DNA of 56,625 nucleotides from an uncultured Anaerolineales bacterium (GTDB lineage Bacteria > Chloroflexota > Anaerolineae > UBA7937 > B3-Chlor), in contig CAZNMJ010000001.1 of the NCBI GenBank assembly GCA_964573815.1, positions 1 through 56,625 of the forward strand, in the 5' to 3' direction. A model generated the notes under the pieces. It was not told the DNA's origin. It ran no database searches and was given only the letters and a program-made list of their open reading frames with translations. Every line of letters starts with the position of its first letter. Position 1 is the first letter of the stretch. Of this stretch, positions 1-56,625 are shown piece after piece. A program made the position numbers and the translations under genes.

Positions 1-55
1 TGCCATCCCCCCATGACCTTCTCGGCCACGAGGCTACGCAGCTCTTCGGGTGTCG
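1..55. repeat. Terminal direct repeat, left copy (identical to 56571..56625). Indicates a circular or circularly permuted genome, or an assembly overlap.
   Basis: Read directly: tgccatccccccatgaccttctcggccacgaggctacgcagctcttcgggtgtcg is present at both ends of the window. A minus-strand ORF is continuous across the junction. Confidence 0.95.
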
Positions 56-59
56 TCAT
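1..59 (-). CDS. 5' end (ATG at 59..57) of the junction-spanning gene whose body is 56300..56625. Partial in this linear view.
   Basis: Hand translation from 59 gives MTTPEELRSLVAEKVMGGW..., identical to and continuous with the ORF at 56300..56599. GGAGGG lies 4 nt upstream of the ATG. Confidence 0.7.
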   Translation of the reverse strand, partial: MTTPEELRSLVAEKVMGGW

Positions 60-69
60 CACGCCCTCC

Positions 70-360
70 TCACTTCCAGTGCTGCTCAGAATAGTACGGG
101 CGGTGTATGCGTGCGGGCCACAACCACCCCCGATTCTCCTCCGCTTTGCTTCTCTGAGCGTGACGCCGCATTGCCATCGCTGCGGACAAGGCGGCACATA
201 GCTCGTCCACGCTACACCGGATCGTTATCTCACAGCCCATCGCCACGATGCGAACATCTACCCTTCCATATTCCGCATAATCATAGGGCGTCACGAGAAG
301 CGTCGCGCTATCCTCTTCTTCCTCACAATCGGGCACGTAGCCCTGTATCTGAATTTTCAT
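70..360 (-). CDS. Hypothetical protein (96 aa)
   Basis: ATG at 360 is preceded by GGAGGGGG. The gene packs tightly against its neighbours. No recognisable motif. Confidence 0.6.
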   Translation of the reverse strand: MKIQIQGYVPDCEEEEDSATLLVTPYDYAEYGRVDVRIVAMGCEITIRCSVDELCAALSAAMAMRRHAQRSKAEENRGWLWPARIHRPYYSEQHWK

Positions 361-371
361 CTACCCCCTCC

Positions 372-512
372 TCACGTCTCGTGCGGACCATAGAACTCAA
401 TCTCAATCCAAAAAGGCCCTAAATCTAGCACGAATCTGAGTCCAGAGAACCACAGTATTGCGAAGCCTATTGAGAACTGCCACCAGTTCGCGCCATATCG
501 GAACGTCATCAT
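372..512 (-). CDS. Small hydrophobic protein (46 aa, below the ORF-track cutoff)
   Basis: Hand translated: MMTFRYGANWWQFSIGFAILWFSGLRFVLDLGPFWIEIEFYGPHET. A GAGGAGGG SD lies just upstream. Its TGA stop lies inside the same 16-nt stop-SD cassette seen at 514..529. Confidence 0.45.
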   Translation of the reverse strand: MMTFRYGANWWQFSIGFAILWFSGLRFVLDLGPFWIEIEFYGPHET

Positions 513-571
513 GCCCTCCTCACGTCTCGCGGCGGCAACGTCACGACGCAGACCAGCTACGGCCCCCTCGT

Positions 572-594
572 GGTTGAAGGCGGGCCCTTCAACC
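572..594 (-). terminator. 9-bp perfect hairpin (GGTTGAAGG-cgggc-CCTTCAACC) just downstream of the stop of 621..1154. No U-tract.
   Basis: Inverted repeat read directly. Without a T-run it is only a weak terminator or RNA-stability candidate. Confidence 0.25.
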
Positions 595-620
595 GCTGGC
601 TCTCCAGGACGGTGCGCATC

Positions 621-1154
621 TCATGTCGCCTTCCGTGCCGCTGGATCTTCGAGCAGCCGATAGCCAGCCGCAAGCCGTTGCGTCATCTCTCGCACTTCAG
701 GTAGCATCTTGGCTTGTCGCATGTCCCGACGAAGGATACTCTCATACGCCTGGTAGAAGCGCGCTCGATCCGCCACGATGTTCTCACTCAGGCACACATG
801 ACGCCAGCCACCGATCCCCTGCAAGGCTCTATTGATGGCAGGCGTAGAGAAGCTAGGTCGATGCAGCGCGTCGTGAGTAGAGATGGCTCCGATAACCTCC
901 GCCCAAGCGTCGTAAGCACTGGGGGCGTATCTCGCACCCGTGAATATCTCGAAACAGCGGTCCCGCAACTCGGCCACCGAGGGGAAGAACTTGTTGGTCG
1001 TGATGCAATCCTTAGCCGCTGCCTCCAGAACTTGCTCAGGCACGTCATGGAAGGCCATCACGTAGACCTCCACGGTTTGCTCGCGCAGCTCGAAATGAGG
1101 ATAGGCCGCGGCAAGCAGGCCACAAGTCTTCGCCACGAATCCCTTTTCAGCCAT
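621..1154 (-). CDS. Helicase-loader-like replication protein (G39P-like domain)
   Basis: The internal ATG at 1154 overlaps the upstream stop (ATGGCTGA). The pattern LLAAAYPHF...VEVYVMAFHDVP...TNKFFPSVAELR resembles the SPP1 G39P loader/inhibitor domain (expected PF11417). It lies directly after the initiator gene. Confidence 0.6.
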   Translation of the reverse strand: MAEKGFVAKTCGLLAAAYPHFELREQTVEVYVMAFHDVPEQVLEAAAKDCITTNKFFPSVAELRDRCFEIFTGARYAPSAYDAWAEVIGAISTHDALHRPSFSTPAINRALQGIGGWRHVCLSENIVADRARFYQAYESILRRDMRQAKMLPEVREMTQRLAAGYRLLEDPAARKAT

Positions 1155-1935
1155 TCTTCTCGGCCTCCAGTTTCTCAAGATAGGATCGCACGCCGGCGAA
1201 CCCCCGCGGTTCGTCACCCTGTGGTCGGCGCTTGCTCTTGGTCATCGCCTGAATGTAGGCGAGGATGTCACCCGTAGGGGGTTTCGTCGTGAGGTGCCAC
1301 ATCAGTTCGGCCAGTCGCCCCGCCCCACCAACCTGCTTCGCCACTTTGCCGAGATAGCCGTATGCTGGTTGGTCGCCGTCCGCGCCGAAACAGAGAGTGT
1401 ATATGCGCTTCAGGAACGCTGGCCGGTTGGCCGTGCTTTTGAGAGTGTCCAACAGGTCTCGGAAGGCATCAGAGAGGCAGGTTTTTGCACTTCTCTGCCC
1501 CGAAGGGTATTCATAGTCTTGTAGTTTTATAGTTATAGAGGGAATACACAAATCTGCACTTCTCTCTGCACTTCTCTCTGCACTTCTGATATGTAAAGAG
1601 GCAACATCCTGCACTTCACTTCTGGAATCCAACCACTCCTCACGGGTGCGCCAGTTCGACACCTCAATCTCCAGATGATGAGGGAACCGTGCCCGTCTAT
1701 GTATGTACCCGGCCTTTTGGAGTGAGCTGAACCATGATTTGATAGTGCGGATCGAGCGCCCCAGTATTTGCGCCGCCTCCAGGTGGGTGTAGTCTATGAC
1801 GCCTCCTTCCCGCGCGACCCACGCGCGCGCCAATATCCACAAATAGAGCCAGATGGCCGGCCCCATGCGGCGGACGTGCTTCGCCTCGATTAGCCCCTCG
1901 AACACGGGGAAATACCAGCGTGAGCCTTCAGTCAT
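1147..1935 (-). CDS. Replication initiator / replisome-organiser-like winged-helix protein (lambda O-like role)
   Basis: HTH-like segment LEAAQILGRSIRTIKSWFSSLQKAGYI. Iterons and an AT-rich tract lie inside the gene (the encoded peptide shows SAERSAERSA). It is followed by a loader-like gene. Confidence 0.6.
   Translation of the reverse strand: MTEGSRWYFPVFEGLIEAKHVRRMGPAIWLYLWILARAWVAREGGVIDYTHLEAAQILGRSIRTIKSWFSSLQKAGYIHRRARFPHHLEIEVSNWRTREEWLDSRSEVQDVASLHIRSAERSAERSADLCIPSITIKLQDYEYPSGQRSAKTCLSDAFRDLLDTLKSTANRPAFLKRIYTLCFGADGDQPAYGYLGKVAKQVGGAGRLAELMWHLTTKPPTGDILAYIQAMTKSKRRPQGDEPRGFAGVRSYLEKLEAEKNG
1486..1619. repeat. Putative origin of replication: five TGCACTTC(T/A)C iterons (starts 1486, 1555, 1567, 1579, 1610) around an AT-rich tract (1511..1552)
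   Basis: Three copies are exact 12-bp tandem units (1555..1590). The AT-rich stretch tcatagtcttgtagttttatagttatagagggaatacacaaat stands out in a GC-rich gene. Confidence 0.6.
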
Positions 1936-1941
1936 TGCGCG

Positions 1942-1989
1942 TCACATATCGGCCCACATCTTGGTGTAGATGCGCCGGTAGATGGCCAT
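1942..1989 (-). CDS. 15-codon upstream ORF (MAIYRRIYTKMWADM) in frame with the initiator gene, separated from its ATG by TGA-CGC-GCA
   Basis: Hand translated. A GAGGG SD lies 8 nt upstream of ATG 1989, whereas ATG 1935 has no SD. The motif IYTKMWAD resembles the usual N-terminus of phage replisome-organiser proteins. Confidence 0.35.
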   Translation of the reverse strand: MAIYRRIYTKMWADM

Positions 1990-1992
1990 AGT

Positions 1993-2805
1993 CTAGCCCT
2001 CGCTTTGCTCTTCAGGTATGGGCACTGGTTCGTTACCTAAGAAGTCCTCAGCCGGATACAGGTGGGAATGCCCCAACTTCTCGATGACATAGGGCAGTCG
2101 TATAGGATAGCCCTCAATGAGTCGCCATTTCTCCCAGAAGTGAGACAGGAACAGCTTGACCATCACACGTCGCGCGTCGTAGTGCATCCGTAGCGGTGGC
2201 CAGTCTTTCGGGTCTCGTGTGGCGGCAGTGTAGGCTCTCCGGTCATCGTAGACGCGCCGGTAGGCACCGTTGGCCCGGAGCATAGAACTGCCGATGTGTT
2301 CCAGGCAAATGGCCTTGAGCCGTCCGTTGTAGCTGGCCCTCTCGCCCTTGATCCGCTTGAGGCCCGGCTTGAGGCCCGCAAAGTGCCAGAGGCTACTCAC
2401 CGTCCTGAAGGCCCCAATACCCGTAGGCTTGATCTCATTCCCCCGTGCCTTGATCCAGTCTTGGTCTTGCTTCGTCTTTAGGCTTTTGGTGACGATCCGA
2501 TTGTGGGTCATATTGACCGGGCCGATCTCGCCCAGGAGTTGGGCCAAGCCAAGTTTGCCCACCCCACGCACCTCGCTTAGCCAGTCAATCCAGAGGGGAT
2601 GCGGAGTCACAGCCAACTCCACGCTTTTCTTGATGCTCTTCTCGACGGCGAATAGGCCCTCATACCATGCCTCATCCCGTTCCGTGTTCCGTTGCGATCT
2701 TCCCTGCTCCTTGGACCGGATGCGTTCTCCGATGCCGAGGCGCAGTTTTTGCACCTGGCGGTAGAGTTTCGCGTCTTGGCTCAGCCCGACGTAGTCGTAG
2801 TTCAT
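1993..2805 (-). CDS. Protein resembling the C-terminal Tnp/HhH domain of IS110-family recombinases, without the N-terminal DEDD RuvC-like domain
   Basis: VRGVGKLGLAQLLGEIGPV...FRTVSSLWHFAGLKPGLKRIKGERASYNGRLKAICLE matches the Transposase_20 pattern (expected PF02371). The N-terminal ~80 aa look coiled-coil only. The start at 2805 has a strong SD (GAAAGGAGACGC-ATG). The longer ORF-track start at 2931 has none. Confidence 0.5.
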   Translation of the reverse strand: MNYDYVGLSQDAKLYRQVQKLRLGIGERIRSKEQGRSQRNTERDEAWYEGLFAVEKSIKKSVELAVTPHPLWIDWLSEVRGVGKLGLAQLLGEIGPVNMTHNRIVTKSLKTKQDQDWIKARGNEIKPTGIGAFRTVSSLWHFAGLKPGLKRIKGERASYNGRLKAICLEHIGSSMLRANGAYRRVYDDRRAYTAATRDPKDWPPLRMHYDARRVMVKLFLSHFWEKWRLIEGYPIRLPYVIEKLGHSHLYPAEDFLGNEPVPIPEEQSEG

Positions 2806-2829
2806 GCGTCTCCTTTCGCGCTCGTGACC

Positions 2830-3360
2830 TGGCTCTCGCTTCTCCGATGGCTCGCGCGTCGAGGCTGGATCTTGATCCTCCTGTGGCTCGCGTCGGTGGA
2901 GTGGGTCTCGCTTGTGCCATGGCTCGCGCATGGGTGGTAGGTCTCGCAGGGATGCTGGCTCGCGCTTGCGTCATGGGTTTCGACTTTGGTTTGGCTCGCG
3001 CCCCGCCCATGGGTCTCGCCCTCAGCCTGGCTCGCGCTATGGACATGGATCTCACTCGCTCCTTGGCTCGCGCTCTCCACCTGGGTCTCGCATGCCGGGT
3101 GGCTCGCGCGGCGCATTTGGGTCTCGCGTTCACCTTGGCTCGCACGCGCATCGTGGGTCTCGCCGACAGTATGGCTCGCGCTTGTTGTTTGGGTCTCCCC
3201 AACTACATGGCTCGCGCATCGAGGCTGGATCTCGCGCTCGCAATGGCTCGCGCCGCCCAAATGGGTCTCGCATTTGACATGGCTCGCGCGCGGGGTTTGG
3301 GTCTCACGCCCGTCGTGGCTCGCGCTCGATGCTTGGGTCTCGCGGCCCCTGTGGCTATTC
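2830..3360. repeat. Phased repeat array: 30 nine-bp cores every 18 bp, alternating A = TGGCTCGCG and B = TGGGTCTCG (15 units of 36 bp), with unrelated 9-bp spacers
   Basis: Core starts read directly at 2830, 2848, 2866, 2884 ... 3334, 3352, all exactly 18 bp apart with no indel. B variants include TGGATCTTG, TAGGTCTCG, TGGGTTTCG, TGGATCTCA and TGGGTCTCC. Confidence 0.9.
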
Positions 3361-3882
3361 GTCCAACTCCTCGGCCACCCGCATCACGGTCTCGCAGAAC
3401 GCTTTGGCCTCGTCGATTGCGCCACAGTCGTTGGCGACCAGGCGCGCCAAGGCCCGGCGGATGTGCCCGATGCACTGATTCTGAAGATAGTTGCGCGCGG
3501 CTCTCGTCCCGTTCTCGGAGTCACCGTCCACCAAGCCGTCATTACCGTCGGCGGGATACGCCTTGTAGCGAGCGAGTACAGTCTCATGCTCCTGCCCACT
3601 GGAGTCGTGTGATTTGCGAATGAGTTCATCCAGCGGTGATACCCGCCGAAACCGCTGATAAATGCCCTCCGCAAGCTCCGTCTTGGCCGTGGGATCGAAT
3701 ACCTGCTCTTCGACGGCTCCGGCCCGTTGCCTCACGAAGTAGAACTGGCTCATCTCACGCGCCGTCCGTTTCGTCTCGGCACCGACGCGATAAGCGTCAC
3801 GCGAGTTGGCGAACTCCAGTTCGGCGTCCTTGTCGGCCTCCATCCAATCCGAGATGTCGATCACGACCTCATTGTCAAGCAT
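3355..3882 (-). CDS. Hypothetical protein (175 aa)
   Basis: The internal ATG at 3882 has AGGAGG-taag upstream and abuts the upstream stop at 3884. No recognisable motif. Confidence 0.6.
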   Translation of the reverse strand: MLDNEVVIDISDWMEADKDAELEFANSRDAYRVGAETKRTAREMSQFYFVRQRAGAVEEQVFDPTAKTELAEGIYQRFRRVSPLDELIRKSHDSSGQEHETVLARYKAYPADGNDGLVDGDSENGTRAARNYLQNQCIGHIRRALARLVANDCGAIDEAKAFCETVMRVAEELDE

Positions 3883-3883
3883 C

Positions 3884-4186
3884 TTACCTCCTGTCTTGAT
3901 TCTGTGTGTTCCCAAACACTCTCCGCGTGTCCTTCGCCGACCACCTTCTCTCTGGCTTACCCCGGTTCTTGCGCCCCCCGGGGACCCAAAAGGCGTCGCG
4001 CCATCCATCCGCTACCATCGCGCTGACCATCTGACCGAAGGCTTGGGTGCGGGCCACCTTCGCCGTCTTCCCGGTGAGGATAACGCCCGGCAGTTCGACC
4101 TCCTTGAACAGAGGCCCTTCGCTCTTGGCTTCGGCGATGTTCTCAGGAGATGTGAGTTCGCGTGCCACGATGACGGTTATGGACAT
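3884..4186 (-). CDS. Hypothetical protein (100 aa)
   Basis: ATG at 4186 with a GGAGG SD. Coding-like composition. No motif recognised. Confidence 0.6.
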   Translation of the reverse strand: MSITVIVARELTSPENIAEAKSEGPLFKEVELPGVILTGKTAKVARTQAFGQMVSAMVADGWRDAFWVPGGRKNRGKPERRWSAKDTRRVFGNTQNQDRR

Positions 4187-4203
4187 TCAATCCTCCGATG
4201 CTA

Positions 4204-4902
4204 TCATTCGCATGATATTAGTGTGCCCTGCTCAACGTTGATCCCCGGCAGGGGCGGCTGGGTCTCGCGCACCCGCCGGCGGGCCGTCTCCGCCACGTCG
4301 GGGTCGATCTCGAAGGCGAGGTAGCGACGGCCCAGCATCTTGCACACGGCGGGGACGGTGCCGCCGCCACAAAAAGGATCGAGAATGACAGAATCGGGAT
4401 TAGACAATTTGCCAATATAATAAGCAAAAAACCCCTCACCTTGTCCCCATTTATGGAAGAGTTTGCTATATTCCATTTGTGATTTAGTGCTCGTATAGGA
4501 ATCAAGGATAAAGGAACCGTTTCCAGCCCCCGTCTTCGAGAATGTGAGGCAAGGTTTCCATGTTACCCACAATCGCTTTTGAAACATGGCCGCGTTCTTC
4601 TGTGGATGATGGTATGCAATCAGCCAATGAAACTTGATTACTCCATCTACTGCAATCAGGATATCAGCCACAAAAGCGTGGCCCGCCAAAGTCAGTATCA
4701 TGCCCTTTGACTGCAATACCCTCGCCCCCGTCTCCGCCAGCCACCGATAATCCTCGATCTTCTGGTACACTGGATCTGTGAAGATCAAGTCCACCGACTC
4801 GTCGGGGACGGCCTTCGCCAGCTCCCGCGCGTCCCCCGTGTATATGCCTTCATGCTCCCCGCCAGGGCCAAGCTCATAAGGACCTAGTGTTTCTATCATC
4901 AT
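4204..4902 (-). CDS. DNA methyltransferase (N6-adenine/N4-cytosine type, beta-class motif order)
   Basis: Motif IV-like FTDPVY near the N-terminus and motif I ILDPFCGGGTVPAVCKMLGRRYLAFEID near the C-terminus (expected PF01555). The start overlaps the HNH stop (ATGATGA). Confidence 0.8.
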   Translation of the reverse strand: MMIETLGPYELGPGGEHEGIYTGDARELAKAVPDESVDLIFTDPVYQKIEDYRWLAETGARVLQSKGMILTLAGHAFVADILIAVDGVIKFHWLIAYHHPQKNAAMFQKRLWVTWKPCLTFSKTGAGNGSFILDSYTSTKSQMEYSKLFHKWGQGEGFFAYYIGKLSNPDSVILDPFCGGGTVPAVCKMLGRRYLAFEIDPDVAETARRRVRETQPPLPGINVEQGTLISCE

Positions 4903-5609
4903 TGAGCAATTCTCTCTCTGTACTGCCGAAACTGTAGCCTCGTGTTCAATCCATAACCGAACATGTTATGAAATCTCCTATGATGTCTCCGACACAATGT
5001 CAGGCCGTTGTTTGAATCAAATCGCCGTCCTGGGTTGTCTCCCCAAGATTCGAGGTGATGTGCACAAATTCGCCTATTTGTGTGGCAAATCGTACACCGA
5101 AACCCATCCCTTCTGAATACTTGGATGCGCCAATCGAGATATTTGGCGAGCGTCCTGCCAATTTGTCCTCCTGTCCACCGGGGATGATCCTCACCAATCT
5201 GGTGTTTGTTCAAGGCATGGAATGTCTTTGCTGCCGCCTCTTTTTGAATACATCCACAGCTTAGGCTCTTCCCAGCCGTTAGGCTATTAGTGAGAATCTC
5301 CTTGGTATTCCCACAATCGCACAAACAAAGCCAGAGAATGTTTCCGCCTTGGCGGATTCCAGAATCTTCAATAACAACTAGTCGCCCGAATCTCTGCTTG
5401 GTCAAATCTCTATACGCCCATTCGCCACGCAGACATCCACAACTGTTGGTCCTACCTCCCGTTAGGCAGGAAGTTCTAACTAGCGTTGTATTCCCACAAT
5501 CGCACTTGCACTTCCACAAGACCACACCGCTTGCGTCACGCTCGCCACTGTCTTCAATGGCAAGAAGGCGTCCGAAGTGCTTTCCTGTGAGGTTTTTCTT
5601 ACCACTCAT
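4899..5609 (-). CDS. HNH endonuclease with duplicated Cys-rich N-terminal repeats
   Basis: C-terminal CAHHLESW...NGLTLCRRHH HNH motif. Two copies of GRL..IEDSG....W.C.CDCGN....L..G...SCGC, typical of phage HNH homing-type enzymes. Confidence 0.8.
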   Translation of the reverse strand: MSGKKNLTGKHFGRLLAIEDSGERDASGVVLWKCKCDCGNTTLVRTSCLTGGRTNSCGCLRGEWAYRDLTKQRFGRLVVIEDSGIRQGGNILWLCLCDCGNTKEILTNSLTAGKSLSCGCIQKEAAAKTFHALNKHQIGEDHPRWTGGQIGRTLAKYLDWRIQVFRRDGFRCTICHTNRRICAHHLESWGDNPGRRFDSNNGLTLCRRHHRRFHNMFGYGLNTRLQFRQYRERIAQ

Positions 5610-5664
5610 TGCAGATTCTCGGGCGTGTCGTTGGGGCCCAGGAGGTAGGGGCCGAGGCGGTCGC

Positions 5665-5742
5665 TCACCGCCCCCTCCTCGCCCTGGCCCTGCTCCTGCG
5701 CTTCTTGGCGCGGCGGGCCTTGTGGCGTTGTTCTTCGGTCAT
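5665..5742 (-). CDS. Arg/Lys-rich 25-aa micro-ORF (MTEEQRHKARRAKKRRSRARARRGR)
   Basis: Hand translated. Its ATG overlaps the radical SAM gene stop (ATGA). Very short, so weakly supported. Confidence 0.25.
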   Translation of the reverse strand: MTEEQRHKARRAKKRRSRARARRGR

Positions 5743-6563
5743 GGCTTCCTCATCTCCGCGAACATCGCTGCTGGCCGTGACCAGGTTCTGTTCAGCGCGC
5801 GCCATCCGCGACCATATTTAGGGCCACCGTCAAAATCTCGGTACAACTGGGAAAAGGGCAAACAGCCAATCCGCCAAACGGCCCGCAACCGTTCCTCCGC
5901 CTGAGCCAGGGATTCCTCCAATCCTATCATCACGTAGCAACGCAACTGTCGGCGCGTCAGGAATGGGACACGCCGAACAGCGTCACGTAGCGGACCCAAA
6001 GATTCTCTCGTGTCGGCGGCGAAGAACACTTGGGAGATCGGGATGGTCGCCAATTCCTTGGCAGTCCAATCGGTGAACAGCCGCGAATCCAAGCCTCCGG
6101 AAAAGGTAACTTTGCGACCCTGCTCTCGCAGCATGGCAAATACGGCTTTCTGATGAGCGCGAGAACAGGCCAGGATGTTGTTATCCTGCAAGATCCAACC
6201 CTCTCGAATCGGCAGCAACCTGATCTTGCCCTCGCGTTCGGGCACGAAGCACCAGGGGCAACTCCTCGGACAGCCGCGACTGGTGATCGTAACGCCCCTC
6301 TGAAGATACATACCGGGCCGGAACTCGCCATCGTCAGGTCCTATCGCAGGCCCCCCCAACTTGACGACGGGGTAATACTGGCCCCATGCTCCCGCCAAGC
6401 GCCGACCGTCCGCTATGTCCCATGTGAACGTAACCGAAAGGTGCACCTCTTCCGCCTCTGGCCTCCATAGCGGCGGCTCGCCCACGAAGGCCATCTCATC
6501 CCGTGGCGTCATGCTTGTGCGCCTGGGGAAGACTCTGATTATGGGATGCGCCGATTCGGTCAT
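5739..6563 (-). CDS. Radical SAM protein, function unknown
   Basis: CX3CX2C cluster motif TSRGCPRSCPWCFVP. GGAGG SD before ATG 6563. Confidence 0.7.
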   Translation of the reverse strand: MTESAHPIIRVFPRRTSMTPRDEMAFVGEPPLWRPEAEEVHLSVTFTWDIADGRRLAGAWGQYYPVVKLGGPAIGPDDGEFRPGMYLQRGVTITSRGCPRSCPWCFVPEREGKIRLLPIREGWILQDNNILACSRAHQKAVFAMLREQGRKVTFSGGLDSRLFTDWTAKELATIPISQVFFAADTRESLGPLRDAVRRVPFLTRRQLRCYVMIGLEESLAQAEERLRAVWRIGCLPFSQLYRDFDGGPKYGRGWRALNRTWSRPAAMFAEMRKP

Positions 6564-6621
6564 GGCACCTCCAATTCCACGTTAGCGCACACGCACTCTT
6601 GCGCGTAGCAGGCGCAGATCC

Positions 6622-6807
6622 TCAGAAGGGCGCATCATAGCGATAGAAAGCGCCAGTCTTCAGGTCTTCGATGATGAGATTGGCGGAACAGAAACACAAA
6701 CGATCCCACCGCCAGTGATAATTCCCACCCCGACACCGCTTGAATAGAAAAGGTGCATGTGTTTGCAAGAACCGTCTCCAATTAGGCGCTCTTGTGCTAC
6801 AGGTCAT
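6622..6807 (-). CDS. Hypothetical Cys/Trp-rich small protein (61 aa)
   Basis: The internal ATG at 6807 overlaps the upstream stop (ATGA). Confidence 0.45.
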   Translation of the reverse strand: MTCSTRAPNWRRFLQTHAPFLFKRCRGGNYHWRWDRLCFCSANLIIEDLKTGAFYRYDAPF

Positions 6808-7310
6808 TTTGGCACCTCCAACCACACCGTGACGCATATCCGTTCTACGCCGTATTCGGCACACACCCTGATGCTGCCCCTATGTCCTGCGTCTCGCCAG
6901 ATTGGGGCTGCGATGACGAGACGCAGTTGCGCAGTCTCCGTAGGAGTCGGAGTTGCTGTGTCACCTCCTAGCGGGTACAGATTGAGCCGCGAGTTCTCAC
7001 CACTATGCCAGTAGCTAGTCGCGGCCCATAGCGAATCTACGTAGAATGAAAGCAGTTCTCCTTCCGTACCTCCTGGTACGGAGTCATAAGCAGCCGAGGC
7101 GTCCACCGAATAGACCAAGGTGGCCTGACAGTATAATGGCGTGGTATGCGCAATGGGCGTCTCTTGGGCGTTGTGCACCGCTATCCTTGCGCCCAGGCCC
7201 GAGCCGATGACATCCCCATGAAACGAATGCGGCAGGGGCGGGGGCGCGTCGGCCAGACTGGGCGCGGCGAGTAGCAGGAACAGGCAGATGAGGATGAGGC
7301 TCAGTCGCAT
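6804..7310 (-). CDS. Secreted protein (signal peptide), function unknown
   Basis: N-terminus MRLSLILICLFLLLAAPSLADA is a classic signal peptide. GAGGAG SD upstream. Confidence 0.65.
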   Translation of the reverse strand: MRLSLILICLFLLLAAPSLADAPPPLPHSFHGDVIGSGLGARIAVHNAQETPIAHTTPLYCQATLVYSVDASAAYDSVPGGTEGELLSFYVDSLWAATSYWHSGENSRLNLYPLGGDTATPTPTETAQLRLVIAAPIWRDAGHRGSIRVCAEYGVERICVTVWLEVPK

Positions 7311-7489
7311 TGCTCCTCGGCGGGGTGGATTGGACTATCATCCATCACGTCAGCAATTTTCCAGACTGTGAAACCTAGAAGATCTGCAAGACCCAACAAC
7401 AAGACTTCCGCTTCGAGCCGCGCCATCCTTACGGTTCTATCCGATTCAAATTCTAGCCTGACAATGTTCTCTTTCCATTCAATCATCAT
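7301..7489 (-). CDS. Hypothetical protein (62 aa)
   Basis: ORF in the gene chain. GGAGGG lies immediately upstream of tandem ATGs. Confidence 0.5.
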   Translation of the reverse strand: MMIEWKENIVRLEFESDRTVRMARLEAEVLLLGLADLLGFTVWKIADVMDDSPIHPAEEQCD

Positions 7490-7496
7490 CCCTCCA

Positions 7497-7688
7497 TTAT
7501 TTCCAATACTCCATCTCGCCAGGTATCATTTCTGAATACCTCGCTAGTCCATATTTGATGCCTATTCGCCAAAGTCCGAAAGCCAGCGTTATGTAACCCC
7601 TAGACCAAGGCTGAAGCCGTGGCATCCAAGTTAGGCCAATAGCACCTAGACGTCGCGTCTTGAAACGAGTCAACTGTATAAGCATCAT
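7497..7688 (-). CDS. Hypothetical protein (63 aa), basic and hydrophobic
   Basis: ATG at 7688 overlaps the upstream stop (ATGA context). Confidence 0.5.
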   Translation of the reverse strand: MMLIQLTRFKTRRLGAIGLTWMPRLQPWSRGYITLAFGLWRIGIKYGLARYSEMIPGEMEYWK

Positions 7689-7957
7689 TCCTCCCGGGCG
7701 ACGCCTAGCGCAGTATTATTTTCAGCGCGGTATTCGTCCAGAATCATGACAATCTCTGTTATAGCGTCTCCATCACGGGCATAACCAACCTCGGCCCTAT
7801 TTGCCTGATCCTGGATTTTGCCAAGGCATATCCACGCCTCCTCCAGTGCGGTGATGAGAGCCTTCTGCTCGCGGACCGAAATTATCACTGGCCCACCGGC
7901 TTGTCTCGCGACTGCAATTTCCTTTTTATAGGACGCCAAATCTAGTTTCTCAGCCAT
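7685..7957 (-). CDS. Hypothetical protein (90 aa)
   Basis: ORF with an upstream GGAGGCGAG SD-like sequence. Local sequence is AT-richer. Confidence 0.55.
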   Translation of the reverse strand: MAEKLDLASYKKEIAVARQAGGPVIISVREQKALITALEEAWICLGKIQDQANRAEVGYARDGDAITEIVMILDEYRAENNTALGVAREE

Positions 7958-7970
7958 CTCGCCTCCTATG

Positions 7971-8435
7971 TCATTCCCCCCACAAATGCACCATCGCCAC
8001 CCTCACTACGCCCATCTCCACCGACTCGCCCTTGACCTTGACCAGGCGCAGCACCGTGTCCTCCCACAGCAAGGCCCAGTTGAACGGCGGATGCCATTTG
8101 ATGGCCAGCACGTACACGCCGTCCTCCACCCCCTCGAAGGCGAAGCGCCCCTCGGCGTCAGTTCTCGCGTGCGGCGAGTCCGAGTTGTGGCGGAAGATGA
8201 GGAAGGGATCCTCGCTTATCACCTCTAGCAACGCGAACCGGCGGTTGGCCACCGGCCCGAAGTCCTCTTCCCACCTGGCCTGCCCCGTAACGGTGGGAGT
8301 GCGCCCGTGCCCGCCGCGAATGAGGGCGAGGTATACCGTGTCGGCGCGGGCTGAGCTACCCAGGAGGAGAGTCAAGGCGAGGGCTGTGAGTACGACGACG
8401 CGCCACCTCCGCCCGCCGAGCAGGTCGTCGGTCAT
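7971..8435 (-). CDS. Secreted protein with a carboxypeptidase-regulatory-like (Ig/beta-sandwich) segment
   Basis: Signal-peptide-like RRWRVVVLTALALTLLLGSSARA. TDAEGRFAFEGVEDGVYVL is the typical CarboxypepD_reg-type motif. Confidence 0.55.
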   Translation of the reverse strand: MTDDLLGGRRWRVVVLTALALTLLLGSSARADTVYLALIRGGHGRTPTVTGQARWEEDFGPVANRRFALLEVISEDPFLIFRHNSDSPHARTDAEGRFAFEGVEDGVYVLAIKWHPPFNWALLWEDTVLRLVKVKGESVEMGVVRVAMVHLWGE

Positions 8436-8656
8436 TTGTGTAGCTCTGTTTCGACAACGTGAAATGAGGCCCCTTCGACATCATAGTCAGCACAGAATAG
8501 CCAACCCTCGATTTCGTGCTCCTTATAATCCTCGGGGCTACGGCAATACTCTTTCGCTTTATCATACGCATAGTCAATTGCTCCGACAGCAGTGGTGAAC
8601 ACCTCAACTTGCGTATCGTAATGTCGATCTTCATTGATAGAGACGTAGAGTTTCAT
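8432..8656 (-). CDS. Hypothetical protein (74 aa)
   Basis: The internal ATG at 8656 has a GGAGGAG SD and overlaps the upstream stop (ATGA). Confidence 0.55.
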   Translation of the reverse strand: MKLYVSINEDRHYDTQVEVFTTAVGAIDYAYDKAKEYCRSPEDYKEHEIEGWLFCADYDVEGASFHVVETELHK

Positions 8657-8931
8657 CCCAGCTCCTCCGCGGCTCGGCGGCCCGCCTCGGTGAGCAGAAG
8701 ATGATAGAATGGCCAATAATTGCTATATTCTATCGGTTCTATAAGCCCACGCCTTTCCAGAGCCCATACTGTGTTTGCGTGAGGGCGCGCAGCCGAGTCC
8801 GCCGGCGAATCCGATGGAGGTACATAAACCCAATGGCAGTCTATGCCTGAAGCGTGGCGCGGCTCAATTGCACTACCGCCCGCCATGATGCGCAGCACGC
8901 GCTTCATCGGCTCGGTCAGGTTTCGGGGCAT
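8653..8931 (-). CDS. Hypothetical protein (92 aa)
   Basis: ORF in the coupled chain. No motif recognised. Confidence 0.5.
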   Translation of the reverse strand: MPRNLTEPMKRVLRIMAGGSAIEPRHASGIDCHWVYVPPSDSPADSAARPHANTVWALERRGLIEPIEYSNYWPFYHLLLTEAGRRAAEELG

Positions 8932-9380
8932 TGCTTTAGCCTCCTTGCCTCCAGCTCCGCTATCCGTTTCTCATAGTCTATTAGGCCAATCTCGGCTTCG
9001 GCCAATTGCTCTTGTGCTTCGTCTCTCTGGACCACAATCTGTTGGCAGAGAATATCTAGCTTCGCTACTCGCGCTGTCAGTCGCGCGATTTCTTCTTGGC
9101 CCTTTCGGAGCCGCACTAAGGGGCTGCGCGCACGCTTTTGTTTCCGGCGCGCTTCGCTCTGCGCCCGCCGCACCGCCACGGTGTCGGGATGGTGTTGCCT
9201 GCACCAGCCGTCCTTCCAGGGCCTGCGCAGACATTGACGAAAGACCGCGCTACGTCCCCCAAAAGGAACGGATCCCTTGCATCGAGCAGGATCGAGCGGT
9301 GAATCCTGAAGCCAACGCTGCTTATATTCGTGGGTTATTTCCCCTTCCACTTCCGCCGCTGTCAGCGTTCTGTCAGCCAT
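8916..9380 (-). CDS. Hypothetical coiled-coil protein (154 aa)
   Basis: The C-terminal half is heptad-like (EEIARLTARVAKLDILCQQIVVQRDEAQEQLAEAE). Confidence 0.55.
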   Translation of the reverse strand: MADRTLTAAEVEGEITHEYKQRWLQDSPLDPARCKGSVPFGGRSAVFRQCLRRPWKDGWCRQHHPDTVAVRRAQSEARRKQKRARSPLVRLRKGQEEIARLTARVAKLDILCQQIVVQRDEAQEQLAEAEIGLIDYEKRIAELEARRLKQCPET

Positions 9381-9579
9381 CGCTCTCCTTCATCCTTTCG
9401 CAGCGCTTGCAAAGACGACGTTTGTCCTTTACTTCGCTTAGGGAGAAGATGAAGTAGAACGAAATGCCGCCGCACAAGGGGAAATACCTACGCCTGTCTC
9501 CCAGCCAGTGTTCGTATGACCAAGTTTTATGGTATACTTTTCCGCCTGGGCAAATAGCGACCATCTCCTGGTCACTCAT
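9373..9579 (-). CDS. Small Cys-containing protein (68 aa)
   Basis: ATG at 9579 overlaps the upstream stop (ATGAGTGA). Contains a CKRCE pair. Confidence 0.45.
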   Translation of the reverse strand: MSDQEMVAICPGGKVYHKTWSYEHWLGDRRRYFPLCGGISFYFIFSLSEVKDKRRLCKRCERMKESDG

Positions 9580-10003
9580 CGCTCTCCTTCCCAAACACTG
9601 ATAGCCAAGCGTCGCCTATACAGTCACCGGGGTGGTTCTTATCCGAGCAGAATGACTTGAGATACATAGCATTGTCATACAGTCCGTGCTTGGCGCAATA
9701 GTATCCATTCCGTGGCCCATTTATGAGATGCCTGGCATTCTGGCCCCAAACCCAATACTCATTATCCGCCTTGGCGTGATCGTTCAATTCTGCCATCAAC
9801 TCCGCCACGCCTTTCGGCATGCTCACCCAGTCGGGAGACTCGTGACCTTTATATTGACCATCAGAATCATGCCAATAGTCTTTGTAAGCCTCTTGCCCTT
9901 TCCAGACAATCGGCTGCCCACGCAAATCAAGCGCACGCTCGCGCTCGACTGTCCATCCCTTCGCCAGGGCTATCCTAGCGTTGAGCGTGTCAGGAGCTGG
10001 CAT
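9572..10003 (-). CDS. Hypothetical protein, possibly phage ABA-sandwich-like
   Basis: GGAAGGAGAAAGG SD. N-terminal LNARIALAKGWT resembles the start of the junction-spanning gene (LVAEKVMGGW). Confidence 0.5.
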   Translation of the reverse strand: MPAPDTLNARIALAKGWTVERERALDLRGQPIVWKGQEAYKDYWHDSDGQYKGHESPDWVSMPKGVAELMAELNDHAKADNEYWVWGQNARHLINGPRNGYYCAKHGLYDNAMYLKSFCSDKNHPGDCIGDAWLSVFGKESDE

Positions 10004-10056
10004 CGCCTTTCTCCTTCCTGAGCACTCGCTCCGCCGCCCAGCGGCAGCGGGGGCAA

Positions 10057-10359
10057 TTAGCCGGGTCGTGAGTCGGCATCAGTCTCCTCCACGTAGCTTT
10101 TGGGCATCTGGTCTATGGGTTTGTGACATTCCTGCCAGTATCGTTTGAAAGGCTCCTTATACTCCTCTTTCAAAAGGCAGATAGGCGTCGTAACGTGGTC
10201 AGCGCCGTTTCGCATCATATAGATTACGTGGCATGTCTCGCACCGGCACTGCCCATGAACAAAGCCCCAAGTGAGGAAACGGTCGCCACAGAAAGGGCAG
10301 ACCCATTCATTGTCGAGGGGCCACGACATTCTTCCTTCCCAGTAACTTTGCCAATTCAT
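10057..10359 (-). CDS. Zn-ribbon protein (100 aa)
   Basis: CPFCGD...CRCETC cysteine pairs. GAAGGAGAAAAGG SD. Confidence 0.6.
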   Translation of the reverse strand: MNWQSYWEGRMSWPLDNEWVCPFCGDRFLTWGFVHGQCRCETCHVIYMMRNGADHVTTPICLLKEEYKEPFKRYWQECHKPIDQMPKSYVEETDADSRPG

Positions 10360-10909
10360 GTCCTTTTCTCCTTCGATGCGGCCCGCCCTGCCCGAACCTC
10401 AGTGCTCCGGCTAGACGAACAGAGCGGGCCTATTCTCATGTCGATGGTTCCTGCGCCCCCAGCGGGCTTTGCGGTTCACCAAGCCGCAGCCCCGCGCATG
10501 TTGGGCCTCCTCTCGTCACTGGGATTCGGTGCCCAATATCACTCACCTCCATTTCATAGACGCCCTCCTTCCTGGGTTGATCTAGGAGGTTCCCCAATGG
10601 GCGGCGGCCAGTCCTGCCCTGGCCATCCTCGCGTTACCGAGGTGGACTCACTAGGTACATCCCTCTTGTCCGGATTAGGGTCCAAATGGGAGCCTTTCCT
10701 ACGTGTCATATCGCCACGTCGCGCCGCCCACGCTATTCGGTTGTCAAAGGGCGGCGGTGGACTTTGCATCCACCAGGCCTTAGTTGGATAGTGGCCTGCT
10801 TCTCGGTGTAGCTTTCACATACCCGCGCCGCCCGTATCTGTGAGGAGTGCCCACACCCCTCGGCCCCGTCACCTATGCGTCCATAGGCCGCTTTGTCCCA
10901 CCCCGCGTT
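10360..10909. other. 550-bp non-coding gap rich in GC helices (candidate structured RNA or multi-site protein-binding region)
   Basis: No credible ORF in any frame. Helices read by eye: 10380-86/10424-30, 10501-06/10531-36, 10598-606/10722-30 (TGGGCGGCG/CGCCGCCCA), 10749-56/10826-33 (GGGCGGCG/CGCCGCCC), 10757-62/10769-74, 10775-79/10793-97, 10872-77/10882-87. Confidence 0.4.
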
Positions 10910-11185
10910 TTATGATCCGCATTCATGGATGTAAAGGTCACACTCCTCCCCCGGCCGTTCCTTGATCCTGTCGGGATAGAAGGCCAGGAGCAGCGCGCTC
11001 GGCGGCGTCGCGCCGCAGTCGGGGCACTTCGCCTGGCGGCCCGTGTAGGGCCGCGCATCCACGGCCTTAGCAACTGGCCGGAGTTCCCAGGTCGGCGTGA
11101 CGACCAGCTTCTCGTATCCTTCATCACGCCGCCCTATATCCCACTCGCGTTGTGCGTCAATCGCGGCCTGCGCGTCGAGGTTCAT
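10910..11185 (-). CDS. Hypothetical protein with a Cys pair (91 aa)
   Basis: The start abuts the upstream stop at 11185. Contains CPDCG...HECG. Confidence 0.55.
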   Translation of the reverse strand: MNLDAQAAIDAQREWDIGRRDEGYEKLVVTPTWELRPVAKAVDARPYTGRQAKCPDCGATPPSALLLAFYPDRIKERPGEECDLYIHECGS

Positions 11186-12567
11186 CAGAACGGGATTTCC
11201 TCTTGCATAGCTGCTTCTGCAGCGAGCTGTTCAGCTTCTTCCAGTTGGGCTTCTTCTTGCAGCACCCTCTCGTCTTGCTCGAGCATATCCGCCTGCCCCC
11301 GTTCCGCCTCGTATAGCTTGATGATGGCGTCGGCCTCCTTGATGGCTAGCGGATGAGGCTCCCATTTATCCTCGCCGTCGCCTCCGATGATTGACCACCC
11401 GATGAGGACCCGACAGTGCGCGCTCAGGAGCTCATCGTCCTTGCTGGACTCTATGCCGCAGAATTGTAAGGTCAGAGCGTGCCGTTTCGCGGTGCGCACC
11501 TCTTTGGAATCGTCCATGAACAGGGCTTCCAGGCAGCGCACCAGCGTCTCGCGTTGCGCTTTGCTGGCGTCTTTGCGTCCCAGTTTGTCCGCGTTGCGTC
11601 GCATATCGGCGAGGATTCTCTCCGCTGGCCAGGGCCGCGAGCCGTTACCGCTCTGGTTGGACTCGCGCTGCTCGGATTCTTGGAGCCCGTTGGCGTTGCC
11701 AGCTTTCGTCTCCGCTGCCTTGTCCGCTACCCGTGCACTACCCTCAATGGTCTGGTCATTCTCCATCCCCGCCCCATTCGCTACGTCCACATCCTCCAAG
11801 TCCTGCGTGAAGAACTCGGAGGCGTTGACCGCGATCAGGGTGCTGGCCACGAAAGCTCGTTTTTGCGCGATCTTCTTGATCGTGTTCACCACTGAGGCGA
11901 TGTCCTCGTTGGGGACGCGATACGTAAGGCCCCCAATCTCCCAGGTCTTGTATTCTTTGCCGGAGCGTGCCTCACGGGTTCCTTCCACCGCCTGATCCGC
12001 GGCGATGGCGTCCTTGAACTGCTGCCAGTATTCGGCAGGCTTCCCGTACTTGCCCGTGGTCTCAGCCTTTTTCACAGCGTACTGGTACTCGCTCAACACT
12101 CCCTCCCGCGTCTTCAGCGACGCAATGTCTAGGCCAAGCGGTATGTCCCTCTTCAGCACCCATCGCCAGCGATAGCGGCTTTCGTGGCTGTTGGCCGACC
12201 CATCGGCCTCCGCCACGAGCGTGTCGCCGCGCCACAACTGGCAGGTCTCCAGGTAGTAGAAGAACGGCTCTCCGCCGTGATTCTCCCCCGACCAGTCCTC
12301 GACCACTCGTTTGCTGGCAAACGTCGTGCGCAAACCGAAGAATGTGGTCAACATCTCGGCCCCCGGTTTCAAGAGCGTCGGCTTCTTCGTGCCTGGGATG
12401 GTGCCATAATGCTGGCCCTCGTTCATCACCTTCTTCACTAAGTGGATCATGGTGTTCCAGCGTCGGAGATAGGTATCCACGTCCATCACGGGCATCAAGC
12501 CCATGCCGCCAGCGACCGTTCGCTGTACGCTCATACCCACGCGATCCCCCAATCTTTCGTCGCTCAC
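11185..12567 (-). CDS. Putative ssDNA-binding/annealing (recombination) protein with an SSB-like acidic C-terminal tail
   Basis: GTG at 12567 overlaps the upstream stop (GTGA) and has AAGGAGGAAGGG upstream (alternative ATG at 12534). Motif GQHYGTIPGTKKPTLLKPGAEMLTTFFGL. The C-terminus ends ...AAMQEEIPF, like the bacterial SSB DDDIPF tip. Confidence 0.45.
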   Translation of the reverse strand: MSDERLGDRVGMSVQRTVAGGMGLMPVMDVDTYLRRWNTMIHLVKKVMNEGQHYGTIPGTKKPTLLKPGAEMLTTFFGLRTTFASKRVVEDWSGENHGGEPFFYYLETCQLWRGDTLVAEADGSANSHESRYRWRWVLKRDIPLGLDIASLKTREGVLSEYQYAVKKAETTGKYGKPAEYWQQFKDAIAADQAVEGTREARSGKEYKTWEIGGLTYRVPNEDIASVVNTIKKIAQKRAFVASTLIAVNASEFFTQDLEDVDVANGAGMENDQTIEGSARVADKAAETKAGNANGLQESEQRESNQSGNGSRPWPAERILADMRRNADKLGRKDASKAQRETLVRCLEALFMDDSKEVRTAKRHALTLQFCGIESSKDDELLSAHCRVLIGWSIIGGDGEDKWEPHPLAIKEADAIIKLYEAERGQADMLEQDERVLQEEAQLEEAEQLAAEAAMQEEIPF

Positions 12568-12968
12568 GTCCCTTCCTCCTTTGACCAATAATGATTCGGC
12601 ACGCCGCCGCACTCTGGGCATCCCGTCAGGCACGGGCAATAGTCCTCCTCCTCGCGCTCCTCTCGCCGCTCCGCGCGCTCGGCCACCCACGCGGCCCGAT
12701 ACTCTGACGAGCCAAGGGCACTATTAGCTATGATCGCCGCGTCCCTTGGCGAGGTACCCAGCGCAATCTCCTCATCGCGGATTTCTTGGGCAAGCCGCCT
12801 CCCCTCCTCCTCGAACGTCGGCGCATCATCCGGGATATGGTACGCGCAATGATCATCCCGCTCTTTGCCGTCCGCGCCCACGAACGTCTTGATAAGCTCG
12901 CCGTCAGGATGCAGCCAACCCTTGCCTGACTTGAACGTTAATTGTTCGCCACACCATAGGCACTTCAC
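12564..12968 (-). CDS. Zn-finger protein (134 aa)
   Basis: GTG start with GGAGAGGAGGA upstream. CLWCGE at the N-terminus and CPCLTGCPECGG at the C-terminus. Confidence 0.6.
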   Translation of the reverse strand: MKCLWCGEQLTFKSGKGWLHPDGELIKTFVGADGKERDDHCAYHIPDDAPTFEEEGRRLAQEIRDEEIALGTSPRDAAIIANSALGSSEYRAAWVAERAERREEREEEDYCPCLTGCPECGGVPNHYWSKEEGT

Positions 12969-13131
12969 GTTGGTCCTCCTCTCCCATTCTCACGACTATC
13001 TCCCGAAAGTGCTTCGGACACATCCCATGCGTAACCCCGTAGTGTTCGGCGACCACCACATCCAGGAGCACGCGCCTTGGATCGTTCGGCTTCGGGTGGC
13101 ACCACGAGCAATACTTGACCATGAAGGGCAT
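12904..13131 (-). CDS. Small Cys/His protein (75 aa)
   Basis: ATG at 13131 overlaps the upstream TGA by 1 nt. Contains CSWCH...HGMCPKH. The 3' end overlaps the next gene by 65 nt. Confidence 0.45.
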   Translation of the reverse strand: MPFMVKYCSWCHPKPNDPRRVLLDVVVAEHYGVTHGMCPKHFREIVVRMGEEDQREVPMVWRTINVQVRQGLAAS

Positions 13132-13481
13132 CACAGCCCCTCCACGAACTGCTCCGCCGTGACGCCGTTATTCTTTAGCGCGACACAAATCCCCGCGAAT
13201 AGTGCCAGCGCAATATCATCATAACCGGTGATACCCAATGCCTTGGCCCTCTCTTGCAGTCTTGGCAAGTCCGTCAGCGGGTGGTCGCAGCCCGCGTCGC
13301 ACCGCACCGTCACGGGCGCGGGAGCGGGCGTCAGGACATCCGCCGACACCCATGCGCGCGTGTGCTTTTTTGGTGACACTAGGGGCAGAAACTCGATCAG
13401 ATAACCACACGGGGCCCCTTCCTCTACGTTGACTACCCTGCCCTGCAAGGAGACTAATTGATGCTTCTCGAACTTAGCCAT
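13131..13481 (-). CDS. Hypothetical protein (116 aa)
   Basis: AAAGGAGGAGAGGA SD before ATG 13481. Confidence 0.6.
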   Translation of the reverse strand: MAKFEKHQLVSLQGRVVNVEEGAPCGYLIEFLPLVSPKKHTRAWVSADVLTPAPAPVTVRCDAGCDHPLTDLPRLQERAKALGITGYDDIALALFAGICVALKNNGVTAEQFVEGL

Positions 13482-13659
13482 TCCTCTCCTCCTTTACGAT
13501 GATTGTCCCTGCCAGCATCCCGCCGAACGCGATATACCAGATCCCCGCCGGCCCACCGAGCTCCCTCGCCCAGTCCCCCAGCACGCCCGTGGCGGCCAGC
13601 ACCAGGATGATGAGCAGGCAGACGGCGAGCAACGTCCAGCGGGGTTCGTGTGCGGTCAT
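13474..13659 (-). CDS. Small membrane protein (61 aa, 2 TM)
   Basis: ATG at 13659 has a GGAGG SD and overlaps the upstream stop (ATGA). Hydrophobic segments WTLLAVCLLIILVLAATGVL and IWYIAFGGMLAGTIIV. Confidence 0.55.
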   Translation of the reverse strand: MTAHEPRWTLLAVCLLIILVLAATGVLGDWARELGGPAGIWYIAFGGMLAGTIIVKEERNG

Positions 13660-13844
13660 GGCCTGCCTCCACGAGCTTCCCAGCGATGGCCACACTGCCC
13701 ACAACGGTACGAATACACCTTGTAGCGAACGCCAGAGCGAGCGGCACCAGCCATGTGGTGACCATAAGGAAATGTTGTGGTGTGGCAGCGTGGGCAGAGA
13801 GAGAGATTACGACCAAAAGGTGAAGGGGAATTAGGCTGTTTCAT
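13656..13844 (-). CDS. Zn-ribbon protein (62 aa)
   Basis: CPRC...CGQCG cysteine pairs. GGAGGAG SD. Confidence 0.6.
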   Translation of the reverse strand: MKQPNSPSPFGRNLSLCPRCHTTTFPYGHHMAGAARSGVRYKVYSYRCGQCGHRWEARGGRP

Positions 13845-13872
13845 TGCACTCCTCCTTGCATCACGCTCAGCG

Positions 13873-13953
13873 CTACCATCCCCAGTCCCGCCAGATCAGC
13901 AGGGCGGGAAGGATGTAGCGTGCGAACTCACGGGCCTTCGCGTGGAGTTTCAT
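13873..13953 (-). CDS. 26-aa hydrophobic micro-ORF (MKLHAKAREFARYILPALLIWRDWGW)
   Basis: ATG overlaps the upstream stop (ATGA). Very short. Confidence 0.25.
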   Translation of the reverse strand: MKLHAKAREFARYILPALLIWRDWGW

Positions 13954-14570
13954 CGCCTCTTCCTCCACTGCTTCGGGTAGTTGGTCTCGTCTTGCTTTTG
14001 GTGCTGCCAGAGGAAACAGATGCTCACGAACTCCTCCAGCAGGTCCTCCATGTCGCACCAAAAGACATCCGGATCGGCGTACTGGTCTCGCACGCTGATC
14101 CGGAACTGGAGCTGAACTGCTCTGGCCAAAGCCCTGGCTTGCAGGCTGGCGGCGTTCTCGTAGTCCTCGCCTCTCCCCGGCTTGCGGGCCTTCTTCGCGG
14201 CACCGGGCCAGAAGCTGCCCTGGACGATCTGTTCTATGACCGCCGCGACGCGGGCTAATGCCTTTTCCCTGCGCTGCTTCTGGAACTCCCGCCCGTAGGC
14301 CTCGGCAAGCTCTTTCAGCTTGAAGCCGAGGGCGGGCAATCCCCACAGCGCACCCTGCGTTAGCACCAGCATGAGTCCCGTCACGTCGGCGAAGAAATAG
14401 GAACTGGCGGCCATGAACACGAAAAGCCCCAGGACATAGAGCCATGGGTGCCGACGCAAGAAAGGACCCCATTTGTGAGTTCTTAGCTCTACGTGCCACC
14501 CGTAGCTGTACATGAGCGAGATAGCAGCCAAGGCGATCACCCAGGGCAGCGGAGTCCCGAACTCGAACAT
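13950..14570 (-). CDS. Membrane protein (206 aa)
   Basis: Several N-terminal hydrophobic segments (LPWVIALAAISLMY, WLYVLGLFVFMAASSYFF, GLMLVLTQGALWGL). Preferred over the overlapping Arg-rich ORF 13873..14499. Confidence 0.6.
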   Translation of the reverse strand: MFEFGTPLPWVIALAAISLMYSYGWHVELRTHKWGPFLRRHPWLYVLGLFVFMAASSYFFADVTGLMLVLTQGALWGLPALGFKLKELAEAYGREFQKQRREKALARVAAVIEQIVQGSFWPGAAKKARKPGRGEDYENAASLQARALARAVQLQFRISVRDQYADPDVFWCDMEDLLEEFVSICFLWQHQKQDETNYPKQWRKRR

Positions 14571-14571
14571 G

Positions 14572-14652
14572 TCACTTGTTCTGCTTGCGCTTGTAGATCG
14601 CGTAGCCGACCACTACGGCCACGAGCACAATTGCCGCTGCAATTCCGAGCAT
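14572..14652 (-). CDS. 26-aa single-TM peptide (MLGIAAAIVLVAVVVGYAIYKRKQNK)
   Basis: Hand translated. GAGGAGG SD 6 nt upstream. Fits exactly between neighbouring genes. Confidence 0.4.
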   Translation of the reverse strand: MLGIAAAIVLVAVVVGYAIYKRKQNK

Positions 14653-14653
14653 G

Positions 14654-14824
14654 TCATACCTCCTCTCTGCTCTCTGCCGTCTCCACGCGCGGCTGTGTCT
14701 GCTCCTCGAGGGCGCGCTTCTCCCTCTGTAGCCTCATCCAACGCCGGTACAGGTTCCTCACCACCTTCCGGATACGCTCAGGGCCAGGCCCCTCCGTGCT
14801 GCTCAGTCCGTCATTGGGAATCAC
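14654..14824 (-). CDS. Hypothetical basic protein (56 aa, below the track cutoff)
   Basis: GTG start 6 nt after GGAGG. Hand translated: (M)IPNDGLSSTEGPGPERIRKVVRNLYRRWMRLQREKRALEEQTQPRVETAESREEV. Confidence 0.4.
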   Translation of the reverse strand: MIPNDGLSSTEGPGPERIRKVVRNLYRRWMRLQREKRALEEQTQPRVETAESREEV

Positions 14825-15146
14825 CTGTCACCTCCTTCTTGGCCGTGTCATAGTCAGATTCTCTAGTTAGCTGTCTGCAAAATCTCAGATTTTGGTCGAA
14901 AACCCACAAGAATCGCTTGGCGAGGAAGCTCAAAGCCGATAGCACGCGGTTTGAGCATACGGGACTCAGCATCAGGTCCGCCTCTTGGTTCGTCACTACC
15001 TCCGGCACCACACATAGCAGATCCCCCTCTGGCCCTGTCCACCAACCAAAGGCCCAGTCGTGCCTATAGGATGGTGGACCCCCGCCACATCGCCAGAAAC
15101 ACGGCAAGCGCGTTTTCCCTTGTGAGAGAGGGATCGAGCGGGTCAT
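14811..15146 (-). CDS. Hypothetical protein (111 aa). Its N-terminus is paralogous to the upstream gene.
   Basis: ATG overlaps the upstream stop (ATGA). GGAGG SD. Begins MTRSIPLSQGK. Confidence 0.5.
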   Translation of the reverse strand: MTRSIPLSQGKTRLPCFWRCGGGPPSYRHDWAFGWWTGPEGDLLCVVPEVVTNQEADLMLSPVCSNRVLSALSFLAKRFLWVFDQNLRFCRQLTRESDYDTAKKEVTGDSQ

Positions 15147-15319
15147 GATGCGGCCTCCTTCAATTTGGCAGCCAGGTCTTCTAGGGTGTGCTCAAACATG
15201 GTCAGAAGACCCCGGATAATGGCCATGTAATCCTCACGAATTGCTCTGACTTCTTCTTGGACTGACGCTTCATCCACTAGCGCCACCTTCCCTTGCGTGA
15301 GAGGGATTTCACGGGTCAT
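15143..15319 (-). CDS. Hypothetical protein (58 aa, below the track cutoff)
   Basis: Hand translated: MTREIPLTQGKVALVDEASVQEEVRAIREDYMAIIRGLLTMFEHTLEDLAAKLKEAAS. ATGA overlaps at both ends. Confidence 0.5.
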   Translation of the reverse strand: MTREIPLTQGKVALVDEASVQEEVRAIREDYMAIIRGLLTMFEHTLEDLAAKLKEAAS

Positions 15320-15534
15320 GGCTGGGGCTCCGCTAGAATCTCAAACGCGCGCTCGGCCTCCTCGGGCCAATGCAGAGCGCATCGAATTTGCTTTTCCAGT
15401 TGTGGGGATGGCAGCATAACGCCCGACTCCAACATGCTGATCTGGCGACGGTCAATCTCCAAGACTTCCGCTAGTTCCTGCTGAGACATATCACGCAGTG
15501 CTCGCATCGCTCGTAGCTTCGCCGCAAAGTTCAT
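15316..15534 (-). CDS. Cro-like XRE-family HTH regulator (first gene of the early operon)
   Basis: LRALRDMSQQELAEVLEIDRRQISMLESG is a canonical HTH_XRE segment. GGAGGAAGCA SD. Divergent from the CI-like gene. Confidence 0.8.
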   Translation of the reverse strand: MNFAAKLRAMRALRDMSQQELAEVLEIDRRQISMLESGVMLPSPQLEKQIRCALHWPEEAERAFEILAEPQP

Positions 15535-15550
15535 TGCTTCCTCCTGACCT

Positions 15551-15639
15551 CACATTCACGACCTGTATGACTTTCAGTCTGCCTGTGTATACCGGCTGGC
15601 AAAAAAACCCCTTCGCCCAGCACATTCAGTCTCTGTATG
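15551..15639. promoter_or_regulatory. Three operator-like repeats CACATTCA-N4-CTGTATG (15551..15569, 15621..15639) and TTTCAGTCTGCCTGTGTAT (15572..15590)
   Basis: Repeats read directly in the divergent intergenic region. One copy sits just downstream of the -10 of the early promoter. Confidence 0.5.
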
Positions 15640-15642
15640 CCA

Positions 15643-15671
15643 ATTATAGCAGGTCTGAGGGTGTTTGTCAA
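15643..15671 (-). promoter_or_regulatory. Early (PR-like) promoter: TTGACA (15671..15666), 17 nt spacer, TATAAT (15648..15643)
   Basis: Both hexamers match the sigma-70 consensus perfectly with a 17-nt spacer. The promoter faces the Cro-like gene. Confidence 0.7.
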
Positions 15672-15736
15672 GCGTTTTGGACGCAATGCGCCCACAATTC
15701 GTCGGAAATATGCTATACTTGCTGTGAGGGAATCGG

Positions 15737-16210
15737 ATGAACAAACTGACTAGGCGCGAACAAGAAATAGCCAAACGTGTTCGTAGCGCCCGAGAGAGCA
15801 TGAGACCGAAGGTCACCCAAGAAGAGGTTGGTAATAAGCTTGGGCTCAGCCAGGTCGGCTACAGCCATTATGAAGCATTCCGCGTGCCCTTCACTGTCGA
15901 ACAGCTTTTCAAGCTCTCCTCTATCCTTCGTCGCTCAGTCCACCATCTGCTTGGTCTTGAAACGGGACTCACGGAGTTGGAGGAGAAACTGCTTAGCTCC
16001 TTCCAGGAGATACAAGATGTTGAGTTCCAGTTAGCCGCTATTCTCGCTGTGAGGAATCAAGTACGGATGGCTCATCGCGTGCGGGACTTGCAGGAACGCC
16101 TTGCGAGGCAAGAACAAGAAGCTGGGCCGCCGTTTTCAGTGAGGCCAGAGCCGCACAGAGCAAGCGATAGCGGGGACATCGCGCACGCCGCTGACAGAGG
16201 AAGCAAATAG
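15737..16210 (+). CDS. CI-like XRE-family repressor with a C-terminal coiled-coil region
   Basis: VTQEEVGNKLGLSQVGYSHYE HTH segment. Divergent from the Cro-like gene. First gene of the plus-strand lysogeny block. TATACT at 15714..15719. Confidence 0.75.
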   Translation: MNKLTRREQEIAKRVRSARESMRPKVTQEEVGNKLGLSQVGYSHYEAFRVPFTVEQLFKLSSILRRSVHHLLGLETGLTELEEKLLSSFQEIQDVEFQLAAILAVRNQVRMAHRVRDLQERLARQEQEAGPPFSVRPEPHRASDSGDIAHAADRGSK

Positions 16211-16245
16211 GCCAGATGCATCTTCGCATTCGCTATAGTTCCGGG

Positions 16246-16259
16246 GGCCAACGTTGGCC
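16246..16259. repeat. Perfect 14-bp palindrome GGCCAACGTTGGCC downstream of the repressor gene
   Basis: Read directly. No T-run follows, so it is a weak terminator candidate or a binding site. Confidence 0.3.
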
Positions 16260-16272
16260 GCCACAACGGAAT

Positions 16273-16302
16273 TTGAGGCATCATTGCCTTTACTAATATA
16301 AT
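16273..16302 (+). promoter_or_regulatory. Moron promoter candidate: TTGAGG, 18 nt spacer, TATAAT
   Basis: Hexamers read in an AT-rich patch upstream of 16375..16590. Confidence 0.45.
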
Positions 16303-16374
16303 ACGTCCAGATGCGCCAATCTTAGTAAAGATTCCGTCAAGATGGAGGCTTGGGATCAATATCAGGAGGACATC

Positions 16375-16590
16375 ATGGTCGGTATGCTACAAATCCTCAC
16401 TTACTTGCTATGCGTCTATCTTGTGTATAAAGCAGTCGAGATCTTCCAGATAGCACTAATGAGTAGCAAGGAAGGACGCGGTACTGGATTGTTCATAGGC
16501 ACGATCGCAATCATTGCCAGCTTGGTGATTGGCGCATTGTTCGTGTATTTGATTGATACACAAGCGGCGTCAGTTTCGTCAGGTTTGTAA
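16375..16590 (+). CDS. Small membrane protein (71 aa, 2 TM). Moron or superinfection-exclusion candidate.
   Basis: CAGGAGGACATC-ATG. Hydrophobic segments MLQILTYLLCVYLVY and GLFIGTIAIIASLVIGALFVYLI. Confidence 0.6.
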   Translation: MVGMLQILTYLLCVYLVYKAVEIFQIALMSSKEGRGTGLFIGTIAIIASLVIGALFVYLIDTQAASVSSGL

Positions 16591-16645
16591 GCTCCTTTTC
16601 GGGTGATATGGAATGTGAAGTTTGCGCCAAATCTGGAGAAGGGAG

Positions 16646-17629
16646 ATGCGCCGAGCCATCGCCATAGCCGTGACACTTGCCCTCATCGCCTGCTCCCTAC
16701 CAATCCCAACCGTCCAACCAACCCGAACGGCGAAGCGCGGCGCGAAACCCCAGCTCGCCAGCACGGCAACGATTCGTCCCTCACCTACCTCGCAACGAAG
16801 TGAGCGCGCCCACCCCACAGCCTCTAGTTCCGCGCCAACCATCACGGTAGGGCCCACGGTGAGCATTTCAGGATGCAATCTGGCCTTCATCGCTGATACG
16901 AGCATGCCTGACGGAACTACTCTTGCGCTCAACTCGGTTTTCAGGAAGAAATGGCGGGTCAAGAACAGCGGGACTTGCACGTGGACCGAATCCATCAGAT
17001 TGGTGAATATCGGCGGGGAAAAGATGGGTCTCCCCGGCGACTCAGAGCCAGTACCCGAAACACCCCCTGGAGAAACCGTTGAGCTGAGCGTGCGCATGCG
17101 CGTGCCTCCTGATCCTGGCAACTACCGTAGCGACTGGCGACTATGCGCAAACGGGCAGTGTTTCGGAAGCGTGCTCTATATCTCAATCATAGCTCTGGCT
17201 CCGACCACTGCGCCGAGTCCGACTAGCACAAAGGGACCAATTCCGCTCAGGGTGAGTCTGTATTGCGAAGACATCATCACAAAGATGGGTATCTTGGTCA
17301 AGGCCTTAGAAAATGCAGGCCGCCTCTGTCGAGAGCCGCGGCTTCTTGATGCGGAATGGAAGCTCACGTTGGCCGCGAATATGGTCATCATCAAAATGAT
17401 GCATCAAGAGTTTCTTGAGATGGAAGTTCCGCCTGAGATGACGAAGATACATGAGGTAATGCTGTCCGCCACATCTGACTTCGACAAGGCGATGGACTAT
17501 CTGGCTGAGGGTGTGGATAGTTTCGGCGCAGCGGACATAGAGAAAGCCACAGAGCTGATGACCTCAGGAGCCGAAAAACTAGAGAGAGCGACGCAGATGG
17601 TGAGCGACTACAACGCGCAGTTTGAATGA
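16646..17629 (+). CDS. Lipoprotein with an NBR1-FW/Ig-like domain and a helical C-terminal domain
   Basis: Signal plus lipobox MRRAIAIAVTLALIAC. DTSMPDGTTLALNSVFRKKWRVKNSGTCTW...GETVELSVRMRVPPDPGNYRSDWRL matches the NBR1 FW pattern (expected PF16158). GGAGAAGGGAG SD. Confidence 0.65.
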   Translation: MRRAIAIAVTLALIACSLPIPTVQPTRTAKRGAKPQLASTATIRPSPTSQRSERAHPTASSSAPTITVGPTVSISGCNLAFIADTSMPDGTTLALNSVFRKKWRVKNSGTCTWTESIRLVNIGGEKMGLPGDSEPVPETPPGETVELSVRMRVPPDPGNYRSDWRLCANGQCFGSVLYISIIALAPTTAPSPTSTKGPIPLRVSLYCEDIITKMGILVKALENAGRLCREPRLLDAEWKLTLAANMVIIKMMHQEFLEMEVPPEMTKIHEVMLSATSDFDKAMDYLAEGVDSFGAADIEKATELMTSGAEKLERATQMVSDYNAQFE

Positions 17630-17776
17630 GGATCAGCCATGTCCCATCCTCCTGCCATCCCTCGCCTCTTCCCGCGCTGGGCCTACCGCGCTTTCTGCGC
17701 CCTCCACGCAGTCGCGTACCTGATCGGGCTGGGTTCGATTCTCATAGAGGAGTTCGCAAAGTGAAAGGAGATCAAA

Positions 17777-17938
17777 ATGCCTCGAAGAGCACCCTGGCAT
17801 TCGGTGAAACAACCCGTGTATCACAACAACTCGAACTGTAACACGGGGAATAACATCGAGCGCGAGAATGTCCGACAAGGCACCGGGGGCAAACGTCTCT
17901 GCAAGGAGTGCGCTGAATTGAATAGGCGAGGGCGCTAG
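17777..17938 (+). CDS. Small conserved Cys protein (53 aa, below the track cutoff)
   Basis: GAAAGGAGATCAAA-ATG. Hand translated: MPRRAPWHSVKQPVYHNNSNCNTGNNIERENVRQGTGGKRLCKECAELNRRGR. The pattern YH..S.C..GNNIE....G.GGK.LC..C is a widespread small-protein family as I recall it. Confidence 0.55.
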   Translation: MPRRAPWHSVKQPVYHNNSNCNTGNNIERENVRQGTGGKRLCKECAELNRRGR

Positions 17939-18210
17939 AATACCAGTTCCCAGAAGGGGCCGGTGGGTTCCCAGTCTATGATCTGCCAAACTCGGCGTAA
18001 TTCACTGGGCCGGAGGCCGTTCTCAGCTGCGACCGCGAAGGCCCTGAACCCCTCGGCGTGCGTCCCCTCGAAGCGAACTGTCCGCTCAGCGTAGGGGTGT
18101 CCATCGCCGCCCTGACAGGAGGCAAAGGTCTCGACGCCTGCGCCTCTCAGGACGAGCACGAAGTCTCTGATATCAGGATCAAGCGGGGGATCGAACTCGT
18201 GTTCAGTCAT
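17935..18210 (-). CDS. Hypothetical protein (91 aa), possibly translated from a leaderless mRNA
   Basis: ATG at 18210 lies 7 nt downstream of a TATACT hexamer and has no SD. Convergent with 17777..17938. Confidence 0.45.
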   Translation of the reverse strand: MTEHEFDPPLDPDIRDFVLVLRGAGVETFASCQGGDGHPYAERTVRFEGTHAEGFRAFAVAAENGLRPSELRRVWQIIDWEPTGPFWELVF

Positions 18211-18217
18211 CGCCAAT

Positions 18218-18246
18218 AGTATAGCCTTTCCACAAAGGATCAGCAA
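18218..18246 (-). promoter_or_regulatory. Promoter candidate: TTGCTG, 17 nt spacer, TATACT, for 17935..18210
   Basis: Hexamers read on the minus strand. The -10 ends 7 nt before the ATG. Confidence 0.4.
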
Positions 18247-18349
18247 GTTTCCGCGCCGTCATCGTAGCGATCATCTTAGAAAGGGTCTGCAATGGTCGAG
18301 GAATGGCTCCGGGCGTGGCTGGGGCTGAAACAATAAAGGAGGAACACTA

Positions 18350-18547
18350 ATGCCGAAGGATGAGTTTAGAGCCCGATTGGAGATTGAGTTGCTGCACTTA
18401 CTCCGAGCCAACTCAGAGATCCAAACCGTCATAAGGCAGATAGCGAGCGAGAGCATAACCGGGGCCATCAGACAAGGCTTCACGACGGTCCAAGACCAGA
18501 TCAGGAGCCTAGACGACAGGGTGTCTCAACTTGAAGAGAGCCAATAG
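18350..18547 (+). CDS. Small coiled-coil protein (65 aa)
   Basis: AAGGAGGAACACTA-ATG. Heptad-like sequence. Confidence 0.6.
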   Translation: MPKDEFRARLEIELLHLLRANSEIQTVIRQIASESITGAIRQGFTTVQDQIRSLDDRVSQLEESQ

Positions 18548-18762
18548 GACATTCATTGCACCCTTGATTGTGGCCGAAATGAGCAGGGGCCCGCCAGGGC
18601 AATCCCCGGTCTCACCACGCTTGGCATGGCCCCAGACAGCAAAAAGCCCCGCCTCGGCGGAGCTCATACGAGGTTCAGCATCGCGTGGTGGCGATGCTAA
18701 AACCGTTGCCTATAATTTCGCAGTAGCGCTGGGTCAGCCTAGACAAAGAAAGGAGCGCCCAA

Positions 18763-19512
18763 ATGACGCTTATCATCACAGAGATCAGTGAGTACGGAAT
18801 CGCCATGGTCGCCGACAGTGCCCTAACTTGGCGGTTCCGTCATCCATCAGCCGGACTACCTAGAACACTGATGGGGGTGCGCAAGCTTCAGCAGATTCCA
18901 CATTTGCGGGCCGGCATATCTTTCTGGGGATGTGCCTTGCTGCCGACGGCTGAAGGGGACAGTCTTCTTGCAGATGACTGGATGCGACACTTCGTTCAGC
19001 AACACGCGGATACGCAATCGCTGGATGAGTTCGCCGAGACGCTTGTTCAGAAGCTTCAGGCCACTGCCTCAACCATCGGGGAGCCTGTCGGCTTTCACCT
19101 GGGCGGATATGCTCAGAAGGAAGATCAGTCAGTCCCCACTCTCTATCATGTGAGGAATTGTGATGGAAATGCCCTGGAAGGCTACAAGTTACACGAATTT
19201 GTCAAGGGGTTGGAGTGGCCTCAGCCCCAGGAAGAGAAAACACCTCCTCCTTTCTGGCTCAGGAATGGTGACTATGGTGCCTACGCCATCCTCTTCAGAC
19301 CCTTTGACCGAGCCTTGTCGCAGATTGAACAACTGGTTACAAAGACGCCCATACCTGCCAGATCGTTGGAGGGTCGCATGGCGTACAACGCCCTGTGGGT
19401 GAGACTCATCTCCGACCTGTACGCCAGCGCTGAACTTCCCCAGACCATAGGCGGGGAGATCTATGCTCTGGGAATCGGCGCTGGCGGTGAGATCATCAGT
19501 TGGTCGAAATAG
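18763..19512 (+). CDS. Ntn-hydrolase / proteasome-beta(HslV)-like protein (tentative)
   Basis: N-terminus MTLIITEISEYGIAMVADSALT places Thr at position 2, followed by a GxxxVADS-type strand as in proteasome-type Ntn hydrolases. AAAGGAG SD. TATAAT at about 18711. Confidence 0.35.
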   Translation: MTLIITEISEYGIAMVADSALTWRFRHPSAGLPRTLMGVRKLQQIPHLRAGISFWGCALLPTAEGDSLLADDWMRHFVQQHADTQSLDEFAETLVQKLQATASTIGEPVGFHLGGYAQKEDQSVPTLYHVRNCDGNALEGYKLHEFVKGLEWPQPQEEKTPPPFWLRNGDYGAYAILFRPFDRALSQIEQLVTKTPIPARSLEGRMAYNALWVRLISDLYASAELPQTIGGEIYALGIGAGGEIISWSK

Positions 19513-19528
19513 GATCGATGAGTAAATC

Positions 19529-21010
19529 ATGTTTCGCGCTCTGATAGTAGCCGCCGTCTCCACCGGCGCACAGGCATCCGAAGAGAAGTATTCGCTCCCC
19601 CAGCAGATCGAGGCTTGTAGCGAAGTCTGCGAGGCCCGAGGCTGGCGCATCGTGGGCACGATTCAGATACGCGGCCACTCCCGCTACTACAACTGGCTGC
19701 ACGAGATCATCCGTGACTGCCCAGAGTATGGGGAGATGGTCTCGCTCATCGAGGGCAGCCGCATAGACCTGGTGGTGGTGCGCGACTATGACCGCCTCTG
19801 GCGCACCGACGCGCTCCGCGCCCAGGTCGCGGCCCTATGCCGCGAGCACGGCGTGCAGGTATTCTCGCTCAACCAGCCCGTCGAACCGGAGGACCCGGCC
19901 CACCTCCAAGACTCCACCGATTCTCGCCTCATCGTCGAAGCACTCTCCGGCATCATTGGCCAGCAGGAGAACCGCGCCCGCGTGCGACGCCTTCGCCTGG
20001 GCATGGCTGGGCGCATTCGGCGGGGGCTGCACCATTCCGGCGGCTATCCGCCCTACGGCTACCGACGCGACGGCGAAGGCTTGCTCATGCCGGATGAGGA
20101 AGAGGCCCCCTGGCTGAGGCAGATCTTCCAGCGCTACTTGGCCGGGCGAGGCATGAGGGGGATCGCCCAGGAGTTGACCGATATGGGCATCCCACCCCCT
20201 GGCGTCAAGCGCCCCACGATCCCCAATGCGGTGGGTTACTGGCGCTACCAGTCCGTGGGCGACATCCTCCGCAACCCGGTCTATAAGGGGGAGGCTTACT
20301 GGGGAGAGTTTCACAATCCGGACGGTCAACACCAAGCCCTGGTGGAAGCGGGGGACTTTGACCGCGTGCAGACGATCCTCAGCGAGCGAGGGCGGTTCCG
20401 GGACAGGCCCCAAGACGCAGAACGTGTGCTGCGCGGGTTGCTGCGCTGCGATTTCTGTGACCATGCCATGAGCTATCTACGCCTAGGCGGACGCCTGTAC
20501 TTACGATGTGGACTCTATGGGAGCACCAGCGGGAGGCGCTGCCAGTGCAACGGGCACACAGCCCACAGGGTTCATGGCTACGTATTGGCGCAGGTCCAGC
20601 AGCTCCTCCGAGATCCTGAAGAGTTCCTGCACATACGCGAGGAGGAACGCCAGAGTGAGGAGGCAAGGAGCGAATTGGAGGCCATAGACCGCCAACTCGC
20701 CGAGGCTGATCGCCGCTACGCACGTTGGAACCTTCTCTACGAGGAGGAGAAGATCAACGCTGACGAGCTATTGATGCACCGCCAGCGCGTCCACGGTCGG
20801 ACGGACCGCCTCCAGTCACAGAGAGACGAGCTACTAGGCCAAGTGGCTGACGAGACCCGCTTCAAGGAGGTGCTCGCCGATCTGAGCGAACTGGTTGGCC
20901 AAGTGGCTGACATGCCCTCCGATGAGCTGCGAGAGTTGATCTACGCGCCTCTGATCCGCCGGGTGGTTCTCAAGCGCGGGTCCCTTCCCCGGGTTGTATG
21001 GTGGCTATAG
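19529..21010 (+). CDS. int: Large serine recombinase (integrase)
   Basis: N-terminal resolvase fold ALIVAAVSTGAQASEEKYSLPQQ (catalytic Ser region). Recombinase domain GGYPPYGYRRD. Zn-ribbon CDFCDHAM...LRCG...RRCQCNGH. C-terminal coiled coil. Confidence 0.85.
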   Translation: MFRALIVAAVSTGAQASEEKYSLPQQIEACSEVCEARGWRIVGTIQIRGHSRYYNWLHEIIRDCPEYGEMVSLIEGSRIDLVVVRDYDRLWRTDALRAQVAALCREHGVQVFSLNQPVEPEDPAHLQDSTDSRLIVEALSGIIGQQENRARVRRLRLGMAGRIRRGLHHSGGYPPYGYRRDGEGLLMPDEEEAPWLRQIFQRYLAGRGMRGIAQELTDMGIPPPGVKRPTIPNAVGYWRYQSVGDILRNPVYKGEAYWGEFHNPDGQHQALVEAGDFDRVQTILSERGRFRDRPQDAERVLRGLLRCDFCDHAMSYLRLGGRLYLRCGLYGSTSGRRCQCNGHTAHRVHGYVLAQVQQLLRDPEEFLHIREEERQSEEARSELEAIDRQLAEADRRYARWNLLYEEEKINADELLMHRQRVHGRTDRLQSQRDELLGQVADETRFKEVLADLSELVGQVADMPSDELRELIYAPLIRRVVLKRGSLPRVVWWL

Positions 21011-21140
21011 TTTGAGCGCCCCCATGTCGATAGAGCCGTGCAACATACAAAGCCGAAGCCCCCCACGTGGTCGCCAAACGCAGGGGGCCCCGGCCAGGAG
21101 GTCACCAGCGGTAGGTCAGGCCGCTGGCGGCGGTAGATGT

Positions 21141-21452
21141 CTACGTCTTGCGTGGCCCGACGCCAGCCTTCCCCAGCAGATTCAGTATCGTCTCATATCC
21201 GAATGTTGCCAAGGACGCGCCGAAAAACCCGATGAGCACAGCCACGAAAATCGCTTCGGAGTCTGGTCGCCAGCCCGTCGCGATGCACTGAGCGATAACT
21301 GCCGCGAGCAGAGCGAGGCCCAGTACCAGGAGCGTCGTGTAGCGCCACTCAGCAAGGTAGCTCTTGAGCCATTGCCCGACCAGGGCGGCGAACATGGCTA
21401 CACCTCCTACTGTGAGAAGTGCGCCAACGCTTACAGGAAACTCGATTCCCAC
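21141..21452 (-). CDS. Holin-like membrane protein (103 aa, 3 TM)
   Basis: Three hydrophobic segments. It is the last gene of the late operon, adjacent to the XhlA-like and endolysin genes. Confidence 0.55.
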   Translation of the reverse strand: MGIEFPVSVGALLTVGGVAMFAALVGQWLKSYLAEWRYTTLLVLGLALLAAVIAQCIATGWRPDSEAIFVAVLIGFFGASLATFGYETILNLLGKAGVGPRKT

Positions 21453-21462
21453 GTTACACCTC

Positions 21463-21798
21463 CTAGATGTGACCGTTACGCTTCAGATACTCCAAAACAT
21501 TCCAGATAATGGCCCCGATCACGCCCCCCGTTCCCCCGCCGACGGCCAAGGCTCTGGCCATATTGATGCGCACGTTGGTCACGGTATTGGCGAGGCTCAT
21601 GACCGTCCTATACGCTCTCTCGCCGTTGGCGATTTGCACCTGGTAGGGGCAGCTTTCCTTGCGGGCTTCCAGCACTTGGTTGACCGTGGCCATGTGAGCA
21701 GTCACGGTCTTGTCTAGCTGGGTTTGCGCGTCTCGCACGCCTTCCAGTGCGCTTATAACTCGGGCCAAGTCGTGTTTCGTTGCGTATTCGTCAGCCAT
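21463..21798 (-). CDS. XhlA-like lysis-associated protein (coiled-coil N-terminus, C-terminal TM)
   Basis: Its architecture and its position between the endolysin and the holin fit this call. C-terminal segment ALAVGGGTGGVIGAIIWNVL (expected PF10779). Confidence 0.45.
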   Translation of the reverse strand: MADEYATKHDLARVISALEGVRDAQTQLDKTVTAHMATVNQVLEARKESCPYQVQIANGERAYRTVMSLANTVTNVRINMARALAVGGGTGGVIGAIIWNVLEYLKRNGHI

Positions 21799-21805
21799 TT
21801 CGCCC

Positions 21806-22936
21806 TCAGTTCGGCCTCTCGGCCTTCAGGATATTGCCCCAATCGCCCTCTTCGCAGACGTAGAGCCAGCGAGTGTTCTGCGCGCTATCATACGCCCATT
21901 GCCAGGCAAAGCGTTCCCCATCCAGGTCGCTGCGCCCCTCGCGGCTGCAAGGCATCCTGTCGTCGGCCTCTATCGCGTCGAAGAGCGCGTGGCCCGGCGT
22001 CATGGGGATGACGGAGGGTTCCGCCAGGGCCATCAGCCGTTGCATCAGATTCTTTGGCGGAGGCGGTGGTGATATGGGGCTGTTCCGAACGTGATCGGCT
22101 ATGTACTCGCCCTCGCGCGTGCCCACCAAACAGAACCCGCGCCAGTCGGGGTTCGCGCCCGTCTGGAAGATGGAGACGTACCTGACGCGCGGGTCCGCCG
22201 AGTATTGCCTGTCGGCCTCGAAGACCCAGGCGGGGTAGTTCTCCGGGTGCGGTGCGTCCCTGAACCCGCGTTTCTCGTCGCCCGGCGGGTAGATGCCCTT
22301 GTCCCAGCCGAACTCGCTGATGAAGATTTCCGGCACCGGGATGCCCGCCGACTCCAGTATCTCAACGTCCTTTCTGTACCGGAATACGTGGTCGGGGCTC
22401 CACTCCCACAGGCCCACGGGCCAGCCATATTCGTGCTTACCGTAGTACACTTGCGGGGCGCGGAAGAACTCCTCGTAGTGAACTACCAAGGGGTAGTCCT
22501 CATGCCCCACATTCACCCCACCACCGATAGTCCAGAACCCGTGCTCGGCCATGCGCCTCGCGTACTGCGCGTCGCAGGCAGCCTTGCGTTTGATGGAATC
22601 GACAGTCTCAGTCACTCGCTCGTTGAACGACTCGCCCACGTTGCAGCCCGTCACGGCGCGCCAATGCGCGTAGTCGCGGATGTTGTGCTCGAAGAGCCTG
22701 TCGCCGCCGGGTCTTCCAGCCGCCACGCACGAGGAGGCCATGTCATCGTTCCATTTGCGCGCCCAGATGAAGGGCATGGGCCGGTTCGCCTCGTCATAGG
22801 CGGGCAGTATCCTGTCCCTCACCCAGTACGGATCGACGCCGCCAGTCAGGAACTTGATGGCCGGGAACAACGCTCGGCACAGATAACCCCTTACGTCGTC
22901 GCCCTGGCGCTGTACGTGGCCCGCGAGCTTGGTCAT
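21806..22936 (-). CDS. Glycoside-hydrolase-like putative endolysin
   Basis: TIM-barrel-type motif FISEFGWD. Positioned immediately upstream of the holin-type genes. Confidence 0.45.
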   Translation of the reverse strand: MTKLAGHVQRQGDDVRGYLCRALFPAIKFLTGGVDPYWVRDRILPAYDEANRPMPFIWARKWNDDMASSCVAAGRPGGDRLFEHNIRDYAHWRAVTGCNVGESFNERVTETVDSIKRKAACDAQYARRMAEHGFWTIGGGVNVGHEDYPLVVHYEEFFRAPQVYYGKHEYGWPVGLWEWSPDHVFRYRKDVEILESAGIPVPEIFISEFGWDKGIYPPGDEKRGFRDAPHPENYPAWVFEADRQYSADPRVRYVSIFQTGANPDWRGFCLVGTREGEYIADHVRNSPISPPPPPKNLMQRLMALAEPSVIPMTPGHALFDAIEADDRMPCSREGRSDLDGERFAWQWAYDSAQNTRWLYVCEEGDWGNILKAERPN

Positions 22937-22937
22937 A

Positions 22938-23225
22938 TCAGCGTTCCTTTACGTGGATACGAATCGTTCTCTCGTCCGTTCTCGGTGTGGCATTGTCAGT
23001 GACTATTTTATTCGTCACATCGTAACTCACCCCCGCCGTCCCGCCCGATAGCCAGATGAGAGTAGAATCTGCGTCTTCCGTCTCGGAATCGACAGTGAGA
23101 CCACTTGGCGTAACAGTCCAAGTGCTGGTGGCGATGCTCTCTCCCGATTCGAGCCAGTCTGACCAGTCAATGCCATAATCCAACACCGCGCTTGGGTCTT
23201 TGGTGTAATTCGCTACTGGTCGCAT
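22938..23225 (-). CDS. Small virion/fibre-associated protein (95 aa)
   Basis: The pattern KDPSAVLDYGIDWSDWL...IWLSGGTAGVSYDVTNKIVT recurs, as I recall, in small proteins next to phage tail-fibre genes. Confidence 0.45.
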   Translation of the reverse strand: MRPVANYTKDPSAVLDYGIDWSDWLESGESIATSTWTVTPSGLTVDSETEDADSTLIWLSGGTAGVSYDVTNKIVTDNATPRTDERTIRIHVKER

Positions 23226-23289
23226 TATGTCACGCTCCTGCTAGGAAGCCGCTGCGGTGCAAGTCACTGTCACAGTCGGGTGTTCTCAA

Positions 23290-23319
23290 TTGACAAGTCT
23301 CTGATTATGGTATTACGAT
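23290..23319 (+). promoter_or_regulatory. Promoter candidate: TTGACA, 18 nt spacer, TACGAT, for the opposite-strand endonuclease-like gene
   Basis: Hexamers read directly. Followed by TAGGAGGAGAT-ATG. Confidence 0.4.
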
Positions 23320-23346
23320 AGGATAACTCTCTAGATAGGAGGAGAT

Positions 23347-23931
23347 ATGCCGTACAAACATGGACATGCACGCAAGAGTGGGAAAAGTCATACCTACAAG
23401 AAATGGGCTGGGATGAAACGCCGCTGCGACAATCCCAATGAACGCAGTTACGCTCGATACGGTGGTCGGGGCATCTCTTACGATCCTCGCTGGTCGTCCT
23501 TCGAGAACTTTCTGGCCGATATGGGCGAATGTCCCCCAAACATGACGCTTGAGCGTTTGGATGTGGACGGCGACTATAATCCTGAGAATTGCACGTGGAT
23601 TCCGCCCAAAGAACAGCCTCGGAATCGGCGCGATACAATCCATGTTCTTTATCAAGCGCAGGAACGTAGCCTGGCAGAATGGAGCGAGATACTGGGCATT
23701 CCTTATAAGACTCTCTGGCATCGATTGCGGACGGCGGGATGGCCAGTCAAACGCGCTTTCGAAACACCAGTGAATGATTATCTTGAACAGATTAGCTATC
23801 GAGGCAAAACGCAGCATCTCGCGGCCTGGTCTCGGGAACTTGACATACCGTATCATATGCTCTACCTGCGTCTCAAGAGATATGGCTGGACAGTAGACCG
23901 AGCATTCGGGATGCCTGCACAAACTCGCTAG
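23347..23931 (+). mobile_element. Free-standing homing-endonuclease-like DNA-binding gene (194 aa) on the opposite strand inside the tail-fibre module
   Basis: N-terminal YKKWAGMKRRCDNPNERSYARYGGRGISYDPRWSSFENFLADMG...LERLDVDGDYNPENCTW is the motif usually annotated as HNH/AP2-type homing endonuclease. Two HTH-like repeats (SLAEWSEILGIPYKTLWHRL, HLAAWSRELDIPYHMLYLRL). AT-richer than the flanks. Confidence 0.6.
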
Positions 23932-24494
23932 CTGGCGGCCGCCGTGCAGGTCACGGTGACGGTCAAACTGTCATCGTCATCAATCGTCTTGTCACCCGCC
24001 GTGAACGCACCTCCACCGTAGAGTGTGCCTGAGCTGCCACCCTTGGTATCGTCGGTAGTGACGAAAGCTCCGCCGATGGTGGTATCATCGGAACTGATGG
24101 TGAAGACCGCCTTGGATGCCGTATTATCTACCGACTGACCCGAGACTGCTCCCAACGTCAGCGTCTGGCGAACGCCCTCGTCGTAGGTGGTCACCTCGAC
24201 CCATCCCGCATGGCTGGCCATTGTGTCGCCTGCGGCCACGGTCGGCGTGCCATCGGTTAGTCCCACGTACCAGGCCGCCGTGTAGCCTGAACCTTTGAGA
24301 TGCTTGTCCAGGCTATCATCTAGCCCCGCATTCACCACCAGGTTGTCAAATCCGTCCTCCCAGATAAGATCGAGCATCCAGGATGGGACCGGTTGTCCCC
24401 GTTGCCTGAGCTCTCGGACGAGAGCTCGGTAGAGCGGCTTGGGTCTGTGACATTGTACGTGAAAGTGCGTCTTCAAAGTTCGTGCCAGTTGCAT
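23928..24494 (-). CDS. Tail fibre / receptor-binding accessory protein (188 aa)
   Basis: GGAGGG SD 8 nt before ATG 24494. NLVVNAGLD...YVGL...GW.EV..Y pattern and a Gly/Thr-rich beta-type C-terminus, downstream of the LamG fibre. Confidence 0.45.
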   Translation of the reverse strand: MQLARTLKTHFHVQCHRPKPLYRALVRELRQRGQPVPSWMLDLIWEDGFDNLVVNAGLDDSLDKHLKGSGYTAAWYVGLTDGTPTVAAGDTMASHAGWVEVTTYDEGVRQTLTLGAVSGQSVDNTASKAVFTISSDDTTIGGAFVTTDDTKGGSSGTLYGGGAFTAGDKTIDDDDSLTVTVTCTAAAS

Positions 24495-24498
24495 GTCT

Positions 24499-25932
24499 TC
24501 ATCCCTCCGGGACTGTATAATCTCGATCCTCTTCTGGAACGATGTAAGTTCTGCTCTCCATCGGAATCACATATATTCTTCTCTCTGCCAAAACTATGTG
24601 AACTCTCGCACTTGGGAGTTCAAAGACTATTGTGGGGACCCCGCTGATGACTACACTTCGTGTCAGAGCGAAATCTACATCCGCCAGGGCGAGCGCCTGT
24701 GCGATTAGCGATATGGCTTGCTGTCTAGCCAAGGCTACCGACCCGGCGGCCTCAGCCTGTGCACTCCCCGCTATCCCTAAATCTCGGGCCAAGGTGAACG
24801 AGACGGGGAAATCTTGAGTTCTGGAGAGAGTCAGCCCACTGAATATCTCCGTGAGAATGGACGCCAGTGCGGTTGCCCCCCCCGCTGTTGATATCCCGCC
24901 CAGTCGTCCCAAATCTAGTATTCCCAGGCCCGCTACCTGCCCACTGGCATCTAGGCTGGCAATTCTCGCCAGAGAAGCGGTAGCTAATGCGGCAGCTAAC
25001 GCAGAGGCTGAAATATCACCATCTCGACCCAAAGTCACGTCACCAAGTCCCGCCGCCTGACTAACATCGCTTATCCCTGCCGAACGGCTCAACAATGCGC
25101 TTCCGCCTGTTGCAGCTTGGCCCGCTGCCGTCATTGCGGCCACGCGCGAGAGGGACAGAGATACGGGGTAGTCAACGCCCGCCGCCTCCCCAATCCCCCA
25201 CAGCAAATCCCAATACCGCGACACGTGCAGCCCGCTCCCCCGCGCCGTGACTATCTCGTAACGCTTGGCAGCTTCAGCAGCGGAGAAGTGGCGGCCATAT
25301 AGCCTTACTAGAGCAATGTCGCAGGGGTTGTAGCGGTCATTGTTTCCACCGCGCCGAGCGACGCTGATCGGCTCATTTGATGCGGCATACCACGCCGCGC
25401 CAGCAACTGCGTCATCATCCAGGATTCCATTGAGATAGATGTGAGGAACGCTACCGTCACAGGTAGCGACAATGTGATACCAAACGTTCGCAGTCAATGC
25501 CGTAGCACTAAGCCGCCAAAATCCCGTGGCATATTCTAAATGAGGGGGATTTGCACTATCATGTTGTAACCGCCAACCGTCGTCACCTAATCCTCCACTA
25601 GCGGCAGGCTTCGAGATTATCCCTTGCCAGTTCTCTTCGTAGGCGCGATATCTGTAAAATATCTCGATGGTCTGTCCCCCAGTGTTTACTGGGTTCTGCA
25701 CACTAGAGTGTGGGATAAGGGCATAGTCATCACTGCCGTCGAAGTAAAGCGACGTTCCGTAAGCCCTAGCTACCCATACCGCTCCACTGATAGTCGCATG
25801 CAGACCATGCCCACTATAATCGGGTAGGAGAAGGCCCGTATCCCTATCGAAGCGCCACTCTCCGACCAATCCGCGATCGAGCGGATCAGCGACGATAATG
25901 GGAGCAAGAAGCGGACTCAGGATTTCACTCAC
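24499..25932 (-). CDS. Tail fibre protein with an N-terminal LamG/concanavalin-like domain and C-terminal ~20-aa repeats
   Basis: LVGEWRFD...DYSGHGLHATISG...LYFDGSDDYALIP...WYHIVATCDG...IYLNG fits Laminin_G_3 (expected PF13385). C-terminal repeats have the form L-x-R-x-x-x-I-S...QA-x-G. Confidence 0.65.
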   Translation of the reverse strand: MSEILSPLLAPIIVADPLDRGLVGEWRFDRDTGLLLPDYSGHGLHATISGAVWVARAYGTSLYFDGSDDYALIPHSSVQNPVNTGGQTIEIFYRYRAYEENWQGIISKPAASGGLGDDGWRLQHDSANPPHLEYATGFWRLSATALTANVWYHIVATCDGSVPHIYLNGILDDDAVAGAAWYAASNEPISVARRGGNNDRYNPCDIALVRLYGRHFSAAEAAKRYEIVTARGSGLHVSRYWDLLWGIGEAAGVDYPVSLSLSRVAAMTAAGQAATGGSALLSRSAGISDVSQAAGLGDVTLGRDGDISASALAAALATASLARIASLDASGQVAGLGILDLGRLGGISTAGGATALASILTEIFSGLTLSRTQDFPVSFTLARDLGIAGSAQAEAAGSVALARQQAISLIAQALALADVDFALTRSVVISGVPTIVFELPSARVHIVLAERRIYVIPMESRTYIVPEEDRDYTVPEG

Positions 25933-26294
25933 TAGAGACTTACTCCGTCCTTGCGGTAGTCCATGTCCGCCGAGGTGATAGTATCCGTCGTACCAGACCG
26001 CTTCACGCCGATGCGGAACTTGTAGACGCCGCCCACCGTGAAGCTAACTTGGTTCGGATCGATGGCCTTATCTATCTCCAACTGTCGGAAGGGCGTGTCA
26101 TCCCATTCCTCCGAGCTATCATCCAGCGTGCCGTATACCGAGACCACGAGGTTGTCGTTGGGGCTTGCCACCGGATTGTACTCAATGACCACGTGGCAAA
26201 GCTCGCGTGGATTCAATTGCGGCGTCTCGTCGAAGAACTGCTCAGTGGTGATATCGGTAAGTTGCGTCGCACTTTGCTTTGATCCCCAAGCCAT
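25932..26294 (-). CDS. Hypothetical virion protein (120 aa)
   Basis: ORF coupled to the downstream fibre gene (shared base at 25932). Confidence 0.55.
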   Translation of the reverse strand: MAWGSKQSATQLTDITTEQFFDETPQLNPRELCHVVIEYNPVASPNDNLVVSVYGTLDDSSEEWDDTPFRQLEIDKAIDPNQVSFTVGGVYKFRIGVKRSGTTDTITSADMDYRKDGVSL

Positions 26295-26304
26295 GTATCA
26301 CCTC

Positions 26305-26664
26305 CTATCCATCGAACCGATGACCAACAAACTCATATTTATCTTTGTACTCATCCAGAGCTTGCTGAGCCTTTTGGGTCCGTATGGCACGCACCACATC
26401 CTTTTTTTGCGAAAATGTCAATCCAGCGTCAGGCATAATTACGTGCGGATACAACGTGGCTTCACCCGCATCCAGAGCAGCCAGTTCAGCAGCCGTGATA
26501 ACTGGGTCAGGGCCACTCGTCAAGATGATCTCCACCCTACCAGACGGAAACGGGACCACGTTCTGCCCACCAATCTGTTTCCTCTGCGCTGGCGGAATAT
26601 CATACCAAAAGTAAAGAGACCAGAGACCCCGATCGTGCGAACGTACGATGCACTCATTCGCCAT
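26305..26664 (-). CDS. Hypothetical virion protein (119 aa)
   Basis: ORF in the tail module. No motif recognised. Confidence 0.55.
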   Translation of the reverse strand: MANECIVRSHDRGLWSLYFWYDIPPAQRKQIGGQNVVPFPSGRVEIILTSGPDPVITAAELAALDAGEATLYPHVIMPDAGLTFSQKKDVVRAIRTQKAQQALDEYKDKYEFVGHRFDG

Positions 26665-26694
26665 GTCATATCCCCCATTCTTCTCGCCAGGCTA

Positions 26695-27102
26695 CTATTC
26701 TTCTTCCGGTTGCTCCCCGTCCACGCAAAGCAGCTCGCACAGATCGGCGAGTATCGCCCCGCCAACTTTGATATTTCCCAAGTCGTCCACCGTCAGGGTT
26801 TCCCCCGGGTACTCCCATTCCCCCGAGTACATCTCGTTCACAGCAGCCGCAAATGCTAGGCTGTCCTCACCGGTTGCAAACGACGCTTGATTCTTCAGAA
26901 TGATGAGTTTGCCGTCCTCATCCTTCTTGCCCCATCGCTGCAGAAGCTCGTTGCGCAGCCCCTGCAAATCCCGGGCGTGCTCACGAAGTAGCCTGAGCAT
27001 CTTCCGGACTTTGAGAGCCGAGAGCACAGGCATTTCTTTCCGACCCAATAGCTCCAGAGCCGGAAGGACTTGGTTAATGATTGAACCGTTCCTGAGTTTC
27101 AT
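26695..27102 (-). CDS. Hypothetical tail-module protein (135 aa)
   Basis: TAGGAGGAGCA-ATG at 27102, immediately after the stop of the 1463-aa gene. Confidence 0.55.
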   Translation of the reverse strand: MKLRNGSIINQVLPALELLGRKEMPVLSALKVRKMLRLLREHARDLQGLRNELLQRWGKKDEDGKLIILKNQASFATGEDSLAFAAAVNEMYSGEWEYPGETLTVDDLGNIKVGGAILADLCELLCVDGEQPEEE

Positions 27103-27110
27103 TGCTCCTC

Positions 27111-30100
27111 CTACACCCCTATCTTGATGCTGTCGTCGTCGGTGTCGTGCCAAAGTTCCCCGGCAGCAGCACCCGCGGCCCCCTGCGTAGCCCCCGATTT
27201 GATCGCTTCTGGGAAGATGCCACCGTCTGGATTGATCGTCAGGGCGATGACCGCCGATCCCGCGTCGTAGGTGAACAAACGGAACCTGCCGCTGTTGTTG
27301 GCCCCGTATCGCTCCATGTTCATCTGAACCAATCGATCCTCGGAACCGCCTGCTACGGCGTCATTGATCGCCGCAAGAACACCCACGGCAGCGTTGCTGG
27401 TTTGATCCCCAACCATCTCTAATACGCTGTATGTCGAAGCGTCAAGAGTAGCGATAGTAAGGGTACGATCACCCGCCAGATTCTCTGCTTGAATTGCTTG
27501 TGCTCCTATGCCAGCGTCGCCATCTAACGCTAGGTCTGCGTTGCCAGAACCGGAATTGACGAGCGTCAACCCACCGTCTACATCCAATTTCAGCTGGACA
27601 CCCGTGCCAGCAGCCTTACCGCAAGACCAGAGCATATAAGCCGAAGGCGTAGAGCTATTGATTTCCCCTCTCATCCATGCGTAAACATAACCAGTATTTG
27701 GGCTTATCAACGACAAAGCTGCATCCTGTTGTGTACCCAAAGTGTCCGTCCCATAGATTCTCAGGAAAGTTTCCTCAGAATCATTCTTCCATCGAAATCC
27801 CTTCCATCCTACGTCGCCTTCAATGAGAGTGATTCCCCCATCTGTATCAACGTAAACTCCTACTTGGATCCCACCCGGGCCGCCCCGGAAGTTCAGCCTG
27901 CCCTCGCTCTGATCCCAGAACAGGTTGGCTTTGTCGGTCGCCACCTGCCCGAGGATCAGGTCCGCGTTGGTCTGCCACTGGCCAACCAGGATATTGTTCG
28001 CGTAGATGCGAATGCCGTTCGTGGCCTCGACGGTGATATAGTCATCCTCGTATTTCCCGAACGCTGCGCCATAGGTCGTCGCGCTGTACCCATAGATCCC
28101 GTTCAAATTGCCCATCGCCCAGTGGGGCGTCCAATCGTTGTAGGTGTCGCTATTCCGAACGTTGCCCACGATGGTCGGGCCTTCTTCGCTCGCGGATTTG
28201 ATCCCGTGAATGGAGTAAATATCAATGAAACCGTCGCCAGCCGTCCCCGTATTCACGACCGCGTCACTCGCGCTCCAGGCGTTGCCCCCCGTCTCGTCCA
28301 AATCGCGAGTCACGTCGTAGCTATATTCAGCCAAGCCGACATGTATTTCGTCGAAATACGCTATGCCCGTGTCGGTCGCGGGGCAGTAGAGAGTCAATCG
28401 CATCGCCACGCATCCGGGCGGGGCGATGAAATAACGAGAGGCCAGCCCATAAGTGGCCGTGACATTGCCCGTGCTTTTTCGGTAGTAAAGATTCACGTTG
28501 TTGGTAACGTCCAATAGGCTGAACCGCCCCGCGTAAGTGCCGTCGCCACGCGACCAAATTCGCAACCTGTACGCCTTCCCCGGCGTGACAACAATATCCT
28601 GTTGGACGTAGGTTAGAGTCGACCCCCCCGCCGTCGCCTTCATGGCGTCGTTCCCGGCGTATTGAAGGGTCGTCTCGTTGGCCAGCGCCCCATCGCCCGC
28701 GGTCTCCGTCCAGTTGGCCCAAATGTCCGCCCCGCCATCCCCCGGCGTCTCGAAACCGCCATTGGACAACAAGTTGGTGCTGATCGTCCAACTGCTCGTT
28801 ATGGCCATGAATTCGACCCAGCCGTGCGCCTCCATCCACACCCTGTCGCCACTGGCCATCTCGTTGTGCTTCACGTAGATGGTGGTATCGTCAAAAGCTA
28901 TGTCCCTGGTGAGATACGTCGTGGGCGCCACTACAACACGGCCCCCGATGGTGGCGACGGTGTCCTGCGCCACCAGTGTCTGCGCATAAAGCTCGGCGAC
29001 GTGGAGGGTCAGGAATGGCTTTTGCACGGAGCCGAGATTCACGTCATAGCCAGTCGTCGGCTTCACAAAATTGTTGGTCGGGTTGAAATCCAGATCGCCC
29101 GCCGGGGCGACGGTGATGTCGCCCGCCGTGCTCGTGATGCTCTCGGCCCCCTGGAACTCCAGCGTGCCGTCAACGTCTATACCCGCGCCGAAAGTGTGCA
29201 GGGCTGCCCAGACGAACGCCGCACCGAGATCGACGCGCAAGTCGGCACTCGAAAACTCCAGGCCGCTCCAGGCGGCCACCAAATCCACGGCCACGGCGTT
29301 GGCGCTAACGACGATACCGTCGCCCGCTCCAACGGCATAAGCATTACTCGTCCAAGCTAGTCCTGCGCCTGCATAGGTTGAAAGAGCTACCCAGGAAGGC
29401 GTGAAGGGGTCTGTGCCAGTAACGGGCACCTGATATTGAGCCGAGCCGACCGAGAGGCCCACAGTATCCGCGCCTACTGTGATGAGAGTGCCAGCCCCAA
29501 CTGCCAGCGTGTACGCTTCTCCCACCCCTGCATCCGTGCCAGTCAGTCCACCACCAGGGGTGAGGATGCGCTCGTTGGCTATATGCCCTGACGCGGCCAG
29601 GGTCAGGAACTGCGCAGCGGCGAACCCAGCCAAGTCCACTCCGTCCACCGTGCCACCGACAGTGATATTGCCCGTAGCTTCCAGGGCCGTGAAGGTGCCA
29701 GGGGCGGGGCTATCGCCTCCGATCACCACGTTGTCTATGGTTCCAGAGTCTATGTCCACAAAGCTGGAGAACTGAATCGCAACCCGCAGGGCGGTCAGCG
29801 ATGCCTCGCCCGCCTCCAATTGGCTGACCCGCCGCTCCATGTCAGTGACGAAGCCGCTGTCGCTGTCTGGCCAAGCGTTGGTCGTGGCCAATTCCATCGC
29901 CACGACGCGGACCCCGTCCAACCCCACCTCTGTCGTCACCTCCAAGATGTGAAGGGTTGCGTCAATGTCCACGGCACGATAGCCGTTTACGAACCGCCGA
30001 TACACCACTCGGATGGTCTGGCCTGGATACACCGTCCCATCGAGCTTCACGACCCGCATCCGATAGGCCGTCTGAGCGGCGATGTGTTTGCTCAGGTACT

Positions 30101-31502
30101 GATGCGCGGCGTCGGCCAACTGGTTCGCGGCCATCTCCGAGGACACTGAGGCATCATCGGAAGCTCCGATGTCCCCCCAACTGACAACCTTGTCTATCCG
30201 AACTTCTGCCGCATCGTACTCGATGTAATTGTCGGCTGTGTTGACGGTGTACCCAGCATAGCTGTTGGTCGCGGCGGCCAACGTCACGCGCCCACTACCC
30301 CTCCCCGCGCCATAGGGGTAGATGCGCGAGATGATCTCGTAATTGTCCTCGCTTTTGGTGAGCTCTTGGATGAGACACACCTTCTCGTTGTCTACCAGGC
30401 TAGGACCGTGCCCGCCTGCCTCAGCCCTATAGCCAGAAGCGTCTGCCGAGGTCAGCCAAACCACCTTCTTGCCCGTACCCAGCCGGAAGTGCTCTCCCGT
30501 CACCTCGGCTAGTCGCATCAGCGCGGTCAGCACCGACACGCCCGCAAAGACCATGTAGGTCGGTTCGTCCGACTCCTCTGGGTCTCCGCCTGCGTCTACC
30601 ACGCTCCAGCCAGCCGGAGCAAATGCCATGATGTCCGCCACGGGGGTGGTGGAGGGGGTCTCCTCCTTGATCTGAATCTCCGAGAAGTCCACGGTGTCAA
30701 GGTTCTCGGACGACTCATCGGTGAACCAGAAGCGTATCCAGTACTGCTCTATGCCCGCGTGTGAGGTCGGCCTCCAATCATCCGCGTCAGGCCGCGTCCA
30801 AGTCACATCGCCCGTCTGAGCGAATGTCGCCCCGCCAGACGCTGTGCCATCACTCAACCCCGCTACTTCTGTCCATCCAGCACCGCTAAAGTAGGCCGCG
30901 TGGAGGGTTGAGGAGTTGTTGTTCAGGACCCCATTCAGAATCCAACGTGTCAGAGCAAAGCGCGTCTCATGCCCAACGTAGAGGAAGTCCCCAAATACGG
31001 TCCCATTGCCATGGTAGTACAGCTTATCCGTGTAGTGCGTGCCCGTGTTTCCGTCCAGGGCGGCATCCATCCGAATGTTGGTCGGGTTGTTTGGGTCTTC
31101 GCCTGGGCCGAGATAGTACGCTTGGTTCGGGGTCGAATAGGCTGCCGCCACGTCGTAGAGCACCAAGTCGCCCACCGTCTGGTAGGCTAGTTCGCGGAAT
31201 AGGTCATCTCCTGCGATACTCAGCACTGGCACTGCCCGTGCACCCACCGCTACGCCAAGCCGATCAATAATCCCCGCACCGATCTCGGTGTAGGTCTCAT
31301 CCACCATTCCCATGCAGTGCGCGTATCGCTTAGCTATCAAGAGAGCGGCCCGGGCGTCGCCAGCAGGCATCTCGAATCCGAACGTTCCGGCCCGATCTTG
31401 CCGACGCACGCCCGTCCACCGCGTAGCCGTAGCGATCGGGCCAGGCTCGTAGCTGGCTCCTGCTGCGTTCCTCACATCAACTAGAATGCGCATAACTTCC
31501 AC
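27111..31502 (-). CDS. Large tail tip / host-specificity protein (1463 aa) with a CBM-like module
   Basis: Its size and its position after Dit fit this call. Internal NLLSNGGFETPGDGGADIWANW...AYRLRIWSRGDG resembles a CBM_4_9-type carbohydrate-binding module. Confidence 0.65.
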   Translation of the reverse strand: MEVMRILVDVRNAAGASYEPGPIATATRWTGVRRQDRAGTFGFEMPAGDARAALLIAKRYAHCMGMVDETYTEIGAGIIDRLGVAVGARAVPVLSIAGDDLFRELAYQTVGDLVLYDVAAAYSTPNQAYYLGPGEDPNNPTNIRMDAALDGNTGTHYTDKLYYHGNGTVFGDFLYVGHETRFALTRWILNGVLNNNSSTLHAAYFSGAGWTEVAGLSDGTASGGATFAQTGDVTWTRPDADDWRPTSHAGIEQYWIRFWFTDESSENLDTVDFSEIQIKEETPSTTPVADIMAFAPAGWSVVDAGGDPEESDEPTYMVFAGVSVLTALMRLAEVTGEHFRLGTGKKVVWLTSADASGYRAEAGGHGPSLVDNEKVCLIQELTKSEDNYEIISRIYPYGAGRGSGRVTLAAATNSYAGYTVNTADNYIEYDAAEVRIDKVVSWGDIGASDDASVSSEMAANQLADAAHQYLSKHIAAQTAYRMRVVKLDGTVYPGQTIRVVYRRFVNGYRAVDIDATLHILEVTTEVGLDGVRVVAMELATTNAWPDSDSGFVTDMERRVSQLEAGEASLTALRVAIQFSSFVDIDSGTIDNVVIGGDSPAPGTFTALEATGNITVGGTVDGVDLAGFAAAQFLTLAASGHIANERILTPGGGLTGTDAGVGEAYTLAVGAGTLITVGADTVGLSVGSAQYQVPVTGTDPFTPSWVALSTYAGAGLAWTSNAYAVGAGDGIVVSANAVAVDLVAAWSGLEFSSADLRVDLGAAFVWAALHTFGAGIDVDGTLEFQGAESITSTAGDITVAPAGDLDFNPTNNFVKPTTGYDVNLGSVQKPFLTLHVAELYAQTLVAQDTVATIGGRVVVAPTTYLTRDIAFDDTTIYVKHNEMASGDRVWMEAHGWVEFMAITSSWTISTNLLSNGGFETPGDGGADIWANWTETAGDGALANETTLQYAGNDAMKATAGGSTLTYVQQDIVVTPGKAYRLRIWSRGDGTYAGRFSLLDVTNNVNLYYRKSTGNVTATYGLASRYFIAPPGCVAMRLTLYCPATDTGIAYFDEIHVGLAEYSYDVTRDLDETGGNAWSASDAVVNTGTAGDGFIDIYSIHGIKSASEEGPTIVGNVRNSDTYNDWTPHWAMGNLNGIYGYSATTYGAAFGKYEDDYITVEATNGIRIYANNILVGQWQTNADLILGQVATDKANLFWDQSEGRLNFRGGPGGIQVGVYVDTDGGITLIEGDVGWKGFRWKNDSEETFLRIYGTDTLGTQQDAALSLISPNTGYVYAWMRGEINSSTPSAYMLWSCGKAAGTGVQLKLDVDGGLTLVNSGSGNADLALDGDAGIGAQAIQAENLAGDRTLTIATLDASTYSVLEMVGDQTSNAAVGVLAAINDAVAGGSEDRLVQMNMERYGANNSGRFRLFTYDAGSAVIALTINPDGGIFPEAIKSGATQGAAGAAAGELWHDTDDDSIKIGV

Positions 31503-32300
31503 TCACAAATAGGCATGATACCAGTTTACCGTCGCCATCGAATCGGCACTGCCCCCCGTCCTCGTGACCCTAATCGTATTTTCTCCAGACTTGAGGCGTA
31601 GCCACTCGTCTATCTGGTGCGCACTCTCGATGCTCAGGTTATCCCAATCGTCCACGCCGTTGTTCTTCACCGTTAGTGCCCCGCAATCAATCACCAGCGA
31701 CTGCCCGGCCGTGATGGATCCGGAGTAGCGAATCTTCGAAACGTGACCAGTCTCCAGATTCTCTATGTCCACCTGCGTTATCGCCGAGCCCACTGCGGCG
31801 ATGGTGATGGTCAAATCGCGCACTGTCGCGTCGCCGGTGTTATCTGCCTCGCCCTCGTCTGCCCCTGTGGTGAGCGCAATGTTCTTCTCGCCGGCTGCAC
31901 CGCTCCATACGTCGTCTAGGACCGTGAAGTAGAGGACCACGTTCTCCCACAAACGGTTCCGCCAATCGCGTATGCTCTCAACGCTATCGCACCGCGCCTC
32001 TACCCACTCGGAATTGGCTGATCCGCCATCTGGCGTGCGATACAGCTTGTCCTGTACGCCCTTGAGTGCCCGCAACAGATACACAGCAGTCTTGAGTGCG
32101 GCAGGAGTCGCGGCGCAGACCACGCCACCGACCTTCACTGGGTAGCCCTCTCCAATGGCCGTCTCGGTGCCGTGAGCATCGAAGACATGTCCACCAGGCA
32201 GCCCAATAACGCTACTCTGCACTCGCCCCGTAATCGCATCCTGCATCTGCCGTCGGGCGGGGAGATCGGTTGTACCGAATCGCGTGATCCAGTATCCCAT
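31503..32300 (-). CDS. Distal tail protein (Dit-like)
   Basis: 265 aa, directly after the tape measure (expected Sipho_tail, PF05709). Confidence 0.55.
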   Translation of the reverse strand: MGYWITRFGTTDLPARRQMQDAITGRVQSSVIGLPGGHVFDAHGTETAIGEGYPVKVGGVVCAATPAALKTAVYLLRALKGVQDKLYRTPDGGSANSEWVEARCDSVESIRDWRNRLWENVVLYFTVLDDVWSGAAGEKNIALTTGADEGEADNTGDATVRDLTITIAAVGSAITQVDIENLETGHVSKIRYSGSITAGQSLVIDCGALTVKNNGVDDWDNLSIESAHQIDEWLRLKSGENTIRVTRTGGSADSMATVNWYHAYL

Positions 32301-34235
32301 CTATCTAGTCCCTTTAGCCCTGGCTGCGGCCAACACCGATGTGCCTTCCAAGCCGCCGAGCAGAGTGTTGAGGGTTCGCTGATACGCCTCCGCGAATATG
32401 CGCGCTGCCTCCGCCCCTTCGGCCGCTATCTGCTCTCGCCGAGGCGACACGCCCACGGGGACCAGGAGACCAGTCTCCCCAAGTCCTGGCCGGATGCCCA
32501 GAAAGCCCAGGCCCCCCTCCACAAACGATGAGGCTGCCTCTCGGCCCGCTGGCCCGAAATCCGGGGTCGGTAACTTCCAGGTCCAGGGGAGCAAGGGCTT
32601 CTCTGTCCCCAGCTCGGTGCCCGCCAGAGGCGGGATGAGCTCCGTGACAGCCCTGAGCGGCCCCCGCCACCAGGCCTCGGGCCCCAGGCTCCGCTTGACT
32701 TTCCCAAGCGGCTCCTGCCACCAAGCCTCCGGCCCCAGGCTCCGCGCCACCAGGTCGAAGAACTCGCTCAGCTTCGTGACCCATTTGCCCAGGCTTTCGA
32801 GCCCCTCCTCTTTGGACAGTGCCTCTCCGAGCTCGCGTACGCTTGCCCGAAATGCCTCGCCGCCCTCGCTGGCCAGGAACAGCGCGCCACCGAGTATTGC
32901 CGCGGGCACGGCGATGAGCAACAGTTGAGGCGGTATGGCGCTCAACACCCGGATCGCTACGCCGAGGCCCAGTGCCGCCGGGCCTATGGCAGCCAACGCC
33001 AAGCCTATCTCAGTCAAACGCACCTTCGACTCCGGGGGCAATTCGTTGAGCACCTTCACCAAGCCGGTCAACTTCACCACGGCGGGCGTGGCGAACTTCT
33101 CCAGGAAGTCCGTCCCCGCTCCAATCACAAAAGTCTGCACGGCTCCCTTCAGCGTCTCCAATCCGCCAGCGAAGCCCTCGGTGCGCTTCTCCGCCACCTC
33201 CTGGGCACTGGCCGCGCTCGCCACGCCTTGGGCCATCTGATCCCAGCCCTCTTGCCCCTCCGCGACCAGCGTCTGCATGGCCTTCATGCCGTAGGTGCCC
33301 GCCAGGGTCTGGGTGTACCAGTTGCGCTCCTCCTCGGTCAGGCCCTCGAAACTGCCCACGACCTGCCCGATGATGTCGGGCAGGCCCTTCATCTGGCCTT
33401 CCTGATCGTACAGCGACACGTTCAGCTCTTGCAGGGCCCCCACGACCTTGTCGGTATCGCGCATCATGTTGGTCATCATCGAGCGCAAGGCGGTGCCCGC
33501 CTCAGAACCCCGGATTCCCCGCTCGCTGAGCAGGGCTAGAGCAATGTTAGTGTCCTCCAAGCTCCAGCCGAACTGCGCCGCCGTGGGGCCGAAGGTGCTG
33601 AGAGCATCCACCAACCCACTCACCTCTGCGATCGAGGCGTCCGCCGCGCCCACGAAGGAATCTGCAATCTGGGTAGCTTTGCTCGCCTCCAGCCCGTAGG
33701 TGGCCATAGCGATCGCCACGGCGTCGGAGGTTTGAGCTAGATTCAAGTCCGAAGCAGCGGCCAGGTCTATGGCCGCACGCATGGCGCCCGTGAGGTTGGT
33801 CCCCTCCTCCAGGTAGCGATTCAAGTCTACGAAAACATCGGTAGTGCTGAGGCCCGCCTTGTAGAAGTTGGTCATGGCCTCGGCGGCTTCCATCGCGTCG
33901 ATGCCCACCAACTGGGTGTCTGCGCCCACGGCCAACGCCGCTGCCCGAAGGTCCTGAAGTCCCGTGCCGCTCTGTCGCGCCGCAATGTCCAAGATATTGA
34001 CCCCAGCCTCGAAGCCCGCCGCCTCTTTGATCATCATGGCGCCGAGGCCGACCAAGGGCGCGGTGATGCCCAAGGTCATCTTGGTGCCGATGCCGGTTAT
34101 ACTCTGGCCAGCCTTCCCCATGAAACTCTGGAAGCCGCCCAGCTTCTCACGGCTCTCGCGCAACCCGCTGTTGAGGCCCGACAGGTCGGCACCTATAGCC
34201 GCGAATACCGAGGCTACTTGGGTTGGTCTGTCCAT
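32301..34235 (-). CDS. Tail tape measure protein
   Basis: 644 aa, Ala/Gly/Leu-rich helical sequence with hydrophobic segments. It follows the G/GT chaperones (expected TP901-type core, PF10145). Confidence 0.8.
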   Translation of the reverse strand: MDRPTQVASVFAAIGADLSGLNSGLRESREKLGGFQSFMGKAGQSITGIGTKMTLGITAPLVGLGAMMIKEAAGFEAGVNILDIAARQSGTGLQDLRAAALAVGADTQLVGIDAMEAAEAMTNFYKAGLSTTDVFVDLNRYLEEGTNLTGAMRAAIDLAAASDLNLAQTSDAVAIAMATYGLEASKATQIADSFVGAADASIAEVSGLVDALSTFGPTAAQFGWSLEDTNIALALLSERGIRGSEAGTALRSMMTNMMRDTDKVVGALQELNVSLYDQEGQMKGLPDIIGQVVGSFEGLTEEERNWYTQTLAGTYGMKAMQTLVAEGQEGWDQMAQGVASAASAQEVAEKRTEGFAGGLETLKGAVQTFVIGAGTDFLEKFATPAVVKLTGLVKVLNELPPESKVRLTEIGLALAAIGPAALGLGVAIRVLSAIPPQLLLIAVPAAILGGALFLASEGGEAFRASVRELGEALSKEEGLESLGKWVTKLSEFFDLVARSLGPEAWWQEPLGKVKRSLGPEAWWRGPLRAVTELIPPLAGTELGTEKPLLPWTWKLPTPDFGPAGREAASSFVEGGLGFLGIRPGLGETGLLVPVGVSPRREQIAAEGAEAARIFAEAYQRTLNTLLGGLEGTSVLAAARAKGTR

Positions 34236-34236
34236 A

Positions 34237-34434
34237 TCACGGCTCCTGCGCCACTTTCTTACCTTCCCACACGGCTAGGCCCTCTTGCAATTCTTCGACA
34301 TCTAGCGAGTCTAGGTATTCCAGGGTCCAGTGAGTTCGGTCAACCAGAAGCCACCTAAGTGCCCGCCATTCGAGGGGTTCCCCGAACTTCAAGGCCAGGT
34401 AGGTGGCCTCGCTCAGTTTTTTGAACCAAGCCAC
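34237..34434 (-). CDS. Frameshift extension of the tail assembly chaperone (gpT-like part; fused product 34237..34697)
   Basis: The -1 frame relative to 34413..34697 reads ...FKKLSEATYLALKF from the slippery site onward and ends 1 nt before the tape measure start. Confidence 0.7.
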   Translation of the reverse strand: MAWFKKLSEATYLALKFGEPLEWRALRWLLVDRTHWTLEYLDSLDVEELQEGLAVWEGKKVAQEP

Positions 34435-34697
34435 CTGTCACGTAGATGCTCCCCGACGGCGCTATCCAACGCCACGAACTCGGTCAACAGGTCGAGCTCC
34501 GCGTAGGCCCCCGGATCCTTCGGGTCGCCGTCAAATTCCCACGATTCGACGACGGTGGTGAACACCTTCACCTGATCGTCGTAACTGATGTCGCTCGTGT
34601 CTGCCGCTTTGCGGATGATCGCCAGGAGATCGTAGCATTCCTTGGCCGGCAGTTTCTCTCTCAGCACGACCTTCTTATCATTGATTTCAACTTCCAT
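34413..34697 (-). CDS. Tail assembly chaperone (gpG-like)
   Basis: TAGGAGGATGC-ATG at 34697. Acidic ~94-aa protein between the tail tube and the tape measure. Ends ...GGT TCA AAA AAC TGA. Confidence 0.7.
   Translation of the reverse strand: MEVEINDKKVVLREKLPAKECYDLLAIIRKAADTSDISYDDQVKVFTTVVESWEFDGDPKDPGAYAELDLLTEFVALDSAVGEHLRDRWLGSKN
34416..34422 (-). promoter_or_regulatory. Programmed -1 frameshift slippery heptamer A_AAA_AAC
   Basis: Read directly (plus strand gtttttt). It lies immediately before the gpG-like stop codon, the canonical position. Confidence 0.7.
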
Positions 34698-34730
34698 GCA
34701 TCCTCCTAGCAAGATTCCCCAGCGCAAGCC

Positions 34731-35141
34731 CTAGTACGAGGTCTCTGCCCACGCCGCGCTGAACTGGAATGTCACCCGCATCCGAGCACCCGTATCAAAC
34801 GGGTAGTCCATGCGCCGCGTCTTCACCAGCGCACGTGCGCAAGTCCACTTGGGATAGGTTGACTCAGTGCCCCTTGGCCCGATGACGAGCGTCCCCGCAT
34901 CCCCAGGGTCGATCACCGCCCGCTCCGCTGACCCCCCGGAAGCCTGGTTGAAGTACGACTCCAGATCCAACGTGCCGTCCGAGCGCGTGAACAGGTAGTA
35001 GTGCACCGTCTCCGCGCCAGCGGTCACGTCCGCGAGGTCGGCTTCCTCTGCTACCGAGACGGTGGTGAAATCGCCGGACAGCACCGTCCCGCCGAAAGTC
35101 ATGTACAAGTCTTTGCCCGTCAGCCTTCCGTCAACGCCCAT
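34731..35141 (-). CDS. Major tail (tube) protein candidate (136 aa)
   Basis: Positioned immediately upstream of the chaperone pair. Beta-rich sequence. Confidence 0.5.
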   Translation of the reverse strand: MGVDGRLTGKDLYMTFGGTVLSGDFTTVSVAEEADLADVTAGAETVHYYLFTRSDGTLDLESYFNQASGGSAERAVIDPGDAGTLVIGPRGTESTYPKWTCARALVKTRRMDYPFDTGARMRVTFQFSAAWAETSY

Positions 35142-35149
35142 TTCTCACC

Positions 35150-35554
35150 TCACTCCGCGATTCGGATTCGATACTGTCCTCCCCAGTGCCAATAAACCAC
35201 TCCTCCAGGTCCCGGTTCCGCATAGCACACATCGACTTCCCGGGCCATCCAGTAGTTATACCAACTACCCAAAGTCAAACTGTGCATGTGTAGCAATGCA
35301 TCTACCTCATCGTCTAGCTCCTTTGCCTGCGCTTGGGTCTCTGCGATCGCCTTTACCGTCCACAGCGGACTCCGGGCCCGCCTTGGAGAATCGTTGTCAT
35401 CTCCGCCTCCAGAGTGGAAATAGACTACGTAGGGCAGCGCCGTTCCCTGGGGAGCCATAGTCTCCCAGATCGCCGTGCCCCCTAGCGCCGCGATCAGCAC
35501 GGTTCCCGCCGCGAGCAGCGTGTGGATCGCGCCGCCCATCTCGTTCAGACTCAT
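35150..35554 (-). CDS. Tail terminator / tail completion protein (DUF3168-like)
   Basis: ATG at 35554 overlaps the upstream stop (ATGA). Pattern LLAAGTVLIAALGGTAIWETMAPQGTALPYVVYF. Confidence 0.5.
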   Translation of the reverse strand: MSLNEMGGAIHTLLAAGTVLIAALGGTAIWETMAPQGTALPYVVYFHSGGGDDNDSPRRARSPLWTVKAIAETQAQAKELDDEVDALLHMHSLTLGSWYNYWMAREVDVCYAEPGPGGVVYWHWGGQYRIRIAE

Positions 35555-35934
35555 CGTTTCACCCATTCCTGTTTGGGCACATCCCAGCCAATGTGCGGCA
35601 CTTCCTCTGGCTTGTGAACCGCGATGCTGTTCTTGAGGTTGCCTGTGTCTACGGCCACACATGCGTTAGCTACCGTTTCGGCGTCACGCCCTAGCTTCTC
35701 CACGAAGGCGTCGGCTTGCTCCAGATTCTCTAACTGCTTCAGGCCCTTGTTGTAGGCTGGGCGGACGTGCTCGATGGCCGGAGTCATGAACGGATGAGCC
35801 GCGTGCCTGGTGGTCCCGAACTCCTGATGGACGCCATAGTCCGTCCCGTCATGCAGTATGCGAGCCGGGGTGCCCTTGCAATTGCGAATCAGACGATCCA
35901 GAATGCGAAAGTCTGCTGTCACGCGAACCGTCAC
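35551..35934 (-). CDS. HK97 gp10-like head-tail connector protein
   Basis: AVDTGNLKNSI motif typical of the HK97 gp10 family (expected PF04883). Confidence 0.65.
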   Translation of the reverse strand: MTVRVTADFRILDRLIRNCKGTPARILHDGTDYGVHQEFGTTRHAAHPFMTPAIEHVRPAYNKGLKQLENLEQADAFVEKLGRDAETVANACVAVDTGNLKNSIAVHKPEEVPHIGWDVPKQEWVKR

Positions 35935-36299
35935 TCGCGCACCTCCAGCAGTGCCGTTTTCATGAAAAGTTCCGATTCGCCATCATTCAACTGGCGCACA
36001 TGATACGTAACGCCCCCGTGCGTCACCTTGTCCGTGACCTCGACGGTCTGGTCGTGTGCTAAGTAGAGCATCATCAAACGCCCTTCTTGGACCTGTTCTG
36101 CGGTCAAGCCAGGAAAGCTGCGTGCCGTAACTGGAGCCAGCCTACAAGCTATCGCCGTGCCCCTGTTCGACTCGCTCTCCGACCAGCCCCCACTGCCGCT
36201 CGCCGTTCTGGTCACAGCCGTGATCGTGCACGTGGTGGGGAACGTGGCCTCGAAATCCGCCCGTATGTCGGCCAGCTCAGCCGTCTCTAGGAATCCCAT
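35931..36299 (-). CDS. Head-tail adaptor / head closure protein
   Basis: Its size, position and the ...VTHGGVTYHVRQL... pattern fit the Phage_H_T_join type (expected PF05521). Confidence 0.5.
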   Translation of the reverse strand: MGFLETAELADIRADFEATFPTTCTITAVTRTASGSGGWSESESNRGTAIACRLAPVTARSFPGLTAEQVQEGRLMMLYLAHDQTVEVTDKVTHGGVTYHVRQLNDGESELFMKTALLEVRE

Positions 36300-36513
36300 C
36301 GACCATCACGATTCCTATGCCTGGACAAAGAGCGGTGATTATCTTTGCCACAGGTCCCTTGGAAGTGAATAGCTCCACGTAGACGCGCGCGGCATAATCC
36401 CATCCCAAGTCAATGATAACTCGGGCTACATCCTCGGTCTCAATGCCCATGCCTCGCAAAGCCTCCCGCACCTCTGGATCTTTCAGGCCAATGAATCTGC
36501 TTTCCGCTGCCAT
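36277..36513 (-). CDS. Hypothetical protein (78 aa)
   Basis: ORF in the connector module. Confidence 0.5.
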   Translation of the reverse strand: MAAESRFIGLKDPEVREALRGMGIETEDVARVIIDLGWDYAARVYVELFTSKGPVAKIITALCPGIGIVMVDGIPRDG

Positions 36514-36545
36514 CCTGTCCTCCTATTCGCGTCAAAAAAGCCATG

Positions 36546-37088
36546 TCACCAGCTCCGTACGACTTTGGCCCGCATCTGTTTCATGTAGTGCTCGGCCATT
36601 CTCAAACAATGCTCCGTATGCTGCGAACGGCTGAGACGTTGACCTCCCACAACCACGTCGTAGCGACTCGCTACTTGCCCAGCTCTCTCCCGCCAAAGAT
36701 CCGCCGCCCCGCCAGCCAGGTCGTAGCTCCACCCGGTCAGATACAGGGCCGAGCCCGCCTGGTCGGCGGTCATGGTGACCACGCCACGAACATAATCCAC
36801 GGTGTAGTCGGCCGTGCCTCGCTGAGATCCCCCCGCGCCTTCGATATTGAAGTAGGCGGTGCCCCCCGCCTCGTAGTCACCGTATCGCGAGTGGTAAATC
36901 CTGTACTCAGCGTCGCTGGAGGAGAGCAAAGTTCTCTCCATGTCCAGTCTCTCGCGGTACACGCGGACTTTGTGCACATCGAGCACGGCTTCTATCTGTT
37001 CGTCATCAATCCAAACGGCGTAGTCGGCGTCGCTCACCATCGAGCGAACCCGCACGATTAGGTCAGACATTCCGCTACGAGCAGCCAT
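36546..37088 (-). CDS. Head-tail connector candidate (180 aa; alternative ATG at 37070)
   Basis: First gene after the sugar island. ATG 37088 overlaps the GT gene by 14 nt. Confidence 0.45.
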   Translation of the reverse strand: MAARSGMSDLIVRVRSMVSDADYAVWIDDEQIEAVLDVHKVRVYRERLDMERTLLSSSDAEYRIYHSRYGDYEAGGTAYFNIEGAGGSQRGTADYTVDYVRGVVTMTADQAGSALYLTGWSYDLAGGAADLWRERAGQVASRYDVVVGGQRLSRSQHTEHCLRMAEHYMKQMRAKVVRSW

Positions 37089-38067
37089 TGATCACGCTCC
37101 TGTAGACGTCCTCCAGCTTCTCACCCATGTGCCGTAGGGTCATGCGCCCTTCCACTGACCGACGCGCTTCCCCGCCCAACCGTCGCCTAAGCGGCTCGTT
37201 CTCCACCAGCAGTTGCAACGCCTCTGCCAGCGCGTCCACGTCTCGTGGAGGCACAAGCAAGCCGTTGACGCCATGCTCAACCTGCGTTCTTGGCCCGCAC
37301 ACGTCCGAGGCGATACAGGCGCAGCCGCAGGACATCGCTTCCGTCAAACAGAGGCCCCACGTTTCCTGGTAGCACGACGGGAACACGGAGATGTCCGCGC
37401 GTTGCAGCTCAACCAACACTCTCTCGCGAGGCATCCCCGTGACCATATAGCCCTTGTAGCCCGTCTGACGCAACGCCGCCCTCAATATGTGCATCCCCTT
37501 GGTGGGCCACTGGGGCCAAGCGCTCAGCGTCACGATGCGACCAACTTCGCGCTTGACGGGATCGGGCACAAAGTAGTCGTGCTCCACGCCCAGGCTGATG
37601 GTGTAGTCACACCGCAATCCGTTGCGTCGGTAGATATCCGCCGTGTAAGGATTCAGCGCCATGACGGGCGAGCGATTGACGCGATCCAAGAACAGGTTGG
37701 GGGCGGGGCCCGCGTCGCAGACCCCGTCGCACTTGCCCTCGACCGCCGCGCAGGACTCGTCGTTGGTTTTGAGCAGCATCCGCCCGCCACAGAAGGGCCA
37801 ATAGTCCATGAGCGCCCAAACGTGCGGGTATCTTCGCCTTTGCAGCCAGCGCACCGGCCCGAATCCCATGAAATTATGCACGGTCATCACCTGGCACATG
37901 TCGGGCTTGAATGTCTCGACGCGCGCCGCGAACGATCCGTCGCCGTGGAACCACTCAACCTCGTGTCCCAACGCTTCAAGCGCCTTCACCTGATCGCGCA
38001 GGAACGATTCCGCGCCCCCGCCCTCTCCGTAGCCCCGCTGATCTTCGTGAATCATCAGGACGCGCAT
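37075..38067 (-). CDS. Glycosyltransferase, GT-B fold (GT1/GT4-like)
   Basis: C-terminal VFPSCYQETWGLCLTEAMSCGCACIASDVCGPRTQVEHGVNGLLV is the typical EX7E region of GT4 enzymes. ATG 38067 overlaps the upstream gene. Confidence 0.75.
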   Translation of the reverse strand: MRVLMIHEDQRGYGEGGGAESFLRDQVKALEALGHEVEWFHGDGSFAARVETFKPDMCQVMTVHNFMGFGPVRWLQRRRYPHVWALMDYWPFCGGRMLLKTNDESCAAVEGKCDGVCDAGPAPNLFLDRVNRSPVMALNPYTADIYRRNGLRCDYTISLGVEHDYFVPDPVKREVGRIVTLSAWPQWPTKGMHILRAALRQTGYKGYMVTGMPRERVLVELQRADISVFPSCYQETWGLCLTEAMSCGCACIASDVCGPRTQVEHGVNGLLVPPRDVDALAEALQLLVENEPLRRRLGGEARRSVEGRMTLRHMGEKLEDVYRSVINGCS

Positions 38068-39020
38068 AGCACCACCGGCCTGTATCGGCCTGATAGCTTC
38101 TCCATGTAGCGGACATACCAATACAGTGTGTTCCTCATGCCTTCCCACAAGTCTATCTCAGGTTTCCACCCCAAGGTGTCGATCTTGTCACAACACAACT
38201 TCTGCGCTGGTATCTCGTCAATCTTCCAGTCGCTTTCAATCACATCAGCGACATCACCTAGTCGCGCTAGTTCACGCGCCACGTCGCCAGCAGTTGCCGT
38301 AACGCCCGATCCCACGTTATATGCCTCTCCCGTCTCGCCTTTCTCAGCCAGCAGGACATAGGCTCGCACCGCGTCATCCACGTGCAACCACTCACGCTGA
38401 TAGTGCCACGCCTCAGGGTGCACCTCGGGCGGTAGACCCCTTGCAATTCGCCGACAGGAATTCGGCACCAGCCTCGACCAATGCAAGTCGCCTGGCCCAT
38501 ATAGGTTGGCGCACCGCGTCGCCATAATCCGCATGGCGCTGAACCTGGCCCAACCGCGTGCCAGGATGTCCGCAAGCGCCTTACTCAGCTCGTATGCGCT
38601 CTTGGGCCTCAGCGGCATCTCTTCGGTGTACTGCGCGCCGCCATAATCGCCGTATGCCTTGTCGCTTGACGCGACTACCACTGACTTGACCGGGCCGCAT
38701 TTACAAGCCTCCAACACGTTGAGCGTCCCCGCTACGTTGGTCATCATGGCGCGATACGGTTCCTGCGCGGCCACACGGACAATGCTCACTCCCGCGAGCT
38801 GAAACACCCACTCGATCTCCTGCGCGTTGACTATCCTCCGCAAGTATTCGATGTCCAGCGCGTTCCCATACTCCAGCCTCACCTCGACGCCGAGTGCGTC
38901 CAAGGACGTGTGTCCCTTACGATTCAACGTCGCCCCGACGACATCATGGCCCCGCGCTAGCAGCCCCTTGCACAGGTTCGCCCCGAGAAAGCCGTCAGCG
39001 CCCGTGACCAACGCTCTCAT
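38055..39020 (-). CDS. NAD-dependent sugar epimerase/dehydratase (extended SDR)
   Basis: MRALVTGADGFLGANL (GxxGxxG) and YELSKAL (YxxxK). GAGGAGG SD. Confidence 0.8.
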   Translation of the reverse strand: MRALVTGADGFLGANLCKGLLARGHDVVGATLNRKGHTSLDALGVEVRLEYGNALDIEYLRRIVNAQEIEWVFQLAGVSIVRVAAQEPYRAMMTNVAGTLNVLEACKCGPVKSVVVASSDKAYGDYGGAQYTEEMPLRPKSAYELSKALADILARGWARFSAMRIMATRCANLYGPGDLHWSRLVPNSCRRIARGLPPEVHPEAWHYQREWLHVDDAVRAYVLLAEKGETGEAYNVGSGVTATAGDVARELARLGDVADVIESDWKIDEIPAQKLCCDKIDTLGWKPEIDLWEGMRNTLYWYVRYMEKLSGRYRPVVLCAS

Positions 39021-39744
39021 ACTGTATCCTCCTCATTTTGACGGCCCAAGCCTCTGGCATAACGGTATAACATGACGAGCAACCCGTATCGCAAGGCTGT
39101 ACCCCGCGCAAAGTCATCCCATGCAGAGGTTCCGCTATCGTGCCGAGTTGCCCAACCCCTAACTGTAGGTGAACCAAGCAACGGTACACGCGGCCTGACG
39201 GATCGCAGCACAGGTGCGACGATCCCGCGCTGCAAACGCGTCGCACACCATCGAGAGCGTCTCCCTCCGCCCACGCCTGATACGGGATGCGGTTCACGCC
39301 AAATCCGAACCCGTCCGGCACTGGCGGCGAATCGGGGTGGTCTACCCAGTTCAGGTTCACCGGATAGCCCGCCTCGCGAAGCGTCTCCGCCCTCTCCACG
39401 ATATCTGGGGGCGACTCGGGCTGTATCGACACATTCAAGGCAAGACAGTTTCGCGCCTGTGCTTCCACCAGAGCCATGACAACCGGCATGTGTGCCGCAT
39501 TCGTCGTAAGACCCCACGAAAAGCCCTTCTCTACTATCGCTCCCAAAAGACTGCCGAGATGGAGGTATAGGGTTGGTTCCCCCCCGCTAATCTCCACCAC
39601 AGATCCCGGCGGCAATTGACAAATCCAGTCAGCCCATTGTTTCCAGGCCAGCACGCGCGTGTCGCTCTCTAGCCCCTGCGCGTGTACCGAGCAGTAGGGG
39701 CAGCGGAACTGACACTCCCACGTCGGATGAATAATGACTTTCAT
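38995..39744 (-). CDS. Radical SAM enzyme with a Cys-rich C-terminal (SPASM/twitch-like) region
   Basis: WECQFRCPYC (CX3CX2C). C-terminal CSAGSSHLCCDPSGRVYRC...CDTGCSSC. ATGA overlap with the upstream gene. Confidence 0.7.
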   Translation of the reverse strand: MKVIIHPTWECQFRCPYCSVHAQGLESDTRVLAWKQWADWICQLPPGSVVEISGGEPTLYLHLGSLLGAIVEKGFSWGLTTNAAHMPVVMALVEAQARNCLALNVSIQPESPPDIVERAETLREAGYPVNLNWVDHPDSPPVPDGFGFGVNRIPYQAWAEGDALDGVRRVCSAGSSHLCCDPSGRVYRCLVHLQLGVGQLGTIAEPLHGMTLRGVQPCDTGCSSCYTVMPEAWAVKMRRIQYESVGHGR

Positions 39745-40544
39745 TCCGCTCTTCCCCACGGTTCTTCGGTCTCGCCTACATAATCCCGCAACACTACATC
39801 CCCCAAACAGTGCTTAGCGTATATCTCGGGCCGACTATGCAACCCCTCCACGCCAATGCTTCGCGTGCGTGGCGCACCCATCGACCAGAAGCATCGCCCA
39901 CACCCCTCCGCTGCCCACCACAATCCACCGTCGCTAGAACAGGGCAAATCAGTACCGATTAGTGCGCCAACCTCTTCCCGATATGCCTCGTGCGGCGTGT
40001 AGGGTCGATCACCTATCACCGCACAGTACTGCCGATAGCGTGCCAACACTGGCGCGAACCATTCTCGCCGCGTTGCAAAGCAGGAACTAATCACTGGGCC
40101 TGGATACAGCCAGTTAGGGTCGCGCTCCTCCTCACTCACCGCCAAGGGACTGGCGATCAGGCCCATATCATCTGCCCCTGCAAACTGCGCCAATAAGTGC
40201 CGCATGACGCGGACGCAGTTCCTTGCCATTACCACGTCATCCTCGAGCTGAATGAAGCCCTCGTAGCGCTCACTCATCTGCTCTAGCACTGACAGCCGAT
40301 TGAGAGCGATACTGATGTTGTGGTCGTGCCTTACCACGCGCTCGAATCCGCATTCCTCGAATGCCCGCACGCTGGCGTCCAAGTCTGCCTGCTCCGCCCT
40401 CGCTTCGCCGGTTACGTGGCAGGTAGCACCGTCTTGGAATAGCCACACGTCGCAGCCCGTCAGGTCGTTCGTCATCAGCCCGTGTAGTGCCTCGCGCAAA
40501 TAGTCGGGGCGGTCGAAGCTCATAATGCCGATCCCCAGCTTCAC
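39741..40544 (-). CDS. Glycosyltransferase, GT-A fold (GT2-like)
   Basis: GIGIMSFDRPDYLREAL plus an acidic LEDD motif. GTG 40544 overlaps the upstream stop (GTGA). Confidence 0.55.
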   Translation of the reverse strand: MKLGIGIMSFDRPDYLREALHGLMTNDLTGCDVWLFQDGATCHVTGEARAEQADLDASVRAFEECGFERVVRHDHNISIALNRLSVLEQMSERYEGFIQLEDDVVMARNCVRVMRHLLAQFAGADDMGLIASPLAVSEEERDPNWLYPGPVISSCFATRREWFAPVLARYRQYCAVIGDRPYTPHEAYREEVGALIGTDLPCSSDGGLWWAAEGCGRCFWSMGAPRTRSIGVEGLHSRPEIYAKHCLGDVVLRDYVGETEEPWGRAE

Positions 40545-41389
40545 TCTACGTATGCCTCGCGCCAATGCTTTCGATACCAGGCGATGGTCTCGCGCAGCCC
40601 ATCGACCAGGTTCGTCTGTGGGTAGTACCCCACCGCTCGCAGCGCTTCACTGGCGTCGGCAATGGCCACTGCCGAGGGCGGCTCGCCCAAACGCATCGGC
40701 TCATAGCATATGAGCGATTCACTTCCGCTCAAGTCAATGATCGCCTCGGCCAGCGCCTTGACGGTCACCGGGAAGCCTGTGCCGCCATCGATGACCACGC
40801 CCCATCTCGACTGCTCCCACAAGCGCACCATGATCTCTGCCAGGTCTCGCACGTGGATCAGGTCTACGATCTGCTGTCCGTCACCGAAGAGCACCAGCGC
40901 CTTATTCTGGATGGCGTTGACGACAAACGTCGGTACGACCTTGCGCACAGCGCCCCAATGCTGCCTCGGCCCATACGCATTCAGCCCACGCACGACGCTC
41001 ACACTGCGGTGATGGTAGTCGCGGTACATCTCGCATAGCTGTGTCGAAGTATGCTTGCTAATCATGTAGGGGTTGCGCCAGGCATTCTTCAGGCTCAGGT
41101 GTACGACTGGCTTCCCCATCTGATGGGCTGCCTCTAGAATGTTGAGTGTGCCTCTGACATTGGTCTCGAAGGTGTGCCAAACGTGATCGAACGTCTCTGC
41201 GCTGCCCAGTACTCCCGCACAGTCGAACACGACTTCGCAGTCTTTGACGTACTTCTCCAGCGTTGGGTAATCTAGCACGTCAAGCCCGTTCCGCAGGTCG
41301 TAGCACATGATCCTGGTGTATGCACGCTCTCGCAACAGGTCGCAGAGATGCGAGCCAACGAACCCAGATCCGCCCGTTACCAAGATCAT
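40541..41389 (-). CDS. NAD-dependent sugar epimerase/reductase (extended SDR)
   Basis: MILVTGGSGFVGSHL and YMISKHT (YxxxK). ATGA overlap. Confidence 0.8.
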   Translation of the reverse strand: MILVTGGSGFVGSHLCDLLRERAYTRIMCYDLRNGLDVLDYPTLEKYVKDCEVVFDCAGVLGSAETFDHVWHTFETNVRGTLNILEAAHQMGKPVVHLSLKNAWRNPYMISKHTSTQLCEMYRDYHHRSVSVVRGLNAYGPRQHWGAVRKVVPTFVVNAIQNKALVLFGDGQQIVDLIHVRDLAEIMVRLWEQSRWGVVIDGGTGFPVTVKALAEAIIDLSGSESLICYEPMRLGEPPSAVAIADASEALRAVGYYPQTNLVDGLRETIAWYRKHWREAYVE

Positions 41390-42033
41390 TCCGTCGCTCC
41401 CGCATCATCCAGTCGATCTATCATGTAAAGGTCGCAGAGGTGGTTCGCCTTGATTGGCCCCCTTACGTCGCCATAGCCCGCAAACAACGCCCTGATCTCC
41501 TCAGGGTCAAAGTCCCAGTGGTGCTCACTTCGGTGTTCCGCCAGCGACAAGACGCCGCACCTGGGAACCGTCACGACGATGCGTTTACGTGCCAATGCGA
41601 CAGCGACCTCCGCCAGTTCCCGCGGCTCCAGCTCATGCTCTAGCAGCTCCAAGAGGTATACCGTATCCCATTGTCCTGCCTGTGAGCCTTCGCGCCAATC
41701 TCGGCATTCTAGCTCCGCTTGCGCAGCCTTCGGAATAATGGCCGTGTCAATCGCGCTCTGCGCGTAGTCCCAGCCCGTGTAGTGCACGTTAGGGAAAGCC
41801 TCAAACAGCGACAACCCTAGCCCGCCTTGGCCGCAGCCTATATCCAACGCAGTGTTGCCAACCTGACGGGCCGCCGCCGCTCGGTAGCGGTTGACATTGC
41901 TCGCATTTCGTGTTGGGTATTCCCCGCGTTCATAGAGACCGCGCCAATACTGCTCCGAGTTCACAGTGCTCTCTGCTATGAGTGGCATTACGGACCTGCC
42001 CTCAGCAATCTCATGCCGCCGCCAATGCTTCAT
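41386..42033 (-). CDS. Class I SAM-dependent methyltransferase
   Basis: Motif I ALDIGCGQGGLG. Alternative ATG at 41988. Confidence 0.7.
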   Translation of the reverse strand: MKHWRRHEIAEGRSVMPLIAESTVNSEQYWRGLYERGEYPTRNASNVNRYRAAAARQVGNTALDIGCGQGGLGLSLFEAFPNVHYTGWDYAQSAIDTAIIPKAAQAELECRDWREGSQAGQWDTVYLLELLEHELEPRELAEVAVALARKRIVVTVPRCGVLSLAEHRSEHHWDFDPEEIRALFAGYGDVRGPIKANHLCDLYMIDRLDDAGATE

Positions 42034-42043
42034 CAGTCAAAAG

Positions 42044-42610
42044 CTAAAGTAGTTTCCCTACCCATGCCATTCTTCGGTGATGGCTTCGACAATCCATTGG
42101 CCGCAATGTGTCGGGATCAAGTTCGAACTTCAGAATCGCCAATAACTTTTCTACATCTATTTTCATTCTGTCCCAGCGAATCCATTCGGAGTCTTCTGGT
42201 CCTTGTCCCGAAAATTGCAAAAGATGATTGCCAAAGTGCCTTACCCACACCCTACACCGATTCATTTTGGAGTAAACTCTACATGGGCCTGTTCCATATT
42301 GATACCTTAACTCCTTGGTGGGTGTTTGTCGCCGATTCCTTATTAGTTGGTTCTCAATGAGTATGGTATCGTGTTGGCTTTCTGTAAGATCAGCCCCGTT
42401 GGTTTTGATTTCGATGTTCATCATAAACTGGAAAGCACGGCCTTTCTCGGTGTGAAACTTATGCCAACGCAGATCGTGGTCATTGGCCGTATATCCTACT
42501 TTACTGCGCAGTTCGGGATGATTGCGCACCCAACGCCCAAAGGCCGTTTCTATCGTTACTTCTTTGCCACAGTGTGGACATTCCATACGCTCGTTATATG
42601 CGCGCGTCAT
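42044..42610 (-). CDS. Zn-ribbon plus PD-(D/E)XK-like nuclease candidate (188 aa)
   Basis: CPHCGKE at the N-terminus. HD...(19 aa)...IEIK resembles a D-(D/E)xK motif. Clearly AT-richer than its surroundings. The start overlaps the methyltransferase 3' end by 17 nt. Confidence 0.35.
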   Translation of the reverse strand: MTRAYNERMECPHCGKEVTIETAFGRWVRNHPELRSKVGYTANDHDLRWHKFHTEKGRAFQFMMNIEIKTNGADLTESQHDTILIENQLIRNRRQTPTKELRYQYGTGPCRVYSKMNRCRVWVRHFGNHLLQFSGQGPEDSEWIRWDRMKIDVEKLLAILKFELDPDTLRPMDCRSHHRRMAWVGKLL

Positions 42611-43793
42611 TCACTCGACTCCGAGCGAGGGCCGCGGTTTCGGGATCTGTCTCAAATCCCCAATAGTTGCGATTCAGGCGCTTTGCTGCTATCAAAGTAG
42701 TACCGGAGCCGCAAAAAGGATCGAGCACCAAACCACCTCGCGGGCATAATGAAGCAATAAAATGAGCCGCTTCTGCTTCTGCCTGCTGCCATTCGTGCGA
42801 TTCCTTTTCCTTTCCTCCACTGGTCATATCTGAGAACCAGTTCCACCAAGCTGTAAGTGGTGGTTTGTAGTATGCAAGAACGGGTTTCCATGCATTGTGA
42901 AGATGGTATTTTCTGAATCGAAGCTCACCACCCGTGTGACGGATGGCGAACGTCCACATGTAATCGAGGTGGGAATAGAGAGCGGCATAGATCTCTGGGA
43001 GCGAATGCTGGCCGCTGTAGGCGAGACATATACTGCCTGGTTTCAAGACCCTGGAAGCGAAAAGCGACAATGCCTCATAGAGTTCCAGAGAATCGTCGCT
43101 ATAAGGAGGGTCCGTTAGGATCAGATCAACCGAATCATTCTCTAGCACATCGCCGACTTCCCGGAAATCGCCCTCAACGATGGAAGAGTCCACTGGCGCA
43201 TTCTCGATCATCTCCTGACGTTTCCGAGCCGCCTCTTGCCGCTTTCGCTCCTGATTCGCCACGCGACTGACATGCGCTTGACTGATCTTGAACTCGGCGG
43301 CGATTTCTTCCTGCGTCTTTTCGCCCGCCTCAGCCATCTCAAAGAGGGCCTCTTTCCCCTCCGGCCTCAGTTTCTGGCGAGAATCGGTTGGTCTATACCT
43401 AATACCAACTTTGGTATTAGGTATAGAAAGCCAATAGCCCACAGTTTGTTGCGCCACTCCCAGCAGTTTGCCGATCTCGGTCTGCGTCTTGCCTTCCGCG
43501 TTCAGTTCCAGAGCCACTTCTTTCATCTGCTTACGAAGCGCCGATTTTTGTTCAGGACTAAGATTCCGACGCACGAAGTTAGCTCGATAGGCGAACGCCT
43601 TCTTCTCGGCCTGGGTCAGGCCAGTGATAACGCGCCGTGGGCAATCCGGCTGAATCTTGGCGCGATGGTGCCCGTCTAATATCGCGCCGTCCTCGTCAAC
43701 CCATATCGGGTCTCGGACACCATTGAGATCAATATCCGCCTTCAGGGCCGCAAACTCATCCGTAGAGAGCTCGGGCAAAAGCTCGAAGATCAT
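42594..43793 (-). CDS. ParB-like nuclease domain / HTH / N6-adenine DNA methyltransferase fusion
   Basis: N-terminal GVRDPIWVDEDGAILDGHHR (ParB-N). HTH EIGKLLGVAQQTVGYW. Motif IV LILTDPPY. Motif I VLDPFCGSGTTLIAA. ATG 43793 overlaps the upstream TGA. Confidence 0.8.
   Translation of the reverse strand: MIFELLPELSTDEFAALKADIDLNGVRDPIWVDEDGAILDGHHRAKIQPDCPRRVITGLTQAEKKAFAYRANFVRRNLSPEQKSALRKQMKEVALELNAEGKTQTEIGKLLGVAQQTVGYWLSIPNTKVGIRYRPTDSRQKLRPEGKEALFEMAEAGEKTQEEIAAEFKISQAHVSRVANQERKRQEAARKRQEMIENAPVDSSIVEGDFREVGDVLENDSVDLILTDPPYSDDSLELYEALSLFASRVLKPGSICLAYSGQHSLPEIYAALYSHLDYMWTFAIRHTGGELRFRKYHLHNAWKPVLAYYKPPLTAWWNWFSDMTSGGKEKESHEWQQAEAEAAHFIASLCPRGGLVLDPFCGSGTTLIAAKRLNRNYWGFETDPETAALARSRVNDARI
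43392..43427. repeat. Perfect 36-bp palindrome: 17-bp arms TCTATACCTAATACCAA / TTGGTATTAGGTATAGA around a central CT
   Basis: Read directly. AT-rich. Lies in frame (12 codons, LSIPNTKVGIRY) inside the ParB-methyltransferase gene, just after its HTH. Confidence 0.9.
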
Positions 43794-45046
43794 CACGGAC
43801 CCGCCCTCAGCAATCTCGCCCGCCAGAGGCGTATCTGCTTCTTCGATAGCCACGGCGTGGGGGCATAGATTTGATGCATCTGGGGCCCTACCTTGGGCTG
43901 CTCGGCCAGCCAGCCTTCCTCGCTCGCCAGTCGCCAAAGCTCAGTGCCCGGCTCCGTCGTGCATATCGTCACCTGACACCATTGCACCAATTCCTGCGCA
44001 ACGACCTTCCTGAACCGTTTCTCGGTGTAGGCCAGATCCCGTGGAGTCTCTTTGTAGCTGCCCACCATGAGAAACACCCAGTTCCCGATGCCTGCATCAT
44101 GAGCGAGACGGAGTGAGTGCCAGATATCCTCTTCTGTAGTGCCCTTCTTGATGTCCGCCAACACCTTGTCCGAGAAGGACTCAACACCCCACATGATGGC
44201 CCGACAGCCCGCCTTGCGCATCGTGACCAGCGTTTGCTTATCGTTCCTTACGGAGCAACGCCCCTGGCACTTCCAGGTCAATCCCAACGGCGCGATCTCG
44301 GCGCAGACGCCGCGCAGCCAACCGTTGTGCTTCTCGCCCACGCCCACCAATTCATCGTCGTAAATGAAGACTGAGCGGATGCCCAAGGACTTCAAGTCGG
44401 CCATGTCGGCTTTGATTCTGTCCGCTGGACGCATCCTGATGCGCTGATGTGTGAAGATGGGATTCCCACAGAAGATGCAATCGTGGGGACACCCCCGCGA
44501 CCACATGCTGATACCTTCCGGGTGCCCTATCTTCGGTTGGTTGCCCGCATAGGCGCGTGGCGCGGGCGAATGAGTCCTCCACAATGGGCCCGGGATGTCC
44601 TCGATGGGCATAGGCTTTCCCCGCACCACGTCGCGCCGCCGCTCCCCGAAAATCTCCGCGATGTTGCCCTCGCACTCGCCAACCACTGCCACGTCCGCGC
44701 CCCAATCGAGCTTGGGCTCGGGATCGAGAGTAACATCCGGCCCGCCGACGGCGATATAGCCCTCGTAGCGAGCCTTGTATAACGCTTCGATGCACTCCCG
44801 CGCGCCTCTGCGGTTATGGGACGTGACGGTGAATCCCACGACTTCGGGCTGTGAGGCTGGAGCATCTGCGAACATCGCCCCAAGCCGCCTAGGCGACACC
44901 CCCATTGCCTCCAGGTCCCACACCCGGACCTGATGCCCCGCGTTCTGCAGCACGGCAGCGATGATCGGAAGACCTAGCGCCGGATTCAAGCGATAATGCA
45001 CCTTCGCGTAATGGTGGATGGGCGGATTGAACAAATGGATTTTCAT
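43793..45046 (-). CDS. B12-binding radical SAM enzyme (class B, methylase-like)
   Basis: N-terminal Rossmann-like MKIHLFNPP...LGLPIIAAVLQNAGHQVRVWD. SRGCPHDCIFCGNP (CX3CX2C). Confidence 0.7.
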   Translation of the reverse strand: MKIHLFNPPIHHYAKVHYRLNPALGLPIIAAVLQNAGHQVRVWDLEAMGVSPRRLGAMFADAPASQPEVVGFTVTSHNRRGARECIEALYKARYEGYIAVGGPDVTLDPEPKLDWGADVAVVGECEGNIAEIFGERRRDVVRGKPMPIEDIPGPLWRTHSPAPRAYAGNQPKIGHPEGISMWSRGCPHDCIFCGNPIFTHQRIRMRPADRIKADMADLKSLGIRSVFIYDDELVGVGEKHNGWLRGVCAEIAPLGLTWKCQGRCSVRNDKQTLVTMRKAGCRAIMWGVESFSDKVLADIKKGTTEEDIWHSLRLAHDAGIGNWVFLMVGSYKETPRDLAYTEKRFRKVVAQELVQWCQVTICTTEPGTELWRLASEEGWLAEQPKVGPQMHQIYAPTPWLSKKQIRLWRARLLRAGP

Positions 45047-45843
45047 CACTCGCTCATTCTGCAAGTATTCACATGTAGGCGGTCTGCCGGAATGTGGGAT
45101 TGACACAAGTCCAAGAGACGTTGCGGGGAATAACCCATCTGAGCCAGCCTGGAGCTGGTGTGGAACTCTCCGACCAGATAGTCTACTTTGCTCAGCAACT
45201 CACCCGCAGACTCAAGTATCTCGTATTCGGCACCCTCGCAGTCTATCTTGAGCAATTTGCACCGATCTATCTCCAGGTTGGTGAAGATCTGCTTCAAGGT
45301 CACCGACTTGACTTTGCGGGCCCTGCCATTGCCTCCAGCATAAGCTGATACTCCACCGCTGTTCTGGCTCATATTCCCACGCAACCGCAGAGGACGCCCG
45401 TTCCCGCTCACGGCCAACCGAAAGGCCTTGACGTTGGTAACGGCGTTGACCTTGACATTCCTCTCCAGGTTGGCGAAATTCTCCCGCACCGGCTCGAAAG
45501 CGTAAATTCGCGTCCCTGGCCAACACTTTGCCAGATAGATCGACACGATACCTACGTGCGCGCCAATGTCGAGGATCACATCTCCGTCCTGGGCGGTGAA
45601 CCCGTCCAGTTTGTAGGAATCAACCACTTCGCGCATGATGATTTTCGCCACTCCGCCACAGGCATCATCCTCGATGTCCAAGGTATGAGCACCGACCCGT
45701 GAGGAGTAGATTCCGTCTATGACTCTTGCTCGACACAGGGCCGCCTCACAATCCGGGCGTCTACAGGGAAGGTGCAACTGGCCGTCTATGTACAAGCCGG
45801 TGGAGGCCCAATCATGACCTAGCACTTCACAGTTGGGGTTCAT
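45046..45843 (-). CDS. FkbM-family methyltransferase
   Basis: ILDIGAHVGIVSIY...IYAFEP...LLKIDCEGAEYEILE (expected PF05050). Confidence 0.7.
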   Translation of the reverse strand: MNPNCEVLGHDWASTGLYIDGQLHLPCRRPDCEAALCRARVIDGIYSSRVGAHTLDIEDDACGGVAKIIMREVVDSYKLDGFTAQDGDVILDIGAHVGIVSIYLAKCWPGTRIYAFEPVRENFANLERNVKVNAVTNVKAFRLAVSGNGRPLRLRGNMSQNSGGVSAYAGGNGRARKVKSVTLKQIFTNLEIDRCKLLKIDCEGAEYEILESAGELLSKVDYLVGEFHTSSRLAQMGYSPQRLLDLCQSHIPADRLHVNTCRMSE

Positions 45844-47032
45844 CAGCCTCCCCCCAAGCGTCTTCCAAGCTCACCGCTTCAAGCTCACCGCCCTCTTCGA
45901 TCTCAGCTTCGATTGCCTCTAGCACTGGCTTCCAGTACTTCTCGGTCACAAGGTCGGCATCATAGTGCAGTGCCCCCTCACGCGCCTTCTCGCGCAACCG
46001 CCGGCTGCCCTTGGCGTTGTAGGCCTTCTCTAGCGCGGACAGTATCGAGTTGATGAACGGGACGTACTGCCACGCAGCCATGTTGGGATTCCAGAAGGGT
46101 TGCCCACGAACCTTCCAGCCCGCGAAGCAGAGCTCGGGCATACTGGTCCAGCTACCCACGATGACGGGTGTGCCGCAAGCTTGCGCTTCTAGAATAGGCA
46201 AACCGAATCCCTCGCCCATCGATGGATTCACCAGGACATCCGCGGCGTTGTACAAATCCACCATGTAATGGTCGTCGTAGCCCAACCCCACTGTATTGCG
46301 GAACGGGTCTGCGAAGGCTACTTGCTGACCGGGGATCCCCAACTTCTCGATCAGCACCTTCAGATCAGCACCGGCCATTTCACCGCCGAAGTGCGTGTGC
46401 ATGTACAGCACCGCCTCATCGTGCCGATCAGTGAACTTCTTCCAGGCTGCCAGCACCTCCCCGAAAGACTTGCGGCTGGGCCAACCCTTGTTGGCTGCCA
46501 CCATCACGGCCAGGAAACCGTCCCCAGGGAGGCCAAACTTCTTCCGTGCTTCTGCCTTGTCCCGCGGCTTGTACACATCGGTCTCGATACCGTGCGGGAC
46601 ATAGACGGGATCGAGTCCGGCTTCCTGGACCTCTTTGTATCCAAAGCGGCTGTAAGTGATGGGCTGCCAAGCAGTCGAAATCGCCTGCCTTACCGGCTCC
46701 GCCAATGGTTTGTGATCGATGGGGGCCCAAGGGCACCAACGAAACTGGCTGGTTACCTGGTTCATGAACGGCCAAGCATCGTAAAGCGTGATCACTATGT
46801 CCGCCTTGGTGTGCTTGGCATAGTCTACCAACACGTCGTTGCCGTGCCGATCAATGCCCAGCGGATAGATCCGAGAATGCTCGCCCAACTCCAGCGGGCT
46901 TCCGCCCAAGCCGTAGCTGGCCCCCAAGACCACCTCGTGCCCAAGTGCAACGATACGCGGCACGAAGATGCGTGTCTGCGTACCGTAGCCCGTTCGCGCC
47001 CAGGGCGCGTTGCTCCACCAAAAGATTCTCAC
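45827..47032 (-). CDS. Glycosyltransferase, GT-B fold (GT1/GT4-like)
   Basis: VLVNPSMGEGFGLPILEAQACGTPVIV motif. The GTG start overlaps the upstream stop (GTGA). Confidence 0.7.
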   Translation of the reverse strand: MRIFWWSNAPWARTGYGTQTRIFVPRIVALGHEVVLGASYGLGGSPLELGEHSRIYPLGIDRHGNDVLVDYAKHTKADIVITLYDAWPFMNQVTSQFRWCPWAPIDHKPLAEPVRQAISTAWQPITYSRFGYKEVQEAGLDPVYVPHGIETDVYKPRDKAEARKKFGLPGDGFLAVMVAANKGWPSRKSFGEVLAAWKKFTDRHDEAVLYMHTHFGGEMAGADLKVLIEKLGIPGQQVAFADPFRNTVGLGYDDHYMVDLYNAADVLVNPSMGEGFGLPILEAQACGTPVIVGSWTSMPELCFAGWKVRGQPFWNPNMAAWQYVPFINSILSALEKAYNAKGSRRLREKAREGALHYDADLVTEKYWKPVLEAIEAEIEEGGELEAVSLEDAWGEADEPQL

Positions 47033-47220
47033 TTGGCTTCCTCCTTGCCCTCAAGAGCGGCCCGAAGGAAGTTCCACAGATTCGTGTAGTCTATCTTCGC
47101 ACCGACCTCTTTGACGCCCCCTTGCAGCTTGGCGGCCAAGCAACGCAACGCCTCAAAGTTGCGCTCGTCGAGACGCACTATCACTTGGCGCGTTTCTGGT
47201 GTGTAACCCAAGTATTCCAT
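47029..47220 (-). CDS. Hypothetical protein (63 aa), first gene of the sugar island
   Basis: ORF with GGAGGATAAAGG upstream. Confidence 0.5.
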   Translation of the reverse strand: MEYLGYTPETRQVIVRLDERNFEALRCLAAKLQGGVKEVGAKIDYTNLWNFLRAALEGKEEAK

Positions 47221-47258
47221 TTTGCCTTTATCCTCCTGTCAGGCTACTCCTCCAGTGA

Positions 47259-47316
47259 GCGGCGGGCAAGGGTGGAGGATGGACCCTGTTTCGGCTCTAG
47301 TGGCCTAGCCCGCCGC
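47259..47316 (-). other. Long hairpin (GCGGCGGGC ... GCCCGCCGC with an inner AGGGT/ACCCT stem) between the decoration-like gene and the sugar island
   Basis: A 9-bp GC stem read directly. No U-tract. Contains the CCTAGCCC word also repeated at 49900..50116. Confidence 0.35.
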
Positions 47317-47325
47317 AAGAACTTT

Positions 47326-47739
47326 CTACGCTCCCACCCCGGACACGTAAGTGAAACTCACGGTCCAGGTCAACCCCGCCACGGTCCCGGACTCGTCGTA
47401 CTTGAGTACCAGGTAGTCGCCCGCATCCAGAGTGCCTTCCGAGATCGTAAAGTTCTGAGGAGTCGCCACCTCCCATGCGGGGAAAGTGCCGCCCGCATCA
47501 GTGCCGCCCATAGGCGAACCCACGGTGCCTGTGCCCGTCGCGTCAGAGCCCCCGTCCAACAGGGTGACCTCGACGCCGTTGACAGTGCCAGCCGCCAACG
47601 CGGTGTTGGTGCTGATCCACGCCTCAAGAATCTCTACCTTGGTGAGTTCCGCAGGAACCCGCCACATCGGGAAGGATTCGTCCTCGGTGGGGTCAGAGAA
47701 CGTGAAGGTTACCGAATACTGAACGTCTCTTCCGAACAT
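47326..47739 (-). CDS. Capsid-associated (decoration-like) protein candidate (137 aa)
   Basis: Immediately follows the major capsid gene. Beta-rich with Gly/Thr-rich loops. Confidence 0.4.
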   Translation of the reverse strand: MFGRDVQYSVTFTFSDPTEDESFPMWRVPAELTKVEILEAWISTNTALAAGTVNGVEVTLLDGGSDATGTGTVGSPMGGTDAGGTFPAWEVATPQNFTISEGTLDAGDYLVLKYDESGTVAGLTWTVSFTYVSGVGA

Positions 47740-47752
47740 TTCTCTATACCCC

Positions 47753-48604
47753 CTAGCTCACCGTCTGTGCGTCATGGACGATGTAGACGCCCCACTTGGG
47801 CCGCCATACGCCATGCGCGTACATCATGGTCAGGTTCAGTTCCCACGCTCGCTTGCTGGCGTCGCGCTCCGGCTCAAGCCGAATGTCGCGCCGCAAGTCG
47901 TAGGCGATGGCCATCGGGTTGAAGATGGCGCTGTAGCCATCATTCCCGGACTCCTCGCAGTTGCCACTGATGAAGATGTCCACGCCCGCCGCCGTGCCCA
48001 CGTACCAGCGCCGCATCACGTCGTTCTGGAACTCCGGGGCGTTGGTCACCGTCGCCGCCACGGCCGCTGCTTCGGCCATATAGTGCCAGCAGTACGGGTG
48101 CAACACGGCGTACCAGGGCCGGGGAACCTTATTCTTGCGCATGATGCTGATGGCCGCGTAGAAGTATCCCCAAGTCATGGTCGAGCCGCTCGCCCCCACG
48201 CTTCCGCCGGTCAGCGAGTCGAAGTTTCCCAGGATGTCCTGATCCACGAGATCGGCCATGCCCGCGCCCATCTCGATGGCCGCGTCCTGCCGAGCGTTCT
48301 GAGGATCCGTCTCCATGCGCCTATCGGTCAAGATCACCTGACTCATCTTCTCCGCAGGGGTCAGAGTCGCCAGGAGCGTCTTGTCCATGCGCGTCGGGGC
48401 GGCGAAGTCCTCGGTCTCCTCGACGGCCGCCGGCGTGATGGTCGGGTATTCGGTGAGAGAACGGGTCTGGTCGCCACGCCCGTCAGTGTAGGTACGCACC
48501 AGGCGAGTGGCGATCGTGCCCTCGTGGAGGGCGAACACCGCGTCCTCATAGATGTTGTTGAAGTAGCTGTTGAGATCAGCTACCCGAGAGTAGCCTACGG
48601 TCAT
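47753..48604 (-). CDS. Major capsid protein (HK97-fold expected)
   Basis: 283 aa, directly after the scaffold gene. Its composition and position are typical. Confidence 0.7.
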   Translation of the reverse strand: MTVGYSRVADLNSYFNNIYEDAVFALHEGTIATRLVRTYTDGRGDQTRSLTEYPTITPAAVEETEDFAAPTRMDKTLLATLTPAEKMSQVILTDRRMETDPQNARQDAAIEMGAGMADLVDQDILGNFDSLTGGSVGASGSTMTWGYFYAAISIMRKNKVPRPWYAVLHPYCWHYMAEAAAVAATVTNAPEFQNDVMRRWYVGTAAGVDIFISGNCEESGNDGYSAIFNPMAIAYDLRRDIRLEPERDASKRAWELNLTMMYAHGVWRPKWGVYIVHDAQTVS

Positions 48605-48612
48605 GTCTCACC

Positions 48613-49320
48613 TCATTTGAGTTCGGGCATGAACACGCCTCCCCCGTGCTTGCCGAAGAGTGTCTCGCCCGTGCCGTACAATCGCGCCCGCTTCTGTGCG
48701 TCCGTTTCGCCCGTTTGAGCTCCACGTCCGAGGTTGGTCGGGCTGAATGTCGGCGTGCCGCGCAACAGGTGCGGCTTGGCCTCCCCCAGCTTCTTCAAAG
48801 CATCCTCTAGCCCCTCCACCTTGCCCTCATCGTTCAGGGTCAGTTCGGAGAGATCGAGAAGCTTGTACGCATCGTCCGGATCGATAAACTCTTGCCGCGT
48901 CGCCTCGGCCACCACCGCCATGCGGAGCAGCGTATCCACGCGCTGCTGCTCCAGAACAGCTTTGTCCGCCTGCAAGGCGGCCAACTGCTCTCCGAGTTTG
49001 TCCTTCTCGGCCTGCTGTTCCTGCTGCAAGGTCTCGATGCGCTCGGAGAGCTTTTCCATCTCGCTCTTCTCGGCGTCCTCGAGTTCTTGCAGCTTGGCGG
49101 CCTTGGCTTTGAGCTCGTCGTAGTCGGCGAAGCCCTCTAGCTGCCCCGCTTTCTCTTTGAGCTCATCGTAGTCGGCGAACTTCTGCTCGACGCGAGCGAT
49201 CCGCTCCCGGACGATACGATTCAGTTCGTCCTGGGTGAAGACCTTCCCGGGATCCTGGCCACCCGTTTGATCCTGGTCGGTGCCAGTGCCAGTCACATCC
49301 GTGCCTTCCTGCGTTGCCAT
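48613..49320 (-). CDS. Capsid scaffolding protein
   Basis: FTQDELNRIVRERIARVEQKF followed by a long acidic coiled coil (GP20/DUF4355-type pattern). Confidence 0.7.
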   Translation of the reverse strand: MATQEGTDVTGTGTDQDQTGGQDPGKVFTQDELNRIVRERIARVEQKFADYDELKEKAGQLEGFADYDELKAKAAKLQELEDAEKSEMEKLSERIETLQQEQQAEKDKLGEQLAALQADKAVLEQQRVDTLLRMAVVAEATRQEFIDPDDAYKLLDLSELTLNDEGKVEGLEDALKKLGEAKPHLLRGTPTFSPTNLGRGAQTGETDAQKRARLYGTGETLFGKHGGGVFMPELK

Positions 49321-49361
49321 TTCCTTTGCCTCCGAGTTGATCCGGCCTCGTGCCGTGATAT

Positions 49362-49414
49362 GAAAAAAGGCCGCTTTCCCATGAGGCTCTTGCGGCTCTC
49401 ATGCAAAAAGCGGC
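49362..49414 (-). terminator. Rho-independent terminator on the minus strand upstream of the scaffold gene
   Basis: Outer stem GCCGCTTT/AAAGCGGC (49407-14 / 49370-77) encloses the inner stem CATGAG/CTCATG. It is followed on the minus strand by a T6 run (plus-strand A-run 49363..49368). Confidence 0.55.
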
Positions 49415-49444
49415 GCTCCTAACCTAGGGCTGCCTATTCGATTG

Positions 49445-49561
49445 CTATGTCTTGCGTCTCAGTTCCGCCGTTCTTGGCTCTATCTTGCAGAATCTCTCGA
49501 TGGCGTCTACGATCTGCAATAACGCCTGACGTATCGCCAACCACAACACGCGGTCGCTCAT
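49445..49561 (-). CDS. 38-aa ORF (MSDRVLWLAIRQALLQIVDAIERFCKIEPRTAELRRKT)
   Basis: ATG at 49561 overlaps the upstream stop (ATGA). Confidence 0.35.
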   Translation of the reverse strand: MSDRVLWLAIRQALLQIVDAIERFCKIEPRTAELRRKT

Positions 49562-49866
49562 CCCTTCGGCTCCACTATCAGCAGTATCCGCGATTTCGGG
49601 TCCCAACCAACACCAATCCAATCGTTGTCCGCAAATCCGATCTTGTACCACGGGATCTGCTCGCGCTCCAATGGCACAACTGGAGGCCCTTGAGTGTCCA
49701 TAACAGGCTCCTCAAAACCCCTCGGCAATGTTGGCCGCGGACCCCGCAACAAAATCATGTTTTCAGGAGTGTCAGTCACGTAGACTTGTACCGGTTCCTC
49801 CACGATATCCGGCCAACGCGCTCGGGCCATCGCCCCAGCAAAAACCAACTTAGCCTTTTGGTTCAT
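49558..49866 (-). CDS. Hypothetical protein (102 aa)
   Basis: ORF in the head module. No motif recognised. Confidence 0.5.
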   Translation of the reverse strand: MNQKAKLVFAGAMARARWPDIVEEPVQVYVTDTPENMILLRGPRPTLPRGFEEPVMDTQGPPVVPLEREQIPWYKIGFADNDWIGVGWDPKSRILLIVEPKG

Positions 49867-49892
49867 CTCCGGCCTTGTCCATCAATGCAAAC

Positions 49893-50128
49893 TGCCCTAC
49901 CTAGCCCTGCCACGCCGCGCCAGACCCCACCATGCCGAACCGCACCGCGCCTAGCCCGAGCCTACCTGGCCGCACCAAGCCTAGCCCAGCCGTACCACGC
50001 CCTGTTCTCACTGATAAATGAGATCGATGGAACCCCTACCCTGCCAAGCCTGGGCTAACCCTACCCCACCGTGCCCGACCTCGCCTGGCCCCGCCGGACC
50101 GGACCCCGCCTAGCCCTACCATACCACG
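49893..50128. repeat. C-rich degenerate repeat region: CCTAGCCC x4 (49900, 49950, 49980, 50109), a tandem ~30-bp pair at 49940..49999, and CCCCACC(A/G)TGCC x2
   Basis: Words read directly. The plus strand is strongly C>G, so the transcribed minus strand is G-rich with several GGG/GGGG tracts. Confidence 0.75.
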
Positions 50129-50142
50129 CCTTGAACAGAACA

Positions 50143-50454
50143 TCATCGCAACCCCGCCAACCGCCGAATCGTCTCTCCTATCTGAATCCCCGCCTCAGCC
50201 GCCAACCGCACCAACCGTCGCGCCGCTCTACGCTTCGCCTCGGCGGGTATCTTTGTTCGCGACAGCCGCGCCAGCGCGTTCCGAATCGCGTTCCGGTTAA
50301 AGGCACTACCGGGGCGACTCCGCACGGGCAAGTAGCACTTGGCTTTGATCTTCTCAGAGCGTGGCCGATTCAAGTCAACCAGGCAGACCCGGCAGAATTG
50401 CTCGGGCGTCAGGTTGCTCTCGGGCGTGCTCCAAGGCGCATTGGTGAATGGCAT
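50143..50454 (-). CDS. Hypothetical basic protein (103 aa)
   Basis: The start abuts the stop of the Mu-F-like gene. Confidence 0.55.
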   Translation of the reverse strand: MPFTNAPWSTPESNLTPEQFCRVCLVDLNRPRSEKIKAKCYLPVRSRPGSAFNRNAIRNALARLSRTKIPAEAKRRAARRLVRLAAEAGIQIGETIRRLAGLR

Positions 50455-51533
50455 CAGGCGGCCTCCTTGTAGTATGTCTTCGCCCCATCCTCTAGAAGCG
50501 ATTTCAAGCTAGCTTCCGTGTACGTTACGCCCCAATCCGGATCCTCTTTCCGCGCACTCAACTGCGCGAACTCGAATGCTCCGTCCTTCCACGCACGCCA
50601 CTTGGCATCGCCCATCATGCTCGTCTGAATCCCTTGGGGCTGCCGATTGAACCAATCCTCGCCGCTCTCGATATCAGGTCTGGTCTCAGGCAGGCCTTTC
50701 AGGCCAAGCTCCTCGAAAGTGACCGTAACCGGCACCATTGCGCAGCGCCCATTGGGATGATCGTCCAGCGTCTCACTCAGGGGAAACTCAGTGCCATGAA
50801 GGGCAATACATGACATACAGCTTCGCGGCCCAAGCTCCGCGTGCCATATCCAATTCTTCACCACATGCGCGTTCTGCCGATAACTGGTCACCGTGGCCAA
50901 GCGGTGTGCCCGCATGTGCTCGGTGCGGCTGATTTTCAACGCGTCGCTCAAGGGCAACCCAAACGCCCGCCGCATCTCGCGCGCCGTGGCCCTCGGCCCC
51001 TTCCCCGCCACCACGCTCGCCACCAGGGTGTCGCCAATGCCCCGCGCGGCTTCGGCCCCGTAGCGGCTCAATGTGCGTGTCCAGAGGGCCGTATCCTCCT
51101 GGAGCACCTCCACCAGCGCCTCTACCGCTTGATTGGGCATGACGCCGAATGTCGTCATGATGTCAGCTCGCACAGGCGGGGGCACGGCGGAAAAGGACGC
51201 CTGGACCAATTCCGCCGATTGCCGGACACCCAATGCCGCCATCTCAACCTGACCCGCTTGGGCCTCAGCCTCGATGACCGCCGCGAACTTCTGCATCTCT
51301 CCCTCGACGGAACCCATCAAGTAGCGATACCGCTTCATGCGCCGAATCTCGCCCTTGCCAATCTCCTGCCCCTTAGCCCGCATGACCTCAAGCTGGGCAA
51401 TCAGCGTGTCGGCCTGCCCTCGCAACCTTTCGTGCACCCGCCGGTACGCGGCCATCAATCGTCGGGCGTGCTCCCGCTCGACCGCCACGAATTGGCTCCG
51501 CATCTGGGCCAGGATCGCCTGATTGATGGGCAT
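50454..51533 (-). CDS. Head morphogenesis protein (SPP1 gp7 / Mu F-like)
   Basis: CMSCIALHGTEFPLSETLDDHPNGRCAMVP is the characteristic C..C...G...HPNCRC-type motif (expected PF04233). ATG 51533 is preferred over the longer track start. Confidence 0.75.
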   Translation of the reverse strand: MPINQAILAQMRSQFVAVEREHARRLMAAYRRVHERLRGQADTLIAQLEVMRAKGQEIGKGEIRRMKRYRYLMGSVEGEMQKFAAVIEAEAQAGQVEMAALGVRQSAELVQASFSAVPPPVRADIMTTFGVMPNQAVEALVEVLQEDTALWTRTLSRYGAEAARGIGDTLVASVVAGKGPRATAREMRRAFGLPLSDALKISRTEHMRAHRLATVTSYRQNAHVVKNWIWHAELGPRSCMSCIALHGTEFPLSETLDDHPNGRCAMVPVTVTFEELGLKGLPETRPDIESGEDWFNRQPQGIQTSMMGDAKWRAWKDGAFEFAQLSARKEDPDWGVTYTEASLKSLLEDGAKTYYKEAA

Positions 51534-51541
51534 TCGGCCCC

Positions 51542-51751
51542 CTACAGCAACCCCGCCAGCGGATTCCCGAACAACAGAACCCACAGCACGACCATGCCTA
51601 CACCGGCCAACCACACGCTGAACATCAGCCCCAAGCCGAACTGCACTCCATCTCCGAATGTGAGCCGCTTAGCCTTCGGGACCTTCCGCTCAATCGGGTC
51701 AATAATCACTTTCTTTTGGCACCAAGGACATAAGATTTCACGCGCAGACAT
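51542..51751 (-). CDS. Small Zn-ribbon plus TM protein (69 aa)
   Basis: CPWCQKK followed by LGLMFSVWLAGVGMVVLWVLLFG. The ATG overlaps the portal stop (TAATG). Confidence 0.5.
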   Translation of the reverse strand: MSAREILCPWCQKKVIIDPIERKVPKAKRLTFGDGVQFGLGLMFSVWLAGVGMVVLWVLLFGNPLAGLL

Positions 51752-53121
51752 TATTCCTCCGCCCCTCGTCCCGTCTCCCATTCGCGGAGAATCATCGCCC
51801 CGACGTTGCCCCCCGCGACCTCCTCCGCCTCAAGCCGTGTCTTCTCCGCATCTACGTCTAATCCGCGCCGTGTCTGAACGGTCTCCTTGCTAGCCAGTTC
51901 GTAATCGCGTTCAAACTTGTCACGCTCGATAGAAGCCTTCTCGTCCACTGGAAGCGGATCAGCCCAGTGTAACGTAGCGATGTGATCAGGTCCTTTCCCA
52001 TCCATCTCCAGCAACCGCCGTACGAGCTCAATCAGCATGTCGCCATAGAGTCGCCGCTTGACTTCGGTCTTCTCTAGCAGATCACCGTACAGGATACGCA
52101 AGGCGAATCCCGACAATGCACCGACATTCATAACCGCCGGATCAATCCGCGGAATCCGCGCTCCGGCCAAGAACCAGTTGATCAGCCGATCGAAGAAATT
52201 CAGGGACGCCCCAAGATCGGACTGCATTTCCAGGTTCTTTACCCACGCCTTTTCGTCGGGTAACACCAAAGTCTCGTCCGTAGCGATCTTGACATCTTCG
52301 GCCTTGAATCCGGCACCGATCGTCTTGGGATGCTGATGGTAACGAATGATCCGTTGCATGTTCGAGGCCAGATAGTTGATCCCGTCCTGCTCGCTCAGAT
52401 CTTCGAGGTCACTCTGTCCGTAGTAGGAGCCTGGGTTGATCAAATTCTGGCAATCAAGCATGGGCGGCCAATCCCACTGCCAATCTACCCGCGGATGCTG
52501 AGGATCTTCCATCCAAGCCGCTGATCCCTCAGCAATCCACTGCGCGATGCTCCACCGGCCGTCGTTGTCCCGCTCGATGTCCTGCCGGCGCGAAACACCC
52601 ACTCCCGCTCTACTTCTCTCCTCCCATTCGATACGATATCGCCAAGCGTCGTCTATGTCCTCGCCCGCGTAGTAGACGGTCACGTACTCAGCCTCAATGT
52701 TGACCAGCCGAGGTGGATCCCCTTGCTTCGCGCTCGGCACGATCTTCAAGAAAACGTGACCAGTCACTCCACCACTTATAGCCAAACGCAAAAGCAGAGT
52801 GTGTAGCTTATTCCTCTGCCATATCCGTGTCAGCCACTCCTCCTCGGGCGTCGTTTCGCCCTCTTGCAATTCGATCACAAGCGGCTTACCAAACAAAAAC
52901 GCCGCGCCCTTGTCCACGATGAGCCTAGCGAGGTTGATGGTAACGTTGTCGTCAGGTTGGCCCCGGCGCACGACGAGCATCTGCTTGTGGAAGCCGTTGT
53001 AATACTTCCAGTTCCTGGCTATCTGCTCCAGCCGCTTGCGCCGTTGCTCCAGCATGCGCTCCGCGAACAACTGAGCCTGGAGCGAGGGTCCGCCGAATGT
53101 GAGTTGGACTACCATCTTCAC
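51751..53121 (-). CDS. Portal protein
   Basis: 456 aa, directly after terL. The GTG start overlaps the terL stop (GTGA). SPP1 Gp6-like expected. Confidence 0.75.
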   Translation of the reverse strand: MKMVVQLTFGGPSLQAQLFAERMLEQRRKRLEQIARNWKYYNGFHKQMLVVRRGQPDDNVTINLARLIVDKGAAFLFGKPLVIELQEGETTPEEEWLTRIWQRNKLHTLLLRLAISGGVTGHVFLKIVPSAKQGDPPRLVNIEAEYVTVYYAGEDIDDAWRYRIEWEERSRAGVGVSRRQDIERDNDGRWSIAQWIAEGSAAWMEDPQHPRVDWQWDWPPMLDCQNLINPGSYYGQSDLEDLSEQDGINYLASNMQRIIRYHQHPKTIGAGFKAEDVKIATDETLVLPDEKAWVKNLEMQSDLGASLNFFDRLINWFLAGARIPRIDPAVMNVGALSGFALRILYGDLLEKTEVKRRLYGDMLIELVRRLLEMDGKGPDHIATLHWADPLPVDEKASIERDKFERDYELASKETVQTRRGLDVDAEKTRLEAEEVAGGNVGAMILREWETGRGAEE

Positions 53122-54506
53122 CCGTTCGCCTTAGTCCATTCATCGAAACAAGCCCTACAGAAGTTGCGCTGACTCCAGCGTTTGTGCGCTGTCGATGAAG
53201 AATGGACCCGGGCGGCCCGTTCACGTCGCGTCAGGCCCAGGTCTGCGTCCGTAATCGGCTCGTAGAGATTCGGCATGGTCGTAACGACGCCCCCGACGTT
53301 ACAGCCCTTCCACGCCAGGGCCCGCGCCATCACGGTATCATCGTGAACGCCACTCGGCGCGCTATAGGTCGGCCTGCCTGTATTCGCGCTGTACTTCACC
53401 TCGTAAGCCTCCAACTCGGCGCTCCACAGTCTGTCATTCTGCCACTGGCACTCGGCCTTCTCGAGTGCCAGTCGAAGGCTCTCGATGAGCGGGGGCTTGC
53501 TGGAGGGCGTGGTCGGGAAGGGTTCTATTCTCACGCCATTGAGCCCCGAGTCATGCTTGAGCTCGTCTATCACCGCTTCACCCATCGAGTTCGATTCGGG
53601 AACGATGGTCTTCACGCCCCAGCGGTTCACGAGTTCGACCAACCGGCCACGCTGGTAGTGATAGTCGATCTTATTGAACCTGTCCCGCGCCACCTCGACG
53701 TGGCAATCCGCGCAAACGGCGCTGAAGGCCGAGTAGTCCTGGAGCTTGCCCCAGTCGATGCCCGCCACGATCCGGTGCTCGGCGTGGTCTCCCGGCCTCA
53801 CGTCCAACGGCGCATTCATGCAAGCCGCGATGTTTCTGAAAACGAATCCCTCGTTCTCCAGGAATTCCGCGAGTATTTCCTGTCTGTACCCATCCTCGGA
53901 TAGGTCGCCAGCGATCTCGGCGAGCGCCGCTTGATTCAAGTGAGGATTGTCAAGGCTCGTGAAATGCCAACTGCGCCATCGAACGCCATCTTCCAATGCG
54001 CGCACGTAGAACGCGAAGAACTGGTTTTTGCGCCGGGGCGTCGAGATGAACCAAGCATCGCCGTTATTGTCCAGAAGCATCGGCGCACCCACTTTGTCCC
54101 AGGCATCCGGACCCATTCCAGCGAATTCGTCGAAGACCAAGAAGTCAGCGTAGTCGCCTCGCAACGTGTCGGCGTCCCATGCGGTTTTCGCTCGGATGCG
54201 ACCACCCTTGGGAAAGCCCGACAATAGGCGACGATTCTCATTCTTCCGGATCACGCCGTATGTCAACGCATCCCCAAGCCAATCCTTGCATTTGTCCCAG
54301 AAGGCGTCCGCCTGCTCCTGGGTTGGGGATGCGAATAGTACCCGCCGGCCAGCCAGCGCCCTTTCCACGCCGACCATCGCCGCGAGTGTAGTTTTGCCCG
54401 CCCGCCGTCCGGCGCAGATCACGTTCCGCTTGGCACTACTCGCGCGGATCGCCGCCTGCATCGGATGTGGCTTCGGCAATTTTATCCTTAGTACCGTCGT
54501 CTCCAT
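53118..54506 (-). CDS. terL: Terminase large subunit
   Basis: Walker A CAGRRAGKTT and Walker B FLVFDEF. Overlaps terS by 71 nt (alternative ATG at 54461). Confidence 0.85.
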   Translation of the reverse strand: METTVLRIKLPKPHPMQAAIRASSAKRNVICAGRRAGKTTLAAMVGVERALAGRRVLFASPTQEQADAFWDKCKDWLGDALTYGVIRKNENRRLLSGFPKGGRIRAKTAWDADTLRGDYADFLVFDEFAGMGPDAWDKVGAPMLLDNNGDAWFISTPRRKNQFFAFYVRALEDGVRWRSWHFTSLDNPHLNQAALAEIAGDLSEDGYRQEILAEFLENEGFVFRNIAACMNAPLDVRPGDHAEHRIVAGIDWGKLQDYSAFSAVCADCHVEVARDRFNKIDYHYQRGRLVELVNRWGVKTIVPESNSMGEAVIDELKHDSGLNGVRIEPFPTTPSSKPPLIESLRLALEKAECQWQNDRLWSAELEAYEVKYSANTGRPTYSAPSGVHDDTVMARALAWKGCNVGGVVTTMPNLYEPITDADLGLTRRERAARVHSSSTAHKRWSQRNFCRACFDEWTKANG

Positions 54507-54960
54507 AGCTCACGCTCAAGATAACTTCGCCCTGATGCTCCACCTCTCTGCGTTCCACGAACATGCCCAGGTGCTTGGCCAACATCTCGTCAGCATGTTC
54601 TGGGTCTCGCAGTTCTATCGTAGTGCCGTACTGCGTGACCCGCACCCCCTTGATCATCCAACCGAGGCCAGCCTCCTTGAGTGCCTCCACCTCCAGGCCA
54701 CCCTCCATCACGTAAGGAGAGAAGTCTACAGAGGCGGTTCGCACCCATCGACTGAGAACGGCCAATTCATCGCCCCCAGCCTCATGAAGCCGCTGCCGGA
54801 TGGCTTCCCGCACCTCAACAAGACTCAACAAACGCGATCCTTGGCGCTGCGGAAATGCGTAACCTGCTTTCTCCGCAGACCTTTTCGCATTGAGAAAAGT
54901 CGCTTCGCCCTGGGCCAGAAAAGCGTCTATGAAAACCCGTCGCTTGTAGGTGAGCGCCAT
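54436..54960 (-). CDS. terS: Terminase small subunit
   Basis: MALTYKRRVFIDAFLAQGEATFLNAKRSAEKAGYAFPQRQGSRLL matches the Terminase_2 N-terminal HTH pattern (expected PF03592). Confidence 0.7.
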   Translation of the reverse strand: MALTYKRRVFIDAFLAQGEATFLNAKRSAEKAGYAFPQRQGSRLLSLVEVREAIRQRLHEAGGDELAVLSRWVRTASVDFSPYVMEGGLEVEALKEAGLGWMIKGVRVTQYGTTIELRDPEHADEMLAKHLGMFVERREVEHQGEVILSVSYGDDGTKDKIAEATSDAGGDPRE

Positions 54961-54979
54961 CAGTCGATCCAACCAACAG

Positions 54980-55027
54980 AAAAAGCCACCCGCCCGAGAG
55001 ACGTACTATCCCTCGATACGGGTGGCT
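54980..55027 (-). terminator. Rho-independent terminator on the minus strand just upstream of terS
   Basis: Stem AGCCACCCG/CGGGTGGCT (54984-92 / 55019-27), followed on the minus strand by TTTTT. Confidence 0.5.
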
Positions 55028-55102
55028 AATGTCCGCGATCAGCCGAGTTGTCCCCGGAAAAGCTTCCGGTGCGGGGTGGCTAATATCCCCGCTGTCAGCC
55101 GA
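55020..55102. repeat. Direct repeat GGGTGGCTAAT-(g/a)TCC-n-CG...TCAGCCGA x2 (55020..55046, 55074..55102) flanking the hairpin CCGGAA-aagc-TTCCGG
   Basis: Read directly in the 135-bp gap upstream of terS. Candidate pac/TerS-binding or regulatory sites. Confidence 0.6.
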
Positions 55103-55107
55103 TTCAA

Positions 55108-55308
55108 TTATAAGCGATTTGATACCTTGCTGTCAAGTCGAATCCAGACATTGAGTTCGCGGCAGAAGGGACAGTGGATAGCGGCCTTGCCGTCCTTTCT
55201 CAGCACCACGTCGGCACCTTGCGCCCGTGCCTCCTCATCCCATACCCAGGCCAGGATTCCGTTGCACTTCTTACAGCGCCAGGGTATGGCCCTGGGTTCA
55301 GAAGTCAC
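55108..55308 (-). CDS. Zn-ribbon protein (66 aa)
   Basis: GTG at 55308 overlaps the upstream stop (GTGA). CKKC...CPFC. Confidence 0.5.
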   Translation of the reverse strand: MTSEPRAIPWRCKKCNGILAWVWDEEARAQGADVVLRKDGKAAIHCPFCRELNVWIRLDSKVSNRL

Positions 55309-55568
55309 GGCAGCATTATCCTCCGCCAAGCGTCGTAGTGAATGCCCAAGGCTTCCATGCACCGTTTGACCTCCACTTGCAGCATCGGCGGGTCTACGTC
55401 GAGCCAAGCCATCCAGTCATAGGCGTCCTGCGAGTGCAGATAGACCCAGTTCCCGTGCATTTTCGCCTCGCCGACGATGGCGCAGGCCAGCGCGTGCCAG
55501 GGCGTGGCGAAATCCTCGACGCAGAGGTAGCCCAGATAGGGACGGCGACCGTGACCGAGCTTCCTCAC
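55305..55568 (-). CDS. Hypothetical protein (87 aa)
   Basis: The GTG start overlaps the upstream stop (GTGA). Confidence 0.5.
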   Translation of the reverse strand: MRKLGHGRRPYLGYLCVEDFATPWHALACAIVGEAKMHGNWVYLHSQDAYDWMAWLDVDPPMLQVEVKRCMEALGIHYDAWRRIMLP

Positions 55569-55918
55569 GTTGTCACCGCTATGGTTTGGCGCAGGGCTTC
55601 CAACTCAGCCACCAGCCCCGTATCCGCAAGGCTCGCCGCATCCCCGAACCATCGGATGAAATCAAGAAGGCTCATAGAAACCCTGTCATCATCATACCGC
55701 ATACCCTTCTCATGCTGGATAACCAGCTTCAACTGACCATAGCGAGCGTGCCGCCGACCCTTCCGCACTGCCTCCCAGACATACTCGGGAATCAGGCCAA
55801 CCTCTACCTCAGCCGAGAACCAACTCCCGTCAATGTCCATGTTGCCGGGGCCACCGATACGCTTCGCGTTCAGGCGTTTGGCGATTGCTCGTTCTACGTG
55901 ATAGCCCTTATGCGCCAT
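55565..55918 (-). CDS. Hjc/PD-(D/E)XK-like endonuclease (Holliday-junction-resolvase-like), tentative
   Basis: GAGGAGGG SD before ATG 55918. KGYHVERAIAKRLNAKRIGGPGNMDID...SAEVEV resembles the G...ER...R..GSG..D(I/V)...E.K layout of Hjc-type resolvases, but the Lys position is not obvious. Confidence 0.35.
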   Translation of the reverse strand: MAHKGYHVERAIAKRLNAKRIGGPGNMDIDGSWFSAEVEVGLIPEYVWEAVRKGRRHARYGQLKLVIQHEKGMRYDDDRVSMSLLDFIRWFGDAASLADTGLVAELEALRQTIAVTT

Positions 55919-56303
55919 CCCTTTCGACCCTCCTCGCACCAATCCGCTCTAGCAATATCTCTTCACGGAACCACCTTCCTCGGTCCGCAGTAAGTTTCTT
56001 CTCGTTCTGGATGATAATATCAGGAGCCTGCAACTCTTCGAGCCGTGCCAGCCTGCCCTCACGATATTTTAGCGCGTACCACGCTCGCCACACCCTCTGC
56101 GTTCGCCACTTTTTGCGAGCCACCTTCTGGCGAAAGCCTTTCAACCAACTCTCCAATTTCTCAGCGTGCGAAAGCGAGGCCATCTCAGCATAGAGTCCAT
56201 AATAGTCATCCTTCAGCTCCTGATATGCTTCGAGCAGCTTTTTGTGCTCTCGCCGATGCTTCTTAGCGGCCTGTTTCCAAGCTAGTGACCATTCACTCAT
56301 CAT
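55908..56303 (-). CDS. Hypothetical basic coiled-coil protein (131 aa)
   Basis: ORF coupled to its neighbours (ATGA overlap at 56300..56303). Confidence 0.55.
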   Translation of the reverse strand: MMSEWSLAWKQAAKKHRREHKKLLEAYQELKDDYYGLYAEMASLSHAEKLESWLKGFRQKVARKKWRTQRVWRAWYALKYREGRLARLEELQAPDIIIQNEKKLTADRGRWFREEILLERIGARRVERDGA

Positions 56304-56625
56304 TCCACCTCCACGCCCAGCGCGCGTAGCGCGGCGAGGGAGATATGGCGTGGCGCACTCTTCCCTTTGCCGAAACCATACCGACCATCTTCTACATGGT
56401 AGAAATTCACATCATCCCCACCCGGCCCATAAATGAAAGTCATGGTGAAGCCCAGGTCGGCCATCCTCTCGATCACCCGTCCCGCGTCGGCCCAGGATTC
56501 GAGTGGGTTCCAGGCCTCCGCCACAATACATCCATCATTGTCGAACCAAAGTTCAGTTATTTTGCCCTTATGCCATCCCCCCATGACCTTCTCGGCCACG
56601 AGGCTACGCAGCTCTTCGGGTGTCG
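56300..56625 (-). CDS. Phage ABA-sandwich-domain-like protein. Its 5' end lies across the circular junction (true ATG = position 59 of the left copy), about 109 aa.
   Basis: ELRSLVAEKVMGGW...WNPLESWADAGRVIERMADLG...ISLAALRALGVEV fits the pattern of that family as I recall it (expected PF18066). The reading frame stays open to the window edge. Confidence 0.6.
   Translation of the reverse strand, partial: TPEELRSLVAEKVMGGWHKGKITELWFDNDGCIVAEAWNPLESWADAGRVIERMADLGFTMTFIYGPGGDDVNFYHVEDGRYGFGKGKSAPRHISLAALRALGVEVE
56571..56625. repeat. Terminal direct repeat, right copy (identical to 1..55)
   Basis: Read directly. Confidence 0.95.

Follow-up and report, generated by a model that had tools for sequence, protein, structure and literature searches.

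A strictly periodic array in a temperate tailed phage is probably a dual-repeat TIGR array paired with a nuclease-less TasA

We identified a strictly periodic array on the minus strand of a 56.6-kb phage sequence (the window, by which we mean the whole stretch of 56,625 nucleotides analyzed here) that is very probably a dual-repeat TIGR array, with the gene immediately downstream encoding its effector, a nuclease-less TasA protein; we put the probability of this reading at roughly 0.93. TIGR-Tas is an RNA-guided DNA-targeting system described in phages in 2025, and its dual-repeat form is defined by two alternating repeats of 8-12 nt, 9-nt spacers, and units of 36 nt (Faure et al., Science 2025, PMC12045711). 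In the window array, edge and loop repeats are each 10 nt long and the spacers 8 nt; the period is 18/36 bp, and there are 15 units. A first-pass annotation of this DNA had concluded that no phage element with such an architecture was described, a statement that the 2025 publication of dual-repeat TIGR arrays overtakes. If our reading is right, the locus is an ordinary and well-preserved TIGR-TasA system and opens no new category.

The array comprises 29 full 10-nt cores and two truncated ones with a period of exactly 18 bp, the full cores starting at 2830, 2848, and so on to 3334 with every interval 18 bp (Table 1). This exact spacing had been noted at the first pass, but the count of 30 cores given there does not hold, as the thirtieth (at 3352) is only a fragment. 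On the plus strand, the A core TGGCTCGCG (n = 14, positions 1-8 invariant) alternates with the B core TGGGTCTCG and its variants (n = 15). Position 10 is C in 26 of the 29 units, which extends the core to 10 nt and leaves 8 nt variable, rather than 9 nt each as first annotated, and positions 11-18 carry at most 0.3 bits of information each. Because the ninth base of the spacer slot is a conserved G, the functional spacer length is either 8 or 9 nt. The motif TGGSTCKCG occurs 24 times in the window compared to 3.5 +/- 1.9 times in shuffles, with 0 of 100 shuffles reaching 24, and 21 of the 24 copies fall in phase inside the array; the periodicity is far above chance expectation. The array is also distinct from the iterons at about 1550, as the first pass had it.

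All 15 units align in register as edge(10)-spacer A(8)-loop(10)-spacer B(8); in unit 2, for instance, spacer A occupies 3308..3315 and spacer B 3290..3297. There are 16 edge positions in all, which delimit the 15 complete units. The array is wedged exactly between the stop codon of an upstream gene, here called gene X, and the start of tasA: the TAG of the 5'-truncated edge repeat (3357..3355) is itself the gene X stop codon, and the 3'-truncated edge abuts the tasA ribosome-binding site, which had earlier been placed at 2805. Searching 1900..4300, we found no terminator after the array, as expected given that tasA follows it directly, and no sigma-70-like promoter on the minus strand, which implies that expression is driven by a non-consensus promoter or begins at a more distant upstream site.

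Table 1. Coordinates of the array, its parts, and the flanking genes, in positions of the window
Feature	Position	Strand	Description
Dual-repeat TIGR array (probable)	2816..3357	- (sense strand)	15 tigRNA units of 36 nt; from periodicity and information content
14 full edge repeats, GCGCGAGCCA	2848..3325; on the + strand 2848+36k..2857+36k, k=0..13	-	
15 loop repeats, GCGAGACCCA and variants	2830..3343; on the + strand 2830+36k..2839+36k, k=0..14	-	
30 variable 8-nt spacers	2840..3351	-	15 spacer A (after edge) and 15 spacer B (after loop)
5'-truncated edge repeat, TAGCCA	3352..3357	-	+ strand fragment TGGCT at 3352
3'-truncated edge repeat, GCGCGA	2816..2821 (2821..2816)	-	+ strand TCGCGC
tasA Shine-Dalgarno, AAGGAG	2810..2815	-	+ strand ctcctt; 4 nt separate it from the ATG at 2805
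Gene X	3355..3882	-	175-aa protein, directly upstream of the array
tasA	1993..2805	-	270-aa putative solo Nop-domain TIGR-associated protein without a nuclease domain

The repeats carry the features expected of tigRNAs. TIGR repeats both begin with UG (box D) and finish with CCA (box C), the edge repeat being distinguished by an additional base pair and the loop repeat by an A-rich unpaired middle, features known from the TasR structure (PMC12045711). Read on the minus strand, the window repeats are GCG-CGAG-CCA (edge) and GCG-AGAC-CCA (loop), both of which start xCG and finish CCA. By inspection, box D (xG) and box C (CCA) flank an extra C-G pair in every full edge repeat; the pair can form in the edge (G-C-GA-G-CCA), whereas in the loop (G-A-GA-C-CCA) the corresponding A and C cannot pair, leaving a purine/A-rich middle (AGAC) ahead of the 3' CCA. 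Folding of the array precursor RNA gave z = +1.3, that is, an unstructured RNA, as dual-repeat precursors are likewise stated to be (PMC12045711), and an Rfam search of 1900..4300 returned no match at E <= 1.

Further evidence comes from the protein encoded downstream. Its sequence matches the NCBIfam model NF052498 (TIGR_Tas_endo, 'TIGR-Tas system RNA-guided endonuclease') with 143 bits against a curated cut-off of 100 (E 1.3e-41); the PHROG label is 'transposase' only. With phmmer, the protein aligns to TaTasR (PDB 9mty, E 1.4e-15) and to SpTasH (E 9e-6) at about 18-23% identity, and the TasR alignment is confined to the Nop part of that protein (residues 122-313), residue 16 of the window protein corresponding to TasR residue 122. 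An AlphaFold (AF2) model was all-helical (pLDDT 84.8), and in a Foldseek search of the PDB its best 11 matches were all TasR or TasH chains (E 2e-8 to 1e-5), with the Nop fold and the coiled-coil region in common, followed by IS621 and ISCro4. Pfam gave no hit and no nuclease domain. Since sequence and model indicate that no HNH or RuvC domain lies N-terminal to the Nop domain, we name the protein TasA. Its start methionine (M1) is invariant among homologs, and a profile search of genome contigs recovered two archaeal MAG relatives only.

In SpTasH, Y289 and H296 form the catalytic pair that matures its own pre-tigRNA, and such a Tyr/His dyad is reported for dual-repeat systems only. TasA residues Y239 and H246 align to this pair and are both invariant in 10 homologs, and on this alignment we predict them to be the pre-tigRNA processing dyad of TasA.

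A database scan for periodic arrays, suggested at the first pass, found the same type in about 20 viral contigs. The exact pattern of one A-N9-B pair occurred at five loci, and three A cores at 36-bp spacing occurred at 30 loci on about 20 contigs, among which L006, L009, L010, L015, and L025 are unrelated simple repeats. The remaining loci consist of GCGCGAGCC[A/C/G] alternating with GCGA[G/A]A[A/C]CC[A/C/G] at an 18-nt period; these related arrays have 3 to 21 units, often with several arrays per genome, in sequences of 42-68% G+C. At all 10 viral loci with a visible tas homolog the array lies on the same strand as tas, and both co-occurrence and co-orientation extend to all close relatives. 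Comparison across loci thus indicates that the array type is an oriented family conserved at the nucleotide level. Across loci, edge and loop repeats change the final base of box C together (CCA/CCA, CCC/CCC, CCG/CCG), a covariation described for TIGR arrays (PMC12045711), and in AT-richer relatives (L004 and Mvi-JY20) the loop is CGAAACCCA, with the middle AAAC.

The boundaries of the window array recur as well. A truncated edge overlapping the stop codon of the upstream gene is present at L004, L043, L044, L045, and L047, and the ending GCGCGA followed by a Shine-Dalgarno sequence and ATG at L035, L041, L046, and L049. The cultured Microcystis phage Mvi-JY20 carries an unannotated tas gene (XAI95461.1) and, downstream of it, an array with the same kind of repeats, which starts with a truncated edge repeat and closes with a hairpin-plus-T-run terminator. 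TIGR arrays can be recognized from raw sequence and are still unannotated in deposited phage genomes, of which Mvi-JY20 is an example.

The closest described counterpart is the FpTIGR-TasA type of Flavonifractor plautii (PMC12045711), with which the window locus has in common alternating edge and loop repeats of ~10 nt, short spacers, a 36-nt unit, truncated edges at both ends, an adjacent co-oriented solo Nop-domain protein, and a phage location. Dual-repeat TIGR-TasA systems usually have 5-15 units, and the window array, with 15, reaches the upper limit. The two differ in the spacer slot, which is 9 nt in FpTIGR and 8 variable nt plus a fixed G in the window, and in arrangement: unlike the FpTIGR-TasA type, the window array lies upstream of tasA, touches its ribosome-binding site, and has no terminator. 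Box D is CG here, in contrast to UG in TasR arrays. SpTIGR, like the window array, has 8+8 variable nt (16). SpTasH (Salicola phage CGphi29, PDB 9w03/9w04) and TaTasR (9mty) have the Nop fold and Tyr/His dyad in common with TasA, but TasA appears from its sequence to lack their HNH or RuvC domains and would not be expected to cleave DNA.

IS110 systems combine a DEDD (RuvC-like) domain with a bridge RNA that has two loops and measures about 150-250 nt. The first-pass annotation had called the downstream gene IS110-like and suspected a functional tie between it and the array. The tie is borne out, and NCBIfam, phmmer, and Foldseek all identify the gene product as a Tas protein, but the IS110 classification does not hold, since the protein has no DEDD/RuvC domain. 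We rejected an IS110 transposase on the absence of any DEDD_Tnp_IS110 or Transposase_20 Pfam match and on the unstructured RNA. The IS110 bridge RNA recombinases IS621 and ISCro4 do resemble the window locus in having a Nop-like domain, a guide RNA beside the protein gene, and bipartite guides; in the Foldseek search with the TasA model they ranked 12-22, the IS621 match being weak and covering the Nop-like part only. What the window locus lacks is the DEDD/RuvC domain, the two-loop bridge RNA, and transposon ends, and it has many guides rather than one. The earlier suggestion that the array is a long repetitive RNA upstream of an IS110-like gene came close to the truth, failing in the gene assignment: Tas proteins and IS110 recombinases have a common Nop/RNA-binding domain, and bridge RNAs and tigRNAs are related by evolution (PMC12045711).

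CRISPR arrays are likewise tandem repeat-spacer arrays that are processed to guide RNAs and carried on mobile elements. They have one repeat of 25-36 nt and spacers of similar size, whereas TIGR arrays alternate two repeats of ~10 nt. Unlike those of CRISPR, TIGR spacers, of 8-9 nt, work pairwise on the two DNA strands; TIGR systems have no PAM, and adaptation machinery is not known for them. In agreement with the first pass, we rejected CRISPR-Cas on repeat and spacer sizes and on the absence of cas or defence-system matches in the neighbor genes. Box C/D sRNAs with Nop5 are also tandem guides that lie between boxes C and D and are bound by a Nop-domain dimer; TIGR differs in having no K-turn/L7Ae and no fibrillarin, and in targeting DNA rather than RNA.

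The window is an apparently complete 56.6-kb temperate tailed phage encoding a large terminase, a portal, a head-morphogenesis protein, a tape measure, and a serine integrase (19529..21010). A megablast search with positions 1..6000 returned no match in INPHARED. The TIGR module sits among early/replication genes, including a DnaD-like protein, a helicase-loader-like protein, a DNA methyltransferase, and an HNH protein, and the minus strand carries every gene between about 6563 and 621. Most TIGR loci lie on short metagenomic fragments, and here an intact phage comes with 15 intact guides; the natural targets and the role of nuclease-less TasA are open questions in the field (PMC12045711).

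The published mechanism of homologous systems suggests how the module might work. The minus strand would be transcribed, probably in a long early/replication operon running gene X - array - tasA. A TasA dimer would bind each edge and loop repeat at its two ends, box D (xG) and box C (CCA), and the C-terminal TasA Tyr/His loop would cut the precursor inside every edge repeat to release 15 different 36-nt tigRNAs. The two 8-nt spacers of each tigRNA would pair with opposite strands over adjacent halves of a ~16-bp target, which we infer to read spacer A followed by the reverse complement of spacer B; the numbering in the TasH structure paper is the basis for having each spacer pair with the 3' half of its strand. 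As TasA has neither HNH nor RuvC, the complex would bind and bend this DNA without cutting it and would block transcription. TasA proteins have been shown to be RNA-guided repressors, and a transcription block has been shown for MbTasA. During infection or lysogeny, the window system may serve to repress or block DNA of the host or of competing mobile elements, guided by its RNAs. More speculatively, because the last truncated edge touches the tasA Shine-Dalgarno sequence here and at the four related loci with the same ending, processing of that edge repeat would set the 5' terminus of the tasA mRNA, with autoregulation as one possible outcome.

Gene X is a possible further component. Its product had no match in profile searches of Pfam, PHROGs, NCBIfam, PADLOC, and the PDB, and a confident model (pLDDT 90.8) had no Foldseek match in the PDB or BFVD. 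A HMMER search over 1.84 billion representatives yielded a family of nine 50%-identity clusters only. On the contigs of all nine clusters the gene X stop codon leads straight into a TIGR array with these repeats, in most cases through a TAGCC-type truncated edge, and wherever the contig extends further, a tasA of the window's clade comes next (41-59% identity); other neighbors of the gene X loci are not in common, as judged by tblastn. These comparisons indicate that X - array - tasA is a conserved three-part module. A scan of viral contigs for further gene X loci found none, one of metagenome contigs yielded the already known contig only, and a word-indexed protein search returned gene X itself only.

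More distant TasA loci (Mvi-JY20, and P0010 at 33% identity) appear to be without gene X. A tblastn search did not find it in L033, and L050 has no gene of similar size upstream of tasA, judged by gene size rather than by similarity. Operons of tasParB and tasA (Faure et al., fig. S14) also pair tasA with a second conserved gene, sometimes with the array between them, but gene X shows no ParB signature in Pfam, PHROG, or NCBIfam. A ParB-like partner of the kind found in those operons was rejected on that ground and for want of a Foldseek match. Tentatively, and with the odds somewhat against it, we propose gene X as a previously unreported candidate accessory gene of one TasA clade. Were this true, gene X would be the missing functional partner for nuclease-less TasA systems, for example an effector recruited to the bound DNA or a spacer-turnover factor.

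To look for targets within the phage, we searched both strands of the 56.6-kb window for A+rc(B) and rc(A)+B, together with variants carrying a 1-2-nt gap, using 210 mismatched A/B spacer combinations as controls. In the contiguous geometry 0 of the 15 guides matched the window with <= 1 mismatch, and match counts at 2-4 mismatches equaled those of the mismatched-pair controls. The single 1-mismatch match, by guide 14 at 8361..8378 with a 2-nt gap, lies inside a coding sequence; chance would give 0.14 such matches for 15 guides in that geometry, and the match is not significant over the several geometries tried. With no target in the window, we take it that no guide addresses the phage's own genome. 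The search was scoped to the window; a 16-mer is expected to match hundreds of times by chance in large collections, and such guides are too short for collection-wide target searches, as the field also notes.

These results bear on the possibility that a genuine TIGR-TasA system acts on the phage's own genome or life cycle, regulating its own genes or bending DNA to aid the serine integrase. Both a role in gene regulation and help to an integrase have been raised as possibilities (Faure et al., PMC12045711), the phage is temperate and carries such an integrase, and its module lies in the early/replication operon; at L048/L049 the TIGR module adjoins a divergent HTH_3 repressor-like gene. Given the chance-level guide matches, however, and spacers that are completely different between related phages, we consider action on the phage itself unlikely.

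Considerably less probable still is that the array acts as DNA, providing thirty phased sites for a phage DNA-binding protein as a parC/sopC-type centromere, a filament-seeding element, or a titration array. Strict phasing and nucleotide-level conservation of the cores would suit such sites, as would the multiple arrays per genome in some large phages and the reports of TasA loci that are sometimes operonic with ParB-like genes. Against this, the neighboring protein is homologous to RNA-binding Tas proteins whose structures were solved with this kind of RNA, the cores bear tigRNA box C/D features, and the 10/10 co-orientation of array and tas is not something that symmetric DNA sites would need. 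Moreover, 18 bp corresponds to 1.7 helical turns, which would put successive sites on different faces of the helix, and no ParA, ParB, or ParR lies beside the array, the only ParB-like domain being fused to a methyltransferase 39 kb away. Two options offered at the first pass, sopC/parC-like or filament-seeding sites and a titration or decoy array, are therefore left unsupported.

Coding by the array was considered seriously because one open frame overlaps the tasA start through a terminal ATGA. The first-pass annotation pointed to stops in at least two minus frames; of the six frames, two rather than none are open, over 522 bp: a plus frame reading MARAxxMGLAxx and a minus frame reading xxGASHxxxETQ, the latter forming ORF 2802..3260. 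With 2 free codons per unit and 66% G+C, we estimate that two open frames arise by chance roughly 3% of the time. The stops reported earlier at 3304..3306 and 3052..3054 are present, and the REP/RDP frame contains six. Seven of 10 related arrays (L004, L012, L028, L016, L014, L034, and L008) have stops in all six frames, and those of L004, L012, and L028 are 729 bp long. Even at would-be wobble positions the cores stay unchanged among genomes that range over 42-68% G+C, and the open ORFs had no matches in Pfam or PHROGs. A hexapeptide-type repeat protein, or a REP/RDP extension at the N terminus of the downstream gene, would fit the two stop-free frames, the ATGA overlap, and a period of six codons, but given the stops in homologous arrays, the invariant wobble positions, the interrupted REP/RDP frame, a minus frame with no start codon before 3260, a plus frame that would overlap both flanking genes antisense, and tasA homologs that all begin at the same methionine, we give it next to no credence. 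As the first pass also held, the array is by this comparison non-coding and not translated.

Finally, the spacers of the TIGR array offer a hint as to how such arrays grow. Sharing of spacers between related arrays was not above chance, with 8 near-identical 8-mer pairs compared to 5.5 in shuffles. Three of the eight pairs lie within a single array, one each in the window, L041, and L043, and by our estimate about 0.03 exact within-array matches would be expected by chance. L041 contains AGGATACC twice and L043 contains CCAATCAC twice, and in the window units 4 and 14 share the near-identical spacers GCCTCGAT and GCCTCGAC. Because the stretch common to units 4 and 14 includes a variant loop ending GATCCA, the comparison points to duplication of a loop-spacer B-edge segment rather than independent acquisition, and half-guide duplication within arrays may be one way in which they lengthen.

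Directly upstream of the TIGR array in the window lies gene X, which belongs to a family of proteins of 172-186 aa with unknown fold, represented by 9 clusters among 1.84 billion representatives. At every listed gene X locus, a TIGR array directly follows the gene, and tasA of one clade comes after both wherever the contig runs on. The remaining neighbors vary between loci. The family is not ParB-like; we regard gene X as a candidate clade-specific TIGR accessory gene. In two relatives (L048 and L049), a small NikA-like gene immediately precedes the gene X-array-tasA module, and an HTH_3 (cI-like) gene is oriented divergently from this small gene. Based on this arrangement, the module sits at a probable lysis/lysogeny switch, in the early rightward-type operon.

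We also found half-guides (single 8-nt spacers of a tigRNA unit) repeated within arrays. Window units 4 and 14 carry the near-duplicate half-guides GCCTCGAT and GCCTCGAC and have the loop variant GATCCA in common, and two further gene X-associated arrays each contain one half-guide twice (AGGATACC in L041 and CCAATCAC in L043). Comparison between arrays revealed no spacers common to different arrays beyond chance. These repeats suggest that arrays grow by local sub-unit duplication.

Large phage contigs harbor many separate TIGR arrays, all of the same repeat type, with at least 8 TIGR loci on one contig and 3 arrays of 15-21 units on another. Some of these arrays lack tas within the fetched flank, including that of L004, which has an ASCH-like gene on one side and a zinc-finger-like gene on the other, and look like dispersed or "orphan" arrays using a distant tas.

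Coordinates of TIGR-associated and other features
Feature	Location	Strand	Details
Gene X	window 3355..3882	-	
Gene X	L034 1255..1797		
Gene X	L035 2214..2753		
Gene X	L041 1824..2360		
Gene X	L043 565..1083		
Gene X	L044 145..690		
Gene X	L045 230..748		
Gene X	L046 279..839		
Gene X	L047 598..1152		
Gene X	L048 1848..2399		
Gene X-array-tasA module	L048 1090..3508		with adjoining genes
Gene X-array-tasA module	L049 1007..3425		with adjoining genes
Unit 4	window 3218..3225; 3226..3235		spacer B; loop variant
Unit 14	window 2858..2865; 2866..2875		spacer B; loop variant
Array, repeated half-guide	L041 2340..2690		
Array, repeated half-guide	L043 1060..1335		
TIGR loci L001, L003, L005, L020, L029-L032	IMGVR_UViG_3300021560_000014		106 kb
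TIGR loci L004, L012, L023	IMGVR_UViG_3300029288_000001		225 kb, 42% G+C
TIGR loci L017, L018, L021	IMGVR_UViG_3300048592_000962		
TIGR-TasA locus L033, unannotated	PP438412.1 21367..22434		locus 2911..3978; Microcystis phage Mvi-JY20
Tandem repeat	window 1553..1587		perfect, 12 bp, TCTGCACTTCTC x 2.9; inside DnaD-like gene 1147..1935
447-aa protein	window 42594..43937	-	ParB-like and DNA-methyltransferase PHROG matches
Large serine integrase	window 19529..21010	+	phrog_95, E 1.4e-80

Elsewhere in the window, the first-pass annotation had distinguished an iteron-like feature from the TIGR array, and this distinction holds, the feature being a perfect tandem repeat unrelated to the array. The 447-aa protein was rejected as the operonic tasParB of the literature because 39 kb separates its gene from the TIGR locus. 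The serine integrase indicates a temperate lifestyle for the window phage, and its attB could reveal the host for a tigRNA target search.

The cultured cyanophage Mvi-JY20 also carries a TIGR-TasA locus, in which the tas gene is annotated as "hypothetical protein" (XAI95461.1). Its array spans about 3636..3970 of the locus, with a terminator at its end, and the minus-strand CDS annotated inside it (XAI95462.1) is probably spurious.

Follow-up and report, generated by a model that had tools for sequence, protein, structure and literature searches.

A glycosyltransferase and radical SAM module kept between the capsid and connector genes in the lineage of a temperate phage: a candidate pathway for virion glycosylation

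Introduction

Mycobacteriophages encode glycosyltransferases that modify capsid and tail-tube proteins, as summarised in two papers (PMC11600133, PMC12363180), and cytosol-assembling archaeal viruses have glycosylated coat proteins together with glycosyltransferases of their own (PMC4187194, PMC6105669). These precedents lend support to virion glycosylation as the function of the locus described here. An earlier sequence-only reading of this DNA had cited the mycobacteriophage case, which holds as an analogy but not in gene position: the glycosyltransferases of Che8 lie at the far right end of the genome, and those of Corndog precede its genes for the protease and capsid. Furthermore, the proven mycobacteriophage virion glycosyltransferases have no detectable kinship with any glycosyltransferase of the module, which counts against a virion target.

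Nearer likenesses occur in cultured phages with homologues of GTB1, a glycosyltransferase of the module core. In Mae-JY09 this homologue directly follows the genes for the major capsid protein (MCP) and a homologue of the small protein p137; in phiPsal1 it follows the MCP gene and is accompanied by a methyltransferase and a GT2 enzyme; and in S-CBS4 it lies between the portal and protease/MCP genes, with a GT-A enzyme and a methyltransferase. GTB1 homologues thus hold the same kind of head-module site in phages whose head gene sets differ, and this supports the virion reading. The small radical SAM enzyme rSAM249 has no homologue, and the second glycosyltransferase GTB2 no full-length homologue, among cultured phages.

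Genome and operon layout

The window (i.e., the whole 56,625-nt stretch of DNA that was analysed) is a complete 56.6-kb phage genome, marked as temperate by a large serine recombinase (19529-21010) and an HTH regulator (15737-16210). Twelve genes at 37075-47220 form a block of about 10 kb, flanked on one side by the genes for MCP and the jelly-roll protein p137 and on the other by head-tail connector genes; the block and the flanking genes located below are on the minus strand. The ORF layout, together with gene calls made independently for the identical public contig, bears out the sequence-only reading, which had placed twelve co-oriented genes between capsid and connector and had given the coordinates of three glycosyltransferases exactly to the base. 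Most genes are stop-start coupled, as it had also stated: from p63 through the connector, 11 of 13 junctions overlap by 1-26 nt, and only before p63 (105 nt) and after p188 (55 nt) are the genes separated by a gap. The expected expression with the late genes agrees with this site inside the late structural operon, where no promoter or terminator signal within the module exceeds chance.

The block includes two GT4 glycosyltransferases, one probable GT-A enzyme, two extended SDRs, two radical SAM enzymes, and FkbM and class I methyltransferases. Catalytic motifs are intact: EX7E in both GT4 enzymes, CX3CX2C in both radical SAM enzymes, GxxGxxG and YxxxK in both SDRs, and EDD in the probable GT-A enzyme. 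Membrane segments are absent from every island protein, and the island has no flippase, polymerase, polyprenyl-phosphate transferase, or (as previously noted) nucleotidyltransferase. A pyrimidine hydroxymethylase, also reported as missing, did not turn up among the 20 largest ORFs lying beyond the structural operon.

The upstream boundary is the gene for MCP (283 aa; 47753-48604), which matches Pfam Phage_capsid_4 (1e-6) and shares 45% identity with the protein annotated as MCP in Microcystis phage Mae-JY09 and 64-83% with 15 IMG/VR relatives; the same flank has a scaffold gene (Phage_scaffold, 3.5e-14). The AF2 model of p137 (47326-47739; pLDDT 91.5) is all-beta, and Foldseek matched it to viral jelly-rolls, among them chain H from the asymmetric unit of the Pam1 cyanophage capsid (TM 0.51), and to unnamed viral proteins (TM 0.66-0.76). 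Judged from this model, p137 is probably a capsid decoration or cement protein, and it is a candidate acceptor of the glycan. Its gene is retained between those for MCP and GTB1 in 14 of 30 related loci, and its lack in several module-carrying lineages counts against the virion reading, as does the MCP alignment, which contains neither a Ser/Thr-rich tail nor a module-specific insertion. At the downstream boundary, the first connector-side gene, p180 (36546-37088), overlaps GTB2 by 14 nt and is followed by a Phage_HCP-like gene and a Tail_completion_gp17 gene (6e-7).

Core enzymes

Families were assigned by searches of Pfam, NCBIfam, PHROGs, PADLOC, and the PDB, with Pfam scores read against gathering cut-offs. 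The module core consists of a GT4 glycosyltransferase and a B12-binding-domain radical SAM enzyme, usually joined by a second glycosyltransferase. GTB1 (45827-47032) is of GT4 type with a GT-B fold: it matches Glycos_transf_1 (4.8e-12; 46 bits versus a gathering cut-off of 26.4), Glyco_trans_1_4 (3.1e-12), and, over its full length, phrog_2170 (5.6e-41), and its EX7E motif is at residue 274. GTB2 (37075-38067), a near-core GT4 enzyme encoded by the last module gene, matches Glycos_transf_1 (7.4e-25; 88 bits) with EX7E at residue 235, so that both earlier GT-B calls stand. It is found in 21 of 25 loci; where it is missing, a GT34-like GT-A enzyme of about 210 aa is present in six loci from three lineages (L049/L052/L068, L042, L048, L051). 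The GT4 relatives with top NCBIfam scores (MshA, BshA, and MGlcDAG synthase) use small-molecule or lipid acceptors, which weighs against a virion target.

The radical SAM enzyme of the core, B12-rSAM (417 aa; 43793-45046), combines Radical_SAM (1.7e-17; 65 bits) and B12-binding (8.5e-13; 49 bits) domains and has 167 metagenomic homologues; its CX3CX2C motif at residue 186 is invariant across 16 homologues. The top fold matches of its AF2 model (pLDDT 92.9) are AprD4 (TMq 0.78), TsrM, MgmA, and OxsB, and AprD4 is the top match by sequence as well. Because AprD4, the closest structural neighbour, dehydrates a sugar diol of a pseudodisaccharide, this match supports sugar tailoring; since AprD4 does not bind cobalamin (PMC12931638), cobalamin use by B12-rSAM is uncertain, a point against the virion reading as proposed below.

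Accessory and inserted genes

The SDRs, methyltransferases, GT-A enzyme, and small radical SAM enzyme are variable accessories. An FkbM-family SAM methyltransferase (45046-45843), present in only part of the relatives, matches PF05050 (6.3e-20; 72 bits) and, above cut-off, TIGR01444 (7.8e-31; 107 bits), and a 200-aa class I SAM methyltransferase (41386-41988) matches Methyltransf_12 (1.4e-9; 39 bits) and Methyltransf_23 (3.3e-8). SDR282 (40541-41389) is an extended SDR of the NDP-sugar epimerase/reductase type (Epimerase 7e-39, 134 bits; GxxGxxG and YxxxK) that scores under every NCBIfam equivalog cut-off. SDR321 (38055-39020; Epimerase 1.9e-49, 169 bits; SSDKAY and YELSK) is closest to NDP-hexose 4,6-dehydratases, with matches to TIGR01181 (1.6e-45) and TIGR02622 (1.7e-32) that are both under equivalog cut-offs. 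The frequent accessory rSAM249 (38995-39744), found in 19 of the 25 loci with sufficient downstream sequence, matches Radical_SAM (5.8e-9; 37 bits) with CX3CX2C at residue 11, and its Cys-rich C-terminus is SPASM/twitch-like (C171-x12-G-x4-C189 and C218-x3-C-x2-C225). Matches and motifs agree with the classes first proposed for these six enzymes (B12-rSAM included) and with a gene content of sugar tailoring and glycosyl transfer. Within PHROG 21308, GTB2 matches the glycosyltransferase part and rSAM249 the radical SAM part, which suggests that phages contain fusions of the two.

The GT-A call at 39741-40544 (p267) is partly sustained. The protein has no direct match in Pfam, NCBIfam, or the PDB, but its homologue in locus L025 matches Glycos_transf_2 (2.3e-5; 24.8 bits versus a cut-off of 23.3), and p267 has an EDD motif at residue 101; hhalign against the S-CBS4 gp15/phiPsal1 GT2 family gives a probability of 44% (E 2e-4). 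On these grounds p267 is a probable GT-A-fold glycosyltransferase.

The methyltransferase/nuclease pair of the sequence-only reading has fared less well. Its methyltransferase (42594-43793) is a ParB-like/HTH/N6_N4 DNA methyltransferase (N6_N4_Mtase 3.5e-18; DPPY motif; PHROG DNA methyltransferase and ParB matches; PADLOC MTase_II 1.5e-20), and the proposed nuclease, the 188-aa p188 (42044-42610), has no match in Pfam, NCBIfam, PHROGs, PADLOC, or the PDB. The methyltransferase gene has a GC of 0.53 and GC3 of 0.57, versus 0.55-0.63 and 0.66-0.80 in its neighbours, and p188 (GC 0.46, GC3 0.47) has the lowest GC of the region. The pair is a compositionally foreign insert outside the sugar pathway, not part of it as first supposed. 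The small ORF p63 (47029-47220), known from its translation and preceded by a good Shine-Dalgarno sequence (AGGAGG), is possibly ribbon-helix-helix-like; it has no family match in Pfam, PHROGs, or PADLOC, and tblastn gave no counterpart in related loci.

Conservation across relatives

The comparison set comprises 41 non-redundant metagenomic loci. GTB1 lies immediately upstream of B12-rSAM in 35 of 38 loci, an MCP homologue upstream of this pair in 24 of 30, and the connector gene p180 directly downstream of the module in 19 of 25. The survey proposed earlier has thus recovered the island at the capsid-connector site, and its kept core shows that this is no insertion in a single phage. The island measures 3.6 to 12.1 kb across these loci; minimal modules consist of a glycosyltransferase, a radical SAM enzyme, and a glycosyltransferase, without sugar-nucleotide enzymes. 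The arrangement is kept far beyond chance. Identities of GTB1 and B12-rSAM to the window follow that of MCP (Spearman 0.70 and 0.76, n=25), and both enzymes are still 40-47% identical where MCP falls to about 33%. The distant MCP relatives DSL-LC06 and Pelagibacter phage HTVC026P lack both p137 and the module. On the other side, six loci have no detectable MCP homologue upstream, three of them on larger contigs (52.8, 107, and 109 kb), which counts against the virion reading.

Proposed function and alternatives

We consider the best reading of the module, at a probability of roughly 0.55, to be that its late-expressed enzymes glycosylate virion proteins in the cytoplasm, with radical SAM tailoring of the sugar. 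Sugar-enzyme content, a late-operon site, and the lack of nucleotidyltransferase, hydroxymethylase, and membrane segments together make a target in the cytoplasm, such as virion proteins, more likely. The virion reading draws support from the position of overlapping genes between MCP/p137 and the connector without an excess of promoters or terminators, from an arrangement kept across loci and co-inherited with MCP, and from the two outgroups lacking p137 and module alike. The observed features are which genes are present, their intact motifs, their place in the operon, their conservation and co-inheritance with the capsid gene, and the solubility of all components; for the acceptor, donor, order of steps, and radical SAM chemistry, we infer the following. 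GTB1, a retaining GT4 enzyme, would use a host NDP-sugar as donor and attach the first sugar to a structural protein of the same operon, most likely MCP and/or the adjacent p137. The translationally coupled B12-rSAM would next alter that sugar, by class B-like C-methylation or by AprD4-like diol dehydration/deoxygenation, and GTB2 would lengthen the glycan; some lineages that lack GTB2 have the GT34-like enzyme. In the window phage, the accessory set (the 4,6-dehydratase-like SDR, second SDR, twitch-like rSAM249, FkbM and class I methyltransferases, and GT-A-like transferase) may convert the glycan to a 6-deoxy and/or methylated oligosaccharide, and the ParB-DNA methyltransferase and p188 would be an unrelated cassette inserted into a plastic region.

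The radical SAM enzymes might instead alter residues of the virion protein, e.g., through C-methylation by B12-rSAM, with the glycosyltransferases acting independently on the same protein. The methylases of MCR glutamine and arginine and of RiPPs are protein-residue models for B12-rSAM, whose NCBIfam matches include MCR glutamine and RiPP C-methyltransferases and whose fold matches the protein-modifying class B MgmA, an MCR glutamine methylase (TMq 0.65). The absence of sugar-nucleotide enzymes from minimal modules fits this alternative, as does an LTGGTVGAxGsT stretch common to the MCPs of module-bearing lineages and different in two module-free relatives. It is nevertheless unlikely: leader-like or RiPP-recognition elements were not found, p63 is not conserved, and the top match is the sugar-acting AprD4. 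A glycan substrate also fits B12-rSAM better because glycosyltransferases flank it in essentially all loci, even in L076, where an enzyme of 37% identity has as neighbours an upstream transferase of another family (GT2), a GT4, and an SDR; together with PHROG 21308, these neighbours support a glycan role.

Still less likely is modification of host envelope glycans, through lysogenic conversion or late receptor masking. Such late masking would prevent superinfection or keep progeny from being lost on cell debris. The phage is temperate, serotype conversion is the classic link of phage glycosyltransferases (reviewed in PMC12619734), and GT4 relatives include enzymes with lipid-linked or membrane acceptors. 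However, the module lies about 16 kb from the recombinase in a translationally coupled late operon with no promoter of its own detected, it encodes no membrane protein, flippase, or polyprenyl-phosphate transferase, and its co-inheritance with the capsid gene to such low MCP identity would be unexpected of host-specific serotype genes.

Hypermodification of phage DNA, with bases glycosylated and radical SAM enzymes preparing or tailoring them for protection from restriction, is quite improbable. Four independent arrangements (in the window, L008/L043, L047, and L054) do place DNA methyltransferases within the island, a recurrence that also counts against the virion reading; the cassette adjoins ThyX and dCMP deaminase genes in L018, one of the loci without a detectable upstream MCP homologue; and the only cultured-phage relative of B12-rSAM (24% identity, Streptomyces phage SF3) lies beside thymidylate kinase and NUDIX genes. 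DNA-hypermodifying viral glycosyltransferases are known (Pyle et al. 2024, cited in PMC12619734). Yet a DNA route is lacking, since no ThyA/ThyX-type hydroxymethylase, DNA polymerase, or nucleotide kinase was found among the tested ORFs of the genome; the glycosyltransferases are GT4 enzymes, unlike T4-type DNA glucosyltransferases; the capsid-connector site is kept in most loci; and the foreign composition of the methyltransferase and p188 fits opportunistic insertion. Least probable is a soluble or lipid-anchored glycoside (aminoglycoside-like or inositol/malate-type) acting on host or competitors with no macromolecule decorated: the mix of MshA/BshA-type GT4 enzymes, AprD4-like and BtrN-size twitch-like radical SAM enzymes, SDR reductases, and methyltransferases resembles that of aminoglycoside pseudo-oligosaccharide pathways, but cyclitol synthase, aminotransferase, exporter, and resistance genes are all missing, just three genes make up the minimal module, and a constant site among head morphogenesis genes would have no rationale.

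Under the favoured reading of virion glycosylation, the module would bring to the sugar coating of a virus particle an enzyme class, the radical SAM enzymes, that to our knowledge has not so far been shown to act there. The module itself is old and common to the lineage, across dozens of uncultured relatives.

Genome organization of the phage

The window phage is a temperate, siphovirus-type phage. An exact direct repeat of 55 bp is found at positions 1-55 and 56571-56625, and because a direct terminal repeat is the usual sign of a circularly closed assembly, the window represents a phage genome that is complete at about 56.57 kb. The phage is known from metagenome assemblies only, and the same contig occurs in public assemblies, at 56,625 bp in the protein collection and as a 56,600-bp Logan contig from run SRR10836660. 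A profile scan of GTDB genomes with the major capsid protein (MCP) gave no match; the corresponding scan with a radical SAM enzyme that carries a B12-binding domain (B12-rSAM) gave matches only on MAG contigs that are short and taxonomically mixed (Anaerolineae, Polaromonas, Lysobacterales, and Phycisphaerae).

The structural genes, on the minus strand, begin with the small and large terminase, an SPP1-type portal, and a Mu-F-like protein. They continue with the scaffold (48613-49320, minus strand), the MCP (47753-48604, minus strand), and a small protein of 137 aa, p137 (47326-47739, minus strand), which adjoins an island of enzyme genes. Downstream of the island, from 36546 downwards on the same strand, are the connector, head-completion, and tail-completion genes, followed by a tape-measure-like minor tail protein and by tail proteins with carbohydrate-binding and lectin-like domains. 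The carbohydrate-binding domains Laminin_G_3 and CBM_4_9 occur in two large proteins of the tail region (24499-25932 and 27111-31502, both minus strand) and hint at a glycan as the host receptor. Outside the structural operon lie the genes of a large serine recombinase (19529-21010) and an HTH regulator, together with that of a second DNA methyltransferase; a protein encoded beside the lysogeny genes, at 16622-17629 on the plus strand, has an Ig-like domain of the N_BRCA1_IG type (2.4e-25). No tRNA genes were found in the window, and no Rfam family, including cobalamin riboswitches and intron RNAs, reached its gathering score in the window or in the related metagenomic locus L015.

Gene content of the island

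The sequence-only reading had described twelve minus-strand genes between 47220 and 37075 as a sugar-biosynthesis and glycosyltransferase island within the structural operon. The ORF layout and gene calls contain all twelve, and that reading is largely reasonable, with three corrections that concern a putative third glycosyltransferase (p267), a 188-aa protein (p188), and a methyltransferase cassette.

The two proteins called GT-B glycosyltransferases are GT4 enzymes both by Pfam score and by motif. GTB1 (45827-47032), a GT4-type Glycos_transf_1 protein with a full-length match to PHROG 2170, scores 46.2 and 47.4 bits against PF00534 and PF13692, and GTB2 (37075-38067), also Glycos_transf_1, scores 87.9 and 73.6 bits (gathering cut-offs 26.4 and 27 bits). 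The EX7E motif is present in the C-terminal domain of each, as EGFGLPILE at residue 274 of GTB1 and ETWGLCLTE at residue 235 of GTB2. The GT-A label for p267 (39741-40544) is retained tentatively: the window protein itself has no direct family match, its catalytic EDD motif is intact, a homologue reaches Glycos_transf_2 at 24.8 bits (cut-off 23.3), and hhalign against the GT-A family of phages S-CBS4 and phiPsal1 gives a probability of 44%.

The sugar-modifying enzymes proposed earlier are likewise present. SDR321 (38055-39020) and SDR282 (40541-41389) are extended-SDR epimerase/dehydratases, with PF01370 (Epimerase) scores of 168.7 and 134.1 bits and with GxxGxxG and YxxxK motifs in both. SDR321 is nearest to NDP-hexose 4,6-dehydratases, and the two proteins fall below the NCBIfam equivalog cut-offs for RmlB, CDP-glucose 4,6-dehydratase, and GalE. 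An FkbM methyltransferase (45046-45843; PF05050, TIGR01444) and a class I methyltransferase (41386-41988; Methyltransf_12) are encoded in the same series. B12-rSAM (43793-45046) combines Radical_SAM (PF04055, 64.6 bits) and B12-binding (PF02310, 48.6 bits) domains, both over their cut-offs, and rSAM249 (38995-39744) is a small Radical_SAM protein. The CX3CX2C motif is intact in both, and in B12-rSAM it is invariant across 16 homologues. By profile score, the module is assigned to the GT4, extended SDR, FkbM, and B12-domain radical SAM superfamilies and to none of their named equivalogs.

The C-terminus of rSAM249 contains the arrangements C171-x12-G-x4-C189 and C218-x3-C-x2-C225, which fit a twitch/SPASM-like auxiliary cluster, but the protein gives no Pfam SPASM match. 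Its N-terminal core weakly resembles NrdG-type activases and prokaryotic viperins (PADLOC pVip, 4.3e-10; NCBIfam viperin, 1.3e-7, far short of the cut-off). The similarity is probably the generic likeness of radical SAM cores; of note, viperins act by dehydrating the ring of a nucleotide sugar.

No nucleotidyltransferase is present in the island, as had been stated earlier, and NDP-sugars must therefore come from the host. No membrane-like segment was detected in any island protein, and no flippase, polymerase, or lipid-phosphate transferase is found among the island genes. From p63, a 63-aa ORF at the head of the island, to the connector gene, 11 of 13 junctions overlap by 1-26 nt. Promoter- and terminator-like sites are fewer in the island than in shuffled sequence, with no internal promoter, terminator, or attenuator above chance, and the p137-p63 gap has no unusual degree of structure (z = +1.3). 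Both transcription and translation of the module are shared with the head genes.

p63 (47029-47220) has no family match. A strong ribosome-binding site, AGGAGG, lies in front of it, and its sequence (VIVRLDERNFEALRCLAAKL...) resembles a ribbon-helix-helix DNA-binding protein. p63 is not conserved among relatives; a local regulator and an independent moron are both conceivable. A RiPP-like precursor or a conserved regulator was rejected, as related loci have no counterpart. The earlier pairing of a methyltransferase with a nuclease is not supported. p188 (42044-42610) matches no family, and the nuclease assignment finds no support in five libraries. Its partner (42594-43793) is a ParB/HTH/N6_N4 DNA methyltransferase (N6_N4_Mtase) with an intact catalytic DPPY motif. 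The two genes are compositionally foreign (GC 0.53 and 0.46, GC3 0.57 and 0.47, vs 0.55-0.63 and 0.66-0.80 in their neighbours) and together (42044-43793, minus strand) look like a recently acquired DNA methyltransferase cassette rather than a component of the pathway. The equivalent island also holds DNA methyltransferases in the related loci L008/L043, L047, and L054, each at another position, so the region seems to be a favoured landing site for such genes.

The B12-domain radical SAM enzyme

The predicted structure of B12-rSAM (pLDDT 92.9) is closest to AprD4 (PDB 6fd2), which is its best match both in sequence (1e-13) and in fold (TMq 0.75-0.78); the next fold matches are the cobalamin-dependent enzymes TsrM, MgmA (QCMT), OxsB, CysS, and TokK. 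AprD4 and the class B enzymes share the two-domain architecture of B12-rSAM, in which a Rossmann-like B12-type domain precedes the radical SAM TIM barrel. AprD4 is similar in length, but its identity to B12-rSAM is only about 19%, and B12-rSAM scores 61.6 bits against the NCBIfam AprD4 family model (cut-off 500). No named NCBIfam equivalog, HpnR, BchE, and PhpK among them, is reached, the best being HpnJ at 96.9 bits (cut-off 577.6).

AprD4 is the radical SAM 1,2-diol dehydratase of apramycin biosynthesis and acts on a sugar that is already on the aglycone (the paromamine sugar ring). It has the Rossmann-like domain yet binds no cobalamin, whereas the methylases bind cobalamin (PMC12931638, a 2026 review); with the same domain in an enzyme that binds none, sequence cannot decide the cobalamin dependence of B12-rSAM. 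We know of no description of an AprD4/class B enzyme from a virion-modification setting.

A capsid-linked core in related phages

Megablast against 50,697 phage records found no nucleotide relatives of the island. An MCP protein search identified 15 IMG/VR loci at 64-83% identity; in every one with enough downstream sequence a p137 homologue and then GTB1 follow the capsid gene, and B12-rSAM comes after GTB1 wherever the sequence reaches that far. At E<=1e-5, 167 metagenomic proteins are homologous to B12-rSAM, and the 120 listed are 43-63% identical and carry no informative name. The sequence-only reading had proposed a survey of relatives for the island and its insertion point; mapping of the window proteins onto 69 loci yielded 41 non-redundant loci for this comparison.

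Across these loci the order of the central genes is strongly conserved. GTB1 is directly upstream of B12-rSAM in 35 of 38 loci, a capsid homologue is upstream of the module in 24 of 30, and p180, the first gene on the head-tail connector side, is downstream in 19 of 25. GTB2 (21/25) and a small radical SAM enzyme (19/25) are common; an SDR is found in only 7/25. The minimal module is GT4/B12-rSAM/GT4 (L021 and L055) or GT4/B12-rSAM followed by a protein of about 210 aa that reaches Glyco_transf_34. Some lineages encode a 340-aa radical SAM/SPASM enzyme where tblastn finds no rSAM249 homologue, such as the 339-aa protein of L042 (SPASM match, 4.2e-7). The capsid-to-connector distance ranges from 3.6 to 12.1 kb, and that of the window, about 10.7 kb, is near the top of the range without being the largest. 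A large uncultured phage lineage has the GT4/B12-domain radical SAM pair as a conserved core linked to the capsid gene, and one of the richest elaborations of this core is that of the window. PHROG 21308 has a glycosyltransferase part matched by GTB2 and a radical SAM part matched by rSAM249, which suggests that natural fusions of the two activities exist.

The identities of GTB1 and B12-rSAM to the window proteins track that of the MCP (Spearman 0.70 and 0.76, n=25), a correlation that is descriptive rather than a test because all identities are measured against one reference. Both enzymes are still 40-47% identical where MCP identity is down to about 33%, and the two observations together indicate long co-inheritance and strong constraint. 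The distant capsid relatives DSL-LC06 and Pelagibacter phage HTVC026P have no p137 and no glycosyltransferase between their capsid and tail genes.

Six loci contain the cassette without a detectable capsid homologue upstream, three of them on larger contigs (L018, 107 kb; L064, 109 kb; L069, 52.8 kb). On the phage-like contig L018 (5973-7661 and 13819-16166), a GT/B12-rSAM/rSAM/GT cassette is away from any recognisable capsid gene, with a Ro60/TROVE-vWA gene on one side and ThyX and dCMP deaminase genes on the other. The more divergent B12-rSAM of L076 (37% identical) also lies among glycosyltransferases, the upstream one being GT2, not GT4; the cellular context of the distant relatives L077 and L079 is uninformative.

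Intervening sequences were observed in two genes. The capsid gene of L013, L014, and L015 is interrupted by 763 bp right after the conserved ...GASGSTFSWG (739-1500 in L015). The insert contains a 175-aa HNH-type endonuclease-like ORF in a different frame and is possibly an intron that carries a homing endonuclease; no match to an intron family of Rfam reached threshold. In some relatives (L062-L065) the B12-rSAM gene is split by about 1.1 kb (in L064, between two matches), and since P0098, a 564-aa homologue, has Hint/intein-type Pfam domains, an intein within B12-rSAM is suggested.

Candidate acceptors on the virion

The p137 model (pLDDT 91.5) is an eight-stranded jelly-roll whose fold matches are viral jelly-roll coat and protrusion domains. 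They include chain H from the capsid asymmetric unit of cyanophage Pam1 (TM 0.51) and, at TM values up to 0.76, unnamed phage proteins equal to p137 in size. From these matches and from its position beside the MCP, p137 is reasonably predicted to be a capsid decoration or cement protein.

The MCP alignment was checked for a Ser/Thr-rich C-terminal tail, a mycobacteriophage capsid feature, and shows neither such a tail nor a module-specific insertion as an acceptor signature. All module-bearing lineages have in common a stretch LTGGTVGAxGsT at about residues 130-143 of the MCP; it differs, with a one-residue deletion, in two relatives that lack the module. A similar Gly/Thr-rich loop, GTAGTAxxGTVxxxLGGT, is found at about residues 64-85 of p137. 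The stretch and the loop may be a structural coincidence or a candidate acceptor site. Sactipeptide-like cross-linking of the capsid by a SPASM-type enzyme was considered and is unlikely, as the MCP cysteines are not conserved.

Comparison with known virion glycosylation systems

The functionally closest system is the virion glycosylation of mycobacteriophages, reported for Che8, Corndog, and Myrna (Freeman et al. 2023, as cited in PMC11600133, PMC11256854, and PMC12363180). In Che8 and Corndog, glycosylation of the capsid and tail tube is the work of gp108-110 and gp34-38, respectively (PMC11600133, PMC12363180). These phages and the window phage are siphoviruses with phage-encoded glycosyltransferases and one or more methyltransferases, and the proposed outcome is the same, namely O-glycans, built in the cytoplasm, on capsid and/or tail proteins. 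The Corndog genes are within the head morphogenesis block, and the window likewise has methyltransferases (FkbM and class I) beside glycosyltransferases between the MCP and the connector. The Che8 genes, in contrast, are at the far right genome end, away from the capsid gene, whereas the window island is beside it. The mycobacteriophage sets include neither a radical SAM enzyme nor an SDR, both of which are present in the window. Glycosylation has been demonstrated experimentally in the mycobacteriophages and is predicted for the window phage.

At the sequence level the two systems are separate. GTB1, GTB2, p267, and the GT34-like proteins have no match to Che8 gp109/gp110 or Corndog gp37/gp38 (BLASTP E<=0.01, hhalign), the window glycosyltransferases and methyltransferases have no sequence or profile similarity to Che8 gp108-110 or Corndog gp34-38, and tblastn of GTB1 against the 50,697 phage records found no Mycobacterium phage. 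Given this lack of similarity and the position of the Che8 genes, the window enzymes are not members of the mycobacteriophage enzyme family.

Only GTB1 among the island genes has clear homologues in cultured phages. The homologue of Microcystis phage Mae-JY09 (45% identity) is directly after the MCP and a p137 homologue; that of Pontimonas phage phiPsal1 (37%) follows the MCP and is accompanied by a methyltransferase and a GT2; that of Synechococcus phage S-CBS4 (28%) lies in a group with a GT-A and a methyltransferase, between the portal and protease/MCP. These three, all phrog_2170 and all from aquatic or actinobacterial siphoviruses, are true GTB1 relatives at a similar head-module site, but the phages are without B12-rSAM, rSAM249, GTB2, and SDRs. 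The Tetrasphaera phage TJE1 homologue (26%) is upstream of the terminase with a nucleotidyltransferase, an epimerase, and a methyltransferase. For the other enzymes, cultured phages yielded one B12-rSAM match (Streptomyces phage SF3, 24%, in an unrelated nucleotide-metabolism context) and none for rSAM249; GTB2 has only partial phage matches, over 23-34% of its length, on three unannotated faecal phage contigs. Literature searches found no functional studies of the glycosyltransferase clusters in these cultured phages and none linking radical SAM enzymes to phage capsid glycosylation.

Archaeal viruses offer a more distant parallel: STIV encodes A197, and SFV1 encodes five glycosyltransferases and a GDP-mannose 4,6-dehydratase and has glycosylated virion proteins (PMC4187194, PMC6105669). 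Like the window phage, they combine viral glycosyltransferases and sugar-nucleotide tailoring enzymes with cytoplasmic assembly, and their coat proteins are glycosylated; rudivirus glycosyltransferases are weak GTB1 homologues (23-28% over about 60% of GTB1). The giant viruses (chloroviruses and mimiviruses) also have virus-encoded capsid glycosylation. Both groups differ from the window phage in realm and host, and we know of no radical SAM enzyme reported in their glycosylation pathways; the operon-embedded GT-radical SAM pair is specific, in this comparison, to the window phage lineage.

Proposed pathway and alternatives

Late-expressed glycosylation of virion proteins with radical SAM tailoring is the favoured reading of the module, at a probability of roughly 0.55, because the genes are expressed with the head genes, the proteins are soluble, no flippase is present, the module is kept with the capsid family, and radical SAM enzymes are encoded among the glycosyltransferases. 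Acceptor, donor, order of steps, and chemistry are proposed as follows. GTB1 would attach the initial sugar to one of two virion proteins, the MCP or p137. B12-rSAM would then change this sugar in place, by C-methylation or AprD4-like deoxygenation, and a second transferase would lengthen the glycan. In the window phage, the SDRs, the two methyltransferases, rSAM249, and the GT-A-like protein would diversify the donor sugars and the glycan, and the product would be an oligosaccharide with a methylated 6-deoxyhexose. The more specific proposal, that a widespread uncultured temperate siphovirus lineage tailors its own capsid glycan by means of a capsid-co-inherited, GT4-coupled B12-rSAM that C-methylates or deoxygenates the sugar after transfer, is tentative and falls somewhat short of even odds.

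The strongest of the competing explanations, though an unlikely one, is that the radical SAM enzymes act on protein rather than on the glycan; the matches of B12-rSAM to MCR and RiPP methylases, and the conservation of LTGGTVGAxGsT in the capsid proteins of module-bearing lineages, point in this direction. Modification of the host envelope, or lysogenic conversion, would suit a temperate phage and is slightly less probable still, as the module is about 16 kb from the recombinase, inside the late operon, and has no promoter of its own. Gtr-type and O-antigen seroconversion genes are recognized by membrane components and a position by the integrase or att site, and the island has neither.

DNA hypermodification is improbable. 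DNA methyltransferases recur in the island in four arrangements, and the L018 cassette is beside ThyX; against this, the transferases are GT4, and the complete genome is without a hydroxymethylase or polymerase among the ORFs tested. The earlier observation that no base hydroxymethylase is present was borne out: of the ORFs that lie outside the structural operon, the 20 largest have no ThyA/ThyX Pfam match. Least probable of all is a soluble or lipid glycoside as product; the enzymes together resemble a pseudo-oligosaccharide pathway, but those that would form the scaffold are missing.

Implications for phage biology

To our knowledge, phage virion glycosylation was first demonstrated in 2023, and in mycobacteriophages only. 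We know of no earlier description of a late phage operon with a conserved GT-radical SAM pair, and this holds even if the target were DNA or the host envelope. If virion glycosylation with radical SAM tailoring is correct, it would be the first radical SAM step, possibly cobalamin-dependent, that is dedicated to post-translational modification of a virus particle, and progeny production and virion maturation would be tied to the Fe-S and B12 supply of the host. Radical SAM enzymes are usual in antibiotic, cofactor, and RiPP pathways; their recruitment here would make capsid glycosylation chemically richer than is known. The large and mostly uncharacterised family of B12-domain radical SAM proteins would gain a new functional niche, and the compact three-gene GT/radical SAM/GT systems would be available for enzymology and for the glyco-engineering of phage particles. 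The module is found in aquatic, soil, and wastewater-type metagenomes and GTB1 homologues occur in cyanobacterial and actinobacterial phages, so that, if the module does the same job throughout, phage capsid glycosylation would be phylogenetically broad; its co-inheritance with the capsid gene would also make it old.
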